The position numbers and the translations under genes are program-made. The notes beneath the pieces are model-generated. The model was not told the origin of the DNA. It did no database searches and saw only the letters and a program-made list of their open reading frames with translations. Below are positions 1-64,000 of a DNA stretch of 64,000 nucleotides, in pieces (within the stretch, counting starts at the first letter, position 1; the number at the start of each line of letters is the position of its first letter). Location of the stretch: the NCBI GenBank assembly GCA_945869265.1, contig CAMBOI010000007.1, positions 6,985 through 70,984 of the forward strand, in the 5' to 3' direction. The stretch is from an uncultured Prevotella sp. GTDB taxonomy: Bacteria; Bacteroidota; Bacteroidia; Bacteroidales; Bacteroidaceae.

Positions 1-285
1 GCACAGTATTGTCCTACAGATTCTGCTATGGCAAAGGAGCAGAAGCGCATAGAAGCCGAATTACTTAAATTTAGCAAGAACATATATGGCGACCAGGCCC
101 GCAAAGACTCACTGGACAGCATAGCGAAAATTGACCCGAAATTAGCGAAGAAGGCAGCCAAAAAGGCTAAGACCTCACGTCGCTCTTCCACCTCAACTGT
201 AAAGGTAAAGAGCAGTTCAAGCAGCAAGTCATCCTCTTCGGGTAGCAGTGCTGCACGCGTATCAGTGCGTCGCCAGCGTCATTAA
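1..285 (+). CDS. 3' end of an unidentified protein (partial, Lys/Ser-rich tail)
   Basis: The frame is open from base 1 through the ATG at 28 to the stop at 283-285, so the gene probably starts upstream of the window. It has a low-complexity KKAAKKAK...SSSSSKSSSS tail. No family recognised. Confidence 0.3.
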   Translation, partial: AQYCPTDSAMAKEQKRIEAELLKFSKNIYGDQARKDSLDSIAKIDPKLAKKAAKKAKTSRRSSTSTVKVKSSSSSKSSSSGSSAARVSVRRQRH

Positions 286-323
286 TCAATATTTTTTATT
301 ATTAACAATAAAGTTTTTCGATT

Positions 324-920
324 ATGAAGAAATTTTTTACTACTATCGTGTTGATGGCAGCAATGTTAGTTGCCATTCCCGCCAAGGCAGGAATAAACTT
401 TGGTATCAAGGGCGGTTACAACATCACAAACTTTAGTTTTAGTGAAGATGTAATAGCAAAGGACAATCAGCAGGGATTTTTCATTGGTCCGTCTTTGAAG
501 ATTGGTATCCCTGTGTTGCCACTTGGTTTTGAGATAGCTGCTCTTTACGACCAGCGTGATGCAAAGCTCGAGGGAGAGAAAATCTCTCAGAAGAGCATTA
601 ACATCCCTATTAACGTGCGCTATGAATTAGGATTAGGTGACATGGCTGGTATTTATGTTGCCGCAGGTCCGCAGTTTGGATTTAACATTGGTGACAAGAA
701 GTTCTCTTTCTCAAATGCCAATGACTATGAGATGAAGGACAGTAACTTGAGTCTCAATCTTGGTGCCGGTATTCGTCTTGTTTCGCATTTGGAGATTGGT
801 TTCAACTACAACATCGCTCTTGGTAAGACTGGTGAGTTCAACGAAGTTGATGGAGCAAAGAATCTCGTGGGTAATGGCAAGGCTAATGCTTGGCAGATTT
901 CAGCAGCCTACTATTTCTAA
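324..920 (+). CDS. small outer-membrane beta-barrel protein (OmpW/OmpA-like porin family)
   Basis: Signal peptide MKKFFTTIVLMAAMLVAIPAKA, alternating beta-strand pattern, and a C-terminal aromatic ending ...SAAYYF typical of OM barrels. Confidence 0.7.
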   Translation: MKKFFTTIVLMAAMLVAIPAKAGINFGIKGGYNITNFSFSEDVIAKDNQQGFFIGPSLKIGIPVLPLGFEIAALYDQRDAKLEGEKISQKSINIPINVRYELGLGDMAGIYVAAGPQFGFNIGDKKFSFSNANDYEMKDSNLSLNLGAGIRLVSHLEIGFNYNIALGKTGEFNEVDGAKNLVGNGKANAWQISAAYYF

Positions 921-970
921 ATAGTTGGTGATTAGTAGAATTATCATAGAATAGAATTTGAAAAATGGAG

Positions 971-1006
971 TAGGGCAATACAACCGATTGTGGTTGTACT
1001 GCCCTA
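971..1006. terminator. bidirectional hairpin between convergent genes
   Basis: tagggcaatacaacc (971-985) pairs with ggttgtactgcccta (992-1006): a 15-bp stem with 1 mismatch and a 6-nt loop. It lies between the barrel gene (+) and priA (-). Confidence 0.55.
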
Positions 1007-1193
1007 ACATAATCTATATTTTATCATTTTATATCAATTTTGCGGGCAAAGATACATCTTTTATTTTATAGATTGTGTAAATAAAATGGAAATTGTTTAT
1101 TCCCAAATGAAATTGAACCAATTTGAACCAAAATCCTATTGCTATTTTTAGCTTACTGTTGGGAGTATTCTATATAGATTCCATAACGATATC

Positions 1194-3458
1194 CTATACA
1201 GGATCCACGTCGAAATAGATAACAAGAGAATTAAAACGCTTATCCTTCATAAGGTCGGATTGGGCATTGCGCAGATATTGTCTCACCTTGTATATGTCAA
1301 TGCCGTTCTCCAGTTTTAACATCAGTTTCCTTATGTTCAACGACTTCACCTTGGCAACTGATGGTTTGTCTGGACCAAGGACACGCTCGCCAAACCACAT
1401 TCGAAGTTTGAATGCAAGGGTGGCTGCCGCACTCTGTACAGTGGAGTCGTCCTTGTGCTTGAGATATACATATATCAGACGATAGAATGGTGGATAATGG
1501 AATTCCTTACGCTCAGCCGTCACACTGCGATACATAGCCTCGTAGTCGTTGTTCACCACCTGTTGCACGATTGGCAACTCGGGACTCTTCGTCTGCATTA
1601 TCACCAATCCTCGTTTCCCTTTCCTTCCTGCTCTTCCTCCCACTTGTGCCATCATCATGAAGGCATGCTCGTAGGCACGGAAGTCAGGGAAATTAAGCAT
1701 TGAGTCGGCATTTAGTATGCCCACAACACTCACATTTGCAAAGTCAAGCCCCTTGCTTATCATTTGCGTACCGATAAGAATGTTTGTGCGCCCGGCGGCA
1801 AAGTCGGTGATGATGCGCTCGTAGGCATTTCTCGTCTTTGTAGTGTCGAGATCCATGCGTGCCACCCTTGCCTCGGGGAAGATGTCTCGGATGGACTCCT
1901 CGATTTTTTCAGTACCATAGCCGCGGGTACGCAATTCCGTTCCCTCGCAGTTTGGGCATTTTGTTGGTATCGAATATGTATATCCGCAGTAGTGGCAAGT
2001 GAGTTGGTTGGTGTTGCGATGCAATGTAAGACTCACGTCACAATGCTGGCAATGAGGCACCCATCCGCATTGCTTGCACTCAATCATTGGTGCAAATCCG
2101 CGCCTGTTCTGGAATAATATGGCTTGCTTTCCATCTTCAATCGCCTTGCGCACCTCTGCCAACAGCATGGGAGAGAACGGACCGGTCATCATCTTGCGGT
2201 GTTGCAGGTCCTTGATGTCAACGATGCGAAATTCAGGCAGTTCGATTCCTGCGTGTCGCTGTGTGAGTGACACATAGCCGTATTTACCTGTCATGGCATT
2301 GTGATAGGTTTCTATTGATGGTGTGGCAGTGCCGAGCAATGTCTTTGCCCCATACATTGAGGCAAGCACTATGGCAGCACTGCGGGCATGATAGCGTGGC
2401 GAGGGATCTTGCTGTTTGAATGATGTCTCGTGTTCCTCGTCGATAATCACAAGTCCCAAGTTCTGAAATGGCAGGAATACCGCCGACCTCGCACCAAGAA
2501 TAACATCGTATGGGTCGTGCGACATCTGTTTCTTCCATATCTCCACTCTCTCAGCATCAGAATATTTGGAGTGATAAATGCCAAGGCGTTTGCCGAACAC
2601 CTTTTTCAGTCTCGACATAATCTGCACGGTAAGTGCAATCTCTGGCAGCAGATAAAGCACCTGTTTCTTTTCGTCAAGGGCATGTTGAATGAGGTGTATG
2701 TAAATCTCAGTCTTGCCGCTTGATGTCACGCCGTGTAGCAAGGTGACATTATTCTTCATCATTGAGAATAATATGCCGTTGTATGCTTCAGTTTGCGCAG
2801 GGCTTAGTGAGTTAATGTTTTCAGGATTAGCCTCTCTGGAATCATTAAGTCTTCCCACCTCCTTCTCGAATGTCTCAAGCATCCCTCTCTTTACAAGCAT
2901 ATTGATGATTGGCAATGTGGAGTGAGTGGCGTTCATGAGTTCCTCGCGTGTTATTTCCTCTATACTCCTGCCATATTCAGCCTCGTCCCAATGAGATATT
3001 TGTAGATATCCCAAGAAAGCGGCAAGTTGCTTTTCTGCACGATTTAGCATATTGATGGCAATGTGCAGTGCCTCCACATTCCTGTACTTTTCCGCCAATC
3101 GGATATATGTCTCAGTCTTCGGTTTATATCCGTCCTCTGCCTTTAAGCCCGAAGGCATGGCAGCCTTGTAGATGTCGCCTATCGGTGCGAGGTAATACTC
3201 GGCAATCCATTGCCACAGTTTGAGCTGCTTGTCAAGTAGCATGGGGTTCTCGTCGGCAATGTCAATGATATCCTTTGTTTTGTATCCCTTTGGCTCTTCA
3301 TCGTGAGTCCTCACCACTATTCCGATATACGTCTTCTTAGGACCGAAATTCACTAATACGCGCATACCGAATGCAATCTGTTCCCGCAGTCTTTCAGGAA
3401 CGGCATAGGTGAAATAGCCCTCAAGTGGAACAGGCAATAAGATATCAGCGTATTTCAT
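1194..3458 (-). CDS. priA: primosomal protein N' (replication restart helicase PriA)
   Basis: N-terminus MKYADILLPVPLEGYFTY, Walker A GVTSSGKTE, DEEH box IIDEEHE, and Cys-rich zinc ribbons CKQCGW..CQHCD..CHYCG..CPNC. Start set to ATG 3458 (the track start at 3467 is TTG). Confidence 0.92.
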   Translation of the reverse strand: MKYADILLPVPLEGYFTYAVPERLREQIAFGMRVLVNFGPKKTYIGIVVRTHDEEPKGYKTKDIIDIADENPMLLDKQLKLWQWIAEYYLAPIGDIYKAAMPSGLKAEDGYKPKTETYIRLAEKYRNVEALHIAINMLNRAEKQLAAFLGYLQISHWDEAEYGRSIEEITREELMNATHSTLPIINMLVKRGMLETFEKEVGRLNDSREANPENINSLSPAQTEAYNGILFSMMKNNVTLLHGVTSSGKTEIYIHLIQHALDEKKQVLYLLPEIALTVQIMSRLKKVFGKRLGIYHSKYSDAERVEIWKKQMSHDPYDVILGARSAVFLPFQNLGLVIIDEEHETSFKQQDPSPRYHARSAAIVLASMYGAKTLLGTATPSIETYHNAMTGKYGYVSLTQRHAGIELPEFRIVDIKDLQHRKMMTGPFSPMLLAEVRKAIEDGKQAILFQNRRGFAPMIECKQCGWVPHCQHCDVSLTLHRNTNQLTCHYCGYTYSIPTKCPNCEGTELRTRGYGTEKIEESIRDIFPEARVARMDLDTTKTRNAYERIITDFAAGRTNILIGTQMISKGLDFANVSVVGILNADSMLNFPDFRAYEHAFMMMAQVGGRAGRKGKRGLVIMQTKSPELPIVQQVVNNDYEAMYRSVTAERKEFHYPPFYRLIYVYLKHKDDSTVQSAAATLAFKLRMWFGERVLGPDKPSVAKVKSLNIRKLMLKLENGIDIYKVRQYLRNAQSDLMKDKRFNSLVIYFDVDPV

Positions 3459-3468
3459 GAGAAACAAA

Positions 3469-5019
3469 TTAGAATAATGTTCTTTCTGCCCAGTCGCCGC
3501 GGTCGAGATTACGATAACCTACAGCTTCGGCTATGTGGTTGAGTTGCACTTGGGGAGAGCCTGCCAAGTCGGCTATTGTGCGAGCCACCTTGAGAATACG
3601 CCCGTATGCTCGTGCCGACAGTTTCAGTTTCTCCATAGCCATACGTAGCATGTCGAGAGACTTCTCGTCGGGCTGTGCGTACTCATGTAGCATACGTTCG
3701 GTCATCTGCGCATTGCAGTGTATGCCCTTAATGTCCTTATATCGTTCTTCCTGTATTCTGCGTGCAGCAATCACACGCTCACGGATTGCGGCACTGGGTT
3801 CTCCTGGCTTCATGACAGATAGGTCCTTAAATGCCACTGGTTGGATTTCGCATTGAATATCAATGCGGTCAAGAAGCGGACCGCTTATCTTATTCATATA
3901 TCTCTGTATCTGTCCCGGTGTACAAACGCAATTGTGTGTAGAGTCACCATAATAGCCGCATGGACATGGGTTCATTGATGCTACAAACATAAATGAACAA
4001 GGGTATTCAACGGTGTATTTCGAGCGTGAGATAGTAATCTTACGGTCTTCCAAGGGTTGACGCATAACTTCAAGAACGCTACGGTTGAATTCCGGCAATT
4101 CATCACAGAAAAGCACCCCATTGTGAGCCAATGATATTTCTCCAGGCTGAGGATTGGTGCCGCCACCGACAAGAGCCACCGAGGATATAGTGTGGTGAGG
4201 CGAACGGAACGGCCGCTGGGAAATGAGTGATGTATCGCGACTAAGTTTTCCTGCCACACTATGTATCTGTGTCGTTTCCAGACTCTCGGAGAGTGACAGT
4301 GGAGGCAAGATGGAGGGCAAACGTTTTGCCATCATCGACTTACCGCTTCCCGGAGGCCCCACCATAATAATGTTATGCCCACCTGCTGCAGCCACCTCAA
4401 GTGCACGTTTAACATTCTCTTGTCCCTTAACATCAGCAAAGTCGAGGTCAAACTGGCATTGCTGCTGATAGAAGACGGCACGAGTGTCAATTTTCTCGGG
4501 TTGGTATTCGTCGCTGCCATTAAAGAATCTGACAACATCCGAAAGGCTGTCCATACCGTAAACATCGAGATTATTTACCACAGCAGCCTCGCGCACGTTC
4601 TCGTGTGGCACAATAAGTCCGCGGAAATGTTCCTTGCGCGCTCTAATGGCAATAGGCAAGGCACCGCGTATTGGTCGCAGTGAGCCGTCAAGGCCAAGTT
4701 CGCCCACAAGCATATACTCCTTGAGTCGGTCACTCTCCACCTTACAATCTGCTGCCAGTATTCCAATGGCAAGAGGCAGGTCGTATCCGCTACCCTCCTT
4801 GCGGATGTCGGCAGGAGACAGATTGACTGTAATATCAGAAATAGGCATTCTGAAACCAATATTTGTGAGTGCGGCTTTTATTCGGTCGTAGCTCTCTTTA
4901 ATGCTGGTATCAGCCAAACCTGACAAATGAAACATCACACCACGGTCGATATTTATTTCGACAGTGACGGTGATGGCCTCAAGGCCCATTACGGCTGCGC
5001 AGAAAGTCTTTACTAACAC
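3469..5019 (-). CDS. comM: YifB/ComM family Mg-chelatase-like AAA+ ATPase
   Basis: N-terminus MLVKTFCAAVMGLEA..., Walker A GPPGSGKS, Mg-chelatase subunit-like C-terminus. The start codon appears to be GTG. Confidence 0.9.
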   Translation of the reverse strand: MLVKTFCAAVMGLEAITVTVEINIDRGVMFHLSGLADTSIKESYDRIKAALTNIGFRMPISDITVNLSPADIRKEGSGYDLPLAIGILAADCKVESDRLKEYMLVGELGLDGSLRPIRGALPIAIRARKEHFRGLIVPHENVREAAVVNNLDVYGMDSLSDVVRFFNGSDEYQPEKIDTRAVFYQQQCQFDLDFADVKGQENVKRALEVAAAGGHNIIMVGPPGSGKSMMAKRLPSILPPLSLSESLETTQIHSVAGKLSRDTSLISQRPFRSPHHTISSVALVGGGTNPQPGEISLAHNGVLFCDELPEFNRSVLEVMRQPLEDRKITISRSKYTVEYPCSFMFVASMNPCPCGYYGDSTHNCVCTPGQIQRYMNKISGPLLDRIDIQCEIQPVAFKDLSVMKPGEPSAAIRERVIAARRIQEERYKDIKGIHCNAQMTERMLHEYAQPDEKSLDMLRMAMEKLKLSARAYGRILKVARTIADLAGSPQVQLNHIAEAVGYRNLDRGDWAERTLF

Positions 5020-5057
5020 TTTATCCTTCGGAAATTAAAGAATTAATAAAAAAATAA

Positions 5058-5480
5058 TTAAAGTCCCTTGGTCTTGAATGCCAATGCGTACATCTTCATC
5101 TGTTTCATCATTGCAAGCAGACCATTGCTGCGTGTCGGACTGAGGTGTTCCTTTAGTCCTATCTTGTCGATGAAGTATAGGTCGGCATCAATAATTTCCT
5201 GCGGGGTATGATCGCTGAGCACGCGTATGAGCAGTGCAATAATTCCCTTGACGATGAGTGCATCGCTTTCAGCCGTGAAATGCAGTAGGCCGTCGCTATA
5301 GTCGCACTGAAGCCACACTCGGCTTTGGCATCCGTCGATGAGATTACTCTCTGTCTTGTATTTCTCGTCGAGCGGAGCTTGTTCATTACCTAAGTCTATG
5401 AGCAACTGGTACTTGTCCATCCAATCGTCAAAACCGGAGAACTCCTCTATTATCTCGTCTTGTATTTCATTTATTGTCAT
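5058..5480 (-). CDS. sufE: SufE-like cysteine desulfuration (sulfur acceptor) protein
   Basis: 140 aa with the SufE/CsdE active-site context IDGCQSRVWL. Confidence 0.85.
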   Translation of the reverse strand: MTINEIQDEIIEEFSGFDDWMDKYQLLIDLGNEQAPLDEKYKTESNLIDGCQSRVWLQCDYSDGLLHFTAESDALIVKGIIALLIRVLSDHTPQEIIDADLYFIDKIGLKEHLSPTRSNGLLAMMKQMKMYALAFKTKGL

Positions 5481-5518
5481 GATATAATATATAATTTACA
5501 ACATTCAGCTTTCAATAT

Positions 5519-6769
5519 TCAACTTTTTGCTTCAACTATCTTGAATAGTTTGTCGCTTTGTCTTATCTTACCCGGAACAGGTATTGACACATGTGTGCCC
5601 TTGGGAGCATGCTCCACGGGGTCGAGTTCAAGTCGTATTTCCTTGGCTTCGAGATACATCACACCCGTTGTTGGTCCCGTGACAAGTAGTTTGTCGCCCA
5701 ACTTAAAGTCGGCTGCCTCGACCGTAAATTCCGCAACGCCGAGTTTGCTGAAGTATTTCACTCCTTTGCCGATATACACCTTGCGCTCCGTAGCGTTCGA
5801 CCCGTAGTTCTTGTTCCATTCGCCAAGAGTCTGACCTTGGTAATAGCCGTCCCAAAATCCGCGGTTGAACACCGTGGCGAGTTGGCGGTCCCATTCGTCC
5901 TTCTTCTCCTCGGTGATAGTGCCTTCGAGCACACTGCGTATAGCCTCTTTATATGTTTTGACGACGGTATATACATATTCGGGACCTCGGGCGCGACCCT
6001 CGATTTTGAACACCCTTACTCCCGACTCCATCATGCGGTCGATAAACCGCACTGTCTTCAGGTCTTTGGGACTCATGATATACTTGTTGTCAATCTCAAG
6101 TTGGTTACCCGTTTCGGCATCAGTCACCACGTATGAGCGTCGGCATATCTGAATACATTCGCCGCGGTTGGCTGATCGTCCGGCGTTGGCAAGGCTGAGA
6201 TAGCACTTGCCGCTAATAGCCATACATAGTGCGCCATGACAGAACATCTCTATGCGGATGGGTTTGCCCGACGGACCGCATATATTCTGCTCTATGGCTT
6301 GGCGATGTATCTCTGCCACCTGGTCCATATTCAGTTCACGTGCAAGCACAACCACGTCGGCAAACTGTGCATAGAATCTTAGAGCCTCGATGTTGCTTAT
6401 GTTGAGCTGAGTGGAGAGATGTACTTCCTGACCCACACTGTTGCAGTAGGTCATGACAGCCACATCACTCGCAATCACAGCCGATATGCCGGCATCGTGG
6501 GCTGCATCCACAATCTCGTGCATGGTGGGAATGTCCTCGCCATAGATGATGGTGTTGACGGTGAGGTAGGTCTTTATGCCATGTTCATTGCATGTGGCTG
6601 CAATCTCTCTCAGGTCGTCAATTGTGAATGCACTTGCCGACCCTGCACGCATATTCAGTTTGCCAATGCCGAAATATATGGAGTCGGCACCAGCCTGAAT
6701 GGCAGCCGCAAGGCTTTCTCTTGACCCCACGGGTGCCATTATCTCGTATTGTGATAAATCTTTGTCCAT
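5519..6769 (-). CDS. U32 family protein (annotated peptidase U32; likely Fe-S dependent hydroxylase type)
   Basis: N-terminus YEIMAPVGSRESLAAAIQAGADSIYFG. Cys motif C-x6-C-x15-C-x3-C: CMAISGKC YLSLANAGRSANRGE C IQI C. Confidence 0.85.
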   Translation of the reverse strand: MDKDLSQYEIMAPVGSRESLAAAIQAGADSIYFGIGKLNMRAGSASAFTIDDLREIAATCNEHGIKTYLTVNTIIYGEDIPTMHEIVDAAHDAGISAVIASDVAVMTYCNSVGQEVHLSTQLNISNIEALRFYAQFADVVVLARELNMDQVAEIHRQAIEQNICGPSGKPIRIEMFCHGALCMAISGKCYLSLANAGRSANRGECIQICRRSYVVTDAETGNQLEIDNKYIMSPKDLKTVRFIDRMMESGVRVFKIEGRARGPEYVYTVVKTYKEAIRSVLEGTITEEKKDEWDRQLATVFNRGFWDGYYQGQTLGEWNKNYGSNATERKVYIGKGVKYFSKLGVAEFTVEAADFKLGDKLLVTGPTTGVMYLEAKEIRLELDPVEHAPKGTHVSIPVPGKIRQSDKLFKIVEAKS

Positions 6770-6868
6770 TTCGCTGCAAAGTTAGTGCAATAATGTGTAA
6801 ATACAAAATAAATGTGGCAAAACTTTCATTTTTTTCTTTCAGTGATGTTGGTTTTTCTCAATTTTGAT

Positions 6869-6876
6869 TACCTTTG
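6869..6876 (+). promoter_or_regulatory. Bacteroidota -7 promoter box TAccTTTG
   Basis: ttaCCTTTGcacc lies 27 nt upstream of ATG 6903 and matches the TAnnTTTG consensus of the Bacteroides primary sigma factor. Confidence 0.5.
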
Positions 6877-6902
6877 CACCGTTATTATGACAATATCAAT
6901 AT

Positions 6903-7967
6903 ATGATGAAGCAGATTATTATTATATTTGTCGCAGTTATCATGATGTGCCGTTGTGGCAGTCGAACAGGCAATAATGTCCAAGATGGTGGATATACAGG
7001 TGAGTTTCGTATAGAACATATCAATGGAATGACTCCTGTGAAAAACCAAGGTTTCGGTTCTGCATGTTGGGCATACGCCATGCTTGCTGCCATTGAGACT
7101 ACTCATATCTCTATGGGCGACTCGGTAAATCTCTCCCCCTCGTGGGCGATAAGGGCAATGATAAAGGAGTCGTACATGAGGAATGTGCTAAGTAGAGGTG
7201 GTGATAAGGGTAGCGTCAGGGCAACAGGCATGACCTTGTTGAATATCATCCAACGGCATGGTATTGTGCCCTATGATTCCTATCCCGACCGCGACGGAAA
7301 GGGCGTATCAACATCACTATTGCTCAACAAGACGAGGTTGATTGCTGAAAAAGCTGTTAATGCCCGCAAGGGCTATAACATTTATATGCCGTCACTTGTG
7401 GGAATGCTTGACGAAACCCTTGGTTATGGGCCGAAGAATGTGTATATGTTGGGAGCGCAATACACGCCGTTGGAGTTTGCCCATAGCGTGTGTCGTCCCG
7501 ACGAGTATATTGCCTTCGCGAGTTGCACCCATCATGCCTTTGGCAAGTGTTTTGACCTGGAAGTTGCTGATAACTGGGAGCACAACTTGTTTTATAATAT
7601 TCCTATAGACAAGCTTTTGTCATGTGTGGAAAAAGCAGTGCGTAGCGGTAGGGGAGTATGTTGGGAAGGCGACATCTCGGAACCAGGATTTAGTTTCAGC
7701 AGGGGGATAGCCTCTTTGGATATCCCTAAGGGTACTGATGTGCAACGTTTGCGACAGAAGATGATAGAATCATATACGACAACCGACGACCACTGTATGG
7801 CGATCGTCGGTATAGCCCGCAACAAAAGTGGGGAGAAATATTTTGTTATGAAAAACTCATGGGGCACAGACAATCCCTACGGAGGACTGATGTTTGTGTC
7901 GGCTGATTATCTGAGACTGAAGACCATTGCGGTTTTCCTTCCCCGCATATGCAATGATAAATATTAA
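6903..7967 (+). CDS. C1 (papain) family cysteine peptidase, lipoprotein-type signal
   Basis: NQGFGSACWAYAM (catalytic Cys context), DDHCMAIVG (His), KNSWG (Asn/Trp). N-terminal hydrophobic signal ending in Cys. Confidence 0.8.
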   Translation: MMKQIIIIFVAVIMMCRCGSRTGNNVQDGGYTGEFRIEHINGMTPVKNQGFGSACWAYAMLAAIETTHISMGDSVNLSPSWAIRAMIKESYMRNVLSRGGDKGSVRATGMTLLNIIQRHGIVPYDSYPDRDGKGVSTSLLLNKTRLIAEKAVNARKGYNIYMPSLVGMLDETLGYGPKNVYMLGAQYTPLEFAHSVCRPDEYIAFASCTHHAFGKCFDLEVADNWEHNLFYNIPIDKLLSCVEKAVRSGRGVCWEGDISEPGFSFSRGIASLDIPKGTDVQRLRQKMIESYTTTDDHCMAIVGIARNKSGEKYFVMKNSWGTDNPYGGLMFVSADYLRLKTIAVFLPRICNDKY

Positions 7968-8611
7968 AGCGATATAGTCTTTTCCACTTGTCCCGAATAA
8001 GTGTTTAATGTTATATGCACACTGTCAGTGGGTATTGAGTCGCATGGAATGCTGAGAAAAAATTGCGTAGAGTATTTCTCAGGTACGTCGCCTTGCGAGT
8101 GGAGCATGGTGAGATGAGTGGTTGTCCGTCCGTCATCTGCCGTAGTGACACCAGTGCGCAACAAACCGATTGTCTGATGCGCATTCTCAACAGAAGTGTT
8201 GCCTACCTTTATCCATATTGAGAGATTGACGAATGAGCCGTTCTTGCTACACCACATACTCTCGAACGTTATAGGATCGGTAATAACTTTCTCTACAGAA
8301 TCCACTGGTATGAGGGTGGGCACATTGCCTATGCTTACGATTTTCGCCTTGCCATTCCCCACCTTATTATAATATGCCACGGCACGATAGGTGGAGTCGG
8401 CAGTGGTAATCCACTTCGCCGTTACCGGTTCATCGATGGTCAGTTTTGTATTGTCGTCAATCACAATATGGTCGATAGCCTTGTTGCTATTGGCATGTGC
8501 CAACAGCAAGTCTGCAGTTGTGAGCGAACTCTCGCCCGTGCCCTTGTCATAGCTATCATTCTCGCATGCAACGAATAACAATGCGGCAAATATCAGTGGA
8601 AAATATTTCAT
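7964..8611 (-). CDS. lipoprotein, NigD-like (tentative)
   Basis: Lipobox LLFVAC. The overall beta-rich pattern and the HSQGDVPEKYSTQ segment resemble Bacteroides NigD-like lipoproteins from memory. Start set to ATG 8611. Confidence 0.45.
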   Translation of the reverse strand: MKYFPLIFAALLFVACENDSYDKGTGESSLTTADLLLAHANSNKAIDHIVIDDNTKLTIDEPVTAKWITTADSTYRAVAYYNKVGNGKAKIVSIGNVPTLIPVDSVEKVITDPITFESMWCSKNGSFVNLSIWIKVGNTSVENAHQTIGLLRTGVTTADDGRTTTHLTMLHSQGDVPEKYSTQFFLSIPCDSIPTDSVHITLNTYSGQVEKTISL

Positions 8612-8620
8612 CTTCAACCT

Positions 8621-9778
8621 TCAATTTTCAATCTTAACCTTCAATTGATTCACCGCCGGATTGGCATACATCTTGAGCATACATTCCTTGAGGAAAGCCT
8701 CGTCCTTGTTGGGGATGGTTATCTTTCCCAGTTGTACTGCAAGGTATTTCTCGAATGTAGCCTTGTCCTCTGGAGTGTAGTGCTCCGCCATACGGTTGCC
8801 GCCTTCAAGCATATCCAAAGCAATATAGTTGTTAGGGAAGAGACGGTAGTTGGCATGAATACCCTTGTCGATATTTTCGGCAATGATGCGGAAGATGTCG
8901 GTCTTGGGAGTGTCTTCGGGAATAGATGCCAAGAAATCGTCGATACATGGTGCGCAATGATAATGGATTCGTCCCTTATAGCCCATGATGCCGGTTTGCA
9001 TGCTCAGCACATCGTCTGCCTTGGTCTTCTTCCATCCCTCCACGTCGCGCTTCAGTTGAAATTCCTGCGCCTTGAGCCAGTCGCAGGGGTCGTATTCATA
9101 ACTGATAGCCACAGGCACGATATGCAGTTGTTGCAGTCTTTCTGTCACAGAACCTTCGCCTCCCATAGCCATCATCTTTACGATAGATTCTTGGGTGCGG
9201 TCGTCACTGTCCTTAGCTCGTCCCTCACGTTGGGCAATCCAGATGTTGTCGTGCTTTTCGTTGATTACAAGGTGCATGTATTCAGCCATAGTGCGACTGT
9301 TGACAAGCATCTCTCGTATGCCTGCGCTACGCTTTACGATGAACGACTTGTTCACTCTCACGATGTCTTCAATCCACGGAGCTGCAAGCAGGTTGTCGCC
9401 AATGGCAATCTCGCATGTTGTCTTGAATCCAGAGTCGATGAGCATGACGTCAAGCAGTGCCGAGTCGAGTACGATGTCGCGATGATTGCTTACGAAGGTG
9501 TATCTACGCCTATTGTCAATTGCAGAGATGTCGATGTCGCATCCCTTGCTCGCCTTCGACAGAAGATCCTTGAGGAACGGATAGCAGAAAGCTATCTGGA
9601 ACTCAAGGTTGGTCTTACACAGCATAAGCTTTGCAGCCAATGCTTCGAACGGAACATGTGGGAATATCTTGCCCACAACTGTCTTAAACTGCTCGTCGGC
9701 AATAAGTCTGCCATACACTTCCGGCAGTTCCTCCGGCTCGTAAGGCCGGATGCTGTCATACTTCTCTGGTATCTTCAT
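8621..9778 (-). CDS. glycerolipid acyltransferase (PlsC/1-acyl-sn-glycerol-3-phosphate acyltransferase family)
   Basis: HX4D acyltransferase motif NHRDIVLD. 385 aa. Confidence 0.75.
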   Translation of the reverse strand: MKIPEKYDSIRPYEPEELPEVYGRLIADEQFKTVVGKIFPHVPFEALAAKLMLCKTNLEFQIAFCYPFLKDLLSKASKGCDIDISAIDNRRRYTFVSNHRDIVLDSALLDVMLIDSGFKTTCEIAIGDNLLAAPWIEDIVRVNKSFIVKRSAGIREMLVNSRTMAEYMHLVINEKHDNIWIAQREGRAKDSDDRTQESIVKMMAMGGEGSVTERLQQLHIVPVAISYEYDPCDWLKAQEFQLKRDVEGWKKTKADDVLSMQTGIMGYKGRIHYHCAPCIDDFLASIPEDTPKTDIFRIIAENIDKGIHANYRLFPNNYIALDMLEGGNRMAEHYTPEDKATFEKYLAVQLGKITIPNKDEAFLKECMLKMYANPAVNQLKVKIEN

Positions 9779-9783
9779 AGCAA

Positions 9784-9818
9784 TTCCTAATCCCTAATCC
9801 CTAATTCCTAATTCCTTA
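9784..9818. repeat. five tandem heptamers T(T/C)CCTAA (TTAGG(A/G)A on the coding strand)
   Basis: ttcctaa tccctaa tccctaa ttcctaa ttcctta fills the spacer between the ddl stop (9816-9818) and the acyltransferase start (9778). Confidence 0.85.
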
Positions 9819-10829
9819 AAACTGATTCTCAATGATGTCTGTGAGCACGTCGCTCATCTTGAGTCCCGCAGCCTTCACCTGTTGCGGTATGAAACTCGTG
9901 ACAGTCATACCAGGTGTGGTGTTGATTTCAAGCAAGTGTATCTTGTCAACGGTTTCGCCGTTACTACCCTTGCCCTTGCTAATGATGTAGTCGATACGTA
10001 TGATACCATTACAGTGGAGGATGTCGTAGATGTGACTGGTGAGTTCTGCCACTCTCTTGGCGGTATCCTCACTGAGGCGGGCGGGAGTAATCTCCTGCAC
10101 CTGTCCGTTGTATTTAGCGTCGTAGTCGAAGAATTCGTTGTTGGTGACCACCTCTGTAGCAGGCAGAACCACCGACTTCTCCTTGGTCTTATAGCATCCG
10201 ATTGAAATCTCGGTTCCCTCAAGATATTGCTCCACCATAACATCCGAACTCTCAAGCATTGCCTTGCGGATGGCAGGAGCAAGTTGGTCCTTGTTCTTCA
10301 CCTTTGACACTCCGAAGCTACTGCCGTCGGCAGCGGGTTTGACGAAACAAGGCATACCAATACGTGCCTCAACCTCGTCGTCGCTCACCAACTCCTCATA
10401 GCCCTTGCGTATGAGCAGACTGTCTGCCACGCTCACTCCGTAGCCTCTAAGATACTGGTTGAGCACAAACTTGTCGAATGTCATAGCCTCCACCAGTACA
10501 CCACTTGTGGAGTAGGGTATGCCCACGATGTCGAGATAACCTTGCAGTATTCCGTTCTCTCCCGGTGTGCCGTGGATGGTGATGTATGCATAGTCGAAAT
10601 AAACTGTTTTGTCTTCCTTCTTGAACGTGAAATCGTTGAGGTCGATTTTTGCCGTTGTGCCGTCTCCGAGATCAACGTGCCAGTCAAGTCCCTTGATATC
10701 CACAATATAGATATCATAACGCTCTTTGTCGAAGAAAGAGTATAGCCCCTGAGCGGAGCGCAGCGATACGTCGTGCTCCGAAGAATCGCCACCGCAAATG
10801 ATGGCTACTGTTCTTTTTGTCTGTTCCAT
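9816..10829 (-). CDS. ddl: D-alanine--D-alanine ligase
   Basis: N-terminus VAIICGGDSSEHDVSLRSA, ATP-grasp core, and C-terminal LLEINTTPGMT. Confidence 0.92.
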   Translation of the reverse strand: MEQTKRTVAIICGGDSSEHDVSLRSAQGLYSFFDKERYDIYIVDIKGLDWHVDLGDGTTAKIDLNDFTFKKEDKTVYFDYAYITIHGTPGENGILQGYLDIVGIPYSTSGVLVEAMTFDKFVLNQYLRGYGVSVADSLLIRKGYEELVSDDEVEARIGMPCFVKPAADGSSFGVSKVKNKDQLAPAIRKAMLESSDVMVEQYLEGTEISIGCYKTKEKSVVLPATEVVTNNEFFDYDAKYNGQVQEITPARLSEDTAKRVAELTSHIYDILHCNGIIRIDYIISKGKGSNGETVDKIHLLEINTTPGMTVTSFIPQQVKAAGLKMSDVLTDIIENQF

Positions 10830-10869
10830 AATAATATAATATGTATATGAACTTTAATATTTTAATTCT

Positions 10870-11919
10870 TTAATTTCCATAAGTGGCTTGCCACTTGTAG
10901 ATCAACGCCTCCATGTCGGGTGGCAGTGGCGATGTGAAATCCATCTGCTTGTGGGTCATTGGATGAACGAAACCCAATGTGCGCGCATGTAGAGCCTGTC
11001 GTGGACATAGTTTGAAGGCATTATTCACAAACTGTCTGTAGCTTGCCGTGCGCTCGCCTCTTAGAATTTCTGTGCCTCCATATCTCTCGTCGCTGAAGAG
11101 CGGGTGTCCGATGTGCTTCATGTGAGCCCGTATCTGATGGGTGCGTCCGGTTTCGAGAATGCACTCCACAAGGGTGACATATCCGAATCTCTTCATCACG
11201 CGATAGTGTGTGACGGCACTCTTGCCGATGTCGCTACCCGGTGGGAATACTGCCATGCGGAGCCTGTCCTTGGGGTCGCGACCTATGTTGCCCTCAATGG
11301 TTCCGTTGTCTTCCACAAAGTTGCCCCACACCAATGCATTGTATTGCCTATGAGTGGTTTTGTTGAAGAACTGAGCACCGAGCGATGTCTTCGCGTCGGG
11401 AGTCTTTGCCACAACGAGCAGTCCGCTTGTGTCCTTGTCAATCCTGTGTACTAATCCCACTTGTGGGTCGTTTGGATCGTAGGATGGAATGTCGCGCAGA
11501 TGCCATGCTATGGCGTTCACTAATGTTCCTGTGAAGTTGCCGCAGCCTGGGTGCACTACCATTCCAGCAGGCTTATTGATAACCATCAGGTCGTCGTCCT
11601 CATACACGATGTCAAGCGGAATATCTTCCGGTTCGATGGATGTCTCGAATCGTGGTCGGTCGAGCATGAGTGTTACCACGTCACCTGGTCGCACCTTGTG
11701 GTTGCTCTTTACCGGATGGTCGTTGACGTGTACATATCCAGCATCGGCAGCCTTCTGTATTCGGTTGCGTGACGAGTGTTGCAGTTTCTCACACATGAAC
11801 TTATCCACCCTTGTCGCCACTTGTCCTGGGTCAACCTCAAAGCGGAAGTGTTCGTAGAGTTGCTGTTGTCCCTCGTCAATCTCGTCGTCTATATATTCGT
11901 TGATATTCTCTTCTGCCAT
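10870..11919 (-). CDS. rluD: RluA-family 23S rRNA pseudouridine synthase (RluD-like)
   Basis: S4-like N-terminal region and catalytic motif HRIDKDTSGLLVVAK. Confidence 0.85.
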   Translation of the reverse strand: MAEENINEYIDDEIDEGQQQLYEHFRFEVDPGQVATRVDKFMCEKLQHSSRNRIQKAADAGYVHVNDHPVKSNHKVRPGDVVTLMLDRPRFETSIEPEDIPLDIVYEDDDLMVINKPAGMVVHPGCGNFTGTLVNAIAWHLRDIPSYDPNDPQVGLVHRIDKDTSGLLVVAKTPDAKTSLGAQFFNKTTHRQYNALVWGNFVEDNGTIEGNIGRDPKDRLRMAVFPPGSDIGKSAVTHYRVMKRFGYVTLVECILETGRTHQIRAHMKHIGHPLFSDERYGGTEILRGERTASYRQFVNNAFKLCPRQALHARTLGFVHPMTHKQMDFTSPLPPDMEALIYKWQATYGN

Positions 11920-11936
11920 GTTGTCCTTGCTTTATA

Positions 11937-12590
11937 TTACTCAGGTCCTGTCACCTCTTCGAAGTCGTCAGTTGCCGGTTGGTCGGACGTAAATTCATTA
12001 GGCTCACTCATCTGTGAGTCCGGACCGATGTCTTCATACTCCCCATTGCCAACCATGAGCGAGAGTGGCAAGTCAATAGACACCCTGTCGCCTGCGCTTA
12101 CCCGTCGTCCTCTGCACAATATTCCATACACCCAGTCCTTCTCGCCAGTTACAACCTTTGGTTCAAGCAGTTTGAATCCCAATGCTGTCAGTTTGGCTGT
12201 AGCTTCGCGCACGCTACTGTTGTCGATGATGTCGGGGATAGTCACCGTAGGAGATGAGGGTGAGTTGACCGTCACGTAGATGGTGTGCCCTTTCTTCACG
12301 CTTGTACCCTCTCCCGGACTTTGTGCCAATATACAGTCGGCAGGTAGGCGCTTGTTATATCCCGAGTCGCTCACTACAATGCGCAATCCGTTGCTGTCAA
12401 GCAAGTGAGCTGCGTTGTTGAAGGTCATCCCCGTTAGATTAGGTACAGGCACTCCTTCTCCGTGGTGAGTGTAGATGTCGAGACCGAATTTAACACCCAC
12501 GCACAACAGCACAACCGTCAGGGCCATTGCCAAGAGGTTACCCCATAGATATTTGCTTTTAAACTTACCGAAGAATTCCTTGGTATCCAT
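11937..12590 (-). CDS. PASTA domain-containing membrane protein
   Basis: A single N-terminal TM helix followed by two PASTA-like repeats (VPNLTGMTFNNAAHLL..., IPDIIDNSSVREATAKL...). Confidence 0.7.
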   Translation of the reverse strand: MDTKEFFGKFKSKYLWGNLLAMALTVVLLCVGVKFGLDIYTHHGEGVPVPNLTGMTFNNAAHLLDSNGLRIVVSDSGYNKRLPADCILAQSPGEGTSVKKGHTIYVTVNSPSSPTVTIPDIIDNSSVREATAKLTALGFKLLEPKVVTGEKDWVYGILCRGRRVSAGDRVSIDLPLSLMVGNGEYEDIGPDSQMSEPNEFTSDQPATDDFEEVTGPE

Positions 12591-12606
12591 CTGTCGTATT
12601 ATGTAA

Positions 12607-13830
12607 TTAATTGTGCAAAGATTCTTTTAGAACGATGTTGGTGGCACCAGCCTTGCTCTTCACATATTCTCCAGCCTTGTTGCCGCATTGTCTTAGCCAT
12701 TCGGGGTCGCTCATAAACCGCAGCATTGCAGTGGCAAATGAGTCGTAGTCGGTAATCTCGACACCACCTCCCGAGGCGAGTAGTTGCTGAGCCTCCTGGA
12801 ATCGCTTGTTGTTGGGGCCGAAAAAGACAGGTACGTTCCATACCGCAGCTTCAAGCACGTTGTGTATGCCGACGCCAAATCCTCCGCCCACGTATGCCAC
12901 CTCCCCATAGTGATAGATGCTCGACAGCAGACCGAAACAATCGATTATCAGGCATTGCGCCTCGGCTGCCGTTTCGGTGGTCGCCTCAGTGTAGCGCACC
13001 GTCTTGCGGTTGAGTTTCGACAGTATCTGTTGCAGGTGGTCGTTGCCAATAACATGTGGGGCGATGATTAATTTCCATTCTGGGTGTTCGTTGAAGAACC
13101 TAATAAATATATCCTCGTCGGGCGACCAACTGCTTCCTGCCACGAACACATGATGGTCTTGCTTAAAGGCCTCCACAATCGGCAGATGCTTGGATTGCTC
13201 CATTATCTGCAGAACGCGATCGAATCGGGTGTCACCGCTTATGGTAACGTCGGTGATACCAATCTTGGCAAGTAATTCCTTGCTCTGTTCGTTCTGCACG
13301 AAGAAATGCGTTATGCAATGCAATACTCCGGCATATTTCTTGGCATACCATTTGAAGAATATCTGGTCGGGACGGAATATCGACGACACACTGTAGGCGG
13401 GCACATGGCGGTATTTAAGTATGTGGAGGTAGTTATACCAAAATTCATACTTGATGAAATATGCCATCACAGGGCGTACCAACCTCAGAAACCTTATGGC
13501 ATTGATAGGTGTGTCGAGAGGCAGGTAGCAGATGATGTCGGCGCCTTCATAATTCTTGCGCACCTCATAGCCCGAAGGCGAGAAGAAGGTGAGAAGAATC
13601 TTATACTCAGGATGCTCGCGTCGCAAGCGTTCCATAATCGGTCTGCCTTGCTCGAATTCGCCGAGTGATGCAGCGTGAAACCACACATATCTTGCTTCGG
13701 GGTCAACCTTCTGCTTGAGCACGTTGAATGCAGCACGCTCGCCGCGCCACATCTTGCGCACCTTCTCGTTGAACAGGCTTGCTATTGCCACGCCCAAGAG
13801 ATAGAAATGTATCGCGATGTTGTAAAGCAT
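12607..13830 (-). CDS. waaA: 3-deoxy-D-manno-octulosonic acid (Kdo) transferase
   Basis: WFHAASLGEFEQGRP motif and a glycosyltransferase C-terminal half (VGGGFG..HN.LEAA). Confidence 0.85.
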   Translation of the reverse strand: MLYNIAIHFYLLGVAIASLFNEKVRKMWRGERAAFNVLKQKVDPEARYVWFHAASLGEFEQGRPIMERLRREHPEYKILLTFFSPSGYEVRKNYEGADIICYLPLDTPINAIRFLRLVRPVMAYFIKYEFWYNYLHILKYRHVPAYSVSSIFRPDQIFFKWYAKKYAGVLHCITHFFVQNEQSKELLAKIGITDVTISGDTRFDRVLQIMEQSKHLPIVEAFKQDHHVFVAGSSWSPDEDIFIRFFNEHPEWKLIIAPHVIGNDHLQQILSKLNRKTVRYTEATTETAAEAQCLIIDCFGLLSSIYHYGEVAYVGGGFGVGIHNVLEAAVWNVPVFFGPNNKRFQEAQQLLASGGGVEITDYDSFATAMLRFMSDPEWLRQCGNKAGEYVKSKAGATNIVLKESLHN

Positions 13831-13859
13831 TATCTTTCTTGATGTGCTACGTTTGTCTT

Positions 13860-15377
13860 TTAGCCCAATACCTCAATAGCCCGCTTCATGCGGCCGAGGG
13901 TCTCCTGCTTTCCGAGGAATGCCGAGATGTCGAACATACCAGGACCCTTGCCCTCGCCAACGAGAGTGAGTCGCCAGGCATTCATGATATTGCCGAGTTT
14001 GTATCCCTTCTGCTCAATCCACTGGTGTACAATGCCCTCCTGGCCTTCTACCGAGAAGTCGTCAATGCCTTCGAGCACTTGCATAAGCTCAGTGAGTTGT
14101 TGTGCAGAGTCTTCCTTCCAACGCTTTTTGCGCGTTTTTTCGTCATATTCGGTGGGAGCAACGAAGAAGAACTTGCACAGAGGCCATAGCTCCTTGACGA
14201 AGTTCACACGGTCCTTCATCATCTCCACCACCTTGGTGATACGCTCCATCGACTCGTCAACACCATTCTCTGCCACTATAGGTGCGAATATCTCAGCAAT
14301 CTCGGCGGCACTCTTGGCAAGGATATATTCGTGGTTGAACCATATACCCTTTTGATAGTCGAATCTCGCTCCCGCCTTGCTGCACTTGGTTATGTCAAAC
14401 AGTTCAGCCAGTTCGTCAATAGAGTACATCTCCCTCTCAGTTCCGGGATTCCAGCCCAAGAACGCAAGGAAGTTGATTACCGCCTCGGGGAAATATCCGC
14501 TTTCGCGATAGCCCGACGACACCTCGCCCGTCTTCGGGTCGTGCCATTCGAGCGGGAAAACAGGGAATCCTAACCTGTCGCCGTCGCGCTTGCTCAACTT
14601 ACCCTTGCCTTCCGGTTTGAGAAGCAGAGGCAGATGGGCGAATCGCGGCATGGTGTCCTCCCAACCGAAAGCCTGATAGAGCAGTACGTGCAACGGTGCG
14701 CTCGGCAACCACTCCTCACCGCGTATCACGTGAGTAATTTCCATCAAGTGGTCATCCACGATGTTGGCGAGATGGTAAGTAGGCAATTGGTCGGCGCTTT
14801 TGTATAACACCTTGTCGTCGAGAATGTCGCTCATGATGCGCACATCGCCGCGAATGAGGTCATCCACGTGCACAGCCACTCCCGGTTCTATCTTGAATCG
14901 CACCACATACTGGTTGCCCTCAGCTATAAGTCGTTCAACCTCCTCCTTGGGAAGAGTGAGCGAGTTGCGCATCATCATGCGTGTGCGTGCATCATACTGG
15001 AAATTCTGTATCTCACTGCGCTTGGCCTCCAGTTCCTCGGGAGTGTCGAATGCTATATACGCCTTGCCGGCATTGAGCAGCTGGTCCACATATTTCTTGT
15101 AGATGTCGCGACGTTCGCTCTGTCGGTAAGGCCCGTAGTTGCCTCCAAAGGATACCCCCTCGTCAAACTTTATACCGAGCCATTTGAACGATTCTATGAT
15201 ATACTCCTCGGCTCCGGGCACAAACCTGGTAGAGTCTGTGTCCTCGATTCTAAACACCAGTTCGCCCCCATGCTGGCGGGCAAACAAATAGTTGTAGAGG
15301 GCAGTCCTGACGCCTCCGATATGCAATGCCCCTGTGGGGCTTGGTGCGAATCGCACCCTTACTTTTCTTTCTGTCAT
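13860..15377 (-). CDS. gltX: glutamate--tRNA ligase
   Basis: [22 protein letters not shown] (HIGH-type) and GKLSKR (KMSKS-type). Start moved from 15446 to ATG 15377. A -7 box TActTTTG lies on the minus strand at 15404-15411. Confidence 0.93.
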
Positions 15378-15514
15378 AATGACCAAATCATCTAATATTT
15401 GTGCAAAAGTACAAATAATTTTTGATTTATCAGCCATTTTTCTCAATTATTCTTTGTCAATTCGATTTTTTTTTGCATTTTTGCACTGTCAAAACAATTA
15501 AAAGGACAAAAAAG

Positions 15515-17599
15515 ATGAGTTTATCCGTATTGAAAGACAATTTCTCATGGCGTGACCTCTTTGTTAAAATAGGTATCACAGTGCTCACCGTTGGCATCAT
15601 CTGCTGGATGATGCCGAGAGACAGCCGCAGCCATTTCAGGTGTGAACAAGGTAAACCTTGGAAGCTATCCGACCTCACTGCCCCTTTCGACTTCCCCGTC
15701 TATAAATCCGACGCGACAATGAAGATGGAGAGGGATAGCATCATGCAGGCATACGAACCATATTATAATTATAATAAGGAGATGGAAGCCGTGAATGTCA
15801 GTAAGTTCGTTTCTGATTACTCCGAAGGTATCCCCGGTGTGCCCGACGACTATATCAGCATGATTGCCAACCGGCTTCACCGCCTCTACCAAAGAGGAAT
15901 AATTGGCACAGCCGACCTTGCGAGAATGGACAATGACACCATGCGCACCATACTGCTTGTCAATGGCAAGAATGCCGTGCCCATCGAACTTAGGCAGTTG
16001 CTTTCCACCAAGGCTGCCTATGAACAGCTTTTCCTCGACAAATCTATGGATGCCTTTAGGCCTGCCCTCCAGAAGTGCAATCTCAACGAGTATATACAGG
16101 CCAATGTCGTGTATGACAAGCAGCGAAGCGAGTCAACTCTTGAGGATATGCTTGCCAGTGTGCCGTTGGCTATGGGGGTAGTACAGAAGGGTCAGAAGAT
16201 TATCGACCGTGGCGACATTGTGGATGAATACACCTACAGGATTATCGACTCTCTGCAGAAGGAGAACGAGAGGCGCAACAGCAACGAGATGCAGATTAGG
16301 CTTACTGTTATGGGACAGGCACTCTATGTATCGATGCTGATAATCTTCCTCACGGTGTATATCTCGCTTTTCCGTAGGGACTATTTCGAGAAACCGCGAA
16401 GCGTGGCGATGCTCTACACTCTCATCATCCTTTTCACGGGAATCACAGCCTTGCTTGTTCACAACACCATTGGTCATGTCTATATCGTGCCCTATGCCAT
16501 GGTGCCTATCTTCGTACGTGTGTTTATGGACTCGCGCACTGCCTTCTATTCCCATATCATCATGGTGTTGGTATGTGCATGCATGCTCCAACATCCCTTT
16601 GAGTTTATCATAATCGAGACGATGTCAGGACTTGCAGCCATCTATTCACTCCGTGAATTGCAATACCGTTCGCAGCTCTTTAAGACAGCGTTTGTAGTGA
16701 CTTTTGTGGCGATTACCATGAACTTTTCCTACGATCTCATAAGGTTGTCGGCATTGGAAGAACTCGATCATAGTACCTACAACTATCTCGTTGTCAATGG
16801 AATGTTGCTCCTCTTTGCCTATCCTTTGCTGTATATCATTGAAAAGACGTTCGGTTTTACTTCCGACATTTCCCTCATCGAACTGTCAAACACCAACAAC
16901 CCCTTGCTTCGCCGAATGAGCGAAGTGGCTCCCGGCACTTTCCAACATTCCATTCAGGTGGGCAACTTGGCTGCCGAGATAGCCAATAAGATTGGTGCCA
17001 AGAGTCAGCTCGTGCGCACCGGTGCGTTATATCACGACATCGGCAAGATGCTCAATCCCGTGTATTTCACCGAGAATCAGTCGGGAGTGAGTCCTCACGA
17101 CAATCTTTCCGAGATAGAGAGCGCTTCGATGATTATCAGCCATGTCACCGAGGGACAGAAGATGGCAGAGAGATATAATCTCCCGAGTGTCATACGCGAC
17201 TTCATCTCAACCCATCACGGACAGGGCAAGACAAAGTATTTTTATATCAAATACAAGAACGAGCATCCTGATGAGGACGTGGATGAGTTGCTTTTCACTT
17301 ATCCTGGACCGAATCCGTTCACCCGCGAACAGGCCATACTCATGATGGCCGACTCTGTTGAGGCCACATCGCGCTCGCTCAAGGAATATTCCGAGGCAAG
17401 CATACGCGATATGGTGAATACACTAATCGATGGTATGGTGGCTGACGGATTCTTCCGCGAGTGTCCTATCACTTTCCGCGACATCACATATTCCAAGACG
17501 GTGCTCATCGAAAAGCTCAAGACAATCTATCACACCCGCATCAGTTATCCCACGCTCAATGGCTCTTCTGAAGGGAATCCAGAGGAGATTAAAGGTTAA
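15515..17599 (+). CDS. 7TM-receptor-type membrane HD/HDIG phosphohydrolase (PgpH/YqfF-like)
   Basis: A central block of about 7 hydrophobic helices and a C-terminal HD domain (ALYHDIGK, ISTHHGQG). Start set to ATG 15515 (MSLSVLKD). Confidence 0.85.
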   Translation: MSLSVLKDNFSWRDLFVKIGITVLTVGIICWMMPRDSRSHFRCEQGKPWKLSDLTAPFDFPVYKSDATMKMERDSIMQAYEPYYNYNKEMEAVNVSKFVSDYSEGIPGVPDDYISMIANRLHRLYQRGIIGTADLARMDNDTMRTILLVNGKNAVPIELRQLLSTKAAYEQLFLDKSMDAFRPALQKCNLNEYIQANVVYDKQRSESTLEDMLASVPLAMGVVQKGQKIIDRGDIVDEYTYRIIDSLQKENERRNSNEMQIRLTVMGQALYVSMLIIFLTVYISLFRRDYFEKPRSVAMLYTLIILFTGITALLVHNTIGHVYIVPYAMVPIFVRVFMDSRTAFYSHIIMVLVCACMLQHPFEFIIIETMSGLAAIYSLRELQYRSQLFKTAFVVTFVAITMNFSYDLIRLSALEELDHSTYNYLVVNGMLLLFAYPLLYIIEKTFGFTSDISLIELSNTNNPLLRRMSEVAPGTFQHSIQVGNLAAEIANKIGAKSQLVRTGALYHDIGKMLNPVYFTENQSGVSPHDNLSEIESASMIISHVTEGQKMAERYNLPSVIRDFISTHHGQGKTKYFYIKYKNEHPDEDVDELLFTYPGPNPFTREQAILMMADSVEATSRSLKEYSEASIRDMVNTLIDGMVADGFFRECPITFRDITYSKTVLIEKLKTIYHTRISYPTLNGSSEGNPEEIKG

Positions 17600-17648
17600 T
17601 TAAATATAATTATATAGGTATTTCTAAGGAAATTCCGAACAATTTTAT

Positions 17649-17656
17649 TACCTTTG
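17649..17656 (+). promoter_or_regulatory. -7 promoter box TAccTTTG
   Basis: ttattaCCTTTGcgg lies 29 nt upstream of ATG 17685. Confidence 0.5.
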
Positions 17657-17684
17657 CGGCGAATTTTTGAAAATAATTGTTTAA

Positions 17685-19199
17685 ATGAAGAAGATTAGAT
17701 TGTTCTGCCTCTCAGTGATGACGGCAGTTAGCGCGATGAATGTTTGGGCAGGAGGACTGCTTACAAACACCAATCAAAGTATTGAGTTCTTGAGAAATCC
17801 GGCACGTGATGCAGCCATCGGTATAGATGGTGTGTATAGCAATCCCGCGGGCGTTGTGTTCCTCGGCGAGGGTATCCACTTGTCGCTCAATCTACAGAAT
17901 GCCCACCAGACTCGTACTGTTGAGACTGGTTTTCCTCTCTTTGTAAATAACGTAAATTCCAATGGCCAGGCACTCCACAAATTCGAGGGTAATGCTGATG
18001 TTCCTATTTTACCATCACTTCAAGTAGCATACAACAAGGGCAAGTGGAGCTATCAGTTTAACTTCGCCATCACTGGCGGCGGTGGCAAGTGTGAGTTTCC
18101 TTATGGCCTTGGCTCATTCGAGCAGGTTGTTGGCTCGCTCACCACAGTGGCTCCCCAAATCAATACGCTTTATCAGGCTCTTGGAGCAGCTGGCATTCCT
18201 GGAATGAGTGATCATGCCATGGGAAGCAAATATGGTTTTGATGCCTACATGCGCGGTCGCCAATATTACTATGGTTTCACTCTCGGAGCTGCCTATAAGC
18301 TCACAGAAAACCTGTCGGTTTATGGAGGATTGAGAATGCTCTATGGTTCGGCCAACTATTATGGCTATGTCAAGAATATCAATATCGAGCATATCAATGC
18401 AGGACAGTCGCAGATGGTAAATGCCTCTCAGCATTTCACTGAATTGTCGGCCACTCTCAACAAATATGCTGGTATGATGGAGCAGATGGGCAATGCCGAA
18501 GCCGCTCAACAGCTTTCAGGTGCCGCCATGCAGACTACAACCCTCGGCGTAGCCACTCAGGACATAGAACTCAACTGCGACCAGACAGGTTGGGGTGTGG
18601 CTCCCATTATAGGTATCGACTACAAGACTGGGAAGTTTAATTTTGCTGCCAAATATGAGTTTAAGACTCGTATGAGACTTAAGAACAAGTCAGCCAATAG
18701 TCTTAGTGCCGAGAGTATATCAATGCTTCACAAGTTTGCCGATGGAGGTAGTGTAGCCGAGGATTCTCCCGCCTTGCTCACCGTCGGTGCTCAGTATGAG
18801 ATATTGCCATCACTGCGCGTGATGGCAGGTTGGCATCACTATTTCGACCAGGACACCAAGCAGTGGACAAAGGAGATGCTCGACGATTCTAACGAGTATC
18901 TTTTCGGTGCCGAGTGGGACATCAACAAGATAGTCACCGTAAGTGCCGGTGGCCAGCGCACCAAGTATGGCATGAAGGATGCAGTCATGAACGACATCTC
19001 CTTCAACGTCAGCTCATATTCTTTCGGATTTGGAGTGGGAGTGAACGTAACAGAGAAGGTTAAGATCAATGCGGCATATTTCCAGACCCTCTACGACGAC
19101 TACAATAAGACAGAAAAGATTACAGAAGGAGTGAATGTCACCAATTGCTTCACCCGCACCAATCGTGTCATCGGTCTTGGCGTGAATTTCACATTGTAA
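17685..19199 (+). CDS. FadL/TodX/OMPP1-family outer-membrane hydrophobic-compound channel
   Basis: Signal peptide, then GGLLTNTNQSIEFLRNPARDAAIGIDGVYSNPAG, typical of the FadL-family N-terminal hatch. Beta-barrel pattern ending ...GLGVNFTL. Confidence 0.8.
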   Translation: MKKIRLFCLSVMTAVSAMNVWAGGLLTNTNQSIEFLRNPARDAAIGIDGVYSNPAGVVFLGEGIHLSLNLQNAHQTRTVETGFPLFVNNVNSNGQALHKFEGNADVPILPSLQVAYNKGKWSYQFNFAITGGGGKCEFPYGLGSFEQVVGSLTTVAPQINTLYQALGAAGIPGMSDHAMGSKYGFDAYMRGRQYYYGFTLGAAYKLTENLSVYGGLRMLYGSANYYGYVKNINIEHINAGQSQMVNASQHFTELSATLNKYAGMMEQMGNAEAAQQLSGAAMQTTTLGVATQDIELNCDQTGWGVAPIIGIDYKTGKFNFAAKYEFKTRMRLKNKSANSLSAESISMLHKFADGGSVAEDSPALLTVGAQYEILPSLRVMAGWHHYFDQDTKQWTKEMLDDSNEYLFGAEWDINKIVTVSAGGQRTKYGMKDAVMNDISFNVSSYSFGFGVGVNVTEKVKINAAYFQTLYDDYNKTEKITEGVNVTNCFTRTNRVIGLGVNFTL

Positions 19200-19226
19200 G
19201 ATTAATATTATACAACATGCCTTTTG

Positions 19227-19264
19227 AAATCCTCTCTGACAGTGATGTCGGAGAGGATTTTTTT
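19227..19264 (+). terminator. rho-independent terminator
   Basis: aaatcctctc (19227-19236) and gagaggattt (19251-19260) form a perfect 10-bp stem followed by TTTT. Confidence 0.75.
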
Positions 19265-19327
19265 GCCCTCAAAAGTAAAAAACTGCTAAATATATGCCAT
19301 AAAATTTGGAGATTACCCATTTTTTTC

Positions 19328-19335
19328 CTACTTTT
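19328..19335 (+). promoter_or_regulatory. -7 promoter box TActTTTG
   Basis: cctACTTTTGcat lies 46 nt upstream of ATG 19382. Confidence 0.45.
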
Positions 19336-19381
19336 GCATATAAATAACTTGTCAAAGACAAAACAATTATATAAAACGCTT

Positions 19382-20890
19382 ATGAAAAAGATACTCTTTA
19401 TCGTAATCTCCATCGTGATTGGCTGCCATTGCAGCATGGTTAAGGCACAAGGTAATGCCGACGCATTGATGAAACAGGCGCAGGATTTTCTAGCCAACAA
19501 GGAATATGTGAAGGCGCGAAGCACCTTCCTACATGCCTTCAATGCCTTTGTGGCTGCCGGACAGAGTGAAAAGGCAACGGTTTGTGGCACCAAGGTGGCT
19601 TGGCTCTATTATCGAGAGAACTACTATAAAGAGGCATTCGACATATTGAGAGCTGCCGACCAGGCTATCATTTCTGCCGAACAGAGAACTCATTCCCAGC
19701 ATCCCGACCTTCGTTATGCCACCACCAAGGAGCGACTGCAGATGTATGTGCGTCTGCGCAAGTCACAGAGTGCCGCCGAACAGCTTTCGCGTCTCGACGC
19801 ATACGCAAGTGCCGCTGCCAACGACTCGCTGAATAAAGACCTGCTCTACACCAAGGCCAGTCATTACTACACCTTCGGCATGACCGCCAAGGGTGATGAG
19901 GCTATCGACCAGCTCATCAAGGAATATCGTGAGGCAAAGCAATATGACAAAGTCATCGACACCTATCGCACCCTCATAGGTATAGCACGCAAGAGTGGTA
20001 ATGCCGCCATGACCTCGCGCACGTACGAACAATATATTATATGGAAGGACTCGGTGAAGGTGCTCAAGGCTCTCGACGAGATTAATGCCTTGAAGAAAGA
20101 ATGTAGCGAGAAGCAGACAACCATCGACGACAAGGAAAGTTCGTTGCGCAACCGTCAGTATGTCATTGTTGCACTGTGTATTCTTGCCGCCATCCTCGCT
20201 GGTGCACTCATCTTTGGAGCTATTGTCCTTGTGCGTTTCATTCTCCTCACTCGCAAGCAGAAGAAAGCTATTGAGGTGGCTCGTGAACATAACGAGCAGA
20301 AGAGCCGTTTCATACGCAATATCTCCGCACAGATATCACCTACACTCGGCAAACTTGATCCGAAGTTGCCGCCCGTCAAGGCTCTCAATGGCTTTATGGC
20401 TCATATCGAGGAGATGTCGCAGTTGGAGGATACAGTGGCTGAGCCTTGCGAGATGGAGGAGAGGAATATATCAGCTTTCTGCGACTCGGTTGCCAAGAAG
20501 ATGGAAGGCAAGATGGCTGACGGTGTCAATTTTGTTGTCAACGCTCCAAAGCTCAGTATGAAGCTTAATGCCGACATGCTCGAGCGCATTCTTCTCCATC
20601 TGCTTGATAATGCCGCCTATTACACTCCCGCAGGTGGCAAGATAACTCTCGAATACAAGAAGCGTGGAGCGCACACCCATCAGTTTGTGGTAAGCGACAC
20701 TGGCACAGGCATCCCCGAGGACAAGCGTGCCGACATATTCAAACCCTTTGCCGCTGTTCACGACCTCACCGAGGGCGACGGACTTGGTCTGCCCATCTGC
20801 TCGCTCATTGCAACGCGAATGAACGGCACGCTCTCCCTCGATGAGTCATATACAAAGGGTGCCCGCTTCGTGCTCGAATTGCATACATAA
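19382..20890 (+). CDS. TPR-containing membrane histidine-kinase-like protein with degenerate H-box
   Basis: Signal/TPR-like periplasmic part, one TM helix, then an H-box-like segment KSRFIRNISAQISPTL (Ala where the phospho-His is expected). The HATPase_c domain is intact: N box LLDNAAYYTP, G1 VSDTGTGIP, G2 GDGLGL. Start set to ATG 19382. Confidence 0.75.
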   Translation: MKKILFIVISIVIGCHCSMVKAQGNADALMKQAQDFLANKEYVKARSTFLHAFNAFVAAGQSEKATVCGTKVAWLYYRENYYKEAFDILRAADQAIISAEQRTHSQHPDLRYATTKERLQMYVRLRKSQSAAEQLSRLDAYASAAANDSLNKDLLYTKASHYYTFGMTAKGDEAIDQLIKEYREAKQYDKVIDTYRTLIGIARKSGNAAMTSRTYEQYIIWKDSVKVLKALDEINALKKECSEKQTTIDDKESSLRNRQYVIVALCILAAILAGALIFGAIVLVRFILLTRKQKKAIEVAREHNEQKSRFIRNISAQISPTLGKLDPKLPPVKALNGFMAHIEEMSQLEDTVAEPCEMEERNISAFCDSVAKKMEGKMADGVNFVVNAPKLSMKLNADMLERILLHLLDNAAYYTPAGGKITLEYKKRGAHTHQFVVSDTGTGIPEDKRADIFKPFAAVHDLTEGDGLGLPICSLIATRMNGTLSLDESYTKGARFVLELHT

Positions 20891-20962
20891 TCGCGGTATT
20901 TACTGAACGCCGGAGAATTTTGCCGATAATTCATAGTAGCTGTGCTTGCTCTGTCAAGGATA

Positions 20963-21002
20963 TGACAGCCGACTGCCAAAGCGATGGCAGGCGCCTATCA
21001 TC
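20963..21002 (+). terminator. hairpin downstream of the kinase-like gene
   Basis: ctgccaaagcgatg (20963-20976) and catcgctttggcag (20989-21002) form a perfect 14-bp stem with a 12-nt loop. No T-run follows. Confidence 0.45.
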
Positions 21003-21257
21003 GCTTTGGCAGAGACTGAGAGGACGTTAGGACATGTGATTTGACAAGCTATCGTAATACTGTAAAGATACTTTACATTTTTACCAATTGTCCCATGGTG
21101 TTGGGAGTTGCCAATTCGACATTCCCTGTATTTTTCCAGATTATTATTTTTTTGATTCGGCTGAAATATCCATGCTATGTCTTAAGTGGTCATAAAAATT
21201 AAATTATTGTAAAAATCCACCTTTCTAACCACCAAATTAATGGTTAAACCATAAAAA

Positions 21258-21292
21258 AATTTCCAGATTGACTGATGAATTTCCAGATTGAC
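21258..21292 (+). promoter_or_regulatory. direct-repeat operator 2 x AATTTCCAGATTGAC, 20-bp phase
   Basis: The repeats are identical 15-mers at 21258-21272 and 21278-21292. The second ends 23 nt upstream of the -7 box at 21316. A partial copy TTTCCAGATT is at 21133-21142. Confidence 0.55.
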
Positions 21293-21315
21293 AAGTCAAA
21301 TTAAAATTTATTTAT

Positions 21316-21323
21316 TAACTTTG
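21316..21323 (+). promoter_or_regulatory. -7 promoter box TAacTTTG
   Basis: ttaTTAACTTTGcat. It would give a leader of about 130 nt before ATG 21459. Confidence 0.4.
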
Positions 21324-21458
21324 CATTAATATTAGGTGGTATTATCCACGCATTATTTACGAGGTGTTCTCTATTCGATGATATATGAAAAAAAGAACAT
21401 TAACGTGATATTCTTAGAACAAACAAAAGAATCAAAAAACATAACATAATCAAATATT

Positions 21459-22649
21459 ATGGAACATGAGATGTTCACATTGGAGGCGATAGCTCATTAC
21501 ACTCGTGGAGCCACGACCTTATTCTATATCTTCTGGAGCGTCTTACTTCAGAAATACAGACACCGCAACCGAATGATGCGCCTGCTTCATTTGGCCTCTG
21601 TCTTATTGGCAATATGCTATATCAAGGATTTTGTTTTTCTGATCGACGATTTGAAGTATTCGGAATACCTCAATGATCTTGCAGGTATTATTGATATGCT
21701 GTATTTGCCCGTGATTGCCAGTTTCTTCCTCGAAGTGGCCAAGCCTGGGGCTGTGAGCGACAGGAACATGTATCTCTACATAGTCATCCAATCGGCATTT
21801 GTGCCTTTGTATGTCATTTTCCCTATTGATGCGGTGTGTATGTTTTCCGAGTTTTTGGCTTATATCGTGTCAGCAACTACGGTTGTTTACATTACAATCT
21901 TCGTGATAAAGTATCGTCGGCGAATGTTCGAACATTATTCCTACACCGAGAATATCGATGTGAGATGGGTAATGTTCTCCTGCTATGCCTATTTTGCCTC
22001 ACTGTTACTCTATTCATTGTCGTTCGGCTCAACCACATGGATTAGCGAGACCGGATTCAATATTGTCGGTATGCTGTTATGGGCTATAGTGTTTAGAATG
22101 GCAAGCAGGCATCGTGTCATGAGGATGCTTGCCGCGCGAACTGATGCAAGCAAAGACAGCAACGTAATTGTTGAAAATGATATAGCGGAAAGTATTATTC
22201 CTGAGGATAATGCTGAATTTGACAGTGAGGAAAGCGCCGAGGATATCTGTAACCAAAGTGATTATAAAAAAATGAATATGAAAAATATGATGGCACGCGA
22301 GACGCTCATCCGCAAGCGTCTCGACTATGTTATGACAGAGCGCAAACTCTATCTCAGTCCGAAAATTACAGTTATGGACCTTGCGGCGGCAATAGGTACC
22401 AATAAAACCTACTTGTCTCTATTTCTTAATAATAACCTCCACATGGCTTTCTATGACTTTGTCAACAAGTACCGCATAGATGAAGCATGTAGAATCATGG
22501 GAGAAATGACCGACAATCACAAGATGATGATGACAGAAGTGGCAGCTGCAAGCGGATTCAATTCCCTGTCGTCTTTCAATCGCTATTTTATTAAGATTAA
22601 GGGAATTAGCCCCAGTGAGTATCTTAATGCGAATAAAAAAATTAAATGA
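21459..22649 (+). CDS. membrane-integrated AraC/XylS-family transcriptional regulator
   Basis: The N-terminal ~220 aa contain about 6-7 hydrophobic helices. An acidic linker follows, then a C-terminal HTH_AraC domain (MTEVAAASGFNSLSSFNRYFIKIKGISPSEY). Confidence 0.85.
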   Translation: MEHEMFTLEAIAHYTRGATTLFYIFWSVLLQKYRHRNRMMRLLHLASVLLAICYIKDFVFLIDDLKYSEYLNDLAGIIDMLYLPVIASFFLEVAKPGAVSDRNMYLYIVIQSAFVPLYVIFPIDAVCMFSEFLAYIVSATTVVYITIFVIKYRRRMFEHYSYTENIDVRWVMFSCYAYFASLLLYSLSFGSTTWISETGFNIVGMLLWAIVFRMASRHRVMRMLAARTDASKDSNVIVENDIAESIIPEDNAEFDSEESAEDICNQSDYKKMNMKNMMARETLIRKRLDYVMTERKLYLSPKITVMDLAAAIGTNKTYLSLFLNNNLHMAFYDFVNKYRIDEACRIMGEMTDNHKMMMTEVAAASGFNSLSSFNRYFIKIKGISPSEYLNANKKIK

Positions 22650-22653
22650 GAAA

Positions 22654-22690
22654 AAGTGGCTTTTCCACCGCGAAAAGTCACTTTTTTCTT
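22654..22690 (+). terminator. rho-independent terminator
   Basis: aagtggcttttc (22654-22665) and gaaaagtcactt (22672-22683) form a 12-bp stem with 1 mismatch, followed by a T-run. Confidence 0.65.
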
Positions 22691-22716
22691 TATTGACCGA
22701 AAGATTTCTTTATTGA
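22684..22716 (+). promoter_or_regulatory. direct-repeat operator 2 x TTTCTTTATTGAC, 20-bp phase
   Basis: Repeats at 22684-22696 and 22704-22716. The second ends 24 nt upstream of the -7 box at 22741. It shares the frame TTTCnnnATTGAC(AAGT) with the operator at 21258-21292. Confidence 0.55.
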
Positions 22717-22740
22717 CAAGTGACTTTCGGATATTTTTCG

Positions 22741-22748
22741 TAACTTTG
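22741..22748 (+). promoter_or_regulatory. -7 promoter box TAacTTTG
   Basis: cgTAACTTTGcagcc lies 30 nt upstream of ATG 22779. Confidence 0.55.
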
Positions 22749-22778
22749 CAGCCAAAATATATAATTAACTAAAAAATA

Positions 22779-25700
22779 ATGAGTATGAAGACAAAATTAC
22801 ATCTTATCATTATGAGCCTCGTCCTGCTGTTTGTGGCGGGAGGGCAAAGTGTATGTCTTGCGGCTGAGTCGTGGAGTTATCCTTCAAGCAAGCCGGTAAC
22901 ACCTTTCGGCGGTGGTAAGGGTTCAAAGAGTAATCCTTATATAATCTCAACAGCCCAGCATCTTGCCAATTTGTCGTGGATGATAAGCAATGGAGAAGAT
23001 TACAAGGGCGACTATTTTGTCATGACCAACGACATCGTGATGAACGATAATGTGATTGATGCCAATGGAGAATACAATAAATATAAATGGGCATCTTTCA
23101 CTCCATGGTTTAGCGCGGGAAAATACAACTCAGGTTTTGACGATGAGTTTATGGGTCATTTTGACGGCAAGGGCCATTGCATAAGTGGAATGTACATTGT
23201 TTACATAGAAGGCAATAATGGGTTCTATGGATTGTTTGGCCGTGCAGAGGATGCCACCATCAAGAATCTTACCATCAAGGACAGTTATATGGATGTTAGT
23301 TCATGGACTCCAGAAACAGGTGACTATTTTCGCAAGTCCGCCGGTTTTATAGTAGGATACTTGGAAAGTGGCACCACAAAAATCAATATTAACAATTGCC
23401 ATGTAGTGAACAGTGTAATAGAAAATAATTCACCTAACTGCTACATTGGAGGCGTTGCAGGAGCTTTAAAACTCTGTATGATTTCAAACTGTAGTTTTTC
23501 GGGTAAGATCTACAACAATGCAATGAATGTATATTGTGGAGGTATTGCTGGAGTTGTACTGCGAGCCACGTTTGACTACTCTTCTGACAACAACAAAATT
23601 TACAATTGTGCCACTGACGGCACTATCACAGCAATGAACGGATTCATTGGAGGAATGTTTGGCTGGATTAGTTGTGCTAAGGTGAACAACTCTGTCAGTA
23701 AGATGAATATAATAGTATCGCCACAATATTGTGATGATTCGGGATATTATTTATATATAGGAGGATTTGCTGGGAAATCTTCTAGGGAAATTAAATATGA
23801 AGAATGTGCACAAATCGGAAACATCGAAGCCAAGGATGAATTCAATTTAAAGTATAATCTTAGTTCTAATTATCTTCAAGTAGCAATTTCAGGGTTTACT
23901 AATTCATCTGGTGATGCATCGATTGCTGCAAAAGACAATCAATATTTTTATGATTGCGTGTCGATAGGCGACATTGATTTATCATTGCATATGAGACGAA
24001 AAACCTTTTCTGCTTTTTCAGGGTTTGTAACCCATACGGATTTTAAATATACTTTTTATGCTTTTGATTTGTTTGCAAAGCGTTGTATATCGTACCACAA
24101 GGTGCGTTATTTGAATGATTACCCTTACCCTCATTGTTTTTACCCTATGTTCGGCTATCCAAGAGCTGAATATAAATACGTTGATGAAGCGGAGGACCTT
24201 TACTGCGGAATAGATGTGTTGGAAGGTCCCGTTCGTTATTGGGAAGGAGATAATGTTGGCGAAAAAATTTCTTTGGATGCAATCAAGGCTAAGATACCAG
24301 CACTTAATGCTGCTGCCAAAAGTGATAAATGGGCAATGTTTACCGAAACGGATGATGAGTCGTACAAGGGACTGCCAATGCTGAAAATGTTTGGCGGAAC
24401 ATCAGGCGTATATGAAGGAGCAGGTACTGCATCATCGCCCTACATCATAAGGACAGAGTCGGATTTGAAGTCGCTGCAGACTTCCATCAGTTCTGGAAGC
24501 AATATTGAGGGTAAATATTTCAGATTGGATGCCGACATATATGGCGGAAATATTTCCACCATAGGTGAGAGTAGCGACAAGCCGTTCAAGGGACATTTCG
24601 ACGGCAACGGTCATGCTATCATAGGTCTTCGCCGCTGTCTGTTCGGCTATATGTATGGCACGGTGAAGAACCTCACGCTGCTCGAAGCCGACGTAAGCAG
24701 CCAGAGCGACGGCGCGATACTTGCGATGTATATAGGCAATAGCGAGGGAAGCGTGAACGCTGAGATAAGCAACTGCTATGCAAGTGGCATAGTAAACGTT
24801 AAAAGGGGATGGAGCGAGGCCATAACTGCCATCGGAGGATTGTGCAACCATATTTACGCTGGCTCAAAAGTCCACGACTGCTACTTCAAGGGCACGCTGC
24901 AGGCAAGCAACGACTCCTTCACAGGCAACTATATGGCTGCGGGCATAGCCGTCTTCAATAGCAACAAAAATGGAATATATAACTGCTATGCGTCGTTTGA
25001 CGTGAAGCAATCGGGAAGCTTCATCGGCGGAAGCAATGTTTATGGCATCAGCGACTACGGCATGAGCAACTGCTATGCCATTGTCTCAACTACGCGAACC
25101 GACAGCGGCTGCACCCAGCTCAATGCCGAGGCTGAGCTAAGTGCGTCAGCCCTTGGCGACCAGTGGATTCAGGGTCTTTACCGTCCAGTGCTTAAAGGCA
25201 CGAAATACTACGAGGTGACAACTTCCGAGGGCGACATAACCTATCTTGATGGCATACCCGCCGAGGTTGCCGTTGAAGACGGTGAGGTGGCAAATGCTGC
25301 CCGTCGTGCCAATGCGAGAGGCACTGACGAGAATGCCGATGCCTTGAAGTCGAACTACATCACCTGTTATGTGCCTAAGTCGGAGGAAGAGCTGCACGAC
25401 GTCATACTGTGGTCTCTCCCCAACGTGGCCATCTATTCAGCCGAAGACAAGATGGACGTAATCCCGAATTTCTACCTCGACAACCGCGAGGACTTGCAAT
25501 ATACTCCTACGCCAGGTGCTACTAAGGCCATGGGAGCGATGTACTATCCGCTACAGCCGAACTCCACGGGTTGGCACATGCTCTGCCTGCCAGGCTACGT
25601 CACCAAGGACTTGTTCCCCGAGAGCAGCCGCCTATTCGTTGTTGACGGTGTTGACAATGCTGCCATGACGGTTCTGGTGAGCGAGGTTGACACCATCTCA

Positions 25701-26090
25701 CCCGCCACACCATTCATCGCCTATATTCCGTTGGAGGAAGAGAACGTTAACCTCGTGTCGTTCGGCGACCTCGTGTTCACCCCTCGCACCGCGAGCGCAA
25801 CGAGTCCGCTAATGGGTACATTCGCCAATACCACACAGTCAGACTGCTGCACCGAGCTGTCGGCAGACGGCAAGACAATGCTTCATAGTCTCGTCTGCGA
25901 CATCAAGCCCTTCCAGGCATGGCTTCCTGGAGTGAGTGGCGACATGGCTTTCTCAGCTACCCCAACGGGCATAAAGCTCATAGGCAGGGACAGCGACGGC
26001 AATGAGCGCATCTATAACCTCCGCGGCATAGAGATGAAGACCGAGAAGGGCATATATATAAAAGGGGGAAAGGTGAGAATTAAAAATTAG
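22779..26090 (+). CDS. large secreted surface protein with two GLUG-type modules and a T9SS C-terminal sorting tail
   Basis: Signal peptide. Two copies of the module PYII(S/R)T...L..L...I..G...G.YF.L..DI....F.GHFDG.GH.I.G (residues ~50-135 and ~550-625), resembling GLUG-motif adhesin/protease heads. C-terminus RIYNLRGIEMKTEKGIYIKGGKVRIKN resembles a Por/T9SS CTD. Confidence 0.7.
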   Translation: MSMKTKLHLIIMSLVLLFVAGGQSVCLAAESWSYPSSKPVTPFGGGKGSKSNPYIISTAQHLANLSWMISNGEDYKGDYFVMTNDIVMNDNVIDANGEYNKYKWASFTPWFSAGKYNSGFDDEFMGHFDGKGHCISGMYIVYIEGNNGFYGLFGRAEDATIKNLTIKDSYMDVSSWTPETGDYFRKSAGFIVGYLESGTTKININNCHVVNSVIENNSPNCYIGGVAGALKLCMISNCSFSGKIYNNAMNVYCGGIAGVVLRATFDYSSDNNKIYNCATDGTITAMNGFIGGMFGWISCAKVNNSVSKMNIIVSPQYCDDSGYYLYIGGFAGKSSREIKYEECAQIGNIEAKDEFNLKYNLSSNYLQVAISGFTNSSGDASIAAKDNQYFYDCVSIGDIDLSLHMRRKTFSAFSGFVTHTDFKYTFYAFDLFAKRCISYHKVRYLNDYPYPHCFYPMFGYPRAEYKYVDEAEDLYCGIDVLEGPVRYWEGDNVGEKISLDAIKAKIPALNAAAKSDKWAMFTETDDESYKGLPMLKMFGGTSGVYEGAGTASSPYIIRTESDLKSLQTSISSGSNIEGKYFRLDADIYGGNISTIGESSDKPFKGHFDGNGHAIIGLRRCLFGYMYGTVKNLTLLEADVSSQSDGAILAMYIGNSEGSVNAEISNCYASGIVNVKRGWSEAITAIGGLCNHIYAGSKVHDCYFKGTLQASNDSFTGNYMAAGIAVFNSNKNGIYNCYASFDVKQSGSFIGGSNVYGISDYGMSNCYAIVSTTRTDSGCTQLNAEAELSASALGDQWIQGLYRPVLKGTKYYEVTTSEGDITYLDGIPAEVAVEDGEVANAARRANARGTDENADALKSNYITCYVPKSEEELHDVILWSLPNVAIYSAEDKMDVIPNFYLDNREDLQYTPTPGATKAMGAMYYPLQPNSTGWHMLCLPGYVTKDLFPESSRLFVVDGVDNAAMTVLVSEVDTISPATPFIAYIPLEEENVNLVSFGDLVFTPRTASATSPLMGTFANTTQSDCCTELSADGKTMLHSLVCDIKPFQAWLPGVSGDMAFSATPTGIKLIGRDSDGNERIYNLRGIEMKTEKGIYIKGGKVRIKN

Positions 26091-26107
26091 AATTTAGGAA
26101 TTAGAAA
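26080..26107. repeat. tandem heptamers TTA(A/G)(A/G)AA
   Basis: ttaaaaa ttagaat ttaggaa ttagaaa spans the stop codon (26088-26090) of the GLUG-type gene. Confidence 0.7.
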
Positions 26108-26145
26108 TGAGATTAAAATAATTCAGATATTCAATAATAATTATT

Positions 26146-28458
26146 ATGAAGCGTTTATTATCTTTTTTTATAGTATTATCTCTGATAGGTTCTGCTTTTG
26201 CTCAACGGCTTACGGAACAGGAAGCAAAGGAGAGGGCATTGGCCTTTCTTCAGTCAAAACAGGGAAATGTGCAAACCAGAAATGCGGGGATAAAATCCAC
26301 GACTTTGTCACCTGTGTCTCTTGGCATTGATGGAGTATATGTGTTCAATGTTGATGGCGGAGGATATGTAGTAGCAGGTGGTGATGCTCGTGTTCTCCCC
26401 GTATTGGGCTATGGTGACAATGGAGCGTTGTCTGCCGAGGCGATTCCATCCAATATGAAGGCATGGTTGGAGGGATACGCACGTCAGGCGGCTTTTGCCT
26501 CTGAGCACAACCTGGACTGTTCGTTGAAGGCGGTAACTGCCGACCATGAACCCATAGAGCCAATGGTTAAGTCGAAATGGGGACAGGAACGCCCTTACAA
26601 TCTTATGACCCCATTTGCTAATAAGAATGCCACTTCAGGAGCCAATTGTCCTACAGGATGTGTGGCTACAGCAATGGCACAGGTGGTTAATTACTACAAA
26701 TGGCCAGAGAAGGCTGAAGGTATTGGTACAGCACGTGACCATTTTAATCAGAACTACCAAATAGACATGAGCAACGATTATTTCGATTGGGACAATATTT
26801 TAGATATTTATACCAACGAGAAAAGCGAGGTTATTGCAGGCAACGAAACCCAGTGGAATGCCGTTGCGTTGCTGATGCGCGACATAGGATACTCGGTCAA
26901 GTCTAACTATAAGAGGGAATCCACAGGCTCTAAGTCTTACAACATCCCCTTTGCCTTGGTTAATAACTTCGGCTTTGACAAGGGTGCCCACATGGACTAT
27001 CGCAATTGGTACACCGATGAGCAATGGGACAGCCTTATTTATGATAATCTATCCAAATACGGACCAGTCATCTATTCAGGAGTAACTAAGGCTCGAGAGG
27101 GGCATGAGTTTGTCTGCGACGGCTATCGTGGTGATGGTTACTATCATTTTAATTGGGGCTGGGATGGCCTCTCCGATGGCTATTTCCTGCTTTCTTCACT
27201 CAGTCCTGAACACCAAGGTCTTGGAGGTAGTATGGATATTCTTGCCTTTGACTACAATCAAGACGCTGTCTTTGGCGTATGCAAACCAAGAGAGGGCAGC
27301 AAGGCAGTTTTGAATATCAGTCAGAATGAGGATCTGCTAAGCTATGAGGGTAAAATGTCTGGATTGATTAATATTCTTGTATCAGTAGAGGAGGATGTCG
27401 ATTTTGGATTGTGGACAAAGGATTTGACAACTGGCGAAGAAACATTCCGTTATGGAGAGACAAAACATATTGATGCTCCCGCAATGCTTGAAGAATTACC
27501 CATTAATTGCGAAGTGCCTGATGGAAAGTACAAGGTGAAGCCTATATACAGGAGGTCAGGCGAAAGTGAATGGAGATTCTTTAGAGTTGGACAGTCAATC
27601 CGCGACTATGTTATGCTTACCGTTGTTGACGGAGTGCAGATTTACGACATTGACGTGCCTTTTAAATACAATGAGGTGCAATTGGGTAAAACGTGCGTCT
27701 TGCTTAATAAGGAATCCTATGCCAACCTCGCAGTTCGTGGTAATGGAGCATATCATGAAGCAGATATTAGCTACAAGTTGATTGACGAGCAGACAGGTGA
27801 TGTCCTTATGGAAGGCGAGCATACTAAGGTGTCGCTCTCAATGAATCTTAAAAATGTAGAACTGGTATTAAAGGCAAGTAATATAGATCTTGCCCACACC
27901 TATAAGCTTCAGGTGTTTGATGCAGACAGTCTTTTGGTTGAGCAGGCGGGCATTAAGGCTTTTGACACTCCATATCTTGAGGAAATCCAGCCTCTGACAA
28001 TAGTTGAAGCTGTAGATGGCGAGCTGTACAGGAATTTGGAAGATATAGTTGTAAAGTTTGAATACAAGGTCATTGGCGACTGTCCCGTGGATAATGTATC
28101 ATTGGATTTTAATTCAATTTGGGAAGGTAGTTCCGTCATAGATGAATATTTGATTATTAATGATAATGTGTATTCATTTGAAAAACACTATGCTCCATCA
28201 GATTTTGATTTGGAAGATGCGGAGGAACTTGAACTTGCCATTAAGTTCAAATATGGAGGCAAGAATATCATGCGTCTGAAGGACGGTAGTGAGATTAAGT
28301 TGAAGGTGATGGTTGTTGATGATGCCCCGTCTGGCATTGACGGCATCACCATTAATGACCGGGCAAAGCGAGAGCGCATCTATGACCTTCGCGGCATTGA
28401 GATGAAGTCCGAGAAGGGCATATATATAAAAGGTGGAAAGGTGAGAATTAAGAATTAG
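26146..28458 (+). CDS. C10 (streptopain/SpeB-like) cysteine peptidase with N-terminal inhibitor propeptide and T9SS C-terminal sorting tail
   Basis: KSKWGQERPYNLMTP....CPTGCVATAMAQVVNYYKWP (catalytic Cys context) and GHEFVCDGY..YHFNWGWDG..DGYF (His/Trp region). The N-terminus EAKERALAFLQSK is Spi-type propeptide-like. The C-terminus RIYDLRGIEMKSEKGIYIKGGKVRIKN is nearly identical to that of the upstream gene. Confidence 0.85.
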   Translation: MKRLLSFFIVLSLIGSAFAQRLTEQEAKERALAFLQSKQGNVQTRNAGIKSTTLSPVSLGIDGVYVFNVDGGGYVVAGGDARVLPVLGYGDNGALSAEAIPSNMKAWLEGYARQAAFASEHNLDCSLKAVTADHEPIEPMVKSKWGQERPYNLMTPFANKNATSGANCPTGCVATAMAQVVNYYKWPEKAEGIGTARDHFNQNYQIDMSNDYFDWDNILDIYTNEKSEVIAGNETQWNAVALLMRDIGYSVKSNYKRESTGSKSYNIPFALVNNFGFDKGAHMDYRNWYTDEQWDSLIYDNLSKYGPVIYSGVTKAREGHEFVCDGYRGDGYYHFNWGWDGLSDGYFLLSSLSPEHQGLGGSMDILAFDYNQDAVFGVCKPREGSKAVLNISQNEDLLSYEGKMSGLINILVSVEEDVDFGLWTKDLTTGEETFRYGETKHIDAPAMLEELPINCEVPDGKYKVKPIYRRSGESEWRFFRVGQSIRDYVMLTVVDGVQIYDIDVPFKYNEVQLGKTCVLLNKESYANLAVRGNGAYHEADISYKLIDEQTGDVLMEGEHTKVSLSMNLKNVELVLKASNIDLAHTYKLQVFDADSLLVEQAGIKAFDTPYLEEIQPLTIVEAVDGELYRNLEDIVVKFEYKVIGDCPVDNVSLDFNSIWEGSSVIDEYLIINDNVYSFEKHYAPSDFDLEDAEELELAIKFKYGGKNIMRLKDGSEIKLKVMVVDDAPSGIDGITINDRAKRERIYDLRGIEMKSEKGIYIKGGKVRIKN

Positions 28459-28485
28459 TAAACATCGTTCGACGAAGTTAATTAT

Positions 28486-28530
28486 ATCCGCGCAACGACT
28501 TATCGGAGAGTTGTTGCACGGATTTGTTTT
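28486..28530 (+). terminator. rho-independent terminator
   Basis: atccgcgcaac (28486-28496) and gttgcacggat (28513-28523) form an 11-bp stem with 1 mismatch, followed by ttgtttttat. Confidence 0.65.
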
Positions 28531-28743
28531 TATAAAAAACGTCTGTCTTTTCTGTCAACCTATACATGTCATTTACTGTTTAAATTCAACTATCTTTTTA
28601 GTTCGATGGCGCAAAAGTAGTCCATTGTCTTATATCTACAAAGGGATTTACACTCTTTTACTACAATTTTAGTTGAATTTAATGTTCTGATATGTTTTTT
28701 CTATAAATACCGTTAAAATCTTGTCAGTGTCAGCAATTATGTG

Positions 28744-28751
28744 TATATTTG
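28744..28751 (+). promoter_or_regulatory. -7 promoter box TAtaTTTG
   Basis: gtgTATATTTGcacc lies 37 nt upstream of ATG 28789. Confidence 0.5.
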
Positions 28752-28788
28752 CACCGTTAATCATGATTATTAAATAATAGGATGTAAT

Positions 28789-29421
28789 ATGGTAAAAAGT
28801 ACAGGCGATGGATTAAAACGAGGACATATCGGCGGTATGGTCTTTAGAGTGGTCAACGGCAAGCAGGTGATACAGGAAATGCCGTCGAGCTACAGGGACC
28901 GCAAGAGCGAAAAACAATTAAGACAGCGCAGTGGCATGAAGAACATCGTGGCTGCCTATCGTTTGGTTAGCAAGGCCATCCAAGAGTGTTTTGAGGATGC
29001 CGAGGGAACCAAGCGTCCCTATCATAGGTTTCTATATCACAACTTGCTGCTCGACCCAGTGGCTATGACTGCGAATACGATAGAGACGGGCAGGTGGATT
29101 CCCGCTGATTATTTCCTTTCCTTCGGTTCGCTTCCAGAACTTCATCCCGAAGTCAGGGATGATGGCGTCTTGTTTGTGCCTATTAATACCAGGGAATGGC
29201 AGTCGGGCGATGCACTCCGTGTGATAAAGATTTTCCTAAGGCAACGTTTTGACGACGGAACAGTGGGCACATTCATGGAGATGGAGGACATTTACTGCCG
29301 ACCGGGAATTGACTATGAGATGAACATCTCTGACCCAAATCTCATAGCCGTCGCCTGCATACACAAGCGGCTGACAGGCTCTAAATGGAAATGCTCCACA
29401 CAACGTCTCATCCTCCTCTGA
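28789..29421 (+). CDS. hypothetical cytoplasmic protein (210 aa)
   Basis: Clean ORF with its own -7 box and no signal peptide. The basic N-terminus (GHIGGMVFRVVNGKQVIQEMP...KSEKQLRQR) faintly resembles Bacteroidota-specific DUF families, but I cannot name one. Confidence 0.5.
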   Translation: MVKSTGDGLKRGHIGGMVFRVVNGKQVIQEMPSSYRDRKSEKQLRQRSGMKNIVAAYRLVSKAIQECFEDAEGTKRPYHRFLYHNLLLDPVAMTANTIETGRWIPADYFLSFGSLPELHPEVRDDGVLFVPINTREWQSGDALRVIKIFLRQRFDDGTVGTFMEMEDIYCRPGIDYEMNISDPNLIAVACIHKRLTGSKWKCSTQRLILL

Positions 29422-29464
29422 CGCACCGCCGTCAGAAGTCTCTCACCCTATTGTTCCTCAATAG

Positions 29465-29565
29465 TGAATTCGATGTGAATTCGATATAAACTCGATATGA
29501 ATTCGATGTGAAGCCTATAACGGAACGACTTCACATAGGATTCACATCGGGTGCATATCGGAATT
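29465..29565. repeat. array of 11-bp repeats arranged as a long imperfect palindrome
   Basis: Left arm 29465-29513: tgaattcgatg tgaattcgata taaactcgata tgaattcgatg tgaag. A 15-nt spacer follows. Right arm 29529-29565 carries the inverted units cttcacatagg attcacatcgg gtgcatatcgg aatt. Confidence 0.8.
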
Positions 29566-29748
29566 AGGGTAGGGTTACATACCAATAATGTATGAGCAAT
29601 ACTTATCAGATCCACGCGATTCACGTCAATTGCAATATTGAAAAAGCCATCTCCATACACGTTTCCATTTTCAGTAGTTTGTTCGGCAAAAGTTATTAAA
29701 AAAGAATAAATATTTTGGGGAATATGCCTTACTTCGGGAAATAACTCG

Positions 29749-29756
29749 TAATTTTG
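29749..29756 (+). promoter_or_regulatory. -7 promoter box TAatTTTG
   Basis: ctcgTAATTTTGtagcc lies 47 nt upstream of ATG 29804. Confidence 0.4.
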
Positions 29757-29803
29757 TAGCCTGTAAACAGAATTAGCATTAGAAAACAAAGGGAAGAAAT
29801 AGC

Positions 29804-30169
29804 ATGATATACTGTATTTCGAAAACAATGGAGATATCGGCATGCCATAATCTCACTCTTACCTACGAGAGCAAATGCAGCCGAAAGCACGGGCACAACT
29901 GGGAGGTGACGGTGTATTGCGCCACCAATAGGAAGAATGACGACGGTATGGTAATCGACTTCAAACACGTGAAAGACCGCATACATGGTTATCTCGACCA
30001 TGGCGACCTCAACGAACTGCTGCCGTTTAATCCCACTGCCGAGAACATTGCCGAATGGATAGTCAACGAAATAGACTGCTGCTATAAAGCCGTAGTGAAG
30101 GAAAGCTATGGCAATGTGGCAATGGCTATTGACGATGAATTCCCTATTGACCCTAAATTCCTGATGTGA
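29804..30169 (+). CDS. queD: 6-carboxy-5,6,7,8-tetrahydropterin synthase
   Basis: 121 aa with ISACHNL...CSRKHGHNWEV (QueD/PTPS zinc-ligand His pattern). Confidence 0.85.
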   Translation: MIYCISKTMEISACHNLTLTYESKCSRKHGHNWEVTVYCATNRKNDDGMVIDFKHVKDRIHGYLDHGDLNELLPFNPTAENIAEWIVNEIDCCYKAVVKESYGNVAMAIDDEFPIDPKFLM

Positions 30170-30196
30170 CCCAATGTGACAAAACAAGGATACGAC

Positions 30197-30802
30197 ATGA
30201 AGAAATATAGGGTCAACGAAATATTCTATTCAATACAAGGCGAGGGCCACAACACGGGTCGTGCCGCCTTGTTTGTGCGTATGAGCGGATGTAATCTCAA
30301 ATGCCCTTTCTGTGATACCGACCATCATCCATCTGTCGATATGACTGCCAATGAGATATGTGAAGAGGCGGTGAGGCAAACTGGAGGAACAGAAGGCATA
30401 TTGGTTGTATTGACGGGAGGCGAACCCACATTGCAGGTGGACGAACCACTTGTGGAGGCTCTGCACTCCGCCATCCCGCATTGCGAAATAGCCATCGAAA
30501 CCAATGGCACTCATCCAGTGGCAAAGGGCATTGACTGGATTACGCTTTCACCCAAAAACCTCTTTGTTTCCTCTGCCGACATTATATTGTTGAAGGCAGA
30601 TGAACTGAAGGTCGTTTTCGATGGCATTCACCCTATACCCTCTTATGACAAAATCGATTGTCATTGCCGTTATGTACAACCTTGCGATACTGGCGATGAC
30701 ACACGCAATGCCGACATTATCAACCAGACAATCGATTTTGTCAAACACAATCCCCAATGGACGATATCACTTCAAACACATAAGTTCTTGCAGGTAAAAT
30801 AA
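30197..30802 (+). CDS. queE: 7-carboxy-7-deazaguanine synthase (radical SAM)
   Basis: MKKYRVNEIFYSIQGEGHNTGRAALFVRMSGCNLKCPFCDT. Start set to ATG 30197. Confidence 0.85.
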   Translation: MKKYRVNEIFYSIQGEGHNTGRAALFVRMSGCNLKCPFCDTDHHPSVDMTANEICEEAVRQTGGTEGILVVLTGGEPTLQVDEPLVEALHSAIPHCEIAIETNGTHPVAKGIDWITLSPKNLFVSSADIILLKADELKVVFDGIHPIPSYDKIDCHCRYVQPCDTGDDTRNADIINQTIDFVKHNPQWTISLQTHKFLQVK

Positions 30803-30813
30803 ACTTCTTTTTA

Positions 30814-30912
30814 TTACATCTCCACCTGCGACACCACCTCTCCATCGAAGAGGTTGACTATGCGGTCGGCATAGTTGGCGTCGTGCTGCGAGTGGGTCAT
30901 CATGATTATTGT
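30814..30912 (-). pseudogene. C-terminal stump (about 32 codons) of an ABC transporter ATP-binding protein
   Basis: The minus-strand frame reads TIIMMTHSQHDANYADRIVNLFDGEVVSQVEM*, the H-loop/C-terminal end of a LolD/MacB-type ATPase. An in-frame stop lies immediately upstream (30913-30915), with no Walker A/B or signature motif. Confidence 0.65.
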
Positions 30913-30938
30913 TCATCGCATCTCTTTTCACTTCCTAC

Positions 30939-31880
30939 CTACTCCTTGAATAGGTCCTTTATGCCACCGATGCTGCCCATGAGATTGGTGGCCTCGTAGG
31001 GCAGATATACAGTCTTGGTCTTGTCGCCTTCTGCCACTTGCTGCAGCATCATGATGTATTTCTGTGCAAGGAGATAGTTGGCGGGATTGGTGCTCTTGCC
31101 CACAGCCTCAGTGATTTTCTGAATGGCTATTGCCTCAGCCTCAGCCTTGCGGATGCGGGCCTGTGCCTCACCCTCAGCCTTGAGGATGGCTTGCTGCTTC
31201 TCTGCTTCGGCGCGATTGATGGTAGCCATCTTCTCGCCTTCCGACTGCAGGATGTCGCTCGCCTTCTTTCCCTCAGAAGTGAGGATAGTGGCGCGCTTGT
31301 TGCGCTCTGCTTGCATCTGCTTCTCCATGGCCGTGAGCACGCTTTCGGGAGGAGTGATGTCTTGCAGTTCTACGCGGTTTACCTTAATACCCCATTTGTT
31401 GGTGGCATCGTCGAGCACCACGCGCAGTTTGGTGTTGATAGTGTCGCGCGAGGTGAGCGTCTCATCGAGTTCCAGTTCACCGATGATATTACGCAGTGTT
31501 GTCTGCGTGAGTTTCTCGATAGCGTTGGGCAGGTTGTTGATTTCATATACCGCTTTGAATGGATCTACAATCTGGAAATAGAGTAGTGCGTTGATTTCCG
31601 TCTGTACGTTATCCTTGGTGATAACGTTCTGCTTGGGGAAATCATATACCTGCTCCCTCAGGTCGATGTTGTTAGTATATACATACCGTCCTCTCACCAT
31701 CGCTACAATATCCTTTGCCCTATCTACAAAGGGGATTATGATGTTGACACCTGGCTTGAGGGTAGCATGATAGCGACCGAGCCTCTCGATAATTCTCGTT
31801 TCCGACTGTGGGATGATAACAAGCGCCATCTTTGCAAACAAAAGAATGCAAACCACAATAACTATTAATACGTACGTCAT
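30939..31880 (-). CDS. SPFH/band-7 (stomatin-like) membrane protein
   Basis: N-terminal TM helix, SPFH core (IIPQSETRIIERLGRYHATLKPG), and a coiled-coil Ala/Glu-rich C-terminus. Confidence 0.88.
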   Translation of the reverse strand: MTYVLIVIVVCILLFAKMALVIIPQSETRIIERLGRYHATLKPGVNIIIPFVDRAKDIVAMVRGRYVYTNNIDLREQVYDFPKQNVITKDNVQTEINALLYFQIVDPFKAVYEINNLPNAIEKLTQTTLRNIIGELELDETLTSRDTINTKLRVVLDDATNKWGIKVNRVELQDITPPESVLTAMEKQMQAERNKRATILTSEGKKASDILQSEGEKMATINRAEAEKQQAILKAEGEAQARIRKAEAEAIAIQKITEAVGKSTNPANYLLAQKYIMMLQQVAEGDKTKTVYLPYEATNLMGSIGGIKDLFKE

Positions 31881-31891
31881 ACTTTTTTTAA

Positions 31892-31926
31892 TTAAGAATT
31901 AAGAATTAAAAAATAAAAATTAGGAA
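31892..31926. repeat. five tandem heptamers TTA(A/G)(A/G)AA
   Basis: ttaagaa ttaagaa ttaaaaa ataaaaa ttaggaa lies between the NfeD stop (31920-31922) and the SPFH start (31880). Here it is in the opposite orientation relative to the genes. Confidence 0.8.
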
Positions 31927-32381
31927 TTAACCGGTTTTACGGTGAGGATGATGCTGTCGCGTGATAATACCTCGACGATAGCCCCCATAGGGATATCCTC
32001 GGCGATGTCGTCGGCAAGTTTGGATTTCCATACGTCACCATCAATAGCCACCCAACCGTAGTCGCCACGGCGGATGTCGCTGTTGGCTTTACCTCTGCGC
32101 CCGATGAGGGCATCGGCATTGCTTGCCCTTCCGGACACATTCTCTTCTACATCGTGCCGACGGGCAAAATACTTCTTTACTATGGCAAGCGATACAATCG
32201 TTGCCACCACGAATACCGCCAACTGGGCTGCAATGCCCATAAACGGCGACACGATGGCAGCAACTGCGGCACCCACAGCAAAGCAGAGCAGTACGAGTCC
32301 ACCGCTCATCAATTCAAAAATAACGCATAACACGGCTGCTACAGCCCATATTATCCATGCATTTTCGGCAATCCATTCCAT
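31920..32381 (-). CDS. NfeD-family membrane protein (partner of SPFH protein)
   Basis: Three N-terminal TM helices plus a C-terminal OB-like soluble domain (GWVAIDGDVWKSK). Classic NfeD-stomatin operon arrangement. Confidence 0.8.
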   Translation of the reverse strand: MEWIAENAWIIWAVAAVLCVIFELMSGGLVLLCFAVGAAVAAIVSPFMGIAAQLAVFVVATIVSLAIVKKYFARRHDVEENVSGRASNADALIGRRGKANSDIRRGDYGWVAIDGDVWKSKLADDIAEDIPMGAIVEVLSRDSIILTVKPVNS

Positions 32382-32475
32382 ATATTTGCAATGTAATAAT
32401 GATTAATGCTGCAAATATACGAATAAATTGCCGAAAATAGTGCAAAAAGCAATTGTTTTTATATTTTATTGACAA

Positions 32476-33492
32476 TCAAAATCTTGTCATGAACTCTATT
32501 ACAAACTTGTCCTTCTCCGATGGTTTGGCAATGGCTCCCTCGCGATAGAAATATTTCTCGAAGTTGATGCGTATGTCGGAAACGAAGGGAGTGGCAAGAC
32601 TGAGAGTTACTCCAGCTGTCACACGATGACGCTCGTAGTCGGTGATATTGAATGAGCCGTCGTCGTTGATGGATGTACCGTCGCTATGGTCGCTCATGAA
32701 GTCGTAGCGTGCCAGTGGCGACACCTTCTTGATGAAGCTCTTCTTGCTCTTGGAGGGAATATCGTAGTTGATGAATCCGTCGAACGAGTGGACATCCGAG
32801 AACACACCGTTGCTATAGTGCTTGAAGAGATATTCTGCCTCGATATGCCATCCGCGAGAGTGCCAGTATGTGCCGGCATCATACATCATCACCGAATTGT
32901 CGGCAGGTGAAATCTTCTGTGTGCTCAATGTCACGTTGAAGCCCTCGGGCAGGAAGAACTGGGCTTTGGCCGAGAAGTTGATCTTCTTTGTCCAGTAGTT
33001 CTTCTGGTTGGTCAATCCCGAACCATTAAACAATCCTCCCTCAAGTATTACCGGAGACTTACCCTTGAACTTATATCCCAGCGATGCACCTACGTCGCGC
33101 ACGTTACCCACCTGCTTTGCAATGAACGAGCGGTTGGCGAAATATTGCTGATGGGGAGAGCGGTGGGCATCGATAGTGAATGGCACACGAAATTGTCCGA
33201 TGGTGAAGTTGAGATTATCCACAGGAGTAAGACGCGTATAGGCATCGAGCATCTTGATGTTGCCCTCGTCGGAAAGGTCAACCTCAGCCTTGTAGCTCAC
33301 AGCATCCACCACCTTTCCCGAGATACTGATGCGGGCGTTGCGCACCTCAAATCGGCCTTCGCCCTCCTCGGTTTGGTATTCATACTTGGCCCTCACTGTT
33401 CCGTGTATTTCGGGTGTGAATTCCGTTTTCTTCTCCTGAGCTCCGCACACAGTTGCTGTGGCGAGCATGGTTGCGATAAAAAATAGTTTCAT
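32476..33492 (-). CDS. outer-membrane porin (phosphate-selective porin O/P-like)
   Basis: Signal peptide MKLFFIATMLATATVCGAQ. RFEVRNARISISGKV....GQFRVPF pattern. Ends ...IEFMTRF. Start set to ATG 33492. A -7 box TAtcTTTG is on the minus strand at 33517-33524. Confidence 0.7.
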   Translation of the reverse strand: MKLFFIATMLATATVCGAQEKKTEFTPEIHGTVRAKYEYQTEEGEGRFEVRNARISISGKVVDAVSYKAEVDLSDEGNIKMLDAYTRLTPVDNLNFTIGQFRVPFTIDAHRSPHQQYFANRSFIAKQVGNVRDVGASLGYKFKGKSPVILEGGLFNGSGLTNQKNYWTKKINFSAKAQFFLPEGFNVTLSTQKISPADNSVMMYDAGTYWHSRGWHIEAEYLFKHYSNGVFSDVHSFDGFINYDIPSKSKKSFIKKVSPLARYDFMSDHSDGTSINDDGSFNITDYERHRVTAGVTLSLATPFVSDIRINFEKYFYREGAIAKPSEKDKFVIEFMTRF

Positions 33493-33601
33493 ATCGTTGC
33501 TTTGTTTTTTCGGGTGCAAAGATATGATATATATGTTACAAACGTGTTACAAGAATGATAAATTCCTGTAACATCATATTATTATTAAACACAACTTGTT
33601 A

Positions 33602-34567
33602 TTATTCTCTGTGCCTCTGAGTCTCTGTGTTCAATAATAACTTTTCCTTTACCACCGAGGTATTGTTGCGAGATACGGGGATGGGTTTGTCGGTACCGAA
33701 TATCTGCAGCTGATAGGCAGAGTTGCGATTAGACATCGACACGACGAAGTTGAGATTGACGATGAAGGCCCGATGACATTGCACCATAAACGGTTCGCCG
33801 CCAATGCTCTCCATAATCTGCTTGAGCGTGATTCGCATCATCTTGTGGCGCACCTCGTCTGATTCCATATAACATATATTGGCATAGTTGGACATCGACT
33901 CCACATATATTATATTAGAGGGTGGAAGAATGAGTGTGCTGTTGCCTGTGGCTCCCACTAGGTGGCATTGGCGCACTTCCTCGCAGGGAGTATTGTCGAT
34001 TGTTTCATCCTCCTTTTCTGTCTGTTCGGCAATGGCTTTCTGCCTTTCCTCAAGCAAGGCATTGATGGTGCGCACCTCTTCGAGCTGATGGCGAAGATGC
34101 CAGTTGCGGTTGCGCACGTAGGTGCCGATATACAGGAATATGCATGTGGCTGAGACGTAGTATATGTAGTCAAAGAAATAATCAAAGTGAAATTGTCCGC
34201 CATGCCACCATGGTTTGATGGGATTATTGCAGAAGAAGAATCCCCCGAAGAGGGTGAGCGCGAGGGCGAGGATGGGGATATTGATTATATAGTTGACGAT
34301 AGAGTTGCGATGTACAGTGTTGAGCGGCAACTTGGGGTCCATAGGCATGCGGAGGATGTGGGCAGTGAATAAACCGATAATCATACTGACCACAGTGGTG
34401 ATGACACTCTGTGCGAGGAAGAACAGAGGGCGACCTTCGTGGATAGTCTCGACATTGAATGGCATGGTGAGCCATAACAAAAGGAATACGAATATGCCGG
34501 CATACACACTTTCGTGTATGATGCGGATGTTTATTGGTTCTTTTAATTGTCTTTTCATCATCGTCAT
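33602..34567 (-). CDS. membrane-anchored LytTR-domain DNA-binding protein (no receiver domain), copy 1
   Basis: About 4 TM helices, coiled segment HQLEEVRTINALLEERQ, an acidic linker, and a C-terminal LytTR domain (IIYVESMSNYANICYM...QCHRAFIVNLNFV). Start set to ATG 34567 (MTMMKRQ), 17 nt downstream of a -7 box. Confidence 0.85.
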   Translation of the reverse strand: MTMMKRQLKEPINIRIIHESVYAGIFVFLLLWLTMPFNVETIHEGRPLFFLAQSVITTVVSMIIGLFTAHILRMPMDPKLPLNTVHRNSIVNYIINIPILALALTLFGGFFFCNNPIKPWWHGGQFHFDYFFDYIYYVSATCIFLYIGTYVRNRNWHLRHQLEEVRTINALLEERQKAIAEQTEKEDETIDNTPCEEVRQCHLVGATGNSTLILPPSNIIYVESMSNYANICYMESDEVRHKMMRITLKQIMESIGGEPFMVQCHRAFIVNLNFVVSMSNRNSAYQLQIFGTDKPIPVSRNNTSVVKEKLLLNTETQRHRE

Positions 34568-34584
34568 AATTTCAAATTCGACTG

Positions 34585-34652
34585 CAAAGATACACCATTT
34601 ATCCCACATTTCCAAACATTTGGGACAAATGGTAGGGATATGTGACGAATGG
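34585..34652 (-). promoter_or_regulatory. LytTR1 promoter with upstream CCATTCGTCACATATCC / TGTCCCA boxes
   Basis: The minus strand reads ccattcgtcacatatcc-N8-tgtccca-aatgTTTGg-N19-TAtcTTTGcagtcg. It aligns without gaps to the cassettes at 40875-40948 and 48365-48438. Confidence 0.6.
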
Positions 34653-34717
34653 AAGACGTAATATCCCATTTCCTCTGCCTTATATCCCTTGCTATTGCAC
34701 AATCCAAATATCCACCG

Positions 34718-34725
34718 TAACTTTG
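34718..34725 (+). promoter_or_regulatory. -7 promoter box TAacTTTG
   Basis: ccgTAACTTTGcaacgg lies 17 nt upstream of ATG 34743. Confidence 0.5.
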
Positions 34726-34742
34726 CAACGGAAAATTTTTAA

Positions 34743-36941
34743 ATGAACAAAGATATGACGACATTGAAATTATGTTTGACGGCACTCGCCGCAATGTTGG
34801 GAGTGGCAACAGCCATGGCCCAGACGGAGAAGAAGGACACGGTTGACTACTCGCTCAACCTGCAGGAGTTTGTGGTGAAATCCACTGCTCCGCGAACAAA
34901 GATTAGAAACGGTGCTATGGTCACTCGCATTGTGGGTTCGCCATTGGAGTCGGCGGGCTCGGTTGAGGACATGCTCTCGCGTGTGCCCGGTATGATGCGC
35001 ATGGGTGGTCAGTTGCAGGTGATAGGAAAGGGTTCACCTATTTATTATATTAACGGACGAAAGGTGCAGGACCTTGAGGAACTGAAAAGATTGAGAAGTC
35101 AGGATATACGTGAGGTGGAGGTAGTCAACAGTCCGGGAGCTGCATACGATGCATCGGTGAACGCCGTGGTGAAGATAAAGACGCGTCGTCAGCAGGGTGA
35201 GGGGCTCAGTGGACGATTTGACGTGAGCGACGAACAGGCATTGAAGTCGGGCAACAACAACCTGACGTCCACCCTCAATCTAAACTATCGCCATGAGGGA
35301 CTTGATTTCTTTGGCGGTGTGACATTCCAAAACGACTATCTCGATGGTTATAGGTCACTGCTCGAGCAGAACACATACCTCAAGCAGAATACAAACTCAA
35401 TTGTTTCCCATACCCAAACCGGATATACCCAATCCGACCAGAAATTCTCGCGTATGTTCTTCAATGCGGGAGTCAACTGGCAATTTGACGATGACAACTT
35501 CATTGGAGTGAAGTTGGAGAGAGGTGTATGGTTGAAAAACCGCTACTGGTTTGAGATGGAGGAAGACGTGCTGCGCAATGGTATGAAGGAGGATTACCTG
35601 AAGTCGGAGAGCGACATCAAATACCAAAATCCAAATACCCTGCTCGTGAATGCATATTACAATGGAAAGATAGGCAAATGGGGTATTGACGCCAATGTGG
35701 ATTACTACTCGCAATGTGACAAGAACGACAATCATGTCAACGAGCAGGCAATGTCGGGTATGCGCACCGTGGAGTCGATGACCGAGAACAAGAGCCACCT
35801 CTTTGCTGCGCGACTTATTGCCGAACATCCTCTATGGACAGGCAAACTGCAGTTGGGTGGCGAATTGACCACCGTGTGTCGCGACAATGACTATCGCATC
35901 AGCGGTGTGGATAATATCTTCGACAGGATGTCGAAGGTGAACGAGCAGAACTATGCCGCTTTCTTCGAATATGGCATCATGATACCCAAGGCAGGAATGT
36001 TGACACTCGGGATGAGATATGAACATGTGGCATTCGACTTCGACGACAAGACCGACCCAATGCGCTCGGTGAAGAGAAATCATGACGATTTCTTCCCCTC
36101 GTTGTCTTTTGGTACGCGACTCGGAGACTTGCAGATGCAACTAAGCTATGGCATAAAGACCACACGCCCGTCCTACTATCAGTTGAGAAGCGAAATCGAC
36201 TATAGCAGCAAATACACACTGCAGACGGGTAATCCTCTGTTGGAAAACGAGATACGCCACACCCTCGACCTTTCGGGACGATGGAAATGGATAGCCTTCA
36301 ATGTCAACTACCTGCATATCAAGGATGCCATATACGACTGGACAACGCCATACGACGACAATGGAGTGGTGATGATAGGTATGGTTAACTTCGACCGTCC
36401 CATCGACGTGTTCTGTGCTTTTGTGAATGTATCGCCCACAGTGGGAGTGTGGACCACGAGCAATACAGTGGGAGTGCAGAAGCAGTGGCTCTCGTTTAAT
36501 CTCGACGACCCGCGCGAGGCAACAGACAAGCGCCATGTCACTTACGATAAACCGATGCTGATATTCAATAGCGACAATGCCTTCAGACTGAAACACGACT
36601 GGCAGTTGGAACTCAACTCGCAATTTTATAGCAAAGCTCATTATCGCAACGTGAAACTGATGCAGGCTTATTGGAATCTGACTGCCGCAGTGCAGAAGTC
36701 ATTCCTCAAGGACAAGTCGCTCGTAGTGCGCCTCTCGGTGGCCGACATCTTCAATACTGCAAAGCAAGATGCCCTTCTCGATCTCGGCAACTATACGCTG
36801 TTGAAGGGCGACGTGTTCGGAGAGGGACGAGGCAACTACAGTTTCCATCGAGTTTCACTCTCGGTGCGCTATGCCTTCAACGCCACCAAGAGCAAATATA
36901 AGGGCAAAGGAGCAGGACAGGATGTGATCAAGCGATTGTAG
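34743..36941 (+). CDS. TonB-dependent-receptor-like outer-membrane beta-barrel protein, copy 1
   Basis: Signal peptide, plug-like N-terminus (LQEFVVKS..., IYYINGRKVQDLEEL, VEVVNSPGAAYDAS), a long beta-barrel, and C-terminal tail FNATKSKYKGKGAG. Confidence 0.8.
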   Translation: MNKDMTTLKLCLTALAAMLGVATAMAQTEKKDTVDYSLNLQEFVVKSTAPRTKIRNGAMVTRIVGSPLESAGSVEDMLSRVPGMMRMGGQLQVIGKGSPIYYINGRKVQDLEELKRLRSQDIREVEVVNSPGAAYDASVNAVVKIKTRRQQGEGLSGRFDVSDEQALKSGNNNLTSTLNLNYRHEGLDFFGGVTFQNDYLDGYRSLLEQNTYLKQNTNSIVSHTQTGYTQSDQKFSRMFFNAGVNWQFDDDNFIGVKLERGVWLKNRYWFEMEEDVLRNGMKEDYLKSESDIKYQNPNTLLVNAYYNGKIGKWGIDANVDYYSQCDKNDNHVNEQAMSGMRTVESMTENKSHLFAARLIAEHPLWTGKLQLGGELTTVCRDNDYRISGVDNIFDRMSKVNEQNYAAFFEYGIMIPKAGMLTLGMRYEHVAFDFDDKTDPMRSVKRNHDDFFPSLSFGTRLGDLQMQLSYGIKTTRPSYYQLRSEIDYSSKYTLQTGNPLLENEIRHTLDLSGRWKWIAFNVNYLHIKDAIYDWTTPYDDNGVVMIGMVNFDRPIDVFCAFVNVSPTVGVWTTSNTVGVQKQWLSFNLDDPREATDKRHVTYDKPMLIFNSDNAFRLKHDWQLELNSQFYSKAHYRNVKLMQAYWNLTAAVQKSFLKDKSLVVRLSVADIFNTAKQDALLDLGNYTLLKGDVFGEGRGNYSFHRVSLSVRYAFNATKSKYKGKGAGQDVIKRL

Positions 36942-37830
36942 AGGGATTCTTAATCCTTTCCTTCACTTCGGCAGAATACTGCTTCGACACCAGTACGGTG
37001 TCATTGCCATACTGCATGACAAGTGCTATGCCACTGTTGCGACTCTCAACCTTTGCCACATGGCGCAGGTTGACGATGTAAGCACGGTGGCATTGCATTA
37101 TATATGACTGACGGCAGAGCAATTCCGACACATTCTTCATGCTCGTGCGAATAAGCATGTTGTTGGGCTTGTCGTCAATAATATAATATATGTTCACGTA
37201 GTTGCCCTCGGAGGTGGCAAATATCACTTGCGACGGACGCACATCAAGCGATTCCTTGGTGGCTCCGCTGATATTTATCACGGCATCGTCGTCGGCAGGA
37301 GTGGGAGAGATGGCGTCATTCGTCTGTGGTTCTGGCTGAGCCTCACGACGTTGTCTCTCCTGGAGCATACCATTGAGCAGTTGGGCTTCCTCGAGTTGAC
37401 GGATGAGATAGCGTTTTTTATACACACTGCGCCAATATACGTGTATCACTACCGTGGTGAAACAGTTGACCGCAATAACATAGCCGAGGGTTTGCCAACT
37501 GTAGTGGTTGTCAACTGTGGCGTTGTTGGCGAATGCATCAAGGAAGATGCACATTAATATCACGCTGAGAAATATATTGAGCGTCTCAAAGCGTATGTTG
37601 CGCTTGATGATATACTTGCTGCCGCGGGATATGTCGTTTGGCATACGGAATAGTTTCTCTACTGTCAGTTCGCTAATCAATACGCAAAACGCAATGATGA
37701 GCCCTAATCCTGCAAGCAGGGCCCATCTTATCCACCCGAAATGGTTGAGGCCGAAGGGTAGGAATACAGAGATGAAGAGAATGGCTATTAACGCACTCTG
37801 GAGTCTTTCTTTGATAATGGTTGTTTTCAT
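36928..37830 (-). CDS. membrane-anchored LytTR-domain DNA-binding protein (no receiver domain), copy 2
   Basis: Same architecture as copy 1 (4 TM, RQLEEAQLLNGMLQERQ, LytTR: VIFATSEGNYVNIYYI...QCHRAYIVNLRHV). Start set to ATG 37830 (MKTTIIKERL), 8 nt after a -7 box TActTTTG (minus strand, 37839-37846). The track start at 37860 is TTG. Confidence 0.8.
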   Translation of the reverse strand: MKTTIIKERLQSALIAILFISVFLPFGLNHFGWIRWALLAGLGLIIAFCVLISELTVEKLFRMPNDISRGSKYIIKRNIRFETLNIFLSVILMCIFLDAFANNATVDNHYSWQTLGYVIAVNCFTTVVIHVYWRSVYKKRYLIRQLEEAQLLNGMLQERQRREAQPEPQTNDAISPTPADDDAVINISGATKESLDVRPSQVIFATSEGNYVNIYYIIDDKPNNMLIRTSMKNVSELLCRQSYIMQCHRAYIVNLRHVAKVESRNSGIALVMQYGNDTVLVSKQYSAEVKERIKNPSTIA

Positions 37831-37903
37831 AAGCTCTGCAAAAGTACTAATTATTTTCAATATGTGGCTTTTTCTTTAGTTTTTTTAGCCAAAAATTTAT
37901 TCC

Positions 37904-37956
37904 ATTCGTCCCATTTTTTAGCTTTTCGTCACATTTTCAGCCTTTTCATCACATTT
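37904..37956 (+). promoter_or_regulatory. three direct repeats TTCGTCCCATTTT / TTCGTCACATTTT / TTCATCACATTTT with exact 20-bp phase
   Basis: Repeat starts are at 37904, 37924 and 37944, in the orientation of barrel gene 2, within the LytTR2/barrel2 divergent intergenic region. Confidence 0.6.
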
Positions 37957-38068
37957 TTGTCGATATATTGCAGCAAATCGTATTTTCTTAACGTCAAAAG
38001 GACGAAAACAAAATGAATATCGCATTTTTTGAGATTTATAAAGAATAAACATAATAATTGAAAAGAAT

Positions 38069-40222
38069 ATGAAAGCAAAAATGATGATTATGGCTGCAAT
38101 GATGATTATGATGACATCGGCAGCAGATGCACAGACAGAAAAGAAGTTGACCAACTTCAACGACACCACTTTCACTCTGAATGAGGTGACAGTGAAAAGC
38201 AGTTTGCCTAAATCGAGGGTGAAGGGCGACGCTATGCGCACTATTGTCAACGGCACTATCCTCGAGAAGGCTGGTAAGGCTACCGACGTGCTCAACCGCA
38301 TACCACAGCTCAAAGCCGACAAGGACGGTGGCGTGGAGGTGTTCGGACGTGGTGGTGCCGAGGTGTATATCAATGGCAGAAAGGTGCAGGACATGAAGGA
38401 ACTCACCCGCATCTCTTCGGAGCAGATCAAGAGTGTGGATGTGGTGCAGAATCCCGGCGCCCGCTATGCCGCAAGCGTGAAGGCTGTGGTTAGGATTCAG
38501 TTGAAGAAGGCTCAGGGCGAGGGATTCAGTTTCAGGGAGAATCTTGGCACTCAATATCAGTATGGTCCGGCCATCAGCAACAACCTCGACCTCAACTATC
38601 GTGTGGGCGGGCTCGACATCACGGGTTCGTTCTGGTGTGGCTCATACAACAGTTATAAGTCATATCAGAAAAATGACCTAACATATTATGCCGGTAATGA
38701 CTTATATGTGGGTCATAGCAATCAGAACATGAAGAACAAGTGGAGCGCATGGTCGCCACAGCTGCAGGTGAACTATATGTTTGACGATAATCACTCGATA
38801 GGTGCGTTCTACAAATACGACCGACATCCGAAGGATAGCTATGACGGATGGTTGCACACCGACACCTACGAGAACGGCAAATTCCTGGAGCGCTCGGAGA
38901 GCGACATCTTCAGACACACATCATCCAAGAAGCATATCTTCAATGCTTATTATAATGGTAAGGTGGGAAAACTCGGTATCGACTTCAATATCGACGGACT
39001 CTTCGATGATGTCAACGACCCCAACGGCACCACCGAGACTACTATCGACCCTGAAGGCAACAAGACGATGCGCACTGTGGATAATCTCACTCTCAGCGGC
39101 AATAACTTCTGGGCCACAAAGCTCATCTTCACCTATCCCGTGCTCAAGGGAAATCTCTCGGTGGGAGGCGAATATAGCCACAACAACCGTAAGGATGCCT
39201 ACTCATACGAGACAACGGAGACATTGCCCATGAATGCTACTGACAACAAAATCAAGGAGACGGCAACATCGGCTTTCGTGGAATATGGAAGACAGTTTGG
39301 ACGTGTCTTTGCACAGGTGGGATTGAGATATGAGAATATCTGCAACGACTACTACAACTTCGGCATAAAGGAGCAGGACGTGAGCCGGTCCTATGGCGAC
39401 TGGTTCCCCACGGCTGTAGTGGCTATGCCTATCGGAAAATGGCAGTTGAGCCTTTCCTACCGCAAGGACATCAAGCGACCGGCTTACGACCAACTCACAA
39501 GCTCTACCTTATATATTAATAAATACACTTATCAGACGGGTAATCCCTATCTGAAACCGACATATACGCACAATGTGGTGTTGAATGTGGCTTACAAGGC
39601 ATTTAGTGTGATGATCGACTATGCCCGCACGAAGGACGTGGTTACTCTGCTCACCGAACCTTATCCCGGAAGTGAAGACCCCCTGCTCAGTATCTTACAC
39701 CCCAAAAACTGCTCGGATGGATATGACAAACTCGTTGTCATGCCGTCGTATAAGCCAACTATCGGTAAGTGGCACCCAATGTGGTCGGCTGGGCTGGTGA
39801 TGCAGAACTACAAGACGTTGACTGCCAACGGTACGGAGAAGACGATGAACCATCCGTTTGTGCAGGTGCAGTGGAACAACGACATCGAATTGCCTAAGGG
39901 ATTCCGCGTTAATGCCTTTATGCAATATATCAGCAAAGGCGACTATGACAACTTCCGCATGTCAACCGAGGCGTTCAATGTATCTGTAGGTGTGCAGCGC
40001 GATTTCCATCTCAAGGCTCTCGGAACACTTACTGCCGACATCCGTTGCAATGACATCTTCAATACCAATAAGACTGGTACCACTGTATATGGCATACGCG
40101 AACTGACCATAGAAAACCGTGCCCGTAGAGTGTTCTCGCTCGACCTCACCTGGAAGTTCAATGAGGCTCGAAGCAAGTATAAGGGCACAGGAGCCGGTAA
40201 GAGTCAGAAAGCCAGAATGTAG
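38069..40222 (+). CDS. TonB-dependent-receptor-like outer-membrane beta-barrel protein, copy 2
   Basis: Paralog of 34743-36941: VYINGRKVQDMKEL, VDVVQNPGARYAAS, C-terminal FNEARSKYKGTGAG. Confidence 0.8.
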   Translation: MKAKMMIMAAMMIMMTSAADAQTEKKLTNFNDTTFTLNEVTVKSSLPKSRVKGDAMRTIVNGTILEKAGKATDVLNRIPQLKADKDGGVEVFGRGGAEVYINGRKVQDMKELTRISSEQIKSVDVVQNPGARYAASVKAVVRIQLKKAQGEGFSFRENLGTQYQYGPAISNNLDLNYRVGGLDITGSFWCGSYNSYKSYQKNDLTYYAGNDLYVGHSNQNMKNKWSAWSPQLQVNYMFDDNHSIGAFYKYDRHPKDSYDGWLHTDTYENGKFLERSESDIFRHTSSKKHIFNAYYNGKVGKLGIDFNIDGLFDDVNDPNGTTETTIDPEGNKTMRTVDNLTLSGNNFWATKLIFTYPVLKGNLSVGGEYSHNNRKDAYSYETTETLPMNATDNKIKETATSAFVEYGRQFGRVFAQVGLRYENICNDYYNFGIKEQDVSRSYGDWFPTAVVAMPIGKWQLSLSYRKDIKRPAYDQLTSSTLYINKYTYQTGNPYLKPTYTHNVVLNVAYKAFSVMIDYARTKDVVTLLTEPYPGSEDPLLSILHPKNCSDGYDKLVVMPSYKPTIGKWHPMWSAGLVMQNYKTLTANGTEKTMNHPFVQVQWNNDIELPKGFRVNAFMQYISKGDYDNFRMSTEAFNVSVGVQRDFHLKALGTLTADIRCNDIFNTNKTGTTVYGIRELTIENRARRVFSLDLTWKFNEARSKYKGTGAGKSQKARM

Positions 40223-40307
40223 TCAAGATAACATATTATTTTGTAGTAAATCGTTGACGGTTATCGTCTAATGAATAAAAAACTATTTGTTTCACATTTA
40301 AAACGAG

Positions 40308-40631
40308 ATGATTATGATAGTAACAACAACGCCCACTATTGAGGGGCATCCAATTAGAGAGTATAAGGGTTTGGTGACTGGTGAAACCATCATTGGCGCC
40401 AACTTCGTGAAGGACTTCTTTGCCGGCATCCGCGATATCGTAGGCGGACGCAGTGGCTCATACGAGAGCGTATTGCGCGAGGCCAAAGACATAGCATTGC
40501 GCGAGATGCAGGAGCGTGCACAGATGATGGGAGCCAATGCTGTCGTAGGTGTCGATCTCGACTATGAGGCCCTTGGTGCCAATGGTTCGATGCTGATGGT
40601 TACGGCAAGCGGTACTGCAGTAGTGATATAA
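40308..40631 (+). CDS. YbjQ/UPF0145 family protein
   Basis: 107 aa: [24 protein letters not shown]...GGRSGSYE... Confidence 0.8.
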
Positions 40632-40669
40632 CAGCTTATGTCCCCAAGATTTTTATTAGCCATAATACT

Positions 40670-40861
40670 ATGATACGCAATAATGTCACATTATACTGCA
40701 TTATCTCTATTCTGCTTTTCTCAGGAGTGTTCTTCCTGATAAAGTCGATGATGAGCGCGTCGAGTGAGAACAATTGGGCTTTGAGCCTTGCCCTCTTCTC
40801 GACCGCTCTTGCCAACTTCCTCATCCTGTATGTCAATAAGAAGAGGAAAGACAATTCATAG
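40670..40861 (+). CDS. small hypothetical membrane protein (63 aa, 2 TM)
   Basis: Two hydrophobic helices. No family recognised. Coding status uncertain. Confidence 0.3.
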   Translation: MIRNNVTLYCIISILLFSGVFFLIKSMMSASSENNWALSLALFSTALANFLILYVNKKRKDNS

Positions 40862-40862
40862 C

Positions 40863-40948
40863 CATGCTCGTCGTTTCGTCACATATCCTTGCTTTCTGTC
40901 CCAGTTATTTGGTATATTGTCATATTTACACTACCTTTGCAGTCGCAA
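40863..40948 (+). promoter_or_regulatory. promoter cassette R, copy 1
   Basis: 40875-40948 matches 48365-48438 at 72 of 74 positions. It contains TTTCGTCACATATCC, TGTCCCA, a -33 TTTG and a -7 TAccTTTG (40932-39). ATG 40963 lies 23 nt downstream. Confidence 0.7.
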
Positions 40949-40962
40949 AATCAATTTTTATT

Positions 40963-41979
40963 ATGATGAAGAAAGTTTTATATGTATTGCTGCCGCAGTT
41001 TGCGGAACATGAGTTGCCTTATCTCACCCAACCATTGCGCTCAGATGCCATGGCAATGAAAGAGGATCCGAAGTATGAGAACAAGATTGTGGCTGAATCA
41101 ATGGATCCCGTTGAGGCTATCAGCGGTTTCCGCATACTGCCCGATTATACCTTTAATAATATTCCCGACGATTATGCAGCACTAGTGCTCATCGGAGGAT
41201 ACAGTTGGAAGAGTGAGGCAGCTGAGCGAGTAAAGCCTCTTGTTGCCGATGCTATCAGCAAGGGGCGCATAGTCGGTGCCATCTGCAATGCCGCCTCATG
41301 GATGGCGAGCAAGGGATTCCTCAACGATGTCCGCCACACTGGCAATGGCATTGAGCAGTTGCAGCTGTGGGGTGGGGAGACATACACCAATGCCGCCGGC
41401 TATGTCAACGCACAGGCAGTGAGCGACAAGAATATCGTTACGGCAAATGGCAGTGCCAGCCTTGAGTTTGCATGCGAGATACTCACCTTGCTCAAAAACG
41501 ACGAGCCAAAGGAAATACAGATGTACAAGACGTTCTACAAAACGGGGCTCGTGGAGTTTGCTAAGATGATGTCGCAGGCGAAACCGCGTTTCACGTTCAA
41601 CACCATTGGCCTCTTTACCACCGACAATGCCAAGATGGTGGCTTTCTATCGCGACATCTTCGGATTTGAGACTGAGTGGAATGGAGTAGAGCCAAATGTA
41701 GAGATGACACTTGGCACATCACGTATCATCATGTTCCCCCGCGACGCATTCGAGCAGATGACATCTCGTGAGTATGCCTATCCCAACGGCACCAATGGCA
41801 CTTTGGAACTGTCCTTCGATGTCCCAACGTTTGCCGATGTTGACAAGGAGTATGACCGTGCCGTAAGCATGGGAGCAAAGCCAATATTCGCTCCTACGAC
41901 AGAGCCATGGGGACAACGCACCTGCTATGTGGCTGACCCGGAAGGCAACTTGATAGAGATATCGTCGTTTATTAAATAA
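40963..41979 (+). CDS. DJ-1/PfpI-family domain fused to VOC (glyoxalase/bleomycin-resistance) domain
   Basis: The N-terminal half has ALVLIGG...GRIVGAICNAASWMA (DJ-1/PfpI nucleophile-elbow Cys context). The C-terminal half has FTFNTIGLFT...EPWGQRTCYVADPEGNLIEI (VOC fold). Start set to ATG 40963. Confidence 0.7.
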   Translation: MMKKVLYVLLPQFAEHELPYLTQPLRSDAMAMKEDPKYENKIVAESMDPVEAISGFRILPDYTFNNIPDDYAALVLIGGYSWKSEAAERVKPLVADAISKGRIVGAICNAASWMASKGFLNDVRHTGNGIEQLQLWGGETYTNAAGYVNAQAVSDKNIVTANGSASLEFACEILTLLKNDEPKEIQMYKTFYKTGLVEFAKMMSQAKPRFTFNTIGLFTTDNAKMVAFYRDIFGFETEWNGVEPNVEMTLGTSRIIMFPRDAFEQMTSREYAYPNGTNGTLELSFDVPTFADVDKEYDRAVSMGAKPIFAPTTEPWGQRTCYVADPEGNLIEISSFIK

Positions 41980-41988
41980 AAGAGAAAT

Positions 41989-42483
41989 ATGAAATACCAA
42001 GAAGTAATTGACAATATTAAAACGGTTATGAATAGGGAGATTCCAATGTTGCTCTCCCTCTCAGAAGAGCAAGTGAGCCTGAAAAGGAACACCCAAAACC
42101 GTACGGTGAAGATGCTCGTGGGACATCTGATAGACTCGGCATCCAACAACCACCAGCGTATGGTGCGCCTGCAGTATGCCCCTTGTTGCGGACACTCGAT
42201 GCCAAATACAGAGATGGGTATGCTCGTCTTCCCTGACTACACTCAAGACAACGACCTCTGGATAGCTTTACAGGACTATCAGCATGAGGATTGGCATACG
42301 CTGGTGATGCTGCTGAAATATTACAATGAGCACATCTGCCATCTTATACGCTCCGTGGATGAGAAGAAACTCAACAACTACTGGATTGACTACGAGGGTT
42401 GTAGGGTTACGCTCGACGCCATGATACGCGGATATATCAATCACCTGAATCTACACTTTGGGCAGATACACGAATTATTATAG
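41989..42483 (+). CDS. DinB-superfamily protein
   Basis: 164 aa, helical, with LVGHLIDSASNNHQRM and C-terminal HLNLHFGQI, typical of DinB-like metal-binding four-helix bundles. Confidence 0.6.
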   Translation: MKYQEVIDNIKTVMNREIPMLLSLSEEQVSLKRNTQNRTVKMLVGHLIDSASNNHQRMVRLQYAPCCGHSMPNTEMGMLVFPDYTQDNDLWIALQDYQHEDWHTLVMLLKYYNEHICHLIRSVDEKKLNNYWIDYEGCRVTLDAMIRGYINHLNLHFGQIHELL

Positions 42484-42511
42484 GATTATTGTATTTTCTT
42501 TAGTAAATATT

Positions 42512-43522
42512 ATGTCGCGACTGAATTATCTTGATAATCTGAAGTTGGCATTGACCTTCTTGGTGATATTACATCATGCGGGACAAGCGTATGGTGACGG
42601 TGGCGAGTGGGGATATACTCCTTCAAATCCTGCGGAGGTGATGCCTTGGATATGGCATTTCTTCTCTACCAATGCCGCTTTTTTCATGGGATTGTATTTC
42701 TTCATTTCCGGGTATTTTATACCAGGCAGTTACGACCGACAGGGTTTTGGCACTTTTGTCAGGAAGAAAATTCTTCGTCTTGGAGTACCATTGTTGTTGA
42801 TGGGCGGTCTCTTGACATCCGCCACAGGCAAAGTGGAGATAGCCCATATGTGGTTTGTGGAAAGTCTTCTGATATTCAGCTTCTTCTACGCCGTGGTCAG
42901 GAAAAGATGCCCGGCAATATCTAAAGACTGCGACTCACGACCGACACTGACAGGATTGTTTATTGCTGCATTAGTGATGGGCATCGGCAGTTTTTTCATT
43001 CGTCAGGTGAGTCCACAAGATAATTGGATTAGTCTTAGTTTATGGATATTTGAGCCAGCTCATTATCTTCAGTATGTCATGATGTTTGTTTTGGGCATAC
43101 TTGCCTATAGGTTTTGCTGGCTCGACAAGATGACAAATACAACTGGTGTCGTGTCGTTGGTCATTGGTGGCTTGTTGGCTATAGGGAACTATGTCCGGCA
43201 AGACGGGGCGTGGAATGATTTTGTTTGGCAATGGTTTGGAATCTATGAGTCGCTGATGTGCGTTTTCATCAGTTTTGGCTTGTTATGGCTATTTAGGGAC
43301 AAAATCAATATGTGCAACAAAACGCTCTCTTGGCTCTCAGCTCAGAGCTATGGAGCATATATAGTTCATTTGCCGTTGATGATTTGTATCCAAAATATGT
43401 TTGATGGTGTATGGATGGGAGCCTTTGGCAAGTTCATGTTCATAGGTGTTGTCACAACTCTTTTGTCATTCACCTTGACATGGTTGCTTCGACTGCTGCC
43501 GGGAGTGAAGAGAATTATTTGA
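42512..43522 (+). CDS. acyltransferase family 3 integral membrane protein
   Basis: MSRLNYLDNLKLALTFLVILHHAG followed by about 10 TM helices. Start set to ATG 42512. Confidence 0.75.
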   Translation: MSRLNYLDNLKLALTFLVILHHAGQAYGDGGEWGYTPSNPAEVMPWIWHFFSTNAAFFMGLYFFISGYFIPGSYDRQGFGTFVRKKILRLGVPLLLMGGLLTSATGKVEIAHMWFVESLLIFSFFYAVVRKRCPAISKDCDSRPTLTGLFIAALVMGIGSFFIRQVSPQDNWISLSLWIFEPAHYLQYVMMFVLGILAYRFCWLDKMTNTTGVVSLVIGGLLAIGNYVRQDGAWNDFVWQWFGIYESLMCVFISFGLLWLFRDKINMCNKTLSWLSAQSYGAYIVHLPLMICIQNMFDGVWMGAFGKFMFIGVVTTLLSFTLTWLLRLLPGVKRII

Positions 43523-43813
43523 ATGATGATTGTGGTTGTTTATTACATACGTACAGCCTTAGGACTTGGTTCCTTGGTTTGGGATTTCTCATGGCTGAAA
43601 CTCTTCTCGTCGTTGACACCTGCCCTTGTGGCGTGGTGCTATTTGCCAGGAGTAACGAGAAATGTACTCACCAAAGCGTCGAATTCATAAAAGAATGGGA
43701 TTTTCACAGGTCGCTCATTTCCATAGATGTGGGTGGAAGTTTGCCGAATGGTGTGATACCGTTTGGATGGAACAGTTAATTGATGAATAGTGATACTAAT
43801 TAATAGAAGACTT

Positions 43814-44149
43814 ATGAAACAGCTAATCGCTTGTTGTGGCCTTGACTGCGAGAAATGCGATGCACGCATAGCCACTCAGAATGACGATAACCGTTTGCGA
43901 GAGAAAGTGGCAAAAGAATGGGGAGAGATGAACCAGATGGAATTTCAGCCTGAATGGATTAATTGCATGGGTTGCCGTACAGAAGGGTGTAAGACCTTTT
44001 ATTGCAGTGACATGTGCAAAATCCGCAAATGCGTATTGCAAAAAGGATACAATACCTGTGGCGACTGTTGCGAGATGCAAACATGCAGCATTTTGGGCGA
44101 ACTGGCGACGAATGCCCCCGAGGTTTATGAGAATCTAAAGGGCGAGTGA
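43814..44149 (+). CDS. Cys-rich DUF3795-like protein
   Basis: MKQLIACCGLDCEKCDA...CMGCR...CKIRKC...CGDCCEMQTC. Start set to ATG 43814. Confidence 0.6.
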   Translation: MKQLIACCGLDCEKCDARIATQNDDNRLREKVAKEWGEMNQMEFQPEWINCMGCRTEGCKTFYCSDMCKIRKCVLQKGYNTCGDCCEMQTCSILGELATNAPEVYENLKGE

Positions 44150-44217
44150 TATTTTTATTTAGACAAATGACAAGAGTAATTATTGGATTAGTATTACAGA
44201 AAGGATTTAGCAAATAA

Positions 44218-44760
44218 TTATGGGTGGTATGTTTCTATCTTACATGTATGCTGCTTCGTCTCTTTGTCGTAGTTGATGCCCACGAGGAGGATGTCGCCGG
44301 TGTAGTCGGCTATCTTTTCGGGATAATCCTTGCGCTTAATTTGGTCGATGGCAGTGTCGGCGGAATGATTGAACTTCAATTCTATGACGAGTGCTGGCTT
44401 GCTGACGTTGCGACGAGGAATCATCACGAGGTCGGCATAGCCTTTGCCCGTAGCGTAATCACGGAGAATAACATACCAGGGGGCAAGGAAGGCAGGGGCA
44501 ATCATTGAGTACTCGCAGAAGTTGTTCAATGCCGACTCGGTGTTGTATTTCTTGATTGGCAGAATGCCGGTGAGATAGGCTCCGGCAAAGACAGTGTTTG
44601 AACCTGAGCCCTTGAAGAGGCGGCGAAGCAGGTCAACATATGATGTAGTGATGAATTCGTCTGTTCCCATCTCGCGCAGTATCAATGATGACTTGTCAAC
44701 ATACTCGTGAGCCACGATGTCACGGAAATCGTTATTGCCTTTATTGATGTACATACCCAT
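44218..44760 (-). pseudogene. internally deleted AAA-ATPase-like / PD-(D/E)XK (PDDEXK_9) family gene
   Basis: It keeps the family N-terminus (YINKGNNDFRDIVAHEYVDKSSLI) and the C-terminal nuclease module (GYADLVMIPR...PALVIELKFN...AIDQIKRKDY). The P-loop region of a few hundred residues is missing, giving 181 aa versus the >500 aa usual for this family (from memory). Confidence 0.55.
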
Positions 44761-44885
44761 AGTTTTGCGACTGTTGCGGGAGTGGTAAGCCTGCAATTTG
44801 GTGGCAAAGATACAAATAAAAAATGAGAATCATTAAAACGAATGCGAATATCTTCTCTTTTTTGTATTATTTCACTTATATTTAT

Positions 44886-44923
44886 CATGTTGTGTCATGC
44901 CATTCGTCACATATCCTTGCTTT
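44886..44923 (+). repeat. truncated (5' 38 bp) copy of promoter cassette R
   Basis: catgttgtgtcatgccattcgtcacatatccttgcttt is identical to 48348-48385. Similarity stops abruptly at 44924. Confidence 0.9.
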
Positions 44924-44926
44924 TGA

Positions 44927-45110
44927 AGTAAACCCAACCATATACTCTTTTAAATCAGATATAAAAAATCCATCGATGTGTATTTCTTTGCATACAGCAG
45001 CTCCGACTTCATTATTCCAAAGAAGTTCTCCATTACGGAATTGTCAAGACGTACCTGTTCCTCTCATCCGCAAGTACATTGTTGCGGATTTCACCCTTCA
45101 AACCAAGCGA
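44927..45110 (-). mobile_element. degraded 3' fragment of an IS3-family transposase gene
   Basis: The minus frame over 44950-45060 reads EQVRLDNSVMENFFGIMKSELLYAKKYTSMDFLYLI*, the conserved DN.V.E.FFG.LK.E region of the IS3 integrase core. Flanking frames are broken by frameshifts/stops, and no inverted repeats were identified. Confidence 0.65.
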
Positions 45111-45317
45111 AAAGCTAATAAATCATAAAAGTTGCCGAAAGGTTTGGCTGTTTCATTTTTATTTCTTACTTTTACACCGACATTGGCAAGTGGCCAACTC
45201 GTTTGGGCTTCTGTCCCAATAGAGTTTGGATCCGCATTTGTCTCTATTTTTCCGTAGAAAGGAATACAACAGATGTTTCTCGTACGGCCACTATCTTCAT
45301 ACATCAATTTTAACACT

Positions 45318-46757
45318 ATGAGACATATAACCAAACTACAATGGGGAATCATTGGAATGCTGGGCATCTTGCTTCCATATTCAATGGGAATAGCAGCGGA
45401 AACAGTTGCGGATTCCTCCCTGAAACCACGGATTGTCGTACTGACGGATATTGCACCGACTGACGTTGAACCCGATGACATGGAATCAATGGTCCGCCTG
45501 CTGGCCCATGCTGACCTTTATGAAATAGAGGGACTGATTGCGACAGGAGGATGGAACATCTGCGGGAGAACTTATCCGGACGAATGGATGGGAAACATGC
45601 AGAAAGTAATTAATGCTTACGACGAGGATCTACCGAATCTAATGAAACGATCCGGACAAAAGGGTTTCCTGCCAGTAGAAAAGGAAGCCGGCAAACAAAC
45701 GTTGGGTTATTGGCCAAGTGCTGCCTATTTGCGTAGCAGGACTGCATTTGGCAGCAGAGATTTAGGCGTAACCAAACTTGGAGAGGAGAATAGCTCACAA
45801 GGTAGCAAAATGATTATCGACCTAGTTGACGAAAAGGACGACCGTCCCTTATGGGTCTTGGTTTGGGGCGGTGCAAATACACTGGCTCAAGCGATATGGA
45901 CTGTCAGGCAGAATCGAAGCGAAACGGAAGTTATAAAGTTTCTGAATAAGTTGTGTGTTTATACAATTACAGACCAAGATGTATGCGGAGGTCCCCCTGT
46001 GGATTATGCCTTCAGTTCTCATCAATGGATCCGCAAGACTTGCGGCAAGGATATCCGCTTTTTCTGGGACGAAAGCGCTTGGATCGTGCAGAACTACATA
46101 GGAAGCCAGAATTGGAACGAATACGCAACTCATATACAAAATCACGGGAATCTAGGGAAAATATATCCGAAAAACAAATACGGAGTGGAAGGCGACACTC
46201 CTTCTTTCCTACATGTAACCCCAAATGGATTAAACGATCCGACCGTATGTAGCCAGACAGGTTGGGGTGGCTATTTCCGATGGGGACTGTCACCAGACAG
46301 TCTGACAACATGCTACACAAATGCAGATCCGGCAGTCAGATACATATCGGAGAAATATGAAAAATACTTCTATCCCGCAATATTCGCCAACTTCATAGCA
46401 CGTATGGATTGGGCTGCATACGGCAAAGGAAACCGTAACCCGATAGTCATCGTAAACGGTAAAAAGGGATTGAGTCCGATTATAATTGAACCAGAAACAG
46501 AAGAGGAACTCCAGTTAAACGCTTCAGAATCTGCGGACCCGGATAAAGATACACTGACTTTCCATTGGTGGATATTGCCGGAAGCGGGTACTTACACCTC
46601 AACGGTAAGTATCAGAGAGGCAGACAAAGCTAATGCCTTTCTACGTATCCCCCAGGATGCGGCAGGAAAAGAATTGCATATAATCTGTGAAGTGACAGAC
46701 AATGGGACTCCGGCACTGACTAGTTACAGAAGGGTCATCATCCGCCCAAAACGATGA
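45318..46757 (+). CDS. DUF1593-like secreted protein (nucleoside-hydrolase-like fold + Ig-like C-terminus)
   Basis: Signal peptide, then RIVVLTDIAPTDVEPDDMESMVRLLAHADLYEIEGLIATGGWN, typical of DUF1593. Start set to ATG 45318. Codon usage differs from neighbours by eye. Confidence 0.65.
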   Translation: MRHITKLQWGIIGMLGILLPYSMGIAAETVADSSLKPRIVVLTDIAPTDVEPDDMESMVRLLAHADLYEIEGLIATGGWNICGRTYPDEWMGNMQKVINAYDEDLPNLMKRSGQKGFLPVEKEAGKQTLGYWPSAAYLRSRTAFGSRDLGVTKLGEENSSQGSKMIIDLVDEKDDRPLWVLVWGGANTLAQAIWTVRQNRSETEVIKFLNKLCVYTITDQDVCGGPPVDYAFSSHQWIRKTCGKDIRFFWDESAWIVQNYIGSQNWNEYATHIQNHGNLGKIYPKNKYGVEGDTPSFLHVTPNGLNDPTVCSQTGWGGYFRWGLSPDSLTTCYTNADPAVRYISEKYEKYFYPAIFANFIARMDWAAYGKGNRNPIVIVNGKKGLSPIIIEPETEEELQLNASESADPDKDTLTFHWWILPEAGTYTSTVSIREADKANAFLRIPQDAAGKELHIICEVTDNGTPALTSYRRVIIRPKR

Positions 46758-46801
46758 CAGGCCAATAAACGAACATATTACCATTTTAAACCAAATATAC
46801 A

Positions 46802-48301
46802 ATGAAAAAGAAAAACATTCAGACCCCCGTTTTATCAATAGTCATTGCTGCATGTATGATATCTCACCAGCAAAATGCGCGGGCCGGAGAAAATCCGTCC
46901 CTGCAAAATGATTCCGTGCCTTATGTAACCATGCCGGACGTTTCCCCTAAACTCACCACAGGATATGGAAATCCCCTGCTGGATTTTATGTTTACAGCGG
47001 ATCCAACTGCAGTAGAATATAAAGGCAGACTTTATGTGTACGCAACAAACGATCAGCAACAATATGAGACAATAGGCGGTTACGGAAAAAACTCCTACGA
47101 ATACATCAAATCTCTGGTGATGATGTCTACCGATGACATGACAAACTGGACCTATCACGGAATTATTAAAACAGACAGCATCGCCCCATGGATAAAAACA
47201 TCATGGGCACCGTCAGTCACAAAACGTGAGGAAGCGGACGGCAAGACTCACTTCTACCTCTATTTCTCCAATAGCGGGGATGGAACCGGAGTGCTGACAT
47301 CCACATCCCCCATAGGACCGTGGTCAAGCCCGCTGAATCATAGTTTGGTAGATACAAACACTCCCGGCATAGCAGGAGAATGCAAAGCCGCTTTCGATCC
47401 GGGTGTAGTCATCGATGACAAAGGAAAAGGTTGGCTGACAGTAGGCGGAGGATGTGCTCGCATTATGCGTTTGGGAAAAGACATGATTAGTGTGGATGGC
47501 CCGATAACCCCCATCAAGGCTCCCCATCATTTCGAAGCTAACGAATTAAACTACATCAACGACACATACGTTTATACTTATAACATAGATTGGCAAGATT
47601 TTAGCGACTGGCCTCTCCCGACAGAGAAACCAACCATCTGTTGCATGAGTTACATGACTAGCAAGACTCCGCAGGTAAGCGAAAGTTGGCAATACCAGCA
47701 CAACTATATGAAAAACCCTGGAGAATATGGATTTGACTTCAGCAACAATCATACACATTTGCACAAATACCGCGGGAAATGGTATGTAATCTATCACACA
47801 ATGAGTTTGCAACATAGTTTCAATACAACAGCTGGTTTTCGTAATGTTTGTGTCGATGAAATACAAATTGACGAAAATACTGTGAACATCCACATGGGTA
47901 ATCAGACTCTGAAAGGCGTAAAACAGATACAGCCTATGAATCCGTTCATCATCCAGCAGGCCGAAACCACAGCAGCCACACAAGGCGTCAAGTTCACAAA
48001 TGGAAAAAGCATCGGGGACATGTATGCCGTTACCGTTCCCAACAAGACTGGCATCATTGCTGTCAGAGGTGTGGAATTCAACAAAGTACCTTCCAGTCTG
48101 GAAATTAAGGCATCCGGAAACGGAATCATAGAAGTCCGCCGGGATAGGCCGGACGGAGAAGTCATAGCTTCAATCAAAGTCGGTACCCCGCAAATGAAAC
48201 TCATAGAATCCCAACTTCAAAAGAATATGACAGGCACAATGGACCTCTGTTTTATCCTGAAAGGAAACAATATCACATTCGACGAATGGCAGTTCAAATG
48301 A
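46802..48301 (+). CDS. glycoside hydrolase family 43 with C-terminal carbohydrate-binding module
   Basis: Signal peptide. GNPLLDFMFTADPTAVEYKGRLYVYATND (GH43 N-terminal catalytic Asp context), WAPSV, and a CBM6-like C-terminal ~130 aa. Confidence 0.8.
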   Translation: MKKKNIQTPVLSIVIAACMISHQQNARAGENPSLQNDSVPYVTMPDVSPKLTTGYGNPLLDFMFTADPTAVEYKGRLYVYATNDQQQYETIGGYGKNSYEYIKSLVMMSTDDMTNWTYHGIIKTDSIAPWIKTSWAPSVTKREEADGKTHFYLYFSNSGDGTGVLTSTSPIGPWSSPLNHSLVDTNTPGIAGECKAAFDPGVVIDDKGKGWLTVGGGCARIMRLGKDMISVDGPITPIKAPHHFEANELNYINDTYVYTYNIDWQDFSDWPLPTEKPTICCMSYMTSKTPQVSESWQYQHNYMKNPGEYGFDFSNNHTHLHKYRGKWYVIYHTMSLQHSFNTTAGFRNVCVDEIQIDENTVNIHMGNQTLKGVKQIQPMNPFIIQQAETTAATQGVKFTNGKSIGDMYAVTVPNKTGIIAVRGVEFNKVPSSLEIKASGNGIIEVRRDRPDGEVIASIKVGTPQMKLIESQLQKNMTGTMDLCFILKGNNITFDEWQFK

Positions 48302-48347
48302 TACCTTCCAGATGACAAGGAGGGTGCATTTAAATTTGCATGTTACA

Positions 48348-48438
48348 CATGTTGTGTCATGCCATTCGTCACATATCCTTGCTTTCTGTCCCAATTATTT
48401 GGTATATTATCATATTTACACTACCTTTGCAGTCGCAA
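48348..48438 (+). promoter_or_regulatory. promoter cassette R, copy 2 (full length)
   Basis: CCATTCGTCACATATCC (48362-78), TGTCCCA (48387-93), -33 TTTG (48398-401), -7 TAccTTTG (48422-29). ATG 48451 lies 21 nt downstream. Confidence 0.7.
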
Positions 48439-48450
48439 TAATAATATTGA

Positions 48451-48969
48451 ATGATGAAGACAGAAAGAATAACCCTTCGTCCTTGGCTTGACACTGATGC
48501 CAAGGCTTTGTATAAATACGCTCGCGACCCGGAGGTGGGGCCGCGAGCAGGTTGGCCTCCTCATTTTTCTGAGGAGGAGAGCCTGGAAATAATTCGCACC
48601 GTGTTTAACAATCCCACCACATGGGCTATCGTATGGAATGAGACTGGCGAGGCAATAGGAGCCATGGGCTACGGTCCGTCGTGCGAATGCTCTCTCCCTG
48701 CTCGGGAAGGTGAACCCACGGTGGGCTATTGGGTGGGCAAACCGTATTGGGACAAGGGTATCTGCACAGAGGCTCTTCGACTGATGATAACGCATATCCG
48801 CAATACAACTGACATCAAGTCTCTCATCAGCGGACATTTCATCAGCAACCCAGCTTCGGGACGAGTGATGGAGAAGTGTGGATTCATGCCAACTGGCGAA
48901 ACTGCCTTTGACAATAAACTCTATCAAGGTGCTGACAAACCGATAAGGGTAATGAGATTGACTTTTTAA
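48451..48969 (+). CDS. GNAT family N-acetyltransferase (RimJ/RimL-like)
   Basis: TERITLRPWLDTDAKALYKYARDPEVG...GYWVGKPYWDKGICTEA. Confidence 0.8.
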   Translation: MMKTERITLRPWLDTDAKALYKYARDPEVGPRAGWPPHFSEEESLEIIRTVFNNPTTWAIVWNETGEAIGAMGYGPSCECSLPAREGEPTVGYWVGKPYWDKGICTEALRLMITHIRNTTDIKSLISGHFISNPASGRVMEKCGFMPTGETAFDNKLYQGADKPIRVMRLTF

Positions 48970-49081
48970 TAAAAAAACAACATGAGTACTATGGTTTCAT
49001 ATGGCTTCCAAAGGACATAGAATGGTACAAGGGCAATATCTTGGCAATATTCGATGAAATAATCTAATTTTAATAAATGAA

Positions 49082-49594
49082 ATGACGATAATAATAATTA
49101 TTATTCTTATGTTTTGTTCATTGTCAACTAATGCACAAAACAATTATCCCAAGGCAGCAACTCCGGAAATGGAGTTTGTCATGCAACTTAATGTCACACT
49201 TGGCGAAGCCTATACAGTGGGCGAGACACAGAGCGGGAAACGCCATGTTATACCCATTACAGGTGGCACATTTGAGGGACCGCTCCTTCACGGCACTATC
49301 ATCAATGGTGGAGCAGACTACCAGTTGGTCAGTGCTGATGGAAAACGCACAACACTTGAGGCCATATATTCAATTATGACCCATGATGGGGTGTATATCC
49401 ACGTGCGCAATCAAGGCATTGTATATTCCGGCAAGGATGCTTCGGGCAATGACTCTTTTTATTTCAAGGCAGCACCAAAGTTTGAGGCTCCTGTCGACAG
49501 CAAGTATTCATGGCTCAACAACGCCATATATGTCTGCGCCCCATCATTCGGAGCACCTGGTACCATTACGCTTGATGTATGGAGAGTAAAATAA
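49082..49594 (+). CDS. DUF3237-like beta-barrel protein with signal peptide
   Basis: HVIPITGGTFEGPLLHGTIINGGADYQLVSADG resembles the DUF3237/UPF0311 family. Confidence 0.6.
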   Translation: MTIIIIIILMFCSLSTNAQNNYPKAATPEMEFVMQLNVTLGEAYTVGETQSGKRHVIPITGGTFEGPLLHGTIINGGADYQLVSADGKRTTLEAIYSIMTHDGVYIHVRNQGIVYSGKDASGNDSFYFKAAPKFEAPVDSKYSWLNNAIYVCAPSFGAPGTITLDVWRVK

Positions 49595-49610
49595 TCTTTT
49601 ATAACAAAGA

Positions 49611-50201
49611 ATGAAAACAAAGAAATTGCTGATTTTAAATGCAAGTCCACGAAAGAAAGGCAACATCTCGCAGATGGTGACAGAGATGGCCAATGAGGCG
49701 ATGTCTCATGGTGTGGATGTCGATGTGATTGAGGTGCAGAAACTCAATGTACGACCTTGTATGGCTTGTATGCAATGCAGGGCAAAGGGGTTCTGTGTAT
49801 TGCCTGACGATGACTCACAGCGCATATTGCAACTAATAGTGGATTGCGATGCGATGGTGATTGCCGCCCCATGCTATTGGGGTAATATCCCCGGAACTCT
49901 AAAGTTGCTATTCGATCGTATAGTATATGGAATGATGGATGAGAGTGCCCGTGGATTCCCCAAACCTCTTCACAAGGGTAAGCGTTGCGTATTGGTAAGT
50001 ACATCAACAACTCCATGGCCTCTGAACATCCTTATGAATCAGAGTCGTGGAGCGATAAGGGCATTGAGGGAAATATGTCATTATAGCGGTTTCAAGATTG
50101 TGGCTACGATAGAAAAGGGTGGCACCCGGCGACGTACCATACTTACTGATAGCGAAACAAAAAAATGTCGCAAAGCAGTGAGAAAATTGCTGATAGATTA
50201 A
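49611..50201 (+). CDS. flavodoxin-like NAD(P)H-dependent FMN reductase family protein
   Basis: KLLILNASPRKKGN (FMN phosphate loop), Cys cluster CMACMQC..C, and AAPCYWGNIPG. Confidence 0.7.
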   Translation: MKTKKLLILNASPRKKGNISQMVTEMANEAMSHGVDVDVIEVQKLNVRPCMACMQCRAKGFCVLPDDDSQRILQLIVDCDAMVIAAPCYWGNIPGTLKLLFDRIVYGMMDESARGFPKPLHKGKRCVLVSTSTTPWPLNILMNQSRGAIRALREICHYSGFKIVATIEKGGTRRRTILTDSETKKCRKAVRKLLID

Positions 50202-50470
50202 TCATTTAAAAATAATATAATTATGGTAATTACATTAATATTATCGCTCGTGTTGGCTTTCTTTGCATCTGTATGTTAGCGTGAGATTATGACACGCTGT
50301 GATTGTTTACCCTCTTTTGAAATGCTCCTGAATTGTCTGGAAAACGATGAACAGAGTGGGGACAACGAAGAGCAGCTGTGGAAGGCGAGTTCTCAACAGA
50401 GGATGTCTGCAAGGCAGTTGAGGAGATAGGATTTACCTGCGCATTGCAATGATAGAACTGCATTAAGACA

Positions 50471-50514
50471 AAACAAAAAAAGTAAGAGGGTGGTGCAAAT
50501 TATGCATCACCCTC
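50471..50514 (-). terminator. rho-independent terminator of the metallophosphoesterase gene
   Basis: gagggtggtgca (50486-50497) and tgcatcaccctc (50503-50514) form a 12-bp stem with 1 mismatch. On the minus strand it is followed by ttactttttttgtttt. Confidence 0.7.
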
Positions 50515-50543
50515 AAAAAGCAAATCTGAAAAACACGATTATT

Positions 50544-51524
50544 TTATTTCTTTGTTTTCTCCACCTTGTGGATAACCTCACCCTTCTTGTCAATCATATA
50601 CAAGTTGAGCTGTTTCTTTGTTGCACTGACAACTGAGAATCCCTCTGCGGGAGAGCAGAAGATAGTGCCTTCAGTAGGATTGACCTTGCGTGCAAGCGAT
50701 GCAGATGAGTTGACAACATAGTCGATACCATCGTTGCCACGGCGAATGTGTTGGAAGTTGTGGATATGTCCGCATACATACATTGCCACCTTTGACTTGT
50801 AACGCTGAAGGATGGGGAGTAATCTCTCCTGCATATCCTTTTGCTCGATGAGGTCCTTTTTAGTATCAGCATACATAGGATGATGACCTGCTACAATTAC
50901 CCAATCCTCTGTTGCCTCATTTAGTGTCTTGTCTATCCATTTCAGTTGGGCGTCGATGTCCTGTGAGTCAACATCAGGATAGGTGCTGCTGTTATGGTAG
51001 CGGTTGATGAGCGGGGTGGTGTCGATGAGAACAAGTCGTATGCTCACACCGTTGTCATCATATACCTTAGTATAATATCTGCCTTCCATTTCCCATCTGC
51101 GTGAAATGTTTCGGTAGTCGAGCACAGCCTGGGTATTTCCACGATATTCATGATTACCAAGAACGGGCAACCATGTTATCATGAGTTCGGGATGAGAATA
51201 GATAAGCTCGTAGTTGGTCATCCAAAGAGGGTCCTGAGTTGATACTACACCCTCAAAATGATGAACATCACCGGCAGCTACAACAGCCTCCGGACCGATG
51301 GTTTCCCCCATTACGCCCATAAGTTCGGCTATAGTTTTCTGCTCATAGTAGCCATTGCGTCCGAGGTCGTTGGCAATGAACAAGTTAACATCGCCCTTTA
51401 GTGCTTTCCATTGCTCTGGAGTTTGGGCATTTGCAGTAATGTTTAATAATAACGAAGCTGCTGTCACTAAAAGGATAATCAGCATGTTGCGCTTTGCGCT
51501 TTTCAAGTCTAATGTTGTATCCAT
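50544..51524 (-). CDS. secreted calcineurin-like metallophosphoesterase (purple acid phosphatase-like)
   Basis: Motifs AAGDVHHF, LGNHEY, VAGHHPMY, CGHIHNF. Signal peptide. A -7 box TAccTTTG is on the minus strand at 51551-51558. Confidence 0.8.
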   Translation of the reverse strand: MDTTLDLKSAKRNMLIILLVTAASLLLNITANAQTPEQWKALKGDVNLFIANDLGRNGYYEQKTIAELMGVMGETIGPEAVVAAGDVHHFEGVVSTQDPLWMTNYELIYSHPELMITWLPVLGNHEYRGNTQAVLDYRNISRRWEMEGRYYTKVYDDNGVSIRLVLIDTTPLINRYHNSSTYPDVDSQDIDAQLKWIDKTLNEATEDWVIVAGHHPMYADTKKDLIEQKDMQERLLPILQRYKSKVAMYVCGHIHNFQHIRRGNDGIDYVVNSSASLARKVNPTEGTIFCSPAEGFSVVSATKKQLNLYMIDKKGEVIHKVEKTKK

Positions 51525-51619
51525 ATACTAAATATTATTGTTTTTCGGTGCAAAGGTACGGGTATTGCTTTACAACACGGTGACAAGTGTTTTAAGATAT
51601 GGATACAATGATGTTACAA

Positions 51620-51979
51620 TCATTTTACATCACTTTCTTCCCACTGCTTCAATGCCTCCCGCCAGTCGGTGGCACCATCGGCTATAGCCTGCTTCTCTCG
51701 CTCTGCCTCGTCGCGGGCCTTGTCGCGTGCGCGCTTTTCCTTCATGGCGGCAATAGTGGCATCGTCGAGAATCTGTATGGCTCCTCGTTTGATTGCCTCG
51801 TGGAGTTCTTCCTCGCCGAATGCCTTGCCTTGCACGTTGAAGTCGGAGATATTAAACTCAAAGTTCACTCTGAGTTGATGTCTTATCATCTTCTGCTGGA
51901 ATCTCGTACCTGCGTTTTTCCTGCGCAACAACTTGCCGATGATGTCTATTTCATGTTGTGAGAACTTGTTTCTTCCCAT
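51620..51979 (-). CDS. hypothetical protein (119 aa, charged C-terminal helix)
   Basis: Start set to ATG 51979 (MGRNKFSQHEID), preceded on the minus strand by TAacTTTG. No family recognised. Confidence 0.45.
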   Translation of the reverse strand: MGRNKFSQHEIDIIGKLLRRKNAGTRFQQKMIRHQLRVNFEFNISDFNVQGKAFGEEELHEAIKRGAIQILDDATIAAMKEKRARDKARDEAEREKQAIADGATDWREALKQWEESDVK

Positions 51980-52052
51980 AATGCGGTATTCTTTGTTTTT
52001 AGCGGCAAAGTTACTACTTTTTTTCGTAATTACCAATGAATTGCCGAAAAAG

Positions 52053-53330
52053 TTATTTGCCTGAGCCCGTAAACTGTCCCATGAAGAGGATGGCACCTGT
52101 GTAGTTGTCCTGAATCATATAGACGAAGGGATGGTCGCAATGGAAATCCACACGGCGGGGTTCATCCGGACGTAAGGCAGTGAGTTTCACCATTCCCAGA
52201 GTGACGGCAGCTGCCTTTGTGCCCTCTTCGCTCACTTCAATCTTGGCTTTCTGAAGCATCTCCGACACAAACACATTGCCATTGGCAAAGGATGAGAAGT
52301 CGGCACGTGAGGCATCAAACATAGAGGGTGCGCCCAATTGTGATATGATGTCCTTCAGCGAGAGTTTCATCTCGGTGGTAAAGCGGGGGAGTTTGAGGTC
52401 AACGAGACATTCCTCCATATTGCGGCGGAGCGAAGCGATGGAGTCGGCATTGAGAGCTTTGGTCACATCGGAGATAAACTTACCCTCATTTGGCAAGAGC
52501 ACTGTCATCGAATAAGCCCCCGAGCCATAGGGTAGGGTCACAGCCGAATATACATCGTTTGAAGTGTAGTAGTACTTCGCGTTGCGATGCATCATATCTA
52601 CATATTTTATATCGCGTGTATATCCGTTGAACTGCTCCTTCTTGGTGTTGTTCTTGTCAAACTTGCCTGTCCATGTGCCGTTGAAGTAGATGGCATTCAT
52701 GATGTATGCCACAGCCGAAGGCTCCACCTGGTCGATGATGGATGGAATCATGTTGTCGGTATGCTCACTACACCAACTGTTGATGCGCTTGGTGCTCTCG
52801 GGATTGTTGAAGTCGAGGGCTTCCACTGCCCCCTGATAACTGTCGGCAATGGTTGAGGCATATTTCTTCTTGAGCTGAAACTCCTTGTTGAGGGCGATAT
52901 AGTTGGCGATGTTGAGGGTGGTCTGCTTGTCGGCAGTCTTTGCCCTTCGCATGAGATAGGCATAGAAGGCGTTCATCTCGTCGATGTCAAAGTCCTTGGC
53001 ACCGATAGTAGCCATAATCTCCTCGCGTGTTGAGGCTTCCGCTCCGTTGGCAAGCATCGACATGAGATAAGTGACGCTCATTGGTGAGATTACACTCGAA
53101 CCAAGGCCTTTCACCTCGGAGAAGAGGTTGAGGGCAAACTGGTTGTTGCGCTTCACGAGGTCGTACTGTGCATCTGAGATTACCATGAACTCAGGGTCGA
53201 TGTCATCTTCTTCTGTCATACTTGTCATATTATTACTCTTGTTATCACTAATTTTCTTTGTTGAACTGCAAGCCGAAAAGGTGAGCAGTACAGTTGCCAT
53301 CATGGCAATGTTCTGGAATGTCTTCTTCAT
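52053..53330 (-). CDS. serpin-family protease inhibitor, lipoprotein
   Basis: Lipobox LLTFSAC. Serpin hinge/RCL EEGTKAAAVTLGMVKLTALRP followed by FHCDHPFVYMIQDNYTGAILFMGQF. Confidence 0.85.
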   Translation of the reverse strand: MKKTFQNIAMMATVLLTFSACSSTKKISDNKSNNMTSMTEEDDIDPEFMVISDAQYDLVKRNNQFALNLFSEVKGLGSSVISPMSVTYLMSMLANGAEASTREEIMATIGAKDFDIDEMNAFYAYLMRRAKTADKQTTLNIANYIALNKEFQLKKKYASTIADSYQGAVEALDFNNPESTKRINSWCSEHTDNMIPSIIDQVEPSAVAYIMNAIYFNGTWTGKFDKNNTKKEQFNGYTRDIKYVDMMHRNAKYYYTSNDVYSAVTLPYGSGAYSMTVLLPNEGKFISDVTKALNADSIASLRRNMEECLVDLKLPRFTTEMKLSLKDIISQLGAPSMFDASRADFSSFANGNVFVSEMLQKAKIEVSEEGTKAAAVTLGMVKLTALRPDEPRRVDFHCDHPFVYMIQDNYTGAILFMGQFTGSGK

Positions 53331-53516
53331 ATGTCTTATCTTTTATGTATCTATGTCATAAATGCTTATTAAGCGTTTTCCTTGCATGGAAATCCAATAA
53401 ATTCAGTTCTTTTAACTAAAAACACAAGTGTTTCTGTGTTTAATATATAATAAGGTGAAATACAAAATACCTACTTTTGGGTATGCCAAAAATTTTAGGG
53501 AATGAAATAATCTGAT

Positions 53517-53524
53517 TACCTTTG
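53517..53524 (+). promoter_or_regulatory. -7 promoter box TAccTTTG
   Basis: gatTACCTTTGcagcc lies 40-58 nt upstream of the candidate ATGs. Confidence 0.5.
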
Positions 53525-53547
53525 CAGCCGGAAAAAAGAGAGTAATT

Positions 53548-53583
53548 GAAAAGAAGAGAAAGAATGAAAAGAAGAGAAAGAAT
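53548..53583 (+). repeat. perfect 18-bp tandem duplication gaaaagaagagaaagaat x2 (third partial unit follows)
   Basis: Units are at 53548-53565 and 53566-53583. Each ends in the AT of an ATG, creating in-frame starts at 53564 and 53582. Confidence 0.9.
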
Positions 53584-55681
53584 GAAAATAAGTGTGTTTA
53601 TTAAGGGCGTAGTGGGCGTGATGACTTTATGCCCACTGCCTGTTTTTGCCTCGATGCAGGCGGATGAAGAGAATAATGTGATAGAGAAAGAAAATGAGCA
53701 CGAACACGATATATTCAAGACCGTAGGACTTGACGAGGTTGTGGTGTCGGCAAACAAGAATACGGTGAAACGCAAGGATGCACCGGTTGTGGTGAACGTG
53801 ATAAGCGCCCGCTTGTTTGAACAGGTGAATGCCCCCGACCTTGCCAAAAGCTTGTCCTATCAGTCGGGATTGAGAGTGGAGAACAATTGTCAGAACTGCG
53901 GATTTCCACAGGTGAGAATCAACGGACTCGAAGGTCCTTATTCACAAATACTTATTAATAGCCGCCCGGTGGTGAGTTCGCTTGAGGGAGTATATGGACT
54001 CGAACAGATACCTGCCTCAATGGTGGAACGTGTAGAAGTGGTGAGGGGAGGAGGCTCGGCTCTTTTCGGTGCTAATGCCGTGGGTGGTACCATTAATATC
54101 ATCACCAAGGACCCAAAGAGCAACTCCTTTCAGGTGGGCAACACACTGTCGCTCATAGGCGGAAGTGCATGGGAAGACAATATGAGTGCCAATGCTTCGA
54201 TGGTGGGGCATGACAATGATTATGGTATTGCCTTCTATCAGTCATACCGCAACCGCCAACCCTACGATCACGATGGCGATGGATTCTCGGAGATTGGTAA
54301 ACTGTCGTCGCACACCCTCGGTCTGAGGGGATTCTATCGTCCGTCGCAGTTTACGCGTCTCGGTATAGAATACCACACCACAAATGAGTTCCGCCGCGGA
54401 GGTAATAAGTTTGACCTCGAACCGCATCTCACCGACATCACCGAACAGACACGACATATAATTAATAGTGGTGGATTGAATTATGACATCGCATGGAAAG
54501 AATGGGCGCACAAGGTGTCGCTCTTCTCGTCGGTGCAGCATATCGACCGCAACAGTTATTATGGAGCGCAACAAGACCCCGATGCCTACGGCAAGACCAA
54601 GGACTTGACATACGTGGGTGGAGCGACATATACAGGTAAATTCAGCAGTATGCTGTTCGCCCCGGGAACCCTTACTGCTGGTGTGGAATATCAATACAAC
54701 TCCCTTCATGATATCATGACGGGATATAATCGTGACCTCAAGCAGGACGTGAAGATAGGAAGTCTTTATGTCCAAGGGGAATGGAATAATAATAAGGTGA
54801 CATTACTTGCGGGATTGCGCCTCGACAGTCATAACCTCATCGACAACCCGATATTCAGTCCTCGTCTTAATATGATGTGGAAGCCTAAGGATAATGTGCA
54901 GGCTCGCCTTACATGGTCAACGGGATTCCGTGCTCCCCAGGCCTATGACGAGGACCTCCACGTGACGGCAGTGGGAGGCGAGGGAGTTATCATCCGTCTT
55001 GCCGACGGACTGAAGCCCGAGTATTCCAATAGTTTCAGCGGTTCGGTGGATTGGACTTTGTATAGCGGTCATTTTCAGTTTAATATCCTTGCCGAGGCTT
55101 TCCATACATCCCTTTCCGACGTGTTCTATCTGCAAAACATTGGTGTGGATGCGGATGGCAATACAGTGCAGGAGCGTCGCAATGGCAGTGGGGCAAAGGT
55201 GTATGGAGTCAACTTCGACGCCAAGGCGGCTCATGGTTCCAACTTCTTCGTTCAGGCTGGTCTCACCCTTCAGCGAAGCCGCTATAATGAGTTAACCACA
55301 TGGAGCGAAGACCCTGAGGTGGCTCCTGTGCGCGATATGCCTCGCACTCCCGATGTCTATGGCTACTTCACGATGAATATCCAACCAGTGAAACGTCTCG
55401 ACATATCGTTGTCGGGAATATATACCGGACGTATGCACGTGCCCCACTTTGGCGAGCAGGACGAGATGGTGCATACGCCCGATTTCGTAGAGTTGTCGTC
55501 CAAGATTGCATATACCTTCTCTCTTGGACATCATCTTAATATGCAAGTGAATGCCGGCATACAGAATATTCTGAATGCATTCCAGAAAGACCTCGACCGT
55601 GGCACATTTCGCGACTCGGGCTATTTCTATGGCCCAACCCAACCACGTACAGTATATGTCGGTTTCAAGGTCTCGATGTAA
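53582..55681 (+). CDS. TonB-dependent receptor
   Basis: Signal peptide MKISVFIKGVVGVMTLCPLPVFA, TonB-box-like DEVVVSA, plug (RVENNCQNCGFPQVRINGLEG), and a 22-strand-type barrel. An alternative start at 53564 adds MKRRER. Confidence 0.85.
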   Translation: MKISVFIKGVVGVMTLCPLPVFASMQADEENNVIEKENEHEHDIFKTVGLDEVVVSANKNTVKRKDAPVVVNVISARLFEQVNAPDLAKSLSYQSGLRVENNCQNCGFPQVRINGLEGPYSQILINSRPVVSSLEGVYGLEQIPASMVERVEVVRGGGSALFGANAVGGTINIITKDPKSNSFQVGNTLSLIGGSAWEDNMSANASMVGHDNDYGIAFYQSYRNRQPYDHDGDGFSEIGKLSSHTLGLRGFYRPSQFTRLGIEYHTTNEFRRGGNKFDLEPHLTDITEQTRHIINSGGLNYDIAWKEWAHKVSLFSSVQHIDRNSYYGAQQDPDAYGKTKDLTYVGGATYTGKFSSMLFAPGTLTAGVEYQYNSLHDIMTGYNRDLKQDVKIGSLYVQGEWNNNKVTLLAGLRLDSHNLIDNPIFSPRLNMMWKPKDNVQARLTWSTGFRAPQAYDEDLHVTAVGGEGVIIRLADGLKPEYSNSFSGSVDWTLYSGHFQFNILAEAFHTSLSDVFYLQNIGVDADGNTVQERRNGSGAKVYGVNFDAKAAHGSNFFVQAGLTLQRSRYNELTTWSEDPEVAPVRDMPRTPDVYGYFTMNIQPVKRLDISLSGIYTGRMHVPHFGEQDEMVHTPDFVELSSKIAYTFSLGHHLNMQVNAGIQNILNAFQKDLDRGTFRDSGYFYGPTQPRTVYVGFKVSM

Positions 55682-55700
55682 GTTAAGAAATTAAAAAATA

Positions 55701-56249
55701 TTATCTCGCAGCATAGAAGAAGCCTCTACCTGTGGCTGTGGCAACCTCGTTGAGACCCATCTCGTCAACAGTCACGTCCATTTTCTTGTCGCCCAGGTTC
55801 ACCTGTATAGTGCCGTTGTCGTTGAATCGGAATATCTCAACCAATTTGCCGTTTTCCATCTGCGACCACGAGTCGTTGTTCTTGTCATATACAAAGCAGG
55901 TCACTTTGCCGTCGGGAGCCTTGATCTCATATCCGTTCTTCAAGGTCTTCACGGCATAGTATCTGCCGTCCTGTCCTTGCACTTTGACAGTCTTGCCCAC
56001 ATTGCTTGCGATAGGGTTGGAACCGCTCCAGAACTCAATGGAGTTGAGCACCAGTGCATCGGCAACCGAACATACGGCATAGGCAGGCGAGATAACGATA
56101 AAGATAATCTCGTTGAGGAACTTCGATCCTGTCGCGTCCTTATTCCAAGATGCCAACTTGTTGAACAACGAGAACGAACCTACACATGATGTTGTAAGCA
56201 TTGTGGCACACATGAGAAGTGTAGCCACGGTAAAAAACCTTCTTTTCAT
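55701..56249 (-). CDS. DUF3332-like lipoprotein
   Basis: Lipobox LTTSC. GSFSLFNKLASWNKDATGSKFLNEIIF...DALVLNSIEFWSGSNP matches my memory of DUF3332. Confidence 0.6.
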   Translation of the reverse strand: MKRRFFTVATLLMCATMLTTSCVGSFSLFNKLASWNKDATGSKFLNEIIFIVISPAYAVCSVADALVLNSIEFWSGSNPIASNVGKTVKVQGQDGRYYAVKTLKNGYEIKAPDGKVTCFVYDKNNDSWSQMENGKLVEIFRFNDNGTIQVNLGDKKMDVTVDEMGLNEVATATGRGFFYAAR

Positions 56250-56522
56250 TTTTCTTTCTGTTTTTGATTATTGAATAATACTCTTTTTTATGTCTATGGT
56301 TTAATCCGGGTGTAAAGATAAGAATATAATTCCATATTTGGTTAATAATCCATATATATTTATTGATTTTTATGTTTTTTATGTATTTATGAAATGACAT
56401 TCTGATGATTGTTAATGTCAAAATGATACTGATATTTGAGTCATAAGTGTTAAAAAGTAAGCAAAATCTTGTAATATCGTACATTTCCTTCGAAAATATT
56501 TGGTTATTTTAGACAAAATGTA

Positions 56523-56530
56523 TAACTTTG
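56523..56530 (+). promoter_or_regulatory. -7 promoter box TAacTTTG of the ATP-grasp operon
   Basis: tgtaTAACTTTGcagtcg, with TTTGG 19 nt upstream (-33-like). The leader is about 80 nt. Confidence 0.55.
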
Positions 56531-56616
56531 CAGTCGAAAACTTGACAAGTTGTAATTGTCGTGACAGGATGACATAACAATTATGGTATGGTTAATACAA
56601 CAAAACACAGGATATT

Positions 56617-57945
56617 ATGGGAATAAACATTAAGGAATTGACAGACAGTAGGGACACCGTCAACAAGTGGATGGAACGATTTGGAGTCCGCTTCGGTGTT
56701 TACAAGAAGGGCGTATTCAACGAGCAGCTTTTCCCCTTTGACTCTGTGCCGAGGATAATACCCAAGAAGGATTGGGATTATCTGGAGCGTGGATTGGAAC
56801 AGCGAGTGCGTGCCCTCAACATGTTCTTATGGGACATTTATCACGAGAAAAAGATTATCAAGGACGGAGTGGTGCCCGAGGAATTCGTGTATTCCTCAAA
56901 GGGATATATGCCACAATGCGAAGGCATTAGTCCTACGGGTAAGGTGTATGCCCACATCGCCGGTATCGACCTCGTTGAGGGGAAGAACGGTCAGTGGTAT
57001 GTATTGGAGGATAACCTCAGGATACCCTCAGGCGCAAGCTATCCGATGATTGCGAGGATGATTACCCGCAAGGTGGCGCCACAGACTTTCTCGATGAATG
57101 CAGTGGCCGACAACCGTGATTATGCCGACATGTTGCGCCAGATGATGGACGACATGAATCAGGATCGTGGTATAGCAGTCATTCTTACTCCTGGCAGATA
57201 TAATTCTGCTTTCTTCGAACATTCTTATTTTGCCGAAAAGACCGGTGCCACATTGGCATATCCGGGTGATATGTTCGTAGAGGACAACAAGGTGTATTAT
57301 GCAGGTATGTATAAGGAGAAGACTCGTGTGGGATGTATCTATCGTCGTGTGAGCGACGAGTATATGGACCCCATGATGTTCGAGCCCTCGTCGCTTCTTG
57401 GCATCCCCAACGTGATGCAGGCCTACAAGGCTGGCAATGTCGCTCTCATCAATGCCATCGGCAATGGTGTGGCCGACGACAAGGGTATCTATTACTTTGT
57501 GCCTAAGATGGTGAAGTATTATCTCGGCGAGGAGTCGATACTTCAGAATGCTCCCACCTATCTGCCGTATTTCAAGGAGGATTATGATTATGTGATGGCA
57601 AATATCGACAAACTCGTCATCAAGGATGTGAGTGAGGCTGGTGGATACGGAGTGGTGTTCGGTTCGGAACTTGCTCCCGACAAACTGCAAGAACTCAAGG
57701 GCTTGATTGAGCGCTATCCTCGTCGTTGGATTGCACAGGAAGTGGTGGATTTCAAAGACCTCGAGATACTCGAGGATGGAGAACTCGTATGGCGTAAGGC
57801 CGACCTGAGAGCATTCGTGGTGAGCGGCAATGAGACTAAGGTATGGAAGAGTGGACTGACCCGATTCTCGCGTAACCCCGACTCCTTTGTTGTCAACTCG
57901 TCGCAGGGAGGCGGATTCAAGGACACATGGGTAATGACAGAATAA
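56617..57945 (+). CDS. circularly permuted type-2 ATP-grasp protein
   Basis: 442 aa. ...FPFDSVPRIIPKKDWDYLERGLEQRVRALNMFL.DIY...., GIDLV....G.WYVLEDNLR.PSG.SY, and NA.GNGVADDK are characteristic of the CP_ATPgrasp_2 (DUF404/DUF407) family. Confidence 0.8.
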   Translation: MGINIKELTDSRDTVNKWMERFGVRFGVYKKGVFNEQLFPFDSVPRIIPKKDWDYLERGLEQRVRALNMFLWDIYHEKKIIKDGVVPEEFVYSSKGYMPQCEGISPTGKVYAHIAGIDLVEGKNGQWYVLEDNLRIPSGASYPMIARMITRKVAPQTFSMNAVADNRDYADMLRQMMDDMNQDRGIAVILTPGRYNSAFFEHSYFAEKTGATLAYPGDMFVEDNKVYYAGMYKEKTRVGCIYRRVSDEYMDPMMFEPSSLLGIPNVMQAYKAGNVALINAIGNGVADDKGIYYFVPKMVKYYLGEESILQNAPTYLPYFKEDYDYVMANIDKLVIKDVSEAGGYGVVFGSELAPDKLQELKGLIERYPRRWIAQEVVDFKDLEILEDGELVWRKADLRAFVVSGNETKVWKSGLTRFSRNPDSFVVNSSQGGGFKDTWVMTE

Positions 57946-57965
57946 TTTAAAGTTAAGATTTAAAG

Positions 57966-58664
57966 ATGGTAAAAAGTGATATAATATCAGCCACTAAGGC
58001 AAACAGACTTTACTGGCTTGGAAGGTATGAAATGAGAGTGTATCTCACTCTCCATCAGATGAACAAGTGTTGTGACAAGATGATCGACGGTCACGAGGAT
58101 GATTATCTCGCATTTTGGGAGAAACTGGATGTAGAGGGAGTGTATAAGACAAACGACGAGTTTACCTTTGGTATGCTTTACGACGAGAATAACACATCGT
58201 CGGTTATATCCGCCCAGCGATTCGCTATGGACAATGCCATGATGCTTCGCGAGGACATCATGTCGGAGACCCTTAGCTATCTCGAGATGAGCATTGCCCT
58301 GATGAAGAAACTCAAGGCGGCTCACGAAATGAATATCACAGCCCTACAGCCTGTCATCGACTGGTCGCTGGCTTTCTGGGGCTCGGCCGAACAGCGTCTG
58401 CAGAACCACAAGGCTCTCAACATCATGATGATCGGTCGCAATGTCGAGAATATGGATATGCTCACTCGTTTTGGTTATCCCTATCGTCGTCTCTCCCTTG
58501 CCTATGATTCGCTCAAGCGCTATTGCAAGGAAATGACTGGTGCACTGGATGCCAACATCGAGAGCCAGTTGGACAATATGATTGTCGAGAGTAAGTTTAA
58601 TCTCGATGATCCCCAATTTAAGGGCAAACTCATAAAATATATCAACCAGCTCGTAAGAGTATGA
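57966..58664 (+). CDS. alpha-E domain protein (short form)
   Basis: ATKANRLYWLGRYEMRV at the N-terminus and an all-helical composition. 232 aa, shorter than the ~300 aa I recall as typical. Confidence 0.7.
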   Translation: MVKSDIISATKANRLYWLGRYEMRVYLTLHQMNKCCDKMIDGHEDDYLAFWEKLDVEGVYKTNDEFTFGMLYDENNTSSVISAQRFAMDNAMMLREDIMSETLSYLEMSIALMKKLKAAHEMNITALQPVIDWSLAFWGSAEQRLQNHKALNIMMIGRNVENMDMLTRFGYPYRRLSLAYDSLKRYCKEMTGALDANIESQLDNMIVESKFNLDDPQFKGKLIKYINQLVRV

Positions 58665-59452
58665 AGCGATACATATACAATTATCAGACCATAGTCACGT
58701 TCAGCGAGAGCGTCATCAACCATTCTGTCCTTCTCAGGTGTCAACCGGCTGTGGGAGCCTATATGACTGTTGATGAGGAACATCTCATCATCTCACCAGG
58801 ATTCCGCCTGACCAAGAGCGTCGATCAGTTGGGCAACCGCATCGTATATGGAGCTCAGCGTGAGGCACACATGTCCTTGGCCTATGTCAGTGCGGGAATA
58901 GTGTCGATGTCGCCTTATATCATAAGGAACGAGAGGGAATTCAATCCCGTTTATCTGGTGCAGACTCGGCTTACCGACATAGGGCAGTGGACACCCGATG
59001 CCGAAGCAACGGGCATTCCTACCGAAGGGAGCGCCTTGCAGGGGCATGCCATCGACGTCGCCCAGGAGATATGCCACAAGGTGTATGGGATGATGACCTA
59101 CGTGCCGTTCTCCACCAATGTCGAGACCACGGCATCACATGTGCTGACGACATTACAGGGCGTGTGTCAGGACTATGCTCATCTGATGATTGGATTTTGT
59201 AGGAGGTGTGGAATACCCGCACGTTATGTGTGCGGATTCTTGGAAGGTACGGGTGAAACCCATGCCTGGGTCGAGGTGTATGACGGCTATAGTTGGATAG
59301 GTTTTGATCCTACCAACGACTGCCGCATCATCTACGGCTATGTCAAGCTCGCCCACGGTCGCGACGCCTCAGATTGTCCTGTCAGTCGTGGAATATATGG
59401 CGGACAGGCATTGCAGCAAACTCAAATCAGCGTAACATTAAAAGAAATATGA
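58661..59452 (+). CDS. transglutaminase-like cysteine peptidase family protein
   Basis: Bact_transglu_N-like N-terminus and an intact Cys-His-Asp triad: GVCQDYAHLM, THAWVEVY, GFDPTND. Its start overlaps the upstream stop (ATGA). Confidence 0.85.
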   Translation: MKRYIYNYQTIVTFSESVINHSVLLRCQPAVGAYMTVDEEHLIISPGFRLTKSVDQLGNRIVYGAQREAHMSLAYVSAGIVSMSPYIIRNEREFNPVYLVQTRLTDIGQWTPDAEATGIPTEGSALQGHAIDVAQEICHKVYGMMTYVPFSTNVETTASHVLTTLQGVCQDYAHLMIGFCRRCGIPARYVCGFLEGTGETHAWVEVYDGYSWIGFDPTNDCRIIYGYVKLAHGRDASDCPVSRGIYGGQALQQTQISVTLKEI

Positions 59453-60381
59453 TAAAGACAATCGTATCGACGTCACTGCCCATCAACGAGCGGTTCGCGA
59501 TAAGGAAAAACATTATTAAAAACGGAAAAGGAAATAGACGCGTGTGTATAGTCACCGGCACTCATGGTGACGAACTCGAAGGACAGATGGTGTGCTATCT
59601 CGTGGCAAAGCAACTCAACGAGAATCTCGACCTTCTCGACGGCACGGTGGAGATTTATCCCGCACTCAATCCTCTTGGCATCGACACTATCCAGAGGGGC
59701 ATACCCAACTTCGATCTTGACATGAACCGCATCTTTCCCGGAAATCCCAACGGAACAATGGCAGAACAGACTGCCCATCTCATCGTGGAAGACCTCAAGG
59801 GTGCCGACCTCGTGTTCGACATTCATTCAAGCAACCTCTATCTCAGGGAAACGCCACAGGTGAGGATAAATGTATTGAACGAAAAGGAACTGGTGCCGCT
59901 TGCCCAGCGTCTCAACATCGACTTTGTATGGGTGCACGATGCAGCCACCGTGTTGGAGTCAACCCTTGCCCATTCACTTAATTCCATCGGCACCAAGTGT
60001 CTTGTGGCGGAATTGGGAGTGGGACAGCGTATCAATCACAAGATGTGCAACCGTCTCACCCTCGGCATCTTCAATCTAATGAAAGATTTAGGAATGTGGA
60101 AGGGAGAAATCCAACAAAGCCTTATCTCCAATCCTATAGTGTGCAAGGGCGACAACGTGGAGTTTCTTAATGCCGCCACATCTGGCATCTTCATCACCGA
60201 GCTCAAATGCGGAGTGGTAGTTGCTGAGGGTGAGGAGATAGGACAGATAGTGGAACCGATGACTGGTACGGTGCTCAGTAGGGTGATATCTCCTGTCGAG
60301 GGATATATGTTCACCATCCGTGCTTATCCCATAGTATATGAGGGTTCGCTGATGGCGAGAATCTTTAGAATTAGGAATTAA
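59449..60381 (+). CDS. AstE/AspA (succinylglutamate desuccinylase/aspartoacylase, M14-like) family zinc hydrolase, intact copy
   Basis: VCIVTGTHGDELEG (HxxE zinc motif), NP.G, DLVFDIHSS (second His). Start set to ATG 59449, overlapping the upstream stop (ATGA). Confidence 0.8.
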   Translation: MIKTIVSTSLPINERFAIRKNIIKNGKGNRRVCIVTGTHGDELEGQMVCYLVAKQLNENLDLLDGTVEIYPALNPLGIDTIQRGIPNFDLDMNRIFPGNPNGTMAEQTAHLIVEDLKGADLVFDIHSSNLYLRETPQVRINVLNEKELVPLAQRLNIDFVWVHDAATVLESTLAHSLNSIGTKCLVAELGVGQRINHKMCNRLTLGIFNLMKDLGMWKGEIQQSLISNPIVCKGDNVEFLNAATSGIFITELKCGVVVAEGEEIGQIVEPMTGTVLSRVISPVEGYMFTIRAYPIVYEGSLMARIFRIRN

Positions 60382-60398
60382 GAATTAGGGATTAGGAA
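60364..60398. repeat. five tandem heptamers TT(T/A)(A/G)G(A/G)A
   Basis: tttagaa ttaggaa ttaagaa ttaggga ttaggaa encodes the last residues (FRIRN*) of AstE copy 1, fills the spacer, and runs into the A of the ATG of copy 2. Confidence 0.85.
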
Positions 60399-61330
60399 TG
60401 AGAATTGAGACAATATTTCAGATGAAGTCACCCTATAGGGATGATTTCCGCATCGATGGCTATTGGTTTGGCTCGGGCGAGAAAACCGTGGCTATAGTAG
60501 GTGCGATGCGAGGCGATGAGATACAGCAGCAATATATTTGTGCGCGTATAGTTGAGGCTTTGAAGGAAGCCGAATTAAGGGGAAAAATAGCCGATGGCAA
60601 GAGCATATTGGTTATACCGTCATGCAATCCGTTTTCGATGAACGTGTCGAAGAGGTTCTGGGCAATGGACGGTACCGACATCAACCGTATGTTCCCGGGA
60701 TATGACAAGGGAGAGACTACCCAGCGCATTGCCGCTGCTGTGTTTGAATACATCAAGGACTTCGAGTATGGCATGCAGATGGCAAGCTTTTATATGCCGG
60801 GAGATTTCGTCCCCCATGTACGTATGCTCAAGACGGGATATGAGGATATTGAAACGGCACAGCTCTTTGGCATGCCCTTTGTCACTGTGCGCAAACCCCT
60901 TCCGTTTGACACCACATTGCTCAACTACAACTGGCAGATATGGGACACCAAGGCTTTCTCCATCTATGCCGGACAGACTAATTATGTGGAGGATTCCACC
61001 AGCGGACAGACCATCGACTCTATTCTGCGTTTCCTCAAAAAGATACATGTGCTCGACGTGAGGGTGCAGAATGCCGGATACGAGTCAATTGTATTGGATG
61101 AGGATGAACTGGTGAATATCATAGCCCGTCGTGCCGGAATCTTCTATCGTATAATAGGAGCCGGTCCGCATGTCAAGGAGGGTCAGGTGCTGGCTCGCAT
61201 CCTCGACCCCTACGATTGTAGTGTGCTCGAAGAGATAAAGGCTCCTGTCGGAGGCACAGTATTCTTTGCCTACAACAAGCCTCTTACCCTCGAACATGCC
61301 ATCCTCTACCGCATACAGAAATTCGACTAG
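60398..61330 (+). CDS. AstE/AspA-family paralog with degenerate metal-binding motifs
   Basis: It aligns by eye to copy 1 but has VAIVGAMRGDEIQQ (Arg for the first His) and YGMQMASF where copy 1 has VFDIHSS. Confidence 0.75.
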   Translation: MRIETIFQMKSPYRDDFRIDGYWFGSGEKTVAIVGAMRGDEIQQQYICARIVEALKEAELRGKIADGKSILVIPSCNPFSMNVSKRFWAMDGTDINRMFPGYDKGETTQRIAAAVFEYIKDFEYGMQMASFYMPGDFVPHVRMLKTGYEDIETAQLFGMPFVTVRKPLPFDTTLLNYNWQIWDTKAFSIYAGQTNYVEDSTSGQTIDSILRFLKKIHVLDVRVQNAGYESIVLDEDELVNIIARRAGIFYRIIGAGPHVKEGQVLARILDPYDCSVLEEIKAPVGGTVFFAYNKPLTLEHAILYRIQKFD

Positions 61331-61695
61331 AGCTTTGAGAGAAAGCGCTCACGATCCACGATGAATCGCAGGTGCTTTCCCTCACCTATGACATCGTTTC
61401 CCTGCCGGGCCACAACCGAGAAATATAGTTTTCTTCCGTCAATCTTGTCAAGGGTGGCAGTTGCCTCCACCTCTGCGCCTATAGGCGATGGTTTGAGATG
61501 CGACGACTCGATATGCCCGCCCACAGTGGTGGAGCCTTCTGGCAGATGTGAGCTCACTGCCAGCATTGCGGCATTCTCCATCAGAGCCATCATTGACGGA
61601 GTGGCGAATACGGGCATGTCGCCCGAACCCAATGCTATGGCGGTATTTCTTTCATCCACCACAGTCTTGCTTGTATAAGTTAATCCTGTTTCCAT
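61327..61695 (-). CDS. hotdog-fold thioesterase family protein
   Basis: 122 aa. TAIALGSGDMPVFATPSMMALMENAA... resembles small acyl-CoA thioesterases (FlK-like). Its stop overlaps the AstE copy-2 stop at CTAG. Confidence 0.65.
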   Translation of the reverse strand: METGLTYTSKTVVDERNTAIALGSGDMPVFATPSMMALMENAAMLAVSSHLPEGSTTVGGHIESSHLKPSPIGAEVEATATLDKIDGRKLYFSVVARQGNDVIGEGKHLRFIVDRERFLSKL

Positions 61696-61842
61696 AATGC
61701 AATTTTTTATTGTTTTGTCAATGCAAAGGTAACTAAAAAGCCCGTATTATGCAAATTTAAGACGCAAAAGTTTGCCGTATCCCAAAAAATAACTACTTTT
61801 GCACATTCATTTATCATAAATAATAATATAATACATCAAGAA

Positions 61843-62355
61843 ATGGCATTAATAAAATCTATAAAAGGCTTAACCCCGAAATGGGGACGTGACTGTTATT
61901 TCAGTGAGAATGCCACCATCGTTGGCGAAGTCACTATGGGTGATGAATGTTCCATCTGGTTTAATGCTGTGGTACGTGGAGATGTGGCTCCCATCACCAT
62001 CGGCAACCGCACCAACGTGCAGGATGGTTCGTGCATTCATGTCACCAACACCACTGGTCCCACCGTCATTGGCAATGATGTCACCATAGGTCACAATGCC
62101 ACAGTGCATGCCTGCACCATTCGCGACGGAGCTCTCATTGGTATGGGTGCCACCTTGCTCGATCATTGTGATATTGGCGAGGGTGCCGTAGTTGCAGCCG
62201 GTGCATTGGTACTTCAGAACACCAAGATTGGTCCTCACGAGTTATGGGGTGGTGTTCCTGCCAAGTTTATCAAGGAGACCAAGGAGAATCAAGCCGAGAG
62301 CTTCGGTCAGCACTATGTGGAATACTCCAAGTGGTATCTTGCTGAGCAGGAATAA
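61843..62355 (+). CDS. gamma-class carbonic anhydrase-like hexapeptide-repeat protein (YrdA/PaaY family)
   Basis: Left-handed beta-helix hexapeptide repeats (IGNRTNVQDGSCIH, IGNDVTIGHNATVH, ALIGMGATLLD). Confidence 0.8.
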   Translation: MALIKSIKGLTPKWGRDCYFSENATIVGEVTMGDECSIWFNAVVRGDVAPITIGNRTNVQDGSCIHVTNTTGPTVIGNDVTIGHNATVHACTIRDGALIGMGATLLDHCDIGEGAVVAAGALVLQNTKIGPHELWGGVPAKFIKETKENQAESFGQHYVEYSKWYLAEQE

Positions 62356-62495
62356 CGGCATAAATATAGCTATCAATCCTTCGCTATTTTGCCGCAAAAG
62401 GTTAAAAATCCCTTATTGCGGCAAATTTAACGCCTCTTATTTTGCCGCAATTGATATTTTTTTGTATCTTTGCGGCAAAATAACGGCATAAATAT
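62351..62495 (+). promoter_or_regulatory. 17-bp direct repeats flanking four TTGC(C/G)GCAA palindromes and a -7 box
   Basis: aataacggcataaatat occurs at 62351-62367 and 62479-62495. Palindromes are at 62389-97, 62416-24, 62442-50 and 62470-78. The -7 box TAtcTTTG at 62465-72 overlaps the last palindrome. Confidence 0.7.
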
Positions 62496-63939
62496 GGCAC
62501 AAAAAATTATTGGAAGGCAAAAGGAGCAACAGGAGCTTTGGGATTTATACAATTCAGGCAGACCAGAACTTGTTGTTGTTCAGGGAAGGCGCAGGGTGGG
62601 CAAGACCTATCTTGTGAGAGAATTGTTTGATAGCAAGATGACATTCTATCATACAGGTCTATCACCTGCAGAACTTTCTGCCGAAAAAGGCAGTTTGCAA
62701 AAAATGCAACTTGCAAGTTTTTATTCATCACTCGTGAGGTATGGATATAATGGCACTGCACCCAATAATTGGCTCGAGGCATTTGACAAACTAAGAGATT
62801 TATTGGAATCCAAGGATAGAGAAGAACGACTGGTTGTATTCATAGACGAACTGCCTTGGATGGATACTCCACGATCGTTTTTCATCTCAGCCTTTGAGCA
62901 TTTCTGGAATGGATGGGGTTCGGGAAGAAGCAACCTCATGCTTATTGTGTGCGGTTCAGCCACCTCATGGATTAATGACAAGATAATCAATAACAAGGGT
63001 GGACTGTACAATAGAATAACAGCCGAAATAATATTGACACCATTCTCTCTTGGCGAATGTGAACAACTCTACAAGCATCTCGGTGTGGCAATGGATCGTT
63101 ACGACCAGTTGCAGGCATATATGATAACAGGAGGCATACCTTATTATATTGTCATGATGGACAAGAGGCTCAGCCTTGCCCAAAACATTGACAATCTATT
63201 TTTTGTAAAGAGTGCAAAACTGAAAAATGAGTTTACGCGACTTTTCAATTCGCTATTTACTAATCCCGATGACTATATCACTATCGTCAAGCTGCTGGGT
63301 AATAAGCGAATAGGATATACGAGAAAAGAGATTGCCGAAGAAACATCAATAGCATACGGAGGGGGACTTACAGCAATTCTCAAGGCACTCGAAGCAAGTT
63401 GTTTCATTGAGGCTTACACGCCATATAATGGTTCAAACCGCGATATTCGTTATCGTCTCACCGATCCATTTTGCCTTTTCTTTACGCATTTTCTTGATAC
63501 GAACAAAAGTACTGACCCTCAATTTTGGCAAAATAACTTGCTGATGCCAACACTCACAGCATGGCGTGGATTTGCTTTTGAGAATGTATGCACTCTCCAC
63601 ATCAAGCAGATTAAGCAGGCTCTCGGCATAAATGGAGTTTATACAGAGTGTTCGTCATGGAGTAGTAAGTCTTCGCATCGTGCAGCTCAAATAGATCTTG
63701 TGATTGACAGAGCCGACCATGTAGTAAACCTTTGCGAAATGAAATTCACTGCGGATGATTTTCATATAGATAAATCGTGTGATGCAGACTTGCGCCACAA
63801 ACTTACCACATTTATAGAGGAGACGAAATGCCGTTCTTCAATACACATTACCCTCGTGACAACATATTCATTATCGCGCAATGAATATTCAGGAAGAGTG
63901 CAGAGTGTAGTAACAATGGACGACTTGTTTAAAATATGA
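62494..63939 (+). CDS. AAA-type ATP-binding protein (archaeal-ATPase/DUF234-like family)
   Basis: IIGRQKEQQEL...VVVQGRRRVGKTYLVREL (Walker A) and LVVFIDELPWM (Walker B). Start set to ATG 62494. Confidence 0.75.
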   Translation: MAQKIIGRQKEQQELWDLYNSGRPELVVVQGRRRVGKTYLVRELFDSKMTFYHTGLSPAELSAEKGSLQKMQLASFYSSLVRYGYNGTAPNNWLEAFDKLRDLLESKDREERLVVFIDELPWMDTPRSFFISAFEHFWNGWGSGRSNLMLIVCGSATSWINDKIINNKGGLYNRITAEIILTPFSLGECEQLYKHLGVAMDRYDQLQAYMITGGIPYYIVMMDKRLSLAQNIDNLFFVKSAKLKNEFTRLFNSLFTNPDDYITIVKLLGNKRIGYTRKEIAEETSIAYGGGLTAILKALEASCFIEAYTPYNGSNRDIRYRLTDPFCLFFTHFLDTNKSTDPQFWQNNLLMPTLTAWRGFAFENVCTLHIKQIKQALGINGVYTECSSWSSKSSHRAAQIDLVIDRADHVVNLCEMKFTADDFHIDKSCDADLRHKLTTFIEETKCRSSIHITLVTTYSLSRNEYSGRVQSVVTMDDLFKI

Positions 63940-64000
63940 GTTTGATACCTGTCATGGAGGTCATTCCTCTCGGTTTTTACAAAAAATGGTGCATTATTCC

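Follow-up and report, generated by a model that had tools for sequence, protein, structure and literature searches.

Receiver-less transmembrane LytTR regulators, their neighbouring PF14905 barrels and a shared repeat-plus-promoter signature in a Prevotella genome

Introduction

AgrA and ComE bind direct repeats set about two helical turns apart (20-21 bp geometry), and the STN signalling domain is the defining feature of TonB-dependent transducers. A transmembrane transcription factor of the LytTR type, HigX (CCNA_03131), was reported from Caulobacter crescentus in 2026: its N-terminal part is a compact bundle of four TM helices that lacks a periplasmic domain, a linker of low complexity leads to the LytTR domain at the C-terminus, and the protein regulates promoters while staying in the membrane (PMC13384398). 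Its targets according to ChIP-seq are envelope and transport genes, one site lying near a TonB-dependent receptor gene, and higX itself is SOS-induced and adjoins higBA in some strains (PMC13384398). In the HdrRM and BrsRM systems of Streptococcus mutans, as summarized in the same paper, a receiver-less LytTR factor is controlled by a small 3-4-TM protein (PMC13384398). Moreover, CoxC of Afipia carboxidovorans is an MHYT-LytTR one-component regulator of its neighbouring operon (PMC11347149).

Results

Locus organization

Two regulator-barrel pairs are present in the 64-kb window (the whole stretch of Prevotella DNA that was analysed), and all four open reading frames were confirmed at the coordinates and as described in a first-pass annotation. 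LytTR1 (33602..34567, - strand, 321 aa; ORF, Pfam, AlphaFold2 and Foldseek) stands divergent from barrel1 (34743..36941, + strand), which encodes a 732-aa PF14905 outer-membrane protein (Pfam, AlphaFold2 and Foldseek). The start of LytTR1, an ATG at 34567, is supported by the homolog alignment and by a predicted -7 box 17 nt upstream. LytTR2 (36928..37830, - strand), a 300-aa transmembrane LytTR regulator recognized by its ORF, Pfam and TM pattern, overlaps barrel1 by 14 nt at their 3' ends, and barrel2 (38069..40222, + strand) encodes a 717-aa PF14905 barrel. Downstream of barrel2, and probably in one transcript with it, lies a YbjQ-family gene (40308..40631, + strand; Pfam YbjQ_1, 8e-41), which in sister genomes is conserved beside the divergent promoter of LytTR2. 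Genes around the pairs encode porin O/P, NfeD, SPFH, YbjQ, a DJ-1/glyoxalase fusion, DinB and Acyl_transf_3. A domain scan of neighbouring genes detected no histidine kinase near either regulator, and no protease gene was conserved beside the LytTR/barrel pairs in the loci compared.

Transmembrane LytTR regulators

The LytTR domain (PF04397) was matched by residues 211-310 of LytTR1 (E 5e-13) and residues 197-293 of LytTR2 (E 6e-14), and the Pfam scan found neither a receiver domain in the two proteins nor a sensor family matching their TM regions; the NCBIfam match was limited to the LytTR part of BtsR. Aligned end to end, LytTR1 and LytTR2 show 27% identity (E 1e-30). In the AlphaFold2 model of LytTR1 (pLDDT 80.5), helices at 11-33, 46-70, 82-113 and 129-189 precede a disordered acidic stretch (189-197, pLDDT below 50) and then the LytTR fold, which was matched by Foldseek to 3d6w, ComE and AgrA (TM about 0.75). 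Hydropathy and the positive-inside rule predict an N-in, four-TM, C-in topology for both regulators, with periplasmic loops of 8-13 residues. The first-pass annotation had described about four TM helices, a conserved coiled segment, an acidic linker and a C-terminal LytTR domain, with neither a receiver nor an adjacent histidine kinase, and had read them as a membrane domain and a DNA-binding output fused in one protein. Pfam, the model, the hydropathy-based topology and the neighbour scan bear this out, and the coiled segment aligns between LytTR1 and LytTR2. These predictions support the regulators as receiver-less transmembrane proteins in which a membrane domain is fused to a LytTR output. 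In addition, the TM domain of LytTR1 belongs to a narrow family, for which phmmer retrieved 19 clusters (50% identity) from 1.84 billion proteins; eight of the ten longest hits scanned carried a LytTR domain.

Outer-membrane barrels

PF14905 was matched by both barrel1 (E 3e-52) and barrel2 (E 5e-61), and PF00593 also by barrel1 (E 8e-14). The two barrels are 31% identical (E 3e-93) and have the motif YINGRKVQD and the tail SKYKGxGAG in common. Barrel1 is laid out as a signal peptide, a TonB-box-like QEFVVKS, a plug-like region (~52-150), the barrel and the tail KSKYKGKGAGQDVIKRL, and its AlphaFold2 model (pLDDT 83.8, pTM 0.80), matched by Foldseek to ChuA, Cir, PhuR, PfeA, FepA and FecA with E down to 5e-21, has the predicted fold of a TonB-dependent transporter. 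The plug-like N-termini proposed at first pass agree with the common YINGRKVQD and with a plug fold in the model, but in the Pfam scan Plug fell below threshold in barrel2 (20.5 vs 23.9 bits) and had no match in barrel1, so that a plug domain is supported at the fold level only. No STN signalling domain was detected in either barrel by the Pfam scan, and only about 25 residues separate the signal peptide from the TonB-box-like motif in paired barrels. The C-terminal tail, which had been called unusual, is indeed present in both barrels, but it is kept across the barrel subfamily, whose members neighbour an ECF sigma/FecR pair, PadR-PspC or nothing. One distant barrel relative, which has an STN domain, adjoins FecR and an ECF sigma factor.

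Repeats and predicted promoters

A ~12-bp repeat, TGGGAYRAAWGG, is arrayed in both intergenic regions with 20-21-bp phasing. The predicted operator array of pair 1 (34594..34691) comprises six TGGGAYRAAWGG-type repeats, with PWM hits at 34594, 34619, 34632, 34639, 34656 and 34677, and is the sole cluster of at least three hits in the window, where shuffles expect 0.02. Two repeats are directed at the barrel1 promoter and another two at that of LytTR1; the fifth overlaps the LytTR1-facing pair, and the sixth lies beside the LytTR1 -7 box in the opposite orientation. Predicted -7 boxes, assigned together with -33 elements by the published Bacteroides consensus, occur 29 nt downstream of the proximal repeat on each side (TATCTTTG, 34585..34592, - strand, for LytTR1; TAACTTTG, 34718..34725, + strand, for barrel1), and the two promoters are exact mirror images of each other. 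In pair 2, the promoter-box search predicted a -7 box for LytTR2 (TACTTTTG, 37839..37846, - strand), and three direct repeats, AATGGGACGAATGGA, AATGTGACGAAAAGC and AATGTGATGAAAAGG (37901..37955, - strand, 20 bp apart, family D2), are oriented toward barrel2, on whose side only a degenerate -7 box, TATTTTCT, is present about 28-29 nt downstream of the repeats.

The same composite promoter recurs elsewhere in the window. One copy (40873..40939, + strand; D1, 84-nt repeat), with two repeats, 29 nt and then TACCTTTG, lies upstream of a DJ-1/PfpI-glyoxalase fusion gene (40963-41979). Another (48362..48429, + strand), in which 41 nt match the complement of the LytTR1 promoter at 83% (I1), lies upstream of a GNAT gene (48451-48969) followed by DUF3237 and FMN_red genes, and a partial 38-nt copy with one repeat is found at 44886..44923 (+ strand, D3). 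At barrel1, LytTR1, the fusion gene and GNAT, the proximal repeat is exactly 29 nt upstream of the Bacteroidetes -7 box.

Across 680 kb, the composite repeat-(19-22)-repeat-(gap)-TAnnTTTG occurred 46 times, compared with 0 in 20 shuffles, and its gap was always 28-29 nt, with 24-34 permitted by the search. Because intergenic regions of this kind had also served to train the repeat matrix, independent evidence is confined to the 29-nt spacing, the extra sites and the metagenome loci. Orthologous as well as distant loci retain the repeat arrays, over a range that extends from Prevotella to Rikenellaceae-level MAGs, and the composite pattern recurs upstream of barrel and LytTR genes in metagenome loci outside the training set. 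Nearly all loci have the promoter at the LytTR gene itself. In the distant loci L027-L029, every repeat points toward the barrel, and therefore LytTR autoregulation there would need a different geometry. Copies in other genomes are located upstream of LiaF-like, CBAH, CAT and FMN-reductase genes. No such promoter was found in L043-L049, which carry a different membrane-LytTR family and no barrels, and it is absent from most barrels without a LytTR neighbour; it is present in L054, L088, L089 and L093, where no LytTR gene occurs within 4-5 kb.

Linkage across genomes

A PF14905 barrel adjoins the LytTR1-type regulator at all 28 testable genome loci, all in Bacteroidales, and is divergent from it at 27 of them, in differing flanking contexts. 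Likewise, a LytTR gene stands divergent from each of the 8 metagenome barrels that share 44% identity or more with barrel1. The genetic lock of regulator and barrel inferred at first pass is supported, as tight linkage, for LytTR1-type pairs. Orthologs of LytTR2 were found in L007, L008, L012, L024, L037 and L040, and barrel2 is missing upstream of it in four sister genomes (L008, L012, L024, L037). Although barrel2 is missing, the repeats are still there in L012 beside LytTR2, along with a leftward promoter that is perfect, and in L012 and L024 YbjQ lies downstream of a composite promoter pointing away from LytTR2; no repeats occur immediately upstream of LytTR2 in L008, L024 and L037. The pairs had also been taken for a tandem duplication. 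However, the paralogs are only 27-31% identical, LytTR2 is kept without barrel2, and barrel2 orthologs in L003, L021 and L022 are paired with LytTR1-like regulators; therefore, the unit was not simply duplicated in place, and the comparison does not support a tandem duplication as stated.

Discussion

Proposed regulation and alternatives

The explanation that we find somewhat more probable than its negation is that LytTR1 and LytTR2 are one-component transmembrane regulators of a local target and a small stress regulon, in which the barrel is not a co-sensor. Its observed basis is the domain architecture, the predicted folds, the linkage of the genes, and the conservation and geometry of the repeats. 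From the repeat-plus-promoter signature, the regulators seem to switch on their own genes, those of the barrels and a small number of detoxification-type genes; binding of the repeats by the LytTR proteins, activation as its effect and the kind of signal received are what we infer. The four-helix bundle would anchor each regulator in the inner membrane, the long helix is probably a dimerization element, and this helix and the flexible acidic linker would keep the LytTR domain next to the cytoplasmic side of the membrane. These domains would bind tandem ~12-bp TGGGAYRAAWGG copies spaced 20-21 bp, and the proximal copy, 29 nt upstream of the -7 box (TAnnTTTG), would place the sites at about -40 and -60, compatible with activation. 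Because the mirror-image promoters of pair 1 share one array, the regulator would control both its own gene and the divergent barrel. The same module would drive the DJ-1/glyoxalase fusion gene and the GNAT-DUF3237-FMN reductase cluster in the window, as well as the LiaF-like, CBAH, CAT and FMN-reductase genes of other genomes, and thus the barrel may be a regulated target within a small envelope/xenobiotic stress regulon. Sensing probably takes place within the membrane or on its cytoplasmic side. The proposal is favoured further by L012, where repeats and promoter persist beside LytTR2, by the lack of the promoter in the barrel-free membrane-LytTR family of L043-L049, and by the precedent of HigX. 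A transporter-like importer within a detoxification-type regulon is unexplained by this proposal and counts against it, as do the merely degenerate -7 box on the barrel2 side, the lack of repeats directly upstream of LytTR2 in L008, L024 and L037, and the one-way repeats of L027-L029.

The repeats could be recognized by another factor. They might belong to another regulator or be a generic promoter feature, the LytTR targets being unrelated and the adjacency only co-inheritance. This is the least probable of the alternatives; it draws on the indirect assignment of LytTR binding and on the four loci that have the promoter and no nearby LytTR gene, but the LytTR genes themselves have the promoter almost everywhere, it is missing from loci of the second membrane-LytTR family and from most barrels that no LytTR gene adjoins, and the 20-21-bp direct-repeat geometry is that known for LytTR domains. 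A trans-envelope unit, the analogy drawn in the first-pass annotation, in which the barrel binds an extracellular ligand and signals across the periplasm to the LytTR protein as in FecA-FecR-FecI, would fit the very tight and old adjacency, the TonB-box-like N-terminus and conserved periplasmic tail of the barrels, and the STN-bearing relative beside FecR and an ECF sigma factor, which indicates that the barrel family is usable in signalling. However, the paired barrels have no STN or other N-terminal signalling domain, the regulator has nothing comparable to the FecR periplasmic domain because its loops span just 8-13 residues, the tail also occurs in barrels whose neighbours are of quite other kinds or that have none, LytTR2 persists without barrel2 and partners are swapped, and the promoter code reaches cytoplasmic enzymes. 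We therefore regard the analogy as very unlikely and not supported.

Membrane sequestration, a fused version of the streptococcal HdrRM/BrsRM systems, would have the TM bundle keep the LytTR domain inactive until stress-triggered cleavage of the acidic linker frees a soluble activator. The disordered linker between helix and LytTR domain in the LytTR1 model suits it, and sequestration is a mode of LytTR regulatory systems, as cited in PMC13384398; yet no protease gene is conserved beside the pairs and the TM domain of HigX is required for activity rather than inhibitory (PMC13384398), which makes cleavage quite improbable. Alternatively, the four-helix bundle might have as its ligand a compound, hydrophobic or partitioning into membranes, that the barrel imports, giving positive feedback with no contact between the proteins. 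The transporter fold, the single array common to the divergent promoters and a TM bundle suited, for want of a periplasmic domain, to an intramembrane ligand (BcrR being a precedent, as cited in PMC13384398) speak for such a loop, which we consider unlikely, though ahead of the other alternatives: no substrate can be inferred, the remaining predicted targets encode enzymes of a detoxification type, not catabolic functions, and LytTR2 orthologs work with the YbjQ operon and no barrel.

Comparison with known systems

The regulator-plus-local-target proposal has partial counterparts in several systems. As in FecA-FecR-FecI and the SusC-like/anti-sigma/ECF-sigma sets of Bacteroidetes, a gene for a TonB-dependent-transporter fold stands beside that of a regulator spanning the inner membrane. 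Unlike TonB-dependent transducer systems, the barrels here lack STN, there is neither a FecR-like periplasmic domain nor a sigma/anti-sigma pair, and a DNA-binding LytTR domain serves as output. AgrA/ComE-type response regulators have the LytTR fold in common with LytTR1 (Foldseek TM about 0.75), and the predicted operators resemble theirs in having direct repeats about two helical turns apart, upstream of the promoter, and autoregulation; in contrast, receiver, histidine kinase and peptide pheromone genes are absent here, and the protein is membrane-anchored. The membrane proteins of HdrRM and BrsRM, in the part of the literature summarized in PMC13384398, also have no periplasmic domain, but these Firmicutes systems are two separate proteins, act by sequestration and serve bacteriocin and competence genes, whereas the regulators here are fused and barrel-linked. 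CoxC likewise has a membrane-embedded sensor domain directly fused to a LytTR output; its sensor is MHYT and responds to CO (PMC11347149), and the TM region of LytTR1 and LytTR2 matches no Pfam sensor family.

In our literature search, neither the Bacteroidales family nor its pairing with barrels was the subject of any paper. The first-pass remark that no characterization of such a unit was known is outdated as regards the regulators, HigX (PMC13384398) and CoxC (PMC11347149) being characterized membrane LytTR factors. HigX is alphaproteobacterial, the LytTR1/LytTR2 family is from Bacteroidales, and homology between their TM domains is not detectable, because phmmer with that of LytTR1 finds only a narrow family of ~300-aa proteins; moreover, no conserved divergent barrel or repeat/promoter code has been reported for HigX, unlike LytTR1. 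The Bacteroidales family, its barrel pairing and its operator code appear to be undescribed, while the architecture is known elsewhere, in CoxC and above all in HigX, which, with a four-TM bundle without a periplasmic domain, a linker and a LytTR domain, is the closest characterized architecture to LytTR1 and LytTR2.

Architecture of the regulator proteins

The four open reading frames described in the first-pass annotation are all present at their described positions, namely LytTR1 (33602-34567, -) with barrel1 (34743-36941, +) as pair 1, and LytTR2 (36928-37830, -) with barrel2 (38069-40222, +) as pair 2. Both regulators carry a C-terminal LytTR domain (PF04397; Pfam E values of 5e-13 and 6e-14), which scores 49.5 bits in LytTR1 and 52.6 bits in LytTR2 against a gathering cut-off of 22.6 bits, and the LytTR assignment made in that annotation thus holds for the two proteins. 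In the AlphaFold2 model of LytTR1 (pLDDT 80.5, built on 18 homologs), helices at residues 11-33, 46-70, 82-113, and 129-189 are followed by a disordered acidic stretch (189-197) and then by a beta domain, which is a fold match to the LytTR structures 3d6w, ComE, and AgrA (Foldseek hits 3d6w, 4cbv, and 4g4k, probability 1.00, TMt 0.70-0.76). No solved structure was matched by the helical (TM) bundle of LytTR1 in the Foldseek search. LytTR1 and LytTR2 share 27% identity over their full length, and the helix segment previously quoted as conserved falls inside this alignment.

According to Pfam, neither regulator contains a Response_reg (receiver) domain, and no kinase gene was found among the neighbours of the two pairs, as had been noted from the DNA. 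LytTR1 and LytTR2 are, therefore, not two-component response regulators of the AgrA/LytR type, which combine a receiver with a cognate histidine kinase. Their sole NCBIfam match is the LytTR part of BtsR, at 28-33 bits against a cut-off of 246. The AlphaFold2 model and hydropathy predict four TM helices, and hydropathy together with the positive-inside rule would put the N-terminus on the cytoplasmic side, along with the conserved loop 2 (MPxDPxLPLxxVHRNS) and the LytTR domain, and would leave just 8-13 residues per loop facing the periplasm. The TM region and the LytTR domain share one open reading frame, and the proposed fusion of a membrane part with a DNA-binding output is borne out, as is its topology by prediction. 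On this predicted topology, both proteins would be one-component, membrane-anchored transmembrane transcription regulators. The TM domain of LytTR1 (residues 1-160), searched by phmmer against 1.84 billion representative proteins, returned 19 clusters, all belonging to one narrow family, and a LytTR domain was present in eight of the ten longest matches scanned from this set.

Barrel proteins

Both barrels belong to PF14905 (OMP_b-brl_3), with Pfam scores of 178.6 bits for barrel1 and 207.4 bits for barrel2 against a cut-off of 27; barrel1 additionally matches PF00593 (E 8e-14), and the two proteins are 31% identical. The first barrel homolog search gave 97-100% identical matches alone, which were unfit for alignment, and the distant barrel of one related locus (L033) was used as the query instead. 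Sequence and profile searches found no relatives in the PDB, and fold comparison alone succeeded. The AlphaFold2 model of barrel1 (49 sequences, pLDDT 83.8, pTM 0.80) aligns end to end, over ~700-790 columns, with the TonB-dependent transporters ChuA, Cir, PhuR, PfeA, FepA, FecA, and BtuB (Foldseek E values of 5e-21 to 1e-16), and the predicted structure would have the 22-stranded beta-barrel of this class.

The plug-like N-termini proposed earlier have some support at the level of the fold, since residues 52-150 of barrel1 form a mixed alpha/beta domain in the model and the full-length structural alignments cover the plug region, but not at the Pfam threshold: in a scan of the N-termini, Plug (PF07715) reached 20.5 bits in barrel2, under the cut-off of 23.9, and did not match barrel1. 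A conserved motif, L-x-E-V-V-V-K-S (QEFVVKS, NEVTVKS), lies ahead of the plug, where a TonB box would be, and resembles TonB boxes. STN (PF07660) is absent from both barrels in the Pfam scan including the N-termini, and no sigma factor or FecR gene adjoins them, so neither is a TonB-dependent transducer of the FecA type.

The tail FNxxKSKYKGxGAGxxxxxRM was found in almost all PF14905 relatives examined, even at identities as low as 24%, and thus marks a large PF14905 subfamily rather than this locus; its earlier description as unusual has to be given up, and its candidacy as a regulator-specific docking peptide was likewise rejected. At the barrel C-termini (36870-36941, 40150-40222), the tail, KSKYKGxGAGxxxxxR[ML], is modelled with low confidence. 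It comes after the last predicted beta-strand, so that the protein end differs from the usual terminal aromatic residue.

Linkage of regulator and barrel across genomes

An alignment of LytTR1 homologs was used to scan genomes, one for each species, and retrieved 46 loci, which belong to Prevotella, Segatella, Hoylesella, Mediterranea, Rikenellaceae, and further Bacteroidales MAGs. Flanking DNA was sufficient for the test in 28 loci, and every one of them has a PF14905 barrel adjoining the LytTR1-type gene; the pairing, which had been noticed in a single genome, is thus conserved among the testable Bacteroidales loci. The barrel is divergent in 27 of these and convergent in one (L019), whose shorter sister contig (L018) has the same arrangement. 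The flanking genes vary from locus to locus, and no third conserved gene of the module was found, the 267-aa gene after the barrel in one locus (L003) not being general. The closest genome locus is that of Prevotella sp. P5-50, with LytTR1 and barrel1 orthologs each 95% identical at the protein level. Identity to LytTR1 correlates with identity to barrel1 (Spearman 0.89, n=24), for which shared phylogeny by itself could be a sufficient source. In two loci (L004:5679-7840 and L017:3488-5681), the partner barrel is broken into two open reading frames, which could be due to a frameshift or a sequencing error, or could mark a pseudogene.

The reverse test was a metagenome scan with the barrel alignment. 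A divergent LytTR gene stands beside all eight metagenome barrels that are at least 44% identical to barrel1, whereas among the 72 barrels at 33-40% identity, just 4 had any LytTR gene nearby. The contexts of distant barrels include a DUF4252/ECF-sigma operon, a PspC-PadR-PspC cluster, one divergent LytTR, and three without an obvious regulator nearby, and one barrel relative (P0349), with a faint STN match, neighbours FecR and an ECF sigma factor.

Predicted operator and promoter architecture

Bacteroidetes promoters deviate from the sigma-70 consensus, and a sigma-70 promoter scanner was, therefore, left aside. With all divergent intergenic regions set in one orientation, arrays of a ~12-bp element (consensus TGGGAYRAAWGG) with 20-22-bp phasing became apparent, flanked by Bacteroidetes-type -7 boxes, one per gene (TAnnTTTG, the published Bacteroides consensus). 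In pair 1, six matrix matches lie between 34594 and 34691, the sole such cluster in the 64-kb window (0.02 clusters expected from shuffles). The two promoters of this pair are exact mirror images, each with two repeats 20-21 bp apart, the proximal one ending 29 nt before the predicted -7 box (34585-34592, -, for LytTR1; 34718-34725, +, for barrel1).

The composite pattern, i.e., repeat, 19-22 nt, repeat, a permitted gap of 24-34 nt, and TAnnTTTG, occurred 46 times in 680 kb of loci and window and 0 times in 20 shuffles, and its gap was 28 or 29 nt in every occurrence. Metagenome loci kept out of matrix building also have it upstream of barrel and LytTR genes, and it is absent from the loci of another membrane-LytTR family without a barrel (L043-L049). 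In pair 2, three direct repeats, 20 bp apart, face barrel2 at 37901-37955, with only a degenerate -7 box (TATTTTCT) at the expected distance on the barrel2 side; in a locus without barrel2 (L012), this position is occupied by a perfect composite promoter that points leftward, toward YbjQ-DinB. As well, tandem repeats of ~35 nt and ~20 nt flank the operator array in Segatella intergenic regions (L021:6512-6700, 6900-6991; L022:201-330).

Further predicted targets

Composite promoter copies also precede two other genes of the window, a DJ-1/PfpI-glyoxalase fusion gene (40963-41979; predicted -7 box at 40932-40939, +) and a GNAT gene (48451-48969; predicted -7 box at 48422-48429, +), the latter with DUF3237 and FMN_red genes after it. 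Over 84 nt (40875-40958, 48365-48448), the two copies share 93% identity, and the genes downstream of them are unrelated. A 41-nt stretch of the GNAT copy shows 83% complementarity with the LytTR1 promoter. A partial copy of 38 nt (44886-44923) matches 48348-48385 at every position. Between the two 38-nt copies lies a 3.4-kb block, which carries a Sde182-like gene (45273-46757) and a GH43/CBM6 gene (46802-48301) and looks like an insertion into, or recombination at, this promoter.

Elsewhere, the composite promoter precedes CBAH genes (L054, L088), a CAT gene (L054), and genes for an FMN reductase (L089), a PNPOx-like protein (L093), and YbjQ-GNAT (L024). In two loci (L086:7711-8271, L095:2176-2742), it precedes a small gene placed between the LytTR gene and the barrel and encoding a LiaF-like_C membrane protein (PF09922, cell-wall-antibiotic response), which hints at a role in envelope stress. 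The common theme of the predicted targets is envelope, xenobiotic, or electrophile stress, not nutrient catabolism. In locus L054 (3500-11900), a barrel without a LytTR neighbour lies amid beta-lactamase, glyoxalase, CBAH, Acyl_transf_3, CAT, DUF418, and GNAT genes, with CBAH and CAT under the composite promoter; the cluster adjoins a NikA-like mobilisation gene and may represent a mobile island of resistance or detoxification genes.

Neighbourhood and history of the second pair

The window neighbours of the pairs encode porin O/P, NfeD, SPFH, YbjQ, the DJ-1/PfpI-glyoxalase fusion, DinB_2, and Acyl_transf_3. The phosphate-selective porin O/P family gene (32476-33519) lies directly downstream of LytTR1, in a porin, NfeD, and SPFH synteny shared with a Prevotella MAG (L040), and no composite promoter was found for it.

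The two pairs had been read as a tandem duplication of one two-gene unit. Orthologs of barrel2 (58-72% identical) in three loci (L003, L021, L022) are partnered with regulators 42-49% identical to LytTR1 and 23-26% identical to LytTR2. Four sister Prevotella genomes (L008, L012, L024, L037) keep the trio LytTR2-barrel1-LytTR1 and are missing barrel2, and in two of these (L012, L024), the YbjQ gene, which follows barrel2 in the window (40308-40631, +), is at the far side of the LytTR2 upstream region. In L040, LytTR2 is intact, most of barrel1 and LytTR1 is lost, and barrel2 is present as fragments only. This partner swap, the variable presence of barrel2, and the 27-31% identity of the paralogs speak against a simple in-place duplication, which was rejected. 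Considering the swap, the absences, and L040, pair 2 has the look of a pre-existing LytTR2/YbjQ divergent unit into which a barrel was inserted or from which it was lost. In L040 (400-2000), the first 242 residues of LytTR1 are deleted, either by module decay or as an assembly artefact. At their stop-proximal ends, barrel1 (+) and LytTR2 (-) share 14 nt (36928-36941), and overlap or tight packing is also seen in L007, L008, L012, and L037, which leaves no space for a terminator and makes antisense interference possible.

Proposed mechanism and alternatives

On their established architecture, LytTR1 and LytTR2 would most likely act as one-component transmembrane transcription factors. From the promoter geometry, which is likewise established, we infer that they bind the tandem repeats, probably as dimers via the long helix, and that, from positions near -40 and -60, they would switch on their own promoter as well as the divergent promoter of the firmly linked barrel and those of a handful of stress genes. 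Sensing would take place in the membrane itself or on its cytoplasmic side.

The first-pass annotation had instead proposed a trans-envelope unit, in which the barrel signals to the LytTR membrane protein in a manner analogous to TonB-transducer/anti-sigma/ECF-sigma systems. This reading is not supported, as the barrels are missing the defining STN domain and the regulator has no periplasmic domain. In addition, the conserved tail is independent of the partner, LytTR2 survives without barrel2, and the promoter code extends to cytoplasmic enzymes. The barrel could also act indirectly, as the importer of a compound that the TM bundle senses, and the regulator could be released by proteolysis via the acidic linker. 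One further reading, which we consider unlikely, makes the 4-TM LytTR family the master regulator of a membrane-sensed stress regulon that has so far gone unrecognised, its promoter code being a pair of TGGGAYRAAWGG repeats 29 nt before a -7 box; in this reading, the partner barrel is at the same time functionally coupled to sensing, by delivering the inducer to the inner membrane or by signalling via its conserved periplasmic tail. If true, the pair would be a new way of linking the outer membrane to transcription, independent of STN and of sigma factors.

Significance and comparison with known systems

Prevotella and Segatella are dominant members of the gut and rumen microbiota, and to our knowledge, almost none of their transcription factors has been characterised. 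Our analysis defines a regulator family together with the predicted target that almost always accompanies it, a branch of TonB-dependent-transporter-like proteins that is itself uncharacterised, as well as a precise predicted operator and promoter architecture. It also provides a candidate detoxification and envelope-stress regulon (DJ-1/glyoxalase, GNAT, FMN reductase, LiaF-like, CBAH, and CAT) and would give a first functional handle on PF14905 barrels. The system does not reveal a new signalling principle; its predictions are unusually concrete and directly testable.

The LytTR domains of AgrA and ComE bind direct repeats, and the repeat arrays found here have the same geometry. Unlike HdrRM/BrsRM, in which a separate membrane inhibitor gene directly follows a soluble LytTR gene, the TM region and LytTR domain here share one open reading frame, and the genes downstream of LytTR1 and LytTR2 are the porin and the convergent barrel1, respectively; the two proteins are thus not LytTR regulatory systems of that type. 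Our searches of the literature (PF14905; LytTR in Bacteroidetes, in Prevotella, or with TonB; membrane-bound LytTR) found no description of the regulator-barrel pairing, the Bacteroidales 4-TM LytTR family, or its promoter code. The earlier statement that no such unit had been characterised holds to this extent, but not for the membrane LytTR type as such, of which CoxC (PMC11347149) and HigX (PMC13384398) are now characterised. Transmembrane transcription regulators combine TM segments and a cytoplasmic DNA-binding domain in one polypeptide (PMC10269533), and two papers (PMC13384398 and PMC10269533) credit the first survey of LytTR proteins, by Nikolskaya and Galperin (2002), with having noted membrane-anchored members. 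HigX is a 4-TM LytTR protein that controls promoters while membrane-bound and requires its TM domain (PMC13384398). The phmmer search with LytTR1 residues 1-160 returned one narrow family, and HigX is compared here by its published description. By that description (PMC13384398), HigX has the same architecture as is predicted for LytTR1 and LytTR2, with four TM helices joined via a low-complexity linker to a LytTR domain; the two proteins would supply a second, independent case of a LytTR factor working from the membrane.

Follow-up and report, generated by a model that had tools for sequence, protein, structure and literature searches.

In the 64-kb stretch of Prevotella DNA analysed here (the window), TTYRTCMCA boxes with a phase of 20-21 bp precede five promoters, all located from 34.6 to 48.4 kb; the rest of the window has none in such phase. 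As judged from sequence and from comparison with relatives, these boxes are probably the operators of inner-membrane-anchored one-component LytTR regulators, and the module would have been copied to accessory genes. The original prediction had proposed LytTR operators together with a small regulon. Its operator part holds at the sequence and comparative level, based on the tie to LytTR loci, the phasing, the position and the recurrence in relatives; the regulon part is supported in this lineage only.

The window encodes two membrane LytTR regulators, LytTR1 (33602..34567, minus strand, 321 aa) and its paralogue LytTR2 (36928..37830, minus strand, 300 aa; start ATG at 37830, assigned from orthologues), which are 27% identical overall and both carry the LytTR DNA-binding domain (Pfam PF04397; 5e-13 and 6e-14, respectively). 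In LytTR1, hydropathy and an AlphaFold model place four transmembrane (TM) helices at the N terminus, followed by a long linker helix, and the LytTR domain at the C terminus (helices 11-33, 46-70, 82-113 and 129-190; beta fold 201-298). A Foldseek search with this model matched the LytTR domains of 3d6w, ComE and AgrA, with a TM-score on the target of 0.73-0.78 (3d6w and AgrA) or about 0.34 (full-length ComE). Pfam detected no receiver or kinase domain in these regulators and gave no match for their N-terminal 4-TM part, which is therefore not MHYT. The DNA-binding domain and the TM segments reside in one polypeptide, as in the membrane-bound one-component transcription regulators described as a class (PMC10269533).

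LytTR1 is divergent from barrel1 (34743..36941, plus strand; Pfam 2.8e-52), an outer-membrane beta-barrel of the OMP_b-brl_3 / TonB-dependent-receptor-like type. On the LytTR1 side of the intergenic region, a distal box CCATTCGTCACAT (34652-34640), a middle box ATATCCCTAC (34641-34632) and a proximal box ATTTGTCCCAAAT (34630-34618), all on the minus strand, form an operator at 34618..34652, whose cores are 20 bp apart and are kept in 15 orthologous intergenic regions. The core promoter (34579..34616, minus strand) consists of a -33 TTTGG (34616-34612), a 19-nt spacer and the -7 TATCTTTGCAGTCG (34592-34579). The arrangement predicted for this promoter, CCATTCGTCACATATCC-N8-TGTCCCA-AATG-TTTGG-N19-TATCTTTGCAGTCG, is correct, but it extends from 34652 down to 34579 and not to 34585. 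The promoter of LytTR1 itself bears conserved repeats, through which positive autoregulation may act. Inside its -33/-7 spacer lies an inverted box, GTGGGATAAATGG (34607-34595, minus strand), which is conserved in orthologous promoters. On the barrel1 side, a distal box TAATATCCCATTT (34659-34671) and a proximal box TTATATCCCTTGC (34680-34692) form an inverted pair on the plus strand (34659..34692), with a distance of 21 bp between the cores and the proximal core 5 nt from the -33 TTG of barrel1. The barrel1 core promoter (34692..34731, plus strand; -33 CTATTGCAC at 34692-34700, -7 TAACTTTGCAACGG at 34718-34731) shares the same architecture. Both this pair and the box in the -33/-7 spacer of LytTR1, a fifth conserved one, had been overlooked in the original prediction. 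No other target is as broadly conserved as the barrel1-side pair, which recurs in about 20 loci, some of them with barrels that are only about 45% identical.

Between LytTR2, with its -7 box TACTTTTGCAGAGC at 37846-37833 (minus strand), and barrel2 (38069..40222, plus strand; Pfam 5e-61), an outer-membrane beta-barrel 31% identical to barrel1, lies a triple direct repeat, TTCGTCCCATTTT, TTCGTCACATTTT and TTCATCACATTTT (37905..37957, plus strand), that points at barrel2. The three repeats and their exact 20-bp spacing had been recognized correctly; they start at 37905, 37925 and 37945, each one off from the positions first given. The third repeat, TTCATCACATTTT, abuts a TTTTTG -33-like element, and a weak -7, TATTTTCT, ends at 37988. 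The deviant box-to--33 distance and the weak -7 of this promoter count against the LytTR reading. Two-repeat forms of the array are present in the LytTR2 orthologue loci L002 and L035. A YbjQ_1-family gene follows at 40308..40631 (plus strand; Pfam 8e-41), and in relatives (L019, L007 and L070) it is part of an operon under a box-bearing promoter.

When the window was searched for TTCRTCMCAT-N10-TTCRTCMCAT with at most 3 mismatches, 5 matches were found against 0.11 expected, none of 100 shuffles reached 5, and all 5 were sites already named in the original prediction. The 17-mer CCATTCGTCACATATCC, again with at most 3 mismatches, gave 4 matches against 0.20 expected, those besides the LytTR1 promoter being 48362-48378 and 44900-44916 (both 17/17) and 40872-40888 (15/17). 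Each target promoter has a direct repeat of two or three half-sites whose centres are 20-21 bp apart (20 bp on the LytTR1 side, in the cassettes and in the barrel2 triple; 21-22 bp on the barrel1 side). As in LytTR operators, these are imperfect direct repeats of ~9-11 bp with a centre spacing within 19-22 bp, and they lie directly 5' of -33, the exception in distance being the barrel2 promoter with 3 nt. A composite pattern of boxes and promoter matched 48 times in 633 kb (window plus fetched loci), compared with 0 times in reversed and 0, 0 and 0 times in shuffled sequence. In all 48 matches, 5 nt separate the end of the proximal core from the -33 TTG and 28 nt separate it from the -7 TAnnTTTG, and this 28-nt distance is common to LytTR-side, barrel-side and cassette promoters.

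Two full copies of a promoter cassette are located further downstream on the plus strand. Copy 1 (40872..40958) contains box 1 TTCGTCACAT (40875-40884), box 2 TTTCTGTCCCAG (to 40904), a -33 TTTGG (40908-40912) and the -7 TACCTTTGCAGTCG (40932-40945); in copy 2 (48348..48448), box 1 is at 48365-48374, box 2 runs to 48394, and the -33 TTTGG (48398-48402) and the -7 TACCTTTGCAGTCG (48422-48435) follow. The predicted match of 72 of 74 positions was reproduced (40875-40948 versus 48365-48438, 2/74 positions differ), and the repeat reaches 84 nt at 93% identity. Also as predicted, copy 2 carries the intact 17-mer, and the spacing is identical to that in the LytTR1 promoter, which aligns with the cassette from box 1 to -7 without gaps (53/74 identical). 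Pfam confirmed the gene calls, supplemented by sister-contig gene models for the block behind copy 1. Copy 1 precedes a plus-strand gene block (40963..44149) encoding a DJ-1/PfpI-VOC fusion (40963-41979), DinB_2 (41989-42483), Acyl_transf_3 (about 42512-43522) and DUF3795 (43814-44149), and copy 2 precedes a plus-strand block (48451..50201) encoding GNAT (48451-48969), DUF3237 (49082-49594) and an NADPH-dependent FMN reductase/flavodoxin-like protein (49611-50201). By their sequence, the two full cassettes (93-97% identical) are recent duplicates, an instance of promoter reuse, and as such they are not independent evidence within this genome. The predicted half copy (44886..44923, plus strand) is identical to 48348-48385 (38/38), but it is a truncated relic with only the upstream flank and box 1, lacking box 2, -33 and -7. 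This 38-nt relic is present in all strains sampled, and in contig L064 the same upstream flank is followed by an intact version, which drives DUF3795. An isolated TTCTGTCCCAAT (45209..45220, plus strand), 285 nt after the relic and identical to cassette box 2 (12/12), may represent the remainder of an interrupted cassette. This TTCTGTCCCAAT is found upstream of an Sde182-like gene, the true start of which is 45318.

The module also occurs in related pig-gut contigs, before DUF3795, DUF3237-FMN reductase, GNAT, DJ-1/VOC and YbjQ operons. A metagenome scan using the boxes only gave 9 matches, all directly 5' of a -33/-7 promoter and a same-strand gene; the pattern demanded exact boxes, so that box conservation in these 9 is by construction, while gene families recur and -33/-7 spacers differ. 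Assembled metatranscriptome contigs break at the cassette repeat. An alternative is that a strong promoter was duplicated by recombination and that the boxes are passengers from an ancestral LytTR2-adjacent promoter, without a real detoxification regulon. Such a scenario would account for copies that are 93-100% identical even at positions without evident function, for cassette subtypes (set by the -33/-7 spacer) that each precede unrelated genes, for strain-variant breakpoints at the cassette and for the one copy that is a dead relic. It also fits the protein-anchored test, in which more distant DJ-1/VOC homologues (58-85% identity), examined in five other genomic contexts, lacked upstream boxes, an indication that the cassette regulon arose recently and is restricted to this lineage. 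Nevertheless, we consider it unlikely, since both boxes and their exact 28-nt distance are kept although the subtype spacers differ by about half, and since YbjQ, GNAT, DinB, DUF3795 and DUF3237 families recur behind boxes in varied arrangements. Moreover, the cassette-like promoters of L007 and L019, which drive YbjQ-GNAT or YbjQ-DinB operons, retain the full extended box 2 TGCTTTCTGTCCCA though 6-nt cores sufficed for retrieval, and that of L007 directly adjoins a LytTR2 orthologue.

The link with LytTR was assessed in 46 loci fetched by means of the LytTR protein alone, without using the boxes. These contained about 20 GTCMCA pairs spaced 19-22 bp apart (chance estimate <1), nearly all in the LytTR-adjoining intergenic region and all with TTCGTC context. 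In 29 fetched loci a barrel1 homologue lies upstream of the LytTR gene in divergent orientation, and about 20 related Bacteroidales loci keep boxes between the LytTR and outer-membrane-barrel genes; in the alignment of 16 orthologues the box blocks are kept and the spacers are variable. Boxes and LytTR genes co-occur, whichever the orientation, even where the proteins are only about 35-40% identical. LytTR/barrel was the sole gene pair found beside boxes across the fetched loci, making LytTR the only DNA-binding candidate seen encoded there; the one other gene tracked, a porin-like downstream gene, has its own promoter and was seen again in 2 of the 46 (L002 and L035). It is conceivable that an unlinked transcription factor or sigma-associated factor binds the boxes and that LytTR proximity is incidental, as the TCCCA/TCACA cores are short and the boxes are alike although the LytTR1 and LytTR2 domains are divergent, so that paralogues with 27% identity would need very similar half-sites. 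This seems improbable in view of the protein-retrieved loci in which boxes accompany LytTR genes, the direct-repeat layout and 20-21 bp phase typical of LytTR sites, the resemblance of the half-site to that of AlgR, and the lack of any other DNA-binding domain in the Pfam-scanned genes beside the box sites of the window. That the module is an integron- or shufflon-like recombination or mobility signal shuffling gene cassettes, and not regulatory, is very improbable: in strain variants, genes are joined or left out with breakpoints precisely at the module (40910/48400 to 43814; 48403 to 49060) and gene order behind modules varies among contigs, yet these variants are accounted for by ordinary homologous recombination between repeats of 40-100 nt, Pfam-scanned ORFs from about 31 to 51.5 kb include no integrase or recombinase, a search for terminal inverted repeats or clear target duplications found none, and a complete -33/-7 promoter oriented with the downstream gene is always kept.

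We therefore favour the LytTR-operator reading. The boxes have a fixed and conserved architecture and are associated exclusively with promoters and LytTR loci, whereas binding by LytTR domains, activation, the paralogue that serves each promoter, and the signal are inferred. In the proposed circuit, the membrane regulators, with four TM helices, a long helix and a LytTR domain, would bind TTYRTCMCA half-sites, and the bound regulator may recruit Bacteroidota RNA polymerase, the operator position just 5' of -33 suggesting activation rather than repression. Among the ancestral, widely conserved targets, the divergent outer-membrane beta-barrel gene would come first, besides the gene of the regulator itself. 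In this pig-gut Prevotella lineage, the box-plus-promoter module would then have been copied before small accessory genes in changing combinations (DJ-1/VOC, DinB, acyltransferase, DUF3795, GNAT, DUF3237, FMN reductase and YbjQ), and promoter reuse would wire these into the LytTR circuit. The cassette in front of several detoxification-type genes thus predicts a candidate regulon. Taken together, the sequence data give good in-silico support to the operator and regulon predicted for this transmembrane LytTR family, which is uncharacterised.

Known LytTR sites consist of paired ~9-bp direct repeats with 10-13 bp spacing just 5' of -35 (PMC11347149; PMC6193735). Like the canonical operators of AgrA, ComE, HdrR/BrsR and AlgR, the boxes are imperfect repeats of ~9-11 bp about two helical turns apart, located a few bp 5' of -35/-33, the regulator's own promoter included (PMC11347149; PMC6193735). 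Unlike in those systems, the regulators are integral membrane proteins without a receiver domain, their target promoters belong to the Bacteroidota -33/-7 type, the divergent gene for an outer-membrane barrel is served by an additional, inverted pair, and there is one conserved box between -33 and -7. The AlgR consensus CCGTTCGTC (PMC4787818) matches CCATTCGTC here at 8/9 and has 9/9 matches in L016, L017 and L064 (half-site CC[A/G]TTCGTC). With regulators that lack a receiver domain, this 8-9/9 match is a resemblance only, and an AlgR regulon-type site was rejected.

Bacteroides LytTR regulators with several TM segments were already noted by Zou et al. 2018 (PMC6193735), and the Bacteroides LytTR repeats are 11 bp long with an 11-bp spacer, 11 bp 5' of a TGTA-N19-TATCTTTG promoter (PMC6193735). 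The repeat sequence of the LRS-like operons, TCCGGTATTCA, is unlike the boxes described here (PMC6193735). Assignment to LRS (sensu Zou et al. 2018) was rejected, since here the regulator itself has four TM helices and is not soluble; no co-transcribed membrane inhibitor (DUF2154/NfeD-type) as in LRS was seen at the LytTR loci. Unlike in LRS, the regulator has as its conserved partner an OMP_b-brl_3 outer-membrane barrel with divergent transcription, and promoter cassettes that are reused have also acquired the operator. CoxC and RcoM are sensor-coupled LytTR one-component regulators, CoxC having a transmembrane MHYT domain (PMC11347149), and like CoxC the regulators described here combine a membrane-embedded N-terminal domain with a C-terminal LytTR domain. 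The CoxC operator has three direct repeats at 18-21 bp intervals, as does the barrel2 promoter (PMC11347149), but CoxC represses, from an operator overlapping -35, whereas most boxes here are upstream of -33. Finally, putative mobile promoters (Nijveen, Matus-Garcia and van Passel 2012) are defined by an identity of 80% or more over 50 nt or more before non-paralogous genes, in a screen of positions -150 to -50 (PMC3575422). The cassette shows 93% over 84 nt before DJ-1/VOC and GNAT, with the repeat at about -88 to -5 and thus about 38 nt in the screened range, so that it agrees with the sense of this definition rather than with its exact terms. It resembles them as highly similar upstream sequence before non-homologous genes, within and between related genomes, and differs in that an operator can be recognised on it, linked to a regulator family encoded nearby, so that promoter reuse would have a predictable regulatory consequence.

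The gene assignments of the original prediction were upheld by Pfam. Two LytTR genes, LytTR1 (33602-34567) and LytTR2 (36928-37830), are located on the minus strand, and each neighbours an outer-membrane beta-barrel gene on the plus strand, barrel1 (OMP_b-brl_3, 34743-36941) and barrel2 (38069-40222). YbjQ (40308-40631) follows, and two further gene groups lie behind copies of a promoter cassette, namely a DJ-1/PfpI-VOC fusion, DinB_2, Acyl_transf_3 and DUF3795 behind copy 1, and GNAT, DUF3237 and an FMN reductase behind copy 2. The DNA comes from a pig-gut Prevotella whose closest species representative is Prevotella sp. P5-50 (LytTR1 95% identical), and exact-protein look-ups for LytTR1 and DUF3237 found no record. 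Four transmembrane helices are predicted for LytTR1, of which the fourth would continue as a long helix to the LytTR beta fold, and this fold matches 3d6w, ComE and AgrA. Based on the helices and the fold, LytTR1 and LytTR2 are regarded as one-component, membrane-anchored LytTR regulators. A porin-like gene 3' of LytTR1 (32476-33519) was discarded as operon partner, since it has its own TAnnTTTG promoter and recurs in only 2 of the 46 relative loci that were fetched via the LytTR protein alone (L002 and L035). Elsewhere in the window, two paralogues probably have their 3' ends at the copies of an 87-nt direct repeat that closes with a stop codon (26004-26090 and 28372-28458, 93% identical, 2.4 kb apart). 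AT-rich GAATTAAGAATTAG-type tracts are found at 26073-26111, 31885-31923 and 60364-60402, of which at least two (26073 and 31885) adjoin gene ends, and L035 contains a similar tract.

The three direct repeats described between LytTR2 and barrel2 are present in exact 20-bp steps, with starts at 37905, 37925 and 37945, one base beyond the claimed positions. The LytTR1 promoter (minus strand, 34652 down to 34579) reads CCATTCGTCACATATCC-N8-TGTCCCA-AATG-TTTGG-N19-TATCTTTGCAGTCG, and its 17-mer recurs at 48362 and 44900 (both 17/17) and at 40872 (15/17), giving four matches against 0.20 expected. The two cassette copies, 40875-40958 ahead of DJ-1/VOC and 48365-48448 ahead of GNAT, are 93% identical across 84 nt, with 2 mismatches in the first 74, and the half copy at 44886-44923 equals 48348-48385 without differences. 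The LytTR1 promoter and the cassette indeed share the same spacing: their alignment is gap-free over the stretch between box 1 and the -7 element, with 53 of 74 positions identical. When the 64 kb were searched for the phased-pair pattern, exactly the five sites named in the prediction were found, versus 0.11 expected. No known RNA elements were found with Rfam in the 33.0-50.5 kb region. The observation is confirmed, every described element being present in the sequence, and it could be extended. Its interpretation as a LytTR operator is supported in part, strongly so by the comparison of loci, and needed several corrections: boxes had been missed, the half copy is a relic, and the cassette regulon is lineage-limited.

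In the fetched loci, the intergenic layout upstream of the LytTR1 orthologues (47-95% identical) is kept throughout, and includes CCATTCGTC[AC]C...T.CCCT.C..TT.GTCCCAAA ahead of the -33 TTG. These regions also contain inverted units, GGGATATA and TGGGATAT, located 21 bp apart, and a further TGGGATAAA unit between -33 and -7, all of which had escaped the original prediction. On the opposite strand, the inverted units read ATATCCCAT-N-TATATCCCTT (34659-34692, plus strand) and are followed, 5 nt on, by the -33 TTG of the divergent promoter of barrel1, thus both divergent promoters share one architecture. In 29 loci, a barrel homologue lies divergently 5' of the LytTR gene, and the barrel-side pair is still present where the barrel is only ~45% identical (L022-L024). 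Pairs of the core sequence GTCMCA spaced 19-22 bp apart number ~20 in the 46 loci, compared to an estimated <1 by chance; they adjoin a LytTR gene or are found on cassette-like promoters, always in a TTCGTC context. A composite pattern consisting of core, 13-16 nt, core, 2-8 nt, TTG, 17-24 nt and TAnnTTYS gave 48 matches in 633 kb (window and loci) and none in reversed or shuffled sequence. The distance from the end of the proximal core to the TA of the -7 element was 28 nt in all 48, and the core phase was 20 bp for LytTR-side and cassette promoters and 21-22 bp for barrel-side ones. Among the predicted targets, those of the barrel and LytTR genes form the old and conserved set. The locus in L035, an uncultured Prevotella MAG, is decayed (400-2000), with an intact LytTR2 orthologue, barrel1 and LytTR1 remaining only as C-terminal fragments, and barrel2 as fragments.

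The cassette appears in several gene contexts. Two loci found through the cores only, L007 and L019, each have a cassette-like promoter in which box 2, TGCTTTCTGTCCCA, is complete. In L019 (Prevotella sp. P5-92) this promoter drives a small membrane protein, YbjQ and a GNAT orthologous to that of the window, and in L007 it directly adjoins the LytTR2 orthologue and drives a small membrane protein, YbjQ and a DinB-like protein. The window contains no small membrane-protein ORF of this type, and an alignment gave no support for 40223-40307 as the 5' UTR remnant of such a gene. A metagenome scan with the boxes only (TTCGTCACA-N6-TGCTTTCTGTCCCA) returned nine contigs, and in all nine a -33/-7 promoter and a gene on the same strand followed directly after the boxes. 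The genes behind them were DUF3795, DJ-1/VOC-acyltransferase-DUF3795, DUF3237-FMN reductase, DUF3237, YbjQ-GNAT-...-DJ-1/VOC, GNAT-... and one unknown. The -33/-7 spacer occurs in several subtypes, and the genes that follow any one of them are unrelated. In the window, type A stands ahead of DJ-1/VOC and of GNAT; a different type is found before DUF3795 (L064) and DUF3237 (L066). This is promoter reuse of the kind described by Nijveen et al. (PMC3575422). In none of the sampled strains does the half copy include box 2, -33 or -7, and an intact version with the same upstream flank is present in L064. A stray TTCTGTCCCAAT 12-mer at 45209-45220, 285 nt past the end of the half copy (44923), may be the other part of this cassette. 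The 285 nt in between do not resemble a miniature transposon, having no terminal inverted repeats and only a weak GCTT(T) duplication, and the layout is the same in all sampled strains.

Using the DJ-1/VOC protein rather than the motif as query, five more distant homologues (58-85% identical) were retrieved together with 3 kb to either side, and no boxes were found near any of them, indicating that detoxification genes became linked to the cassette recently and only in the lineage of the window. In L081 and L082, the only LytTR remnant nearby is a 73-residue fragment (4168-4389, minus strand) adjoining the DJ-1/VOC gene, whose promoter is without boxes; this may reflect the joint loss of regulator and operator. 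A small protein-YbjQ pair is also located nearby. In the more distant genome of L074 (metagenome contig, 46-5660), DJ-1/VOC follows an OMP_b-brl_3 barrel in what looks like an operon, with GNAT further on, and a Zn_ribbon_2 protein precedes it in place of a LytTR gene; no boxes are present. Reuse of the promoter with boxes that are merely carried along and have no role in the cassette is an unlikely explanation.

Public RNA consisted of assembled pig-gut metatranscriptome contigs, in which strains are mixed and contigs break at the repeated cassette, so that neither transcription start sites nor a usable comparison of expression could be obtained from them. These contigs revealed strain variants with breakpoints at the cassette, GNAT or DinB being present or absent between strains, and the cassette region is an accessory-gene island with high turnover. 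Contig joints at 41979-42507 and 48403-49060 indicate strains without the DinB or without the GNAT gene, and other contigs join the GNAT end (48967) to the YbjQ start (40311). In two of four metatranscriptomes, contig depth over the YbjQ region (40268-40865) was 10-300 times that of the upstream barrel2 gene, reflecting either its own promoter or reads of other strains piling on a conserved gene. Upstream of the Sde182-like gene (45244-45249; L047, L048), some contigs have ~130 extra bp between ATTTGTCTC and TTTCCGTAGAAAGG, and the protein most likely starts at 45318, with a signal peptide, and not at 45273. At 44218-44796 (minus strand), a 192-aa ORF with PDDEXK_9 alone is what remains, at the C-terminal end, of a 523-aa AAA-ATPase_like and PDDEXK_9 gene that is intact in sister pig-gut contigs L054-L056; the remnant retains a TAnnTTTG promoter-like element at ~44805.

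Across the fetched loci, LytTR/barrel was the only gene pair found beside boxes, and no DNA-binding candidate other than the LytTR protein was seen encoded there; recognition of the boxes by another factor seems a quite remote prospect. A module serving mainly as a recombination signal is very improbable, and an integron-like reading was rejected as main explanation because no recombinase was seen among the Pfam-scanned ORFs (~31-51.5 kb). The boxes are best viewed as probable operators of the membrane LytTR regulators, a prediction from sequence. Two or three protomers would bind direct repeats two helical turns apart, and the nearest would sit beside the -33 element and recruit polymerase. 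The regulators would switch on the barrel gene and the regulator gene, and in this Prevotella lineage also the accessory genes behind the cassettes. Speculatively, autorepression might be mediated by the conserved box that the LytTR1 promoter carries between -33 and -7.

Transmembrane LytTR regulators are common in gut Bacteroidota. This locus supplies a concrete predicted operator, with half-site consensus, phase and distance to the -33/-7 promoter, and points to the outer-membrane barrel as a conserved primary target and to a candidate regulon of stress/detoxification genes in a dominant pig-gut Prevotella. Regulatory rewiring via promoter reuse is illustrated here in nature, with cassette-driven genes gained and lost at strain level, and inducible promoters for Prevotella and Bacteroides could be developed from the box module. 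A bolder and rather doubtful proposal is that the conserved pair of outer-membrane barrel and inner-membrane LytTR regulator forms an undescribed Bacteroidales trans-envelope signalling device, with a lineage regulon built and reshuffled by copying a portable operator-promoter cassette before accessory xenobiotic-stress genes. In the literature library that was searched, no paper characterising LytTR/barrel regulators was found.

A canonical LytTR site comprises two direct repeats of ~9 bp with a spacing of 10-13 bp, immediately 5' of -35, and triple repeats at 18-21 bp are used by RcoM and the membrane-bound CoxC (PMC11347149). Regulators of the LRS type switch on the operons that encode them via repeats located 4-11 bp before -35, and Bacteroides LytTR regulators with transmembrane segments and predicted 11-bp repeats have already been noted (PMC6193735), although the latter differ in having NfeD/DUF2154 membrane partners and another repeat sequence. 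The AlgR consensus CCGTTCGTC (PMC4787818) matches the distal box at 8/9 positions, and at 9/9 in L016, L017 and L064, which fits LytTR-type recognition as a resemblance and not as membership. TonB-dependent transducer/anti-sigma/ECF-sigma systems would be the functional analogue of the proposed device, which would instead end in a membrane-tethered LytTR activator. What is new here, as predicted from the genes and their promoters, is the combination of a transmembrane LytTR regulator, an outer-membrane barrel partner, and an operator carried by a reused promoter cassette.

Follow-up and report, generated by a model that had tools for sequence, protein, structure and literature searches.

The window encodes a five-gene operon behind a Bacteroidota-type promoter

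The window, a 64,000-nucleotide stretch of DNA from an uncultured Prevotella sp., carries five forward-strand genes preceded by a promoter (Table 1). The first three encode an ATP-grasp protein, an alpha-E protein and a transglutaminase-fold enzyme (the trio), and the last two encode the AstE/AspA-family proteins AstE1 and AstE2. An ORF check of the window confirmed the coordinates and strand of all five genes as given in the initial annotation, and its family calls also stood, as all five families scored above the Pfam cut-offs in a profile search. Re-reading of the sequence likewise reproduced the junctions: 20 nt separate genes 1 and 2, genes 2/3 and 3/4 share 4-nt ATGA overlaps, and 16 nt separate genes 4 and 5. 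Across about 130 related loci, the medians of the last three junctions were -4, -4 and +3 nt.

Table 1. Features of the five-gene locus (positions in the window)
Feature	Position	Strand	Length	Remarks
Probable -33 element TTTG	56499..56502	+		20 nt upstream of the -7 box; read from sequence
-7 promoter box TAACTTTG (TAnnTTTG)	56523..56530	+		94 nt upstream of the ATP-grasp start codon
Gene 1, circularly permuted type-2 ATP-grasp amidoligase, short form	56617..57945	+	442 aa	Pfam CP_ATPgrasp_2
Gene 2, short alpha-E protein, all-helical	57966..58664	+	232 aa	Pfam Alpha-E
Gene 3, transglutaminase-fold Cys-His-Asp thiol enzyme	58661..59452	+	263 aa	Bact_transglu_N-like N-terminal region
Gene 4, AstE1, intact AstE/AspA-family (M14-like) zinc amidohydrolase	59449..60381	+	310 aa	AstE_AspA_cat
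Gene 5, AstE2, catalytically dead AstE1 paralogue	60398..61330	+	310 aa	AstE_AspA_cat

In the Bacteroides promoter consensus, TTTG is followed after 19-21 nt by TAnnTTTG, and the spacing at this locus fits. TAnnTTTG was weakly enriched across the whole window (54 matches versus 39 expected). In the 250 nt ahead of the ATP-grasp start, 99 of 134 related loci had the motif; of the 2185 coding 250-nt windows used as control, 148 (6.8%) did. In an alignment of the upstream regions, the -7 box appeared as a footprint conserved as ...AAAATGnnTAnnTTTGCA amid diverged DNA, and a TTG-containing block was retained at the -33 position. The motif was not found upstream of ATP-grasp in non-Bacteroidota loci, nor where amtB lies directly upstream of ATP-grasp. 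The promoter predicted ahead of gene 1 is thus borne out as a Bacteroidota-type element with a conserved motif position. Because the junctions are tight or overlapping both in the window and across the related loci, and because the promoter footprint is conserved only ahead of the first gene, we conclude that the five genes form one operon, in agreement with the earlier proposal; all five products are cytoplasmic.

The trio comprises a short-form ATP-grasp/alpha-E pair and an intact thiol enzyme

The ATP-grasp protein matched CP_ATPgrasp_2 at 456.6 bits (cut-off 32, E=7.8e-137) and PDB 3n6x at E=9e-109, and it is the most conserved protein of the cassette, with 60-90% identity across phyla. 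A relative from Y. bercovieri was reported to release phosphate from ATP (PMC6376114). The alpha-E protein scored 60.5 bits against its profile (cut-off 20.8, E=2.9e-16), the match covering only positions 6-164 of 294, and W17/R20/Y21/E23/R24, N90, R95, G157, E161, D164 and R168 are common to the long proteobacterial forms. Its AF2 model (pLDDT 87.4) consisted of 11 helices and had no fold match in the PDB (best E=0.9), and its sequence had no PDB match either. A natural ATP-grasp+Alpha-E fusion of 803 aa in one locus (L084) supports the view that the two proteins work together.

In the proteobacterial counterparts, the ATP-grasp protein is 483-490 aa and the alpha-E protein 316-345 aa long; the Prevotella proteins lack about 40-45 N-terminal residues of the former and about 80-100 C-terminal residues of canonical alpha-E. 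The shortness pointed out before is therefore real, but it does not mark the AstE-linked form of the system, since in Persephonella the same AstE pair accompanies an ATP-grasp of 488 aa and an alpha-E protein of 313 aa.

Gene 3 matched Transglut_core at 82.3 bits (cut-off 23, E=3.8e-23), while Bact_transglu_N reached 26.7 bits, just below its cut-off of 27. The catalytic triad, which had been described as intact, was confirmed as C169, H201 and D216, at least 95% conserved in 74 homologues, and the catalytic motifs aligned with those of PDB 3isr (E=1.5e-19).

AstE1 and AstE2 form a live/dead pair

AstE1 starts at an ATG that gene calls in its relatives also use, and it matched AstE_AspA_cat at 92.6 bits (cut-off 25, E=3.1e-26). 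Its nearest solved relatives are 3cdx and DoeB (6twl/6twm), with CphZ as a weak sequence match. In CphZ, a homodimer, zinc is bound by the equivalent residues H50/E53/H179, and E251 is essential (PMC9974463). The residues H39, E42, H126, E188 and N93-R94 of AstE1 were conserved in 78 homologues and all deep branches, so that its His-Glu-His zinc site and catalytic Glu are retained in every lineage.

AstE2 is 24% identical to AstE1 over the full length and scored 39 bits against the same profile (cut-off 25, E=7.8e-10), only at positions 3-91 of 192. Its AF2 model (pLDDT 94.8) gave 3na6, DoeB, 3cdx and CphZ as the best Foldseek matches, with TM 0.7-0.8. AstE2 shares the fold of AstE1, but R38 and A129 replace the two zinc His and Y190 the catalytic Glu, and these three active-site residues were missing in every member of the AstE2 clade. 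The N-R carboxylate-binding motif is present in AstE1 and in most AstE2 proteins. AstE2 also has strong motifs of its own (NRMFPGY..GETTQRIA, PHVR and LNYNWQ), and its identity across phyla (51-81%) spans a range equal to that of AstE1. Taken together, these results show that AstE2 is a conserved pseudoenzyme on which purifying selection acts as it does on AstE1. The initial annotation was thus right in placing both paralogues in the AstE/AspA family, but not in taking both for deacylases. The co-inheritance of an active and a dead member predicts that AstE2 is probably a partner subunit of AstE1.

The five genes are inherited as a self-contained cassette in at least six phyla

Selection through AstE2 gave 65 of 67 informative GTDB species loci with this gene order, and selection through ATP-grasp gave 51 of 51 informative metagenome contigs. 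Five of six deep-branch relatives also had it, among them Sulfurospirillum barnesii (complete genomes) and Persephonella (a contig). Conservation of the AstE pair beside the trio, on which the earlier proposal depended, thus holds from both search ends. Judged by the labels of the records, further hosts of the cassette are Lachnospiraceae and other Clostridia, Desulfovibrionaceae, Opitutales, Campylobacterota, Aquificota and one gammaproteobacterial MAG, which contradicts the suggestion of a distinct Bacteroidota variant. The GC content of the loci ranged from 28% to 60%. The flanks of the related loci were not conserved and had no recurrent extra gene, and we therefore consider the five-gene unit a self-contained cassette of anaerobic or microaerophilic bacteria from at least six phyla. 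The proteasome-like Anbu gene, noted as absent from the Prevotella locus, was missing from all nine Pfam-annotated contexts. The AstE1-AstE2 pair without the trio was present in three loci (L070, L082 and L171), indicating that the pair is a functional unit in itself.

The cassette resembles known ligase-hydrolase systems and is probably linked to nitrogen

The classical Anbu operon of Proteobacteria, Cyanobacteria and Cytophagales shares the families and order of the trio, the conserved alpha-E motifs and an ATP-grasp 41-45% identical to the Prevotella one. Unlike it, the Prevotella-type cassette has no Anbu and carries an active/dead AstE pair as genes 4 and 5, and in most lineages its ATP-grasp is N-terminally and its alpha-E C-terminally shorter; by labels, its hosts are mostly anaerobes of gut, rumen and vent-type lineages.

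The cyanophycin cycle (PMC9974463) has a similar set of three activities: the synthetase CphA1 is a ligase with an ATP-grasp domain, the cyanophycinase CphB/E is a peptidase, and the dipeptide hydrolase CphZ is an AstE-family enzyme acting on a small isopeptide conjugate. A relation to nitrogen is also common to the cycle and the cassette. However, the cassette has no CphA or cyanophycinase homologue, its ligase falls in another ATP-grasp clade, a circularly permuted one, its peptidase has a transglutaminase rather than a serine-peptidase fold, and its AstE1/AstE2 is an active/dead pair whereas CphZ is a homodimer of active subunits. The resemblance is one of logic and not of membership.

The best sequence and fold matches of AstE1 and AstE2 were DoeB/EutE (N-acetyl-L-2,4-diaminobutyrate deacetylase) and 3cdx, 3na6 and 2qj8, which are unassigned structural-genomics AstE/AspA proteins. 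This group shares the two-domain architecture over the full length, and its zinc and catalytic residues are identical in AstE1. However, AstE1 (71 bits) and AstE2 (28 bits) scored below the cut-off of the DoeB profile TIGR02994 (402.7) and are therefore not DoeB orthologues; unlike DoeB, the cassette has no ectoine-degradation context and AstE2 has no active site.

In Proteobacteria, induction of the trio depends strongly on NtrC/sigma-54 and takes place when the nitrogen source is poor (PMC5491218, PMC8050072), a nitrogen-limitation context likely common to the Anbu operon and the cassette. In marine metagenomes, the trio and urea genes co-vary (PMC3597751). The ammonium transporter gene amtB lay within 10 kb in eight loci, and in L021, L031 and L036 (a Prevotella isolate) it was 10-35 nt upstream on the same strand, so that in some Prevotella amtB is the leading gene of the operon; only about 10% of loci showed such adjacency, and several of these are related to each other. 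A search for nitrogen regulators and riboswitches found none (Rfam negative). The physiological setting of the cassette is probably nitrogen economy.

A predicted ligate-and-trim cycle and its alternatives

We infer, with about an even chance of being right, that the cassette encodes an ATP-dependent amide ligase (ATP-grasp/alpha-E), a thiol amidase and an AstE1/AstE2 hydrolase of a small amino-acid conjugate. The ATP-grasp/alpha-E complex would convert a carboxylate to an acyl-phosphate and couple this with an amino group. The product would be an amino-acid conjugate or short polymer with an amide or isopeptide linkage, and the transglutaminase-fold enzyme would cleave or transfer that linkage. 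AstE1/AstE2 would hydrolyse the resulting small conjugate with a free alpha-carboxylate, a type of reaction common to all characterised members of the family (AstE, aspartoacylase, DoeB and CphZ). AstE2 would be a non-catalytic partner that binds substrate or regulates AstE1; AstE/AspA-family enzymes are dimers or larger assemblies. The pair may fill the place of the Anbu hydrolase in the classical operon. The operon proteins of Y. bercovieri did not purify together with Anbu (PMC6376114), and stable complexes in the system should therefore not be assumed. If one transcript encodes both a ligase and hydrolases that act on one and the same bond, the outcome would be a futile cycle unless it is regulated. 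The ligate-and-trim cycle put forward in the initial annotation is a reasonable hypothesis. The product and targets of the trio, then described as experimentally undefined, are still so in the literature consulted, and its link to a live/dead deacylase pair offers a better starting point for working out what this long-puzzling system makes and what it breaks down.

Protein or peptide tagging, as in the model of the Aravind group, is an unlikely reading but the one that competes best. Here the ATP-grasp would attach amino acids or peptides as tags to the side chains or C-termini of a target protein, and the transglutaminase-like peptidase and AstE1 would trim these tags or take them off. Published work predicts such a role for the trio (PMC3495828, PMC5666114), and the same group applied to it the analogy of tubulin TTLL (ATP-grasp) ligases and M14 cytosolic carboxypeptidases, likewise a ligase with an M14-superfamily trimming hydrolase (PMC3495828). 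AstE/AspA proteins belong to the M14-like carboxypeptidase superfamily and are named M14 family metallopeptidases by NCBI, Foldseek also reaches carboxypeptidase B, and the retained N-R motif is consistent with this reading. However, the cassette enzymes belong to families other than those of the tubulin system in both superfamilies, and their protein target is putative; no candidate target gene is conserved beside the cassette, and the literature holds no tagged protein for the trio system. Moreover, characterised AstE/AspA-family enzymes all use small N-acyl or isopeptide amino-acid conjugates, not proteins. This precedent favours small-molecule substrates and would still allow a protein C-terminus.

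It is rather improbable that the cassette serves to catabolise an amide compound taken up by the cell, for example an amino acid or diamino acid in N-acylated or gamma-linked form. In that case the thiol amidase and AstE1/AstE2 would free ammonia or amino acids, and the ATP-grasp would perform an activation step and not biosynthesis. The nearest characterised AstE1 relatives, DoeB (ectoine breakdown), AstE and CphZ, are catabolic, the lone AstE pair of L082 adjoins an aminotransferase and an AraC regulator, and the link to nitrogen limitation would fit. However, ATP-grasp enzymes are bond-forming and not bond-breaking, the cassette has no conserved transporter or regulator beside it, and AstE1 is far under the equivalog cut-offs (DoeB, 71 versus 402.7 bits; AstE, no match).

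ATP-grasp RiPP classes exist, and gene 3 weakly matched NCBIfam lasso_biosyn_B2 (E=0.0088, 16.4 bits versus a cut-off of 33), as expected if the ATP-grasp were a macrocyclase, gene 3 a leader peptidase like lasso peptide B2 and AstE a trimming enzyme. Such a RiPP or secondary-metabolite pathway is very improbable, as the cassette has no conserved ORF of precursor size and its junctions are overlaps or few tens of nt, the region upstream of the operon in the window holds only AT-rich ORFs of 21-34 aa, no exporter or immunity gene is conserved, and the very high ATP-grasp conservation across phyla is atypical for RiPP enzymes.

We give the least credence to the view that the trio and the AstE pair are unrelated neighbours or part of an anti-phage defence island: although the pair stands alone in three loci and in one locus a 3.9-kb insertion separates genes 3 and 4, there were no PADLOC matches, and whichever end the search started from, order, strand and tight or overlapping junctions are preserved throughout six phyla.

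Layout and predicted transcription of the cassette

The five plus-strand ORFs read in the window coincide exactly with those of the initial annotation, as do the junctions: the first two genes are 20 nt apart, ATGA overlaps join the second to the third and the third to the fourth, and 16 nt separate the last two. Its family calls were also upheld, with all five proteins exceeding the curated Pfam thresholds. The cassette consists of a trio (ATP-grasp, alpha-E and a transglutaminase-fold protein) followed by AstE1 and AstE2. Across about 130 loci, the median intergenic distances were 33.5, -4, -4 and +3 nt in gene order, and about half of the last three junctions are 4-nt overlaps.

Ahead of the ATP-grasp gene, TAACTTTG matches the Bacteroidota -7 consensus, and TTTG lies 20 nt farther upstream. 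Taken alone, TAnnTTTG was barely enriched in a window-wide motif count; of 134 related loci, 99 had it no more than 250 nt ahead of the ATP-grasp start, mostly at a distance of 40-115 nt, compared with 6.8% of coding windows, and when diverged upstream regions were aligned it stood out as a footprint. Among the loci that lack it are the non-Bacteroidota loci and three in which amtB lies directly in front. An Rfam scan of 55600-62500 returned no riboswitch and no other RNA family, and a terminator consensus scan found no terminator-like site above chance inside the unit, while matches to the sigma-70 consensus were at chance level, as expected in Bacteroidota. Given the conserved -7 motif, the tight junctions and the lack of an interrupting Rfam family or terminator-like site, a single predicted transcript for the five genes is well supported. 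In the 5′ UTR, between the -7 box and the start codon, two 7-nt arms (TAATTGT / ACAATTA) with a 17-nt spacer form a perfect inverted repeat, which is kept in the closest relatives only.

In the window, the cassette is flanked by a divergent DUF3332 gene on one side and a convergent FlK-type thioesterase gene on the other. The latter encodes a FlK-like hotdog protein (Pfam FlK, E=7e-36), and its stop codon overlaps the final 4 nt of AstE2. Because conservation of this gene is restricted to the nearest relatives (L001-L004, L086, L087 and L089), we place it outside the cassette. Among genome records, the closest is a Prevotella sp. MAG (L004, 99% identical). Farther upstream lie an ORF with a lipoprotein-like N-terminus and, after it, a TonB-dependent receptor-like gene. 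The ORF may encode a bacterial serpin, since its 426-aa syntenic counterpart in a close relative (L001) matches Pfam Serpin.

Table. Features of the window and of related loci
Feature	Sequence	Position	Strand	Size
Lipoprotein-like ORF	window	52053-53330	-	
TonB-dependent receptor-like gene	window	53546-55681	+	
-7 box	window	56523-56530		
Inverted repeat, two arms	window	56553-56559, 56577-56583		7 nt each
ATP-grasp	window	56617-57945	+	442 aa
Alpha-E	window	57966-58664	+	232 aa
Transglutaminase-fold protein	window	58661-59452	+	263 aa
AstE1	window	59449-60381	+	310 aa
AstE2	window	60398-61330	+	310 aa
FlK-like thioesterase	window	61327-61695	-	
amtB (Pfam Ammonium_transp)	Prevotella L021	1411-2802		
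amtB (Pfam Ammonium_transp)	Prevotella L031	938-2329		
amtB (Pfam Ammonium_transp)	Prevotella isolate L036	4737-6224		
AstE1+AstE2 without trio	Desulfovibrionaceae MAG L070	8907-10927		
AstE1+AstE2 without trio	Lachnospiraceae MAG L082	9066-10936		
AstE1+AstE2 without trio	Clostridium butyricum L171	7067-8936		
Insertion of six ORFs	metagenome contig L164	4013-7900		3.9 kb
Cassette with long ATP-grasp and long alpha-E	Persephonella sp. L170	3813-8933		
Peptidase_Mx/zinc-ribbon gene	Caballeronia megaplasmid L085	9378-10439	-	

The cassette is conserved across phyla

Few conserved gene neighbourhoods of bacteria are as widespread as the trio. We surveyed its association with the AstE pair from both ends. 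From the last gene, an AstE2-clade profile of eight sequences matched at least 594 species-representative genomes; among the best 80, which were fetched, 65 carried all five genes in the same order and strand, 13 were cut by a contig end and two (L070 and L082) had AstE1 and AstE2 only. From the first gene, 80 metagenome contigs were picked by ATP-grasp alone, and the full cassette was present in 51/51 with at least 3.45 kb of downstream DNA; the remaining 29 were truncated, and none of them contradicts it. The AstE pair, whose place beside the trio in relatives had been named as a test in the initial annotation, is thus found there from either end. Chance adjacency of the genes is a less likely explanation. 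One metagenome contig (L164) carries an insertion of six ORFs between the transglutaminase-fold gene and AstE1, including a PIN-domain ORF behind a small ORF that is a possible antitoxin partner; the other ORFs had no Pfam match.

By record label, the hosts comprise Prevotella, other Bacteroidales including Parabacteroides distasonis, Paludibacteraceae and Rikenellaceae, as well as Mailhella and other Desulfovibrionaceae, Lachnospiraceae, Clostridiaceae, Oscillospiraceae and Opitutales. Some MAG labels on short, Prevotella-like contigs appear wrong; the spread as a whole is not explicable by bin contamination, since locus GC ranges from 28% to 60% and sequence divergence parallels the host labels. 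In deep branches, where AstE2 is 31-39% identical, two more complete sequences besides contigs carry the cassette: it is present in the complete Sulfurospirillum barnesii genome and in a complete 1.7-Mb chromosome, in the chromosome of a "Gammaproteobacteria bacterium", and on contigs from Persephonella and from an environmental Bacteroidetes. Clostridium butyricum, from the same set of deep relatives, has the AstE pair only. The earlier idea of a distinct Bacteroidota variant is therefore not borne out, as the same cassette occurs in Desulfovibrionaceae, Clostridia families, Opitutales, Sulfurospirillum and Persephonella. Clustering of the flanks revealed no conserved neighbour past the five genes, the commonest families being amtB (8 loci), purL (6) and an oligopeptide ABC ATPase (5). 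Since the same gene set recurs across phyla while the flanks are not conserved, the cassette is an autonomous, repeatedly transferred module, and the five-gene variant is robust and widespread. In Prevotella of the gut and rumen it is very common, with a single alpha-E variant indexed in 1123 assembly-collection blocks.

AstE1 is an intact hydrolase and AstE2 a putative pseudoenzyme

The two AstE/AspA genes had been annotated as a pair of deacylases, which holds for AstE1, with its zinc site and catalytic Glu, but not for AstE2, in which both His and the Glu are replaced. AstE1 scored 92.6 bits against Pfam AstE_AspA_cat (cut-off 25), and its zinc residues H39, E42 and H126, the general base E188 and the carboxylate-binding N93-R94 are kept in 78/78 homologues and in every deep branch. 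AstE2 reached 39 bits against the same cut-off, matched the first half of the catalytic-domain profile only, and is 24% identical to AstE1 over the full length. It carries R38 for the first His, A129 for the second His and Y190 for the Glu. The His/His/Glu set was absent from every member of the AstE2 clade examined, in any phylum, and in the Campylobacterota branch the remaining Glu and the N-R motif are also lost. AstE1 is a member of the AstE/AspA family, and AstE2 is one by fold only.

The AF2 model of AstE2 (pLDDT 94.8) superposed on 3na6 (Foldseek E=2e-23, TM 0.82) and also on DoeB, 3cdx and CphZ (TM 0.7-0.8). The solved relatives of both proteins are DoeB and the AstE/AspA structures 3cdx, 2qj8 and 3na6, which have no assigned function. 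All relatives returned by an initial protein search with AstE2 were over 92% identical; across phyla, its identity (51-81%) falls in the same range as that of AstE1 (51-79%), and the alignment shows strongly conserved motifs of its own. CphZ is a homodimer in which the equivalent His, Glu and His bind zinc and the counterpart of the catalytic Glu is essential (PMC9974463). Given the clade-wide loss of catalytic residues, the confident fold, the conservation equal to that of AstE1 and the residue roles in CphZ, we read AstE2 as a conserved pseudoenzyme, not to be filed as an active deacylase. AstE1 and AstE2 probably form a heteromer, and the pair is a clear, testable case of an enzyme with a pseudoenzyme partner.

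Three loci carry AstE1 and AstE2 without the trio nearby, indicating that the pair is a unit of its own. Upstream of the lone pair are thi genes and a ParA-like gene in the Desulfovibrionaceae MAG, an AraC regulator in the Lachnospiraceae MAG and a SEC-C-domain protein in C. butyricum. A third AstE-like group (proteins P0204, P0208, P0225 and P0230) keeps the HGDE and H-S-S-N zinc motifs and has Gln or other residues at the position of the catalytic Glu.

The trio proteins and their short forms

The ATP-grasp scored 456.6 bits against CP_ATPgrasp_2 (cut-off 32) over profile positions 1-373 of 374. Its closest solved relative is PDB 3n6x (E=9e-109), and it had no NCBIfam equivalog match. Identity within the cassette clade was at least 60% in the genome survey and 45-53% in deep branches, compared with 41-45% to the proteobacterial clade. 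The sole biochemistry of the system in the literature covered is the release of phosphate from ATP by a Y. bercovieri ATP-grasp homologue (PMC6376114).

The alpha-E protein scored 60.5 bits (Pfam Alpha-E, cut-off 20.8) and has the N-terminal W..RY.ER motif, in which W17, R20, Y21, E23 and R24 are invariant or nearly so, proteobacterial long forms included. The match covered profile positions 6-164 of about 294 and nothing beyond, and the alignment shows that the C-terminal 80-100 or so residues of the long forms are lacking; by these comparisons, it is a short form of the Alpha-E family. The window ATP-grasp likewise lacks about 40-45 N-terminal residues relative to the proteobacterial and Persephonella proteins. 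The initial annotation had taken these short forms as a mark of a distinct variant, but in the Persephonella locus the AstE pair accompanies long forms of both ATP-grasp (488 aa) and alpha-E (313 aa), so that shortness and the pair are separable. Elsewhere, the two truncations occur together, and we speculate that the lost segments interact with each other. A natural 803-aa fusion of ATP-grasp and alpha-E on an Enterobacter plasmid supports a putative physical partnership of the two proteins. The predicted structure of alpha-E, for which database homologues were used as sequence input, is an all-helical bundle (pLDDT 87); it had no meaningful fold match among solved PDB structures, and the protein had no sequence match in PDB.

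The transglutaminase-fold protein scored 82.3 bits against Transglut_core (cut-off 23). Its Cys-His-Asp triad is intact (C169, H201 and D216, each at least 95% conserved) and aligns to the solved relative PDB 3isr. Bact_transglu_N fell just below its cut-off in the window protein (26.7 versus 27 bits) and was weak in the closest relative; it was recorded without a weak mark in homologues from several loci.

Relation to known systems

The functional prediction for the trio reportedly stems from Iyer et al. in 2009 and dates from 2008-2009, and the literature searched names no established product or target. A search for newer work on Anbu-operon function gave no relevant result, and a full-text search joining succinylglutamate desuccinylase, transglutaminase and ATP-grasp returned no paper. 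Neither the five-gene form nor the dead AstE paralogue is described in the literature covered, which did not include Iyer et al. 2009, where an AstE-like neighbour may be mentioned. The classical operon shares the trio families with this locus, whereas Anbu, its proteasome-like subunit, has no counterpart here. In agreement with the initial annotation, no proteasome-family gene was present in any of nine Pfam-annotated contexts, nor was there a recurrent extra family in the flanks. As the search of these contexts for the defining Anbu gene was negative, we assign the locus to the ATP-grasp/alpha-E/transglutaminase neighbourhood and not to the Anbu operon proper.

By equivalog scores, AstE1 is not an orthologue of DoeB (TIGR02994, 71.3 against a cut-off of 402.7; AstE2, 28.4) or of AstE (TIGR03242, no match; AstE2, 16.4 against 305.65). 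The AstE-family hydrolase is the sole element shared with the cyanophycin system; a CphA-type synthetase and a cyanophycinase were absent from every gene context examined. By analogy, the division of labour among CphA, CphB and CphZ, namely ligase, cleaving enzyme and small-conjugate hydrolase, may be mirrored here.

Proposed function in nitrogen economy

AstE/AspA chemistry is well understood: the enzymes hydrolyse small conjugates of amino acids, N-acyl or isopeptide, that bear a free alpha-carboxylate. Therefore, a variant that replaces the Anbu particle by AstE-family enzymes narrows the search for the trio product. To our knowledge, every characterised family member performs such hydrolysis (N-succinyl-Glu, N-acetyl-Asp, N-acetyl-DABA, beta-Asp-Arg), and on this ground we propose that AstE1, aided by AstE2, would hydrolyse a small conjugate. 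In this mechanism, which we consider the likeliest, ATP-grasp/alpha-E would form an amide bond through an acyl-phosphate intermediate, and the Cys-His-Asp enzyme would cleave or transfer this linkage to yield that conjugate.

Nitrogen economy is the probable physiological setting. amtB lies 10-35 nt upstream of ATP-grasp on the same strand in three Prevotella loci, including that of the isolate P6B1, giving a six-gene unit without glnK and without a -7 box before ATP-grasp; eight loci, in several arrangements, have amtB within 10 kb. In Burkholderia, few genes depend on NtrC/sigma-54 as strongly as the trio (PMC5491218), which is induced on nitrate versus ammonium in Pseudomonas putida (PMC8050072) and co-varies with urea genes in marine metagenomes (PMC3597751). 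A literature search for a Prevotella nitrogen-limitation link gave nothing relevant. We suggest, as a specific and rather improbable reading, that the cassette makes and recycles a new cytoplasmic compound, an amino-acid conjugate or short polymer with amide or isopeptide linkages, in which bacteria lacking cyanophycin would buffer or store nitrogen. ATP-grasp and alpha-E together would act as the synthetase, the transglutaminase-fold enzyme as the depolymerase, and an obligate heterodimer of catalytic AstE1 and the substrate-binding pseudoenzyme AstE2 as the last hydrolase. Under this reading, the chemistry of the entire, long-unsolved ATP-grasp/alpha-E/transglutaminase (Anbu-operon) system would become apparent from the AstE pair. 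Isolate and complete genomes with the cassette, among them Prevotella sp. P6B1, Parabacteroides distasonis An897 and Sulfurospirillum barnesii, make genetics and metabolomics feasible under ammonium limitation and so offer concrete experiments on an orphan system of long standing.

The strongest rival of the mechanism proposed above, in which ligase and hydrolases act on a small conjugate, is the published model of protein tagging, where AstE1 would trim tags much as M14 carboxypeptidases trim tubulin polyglutamate. We consider it less probable than that mechanism, since action on proteins is not known for the AstE family and the cassette has no linked target gene. A purely catabolic role and RiPP synthesis are each less likely. 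So is phage defence, for none of the five proteins had a PADLOC match at E<=0.01.

On a Caballeronia megaplasmid, a Peptidase_Mx/zinc-ribbon metallopeptidase gene interrupts the proteobacterial trio, which hints at an exchangeable hydrolase partner of the trio (Anbu, Peptidase_Mx or the AstE pair).
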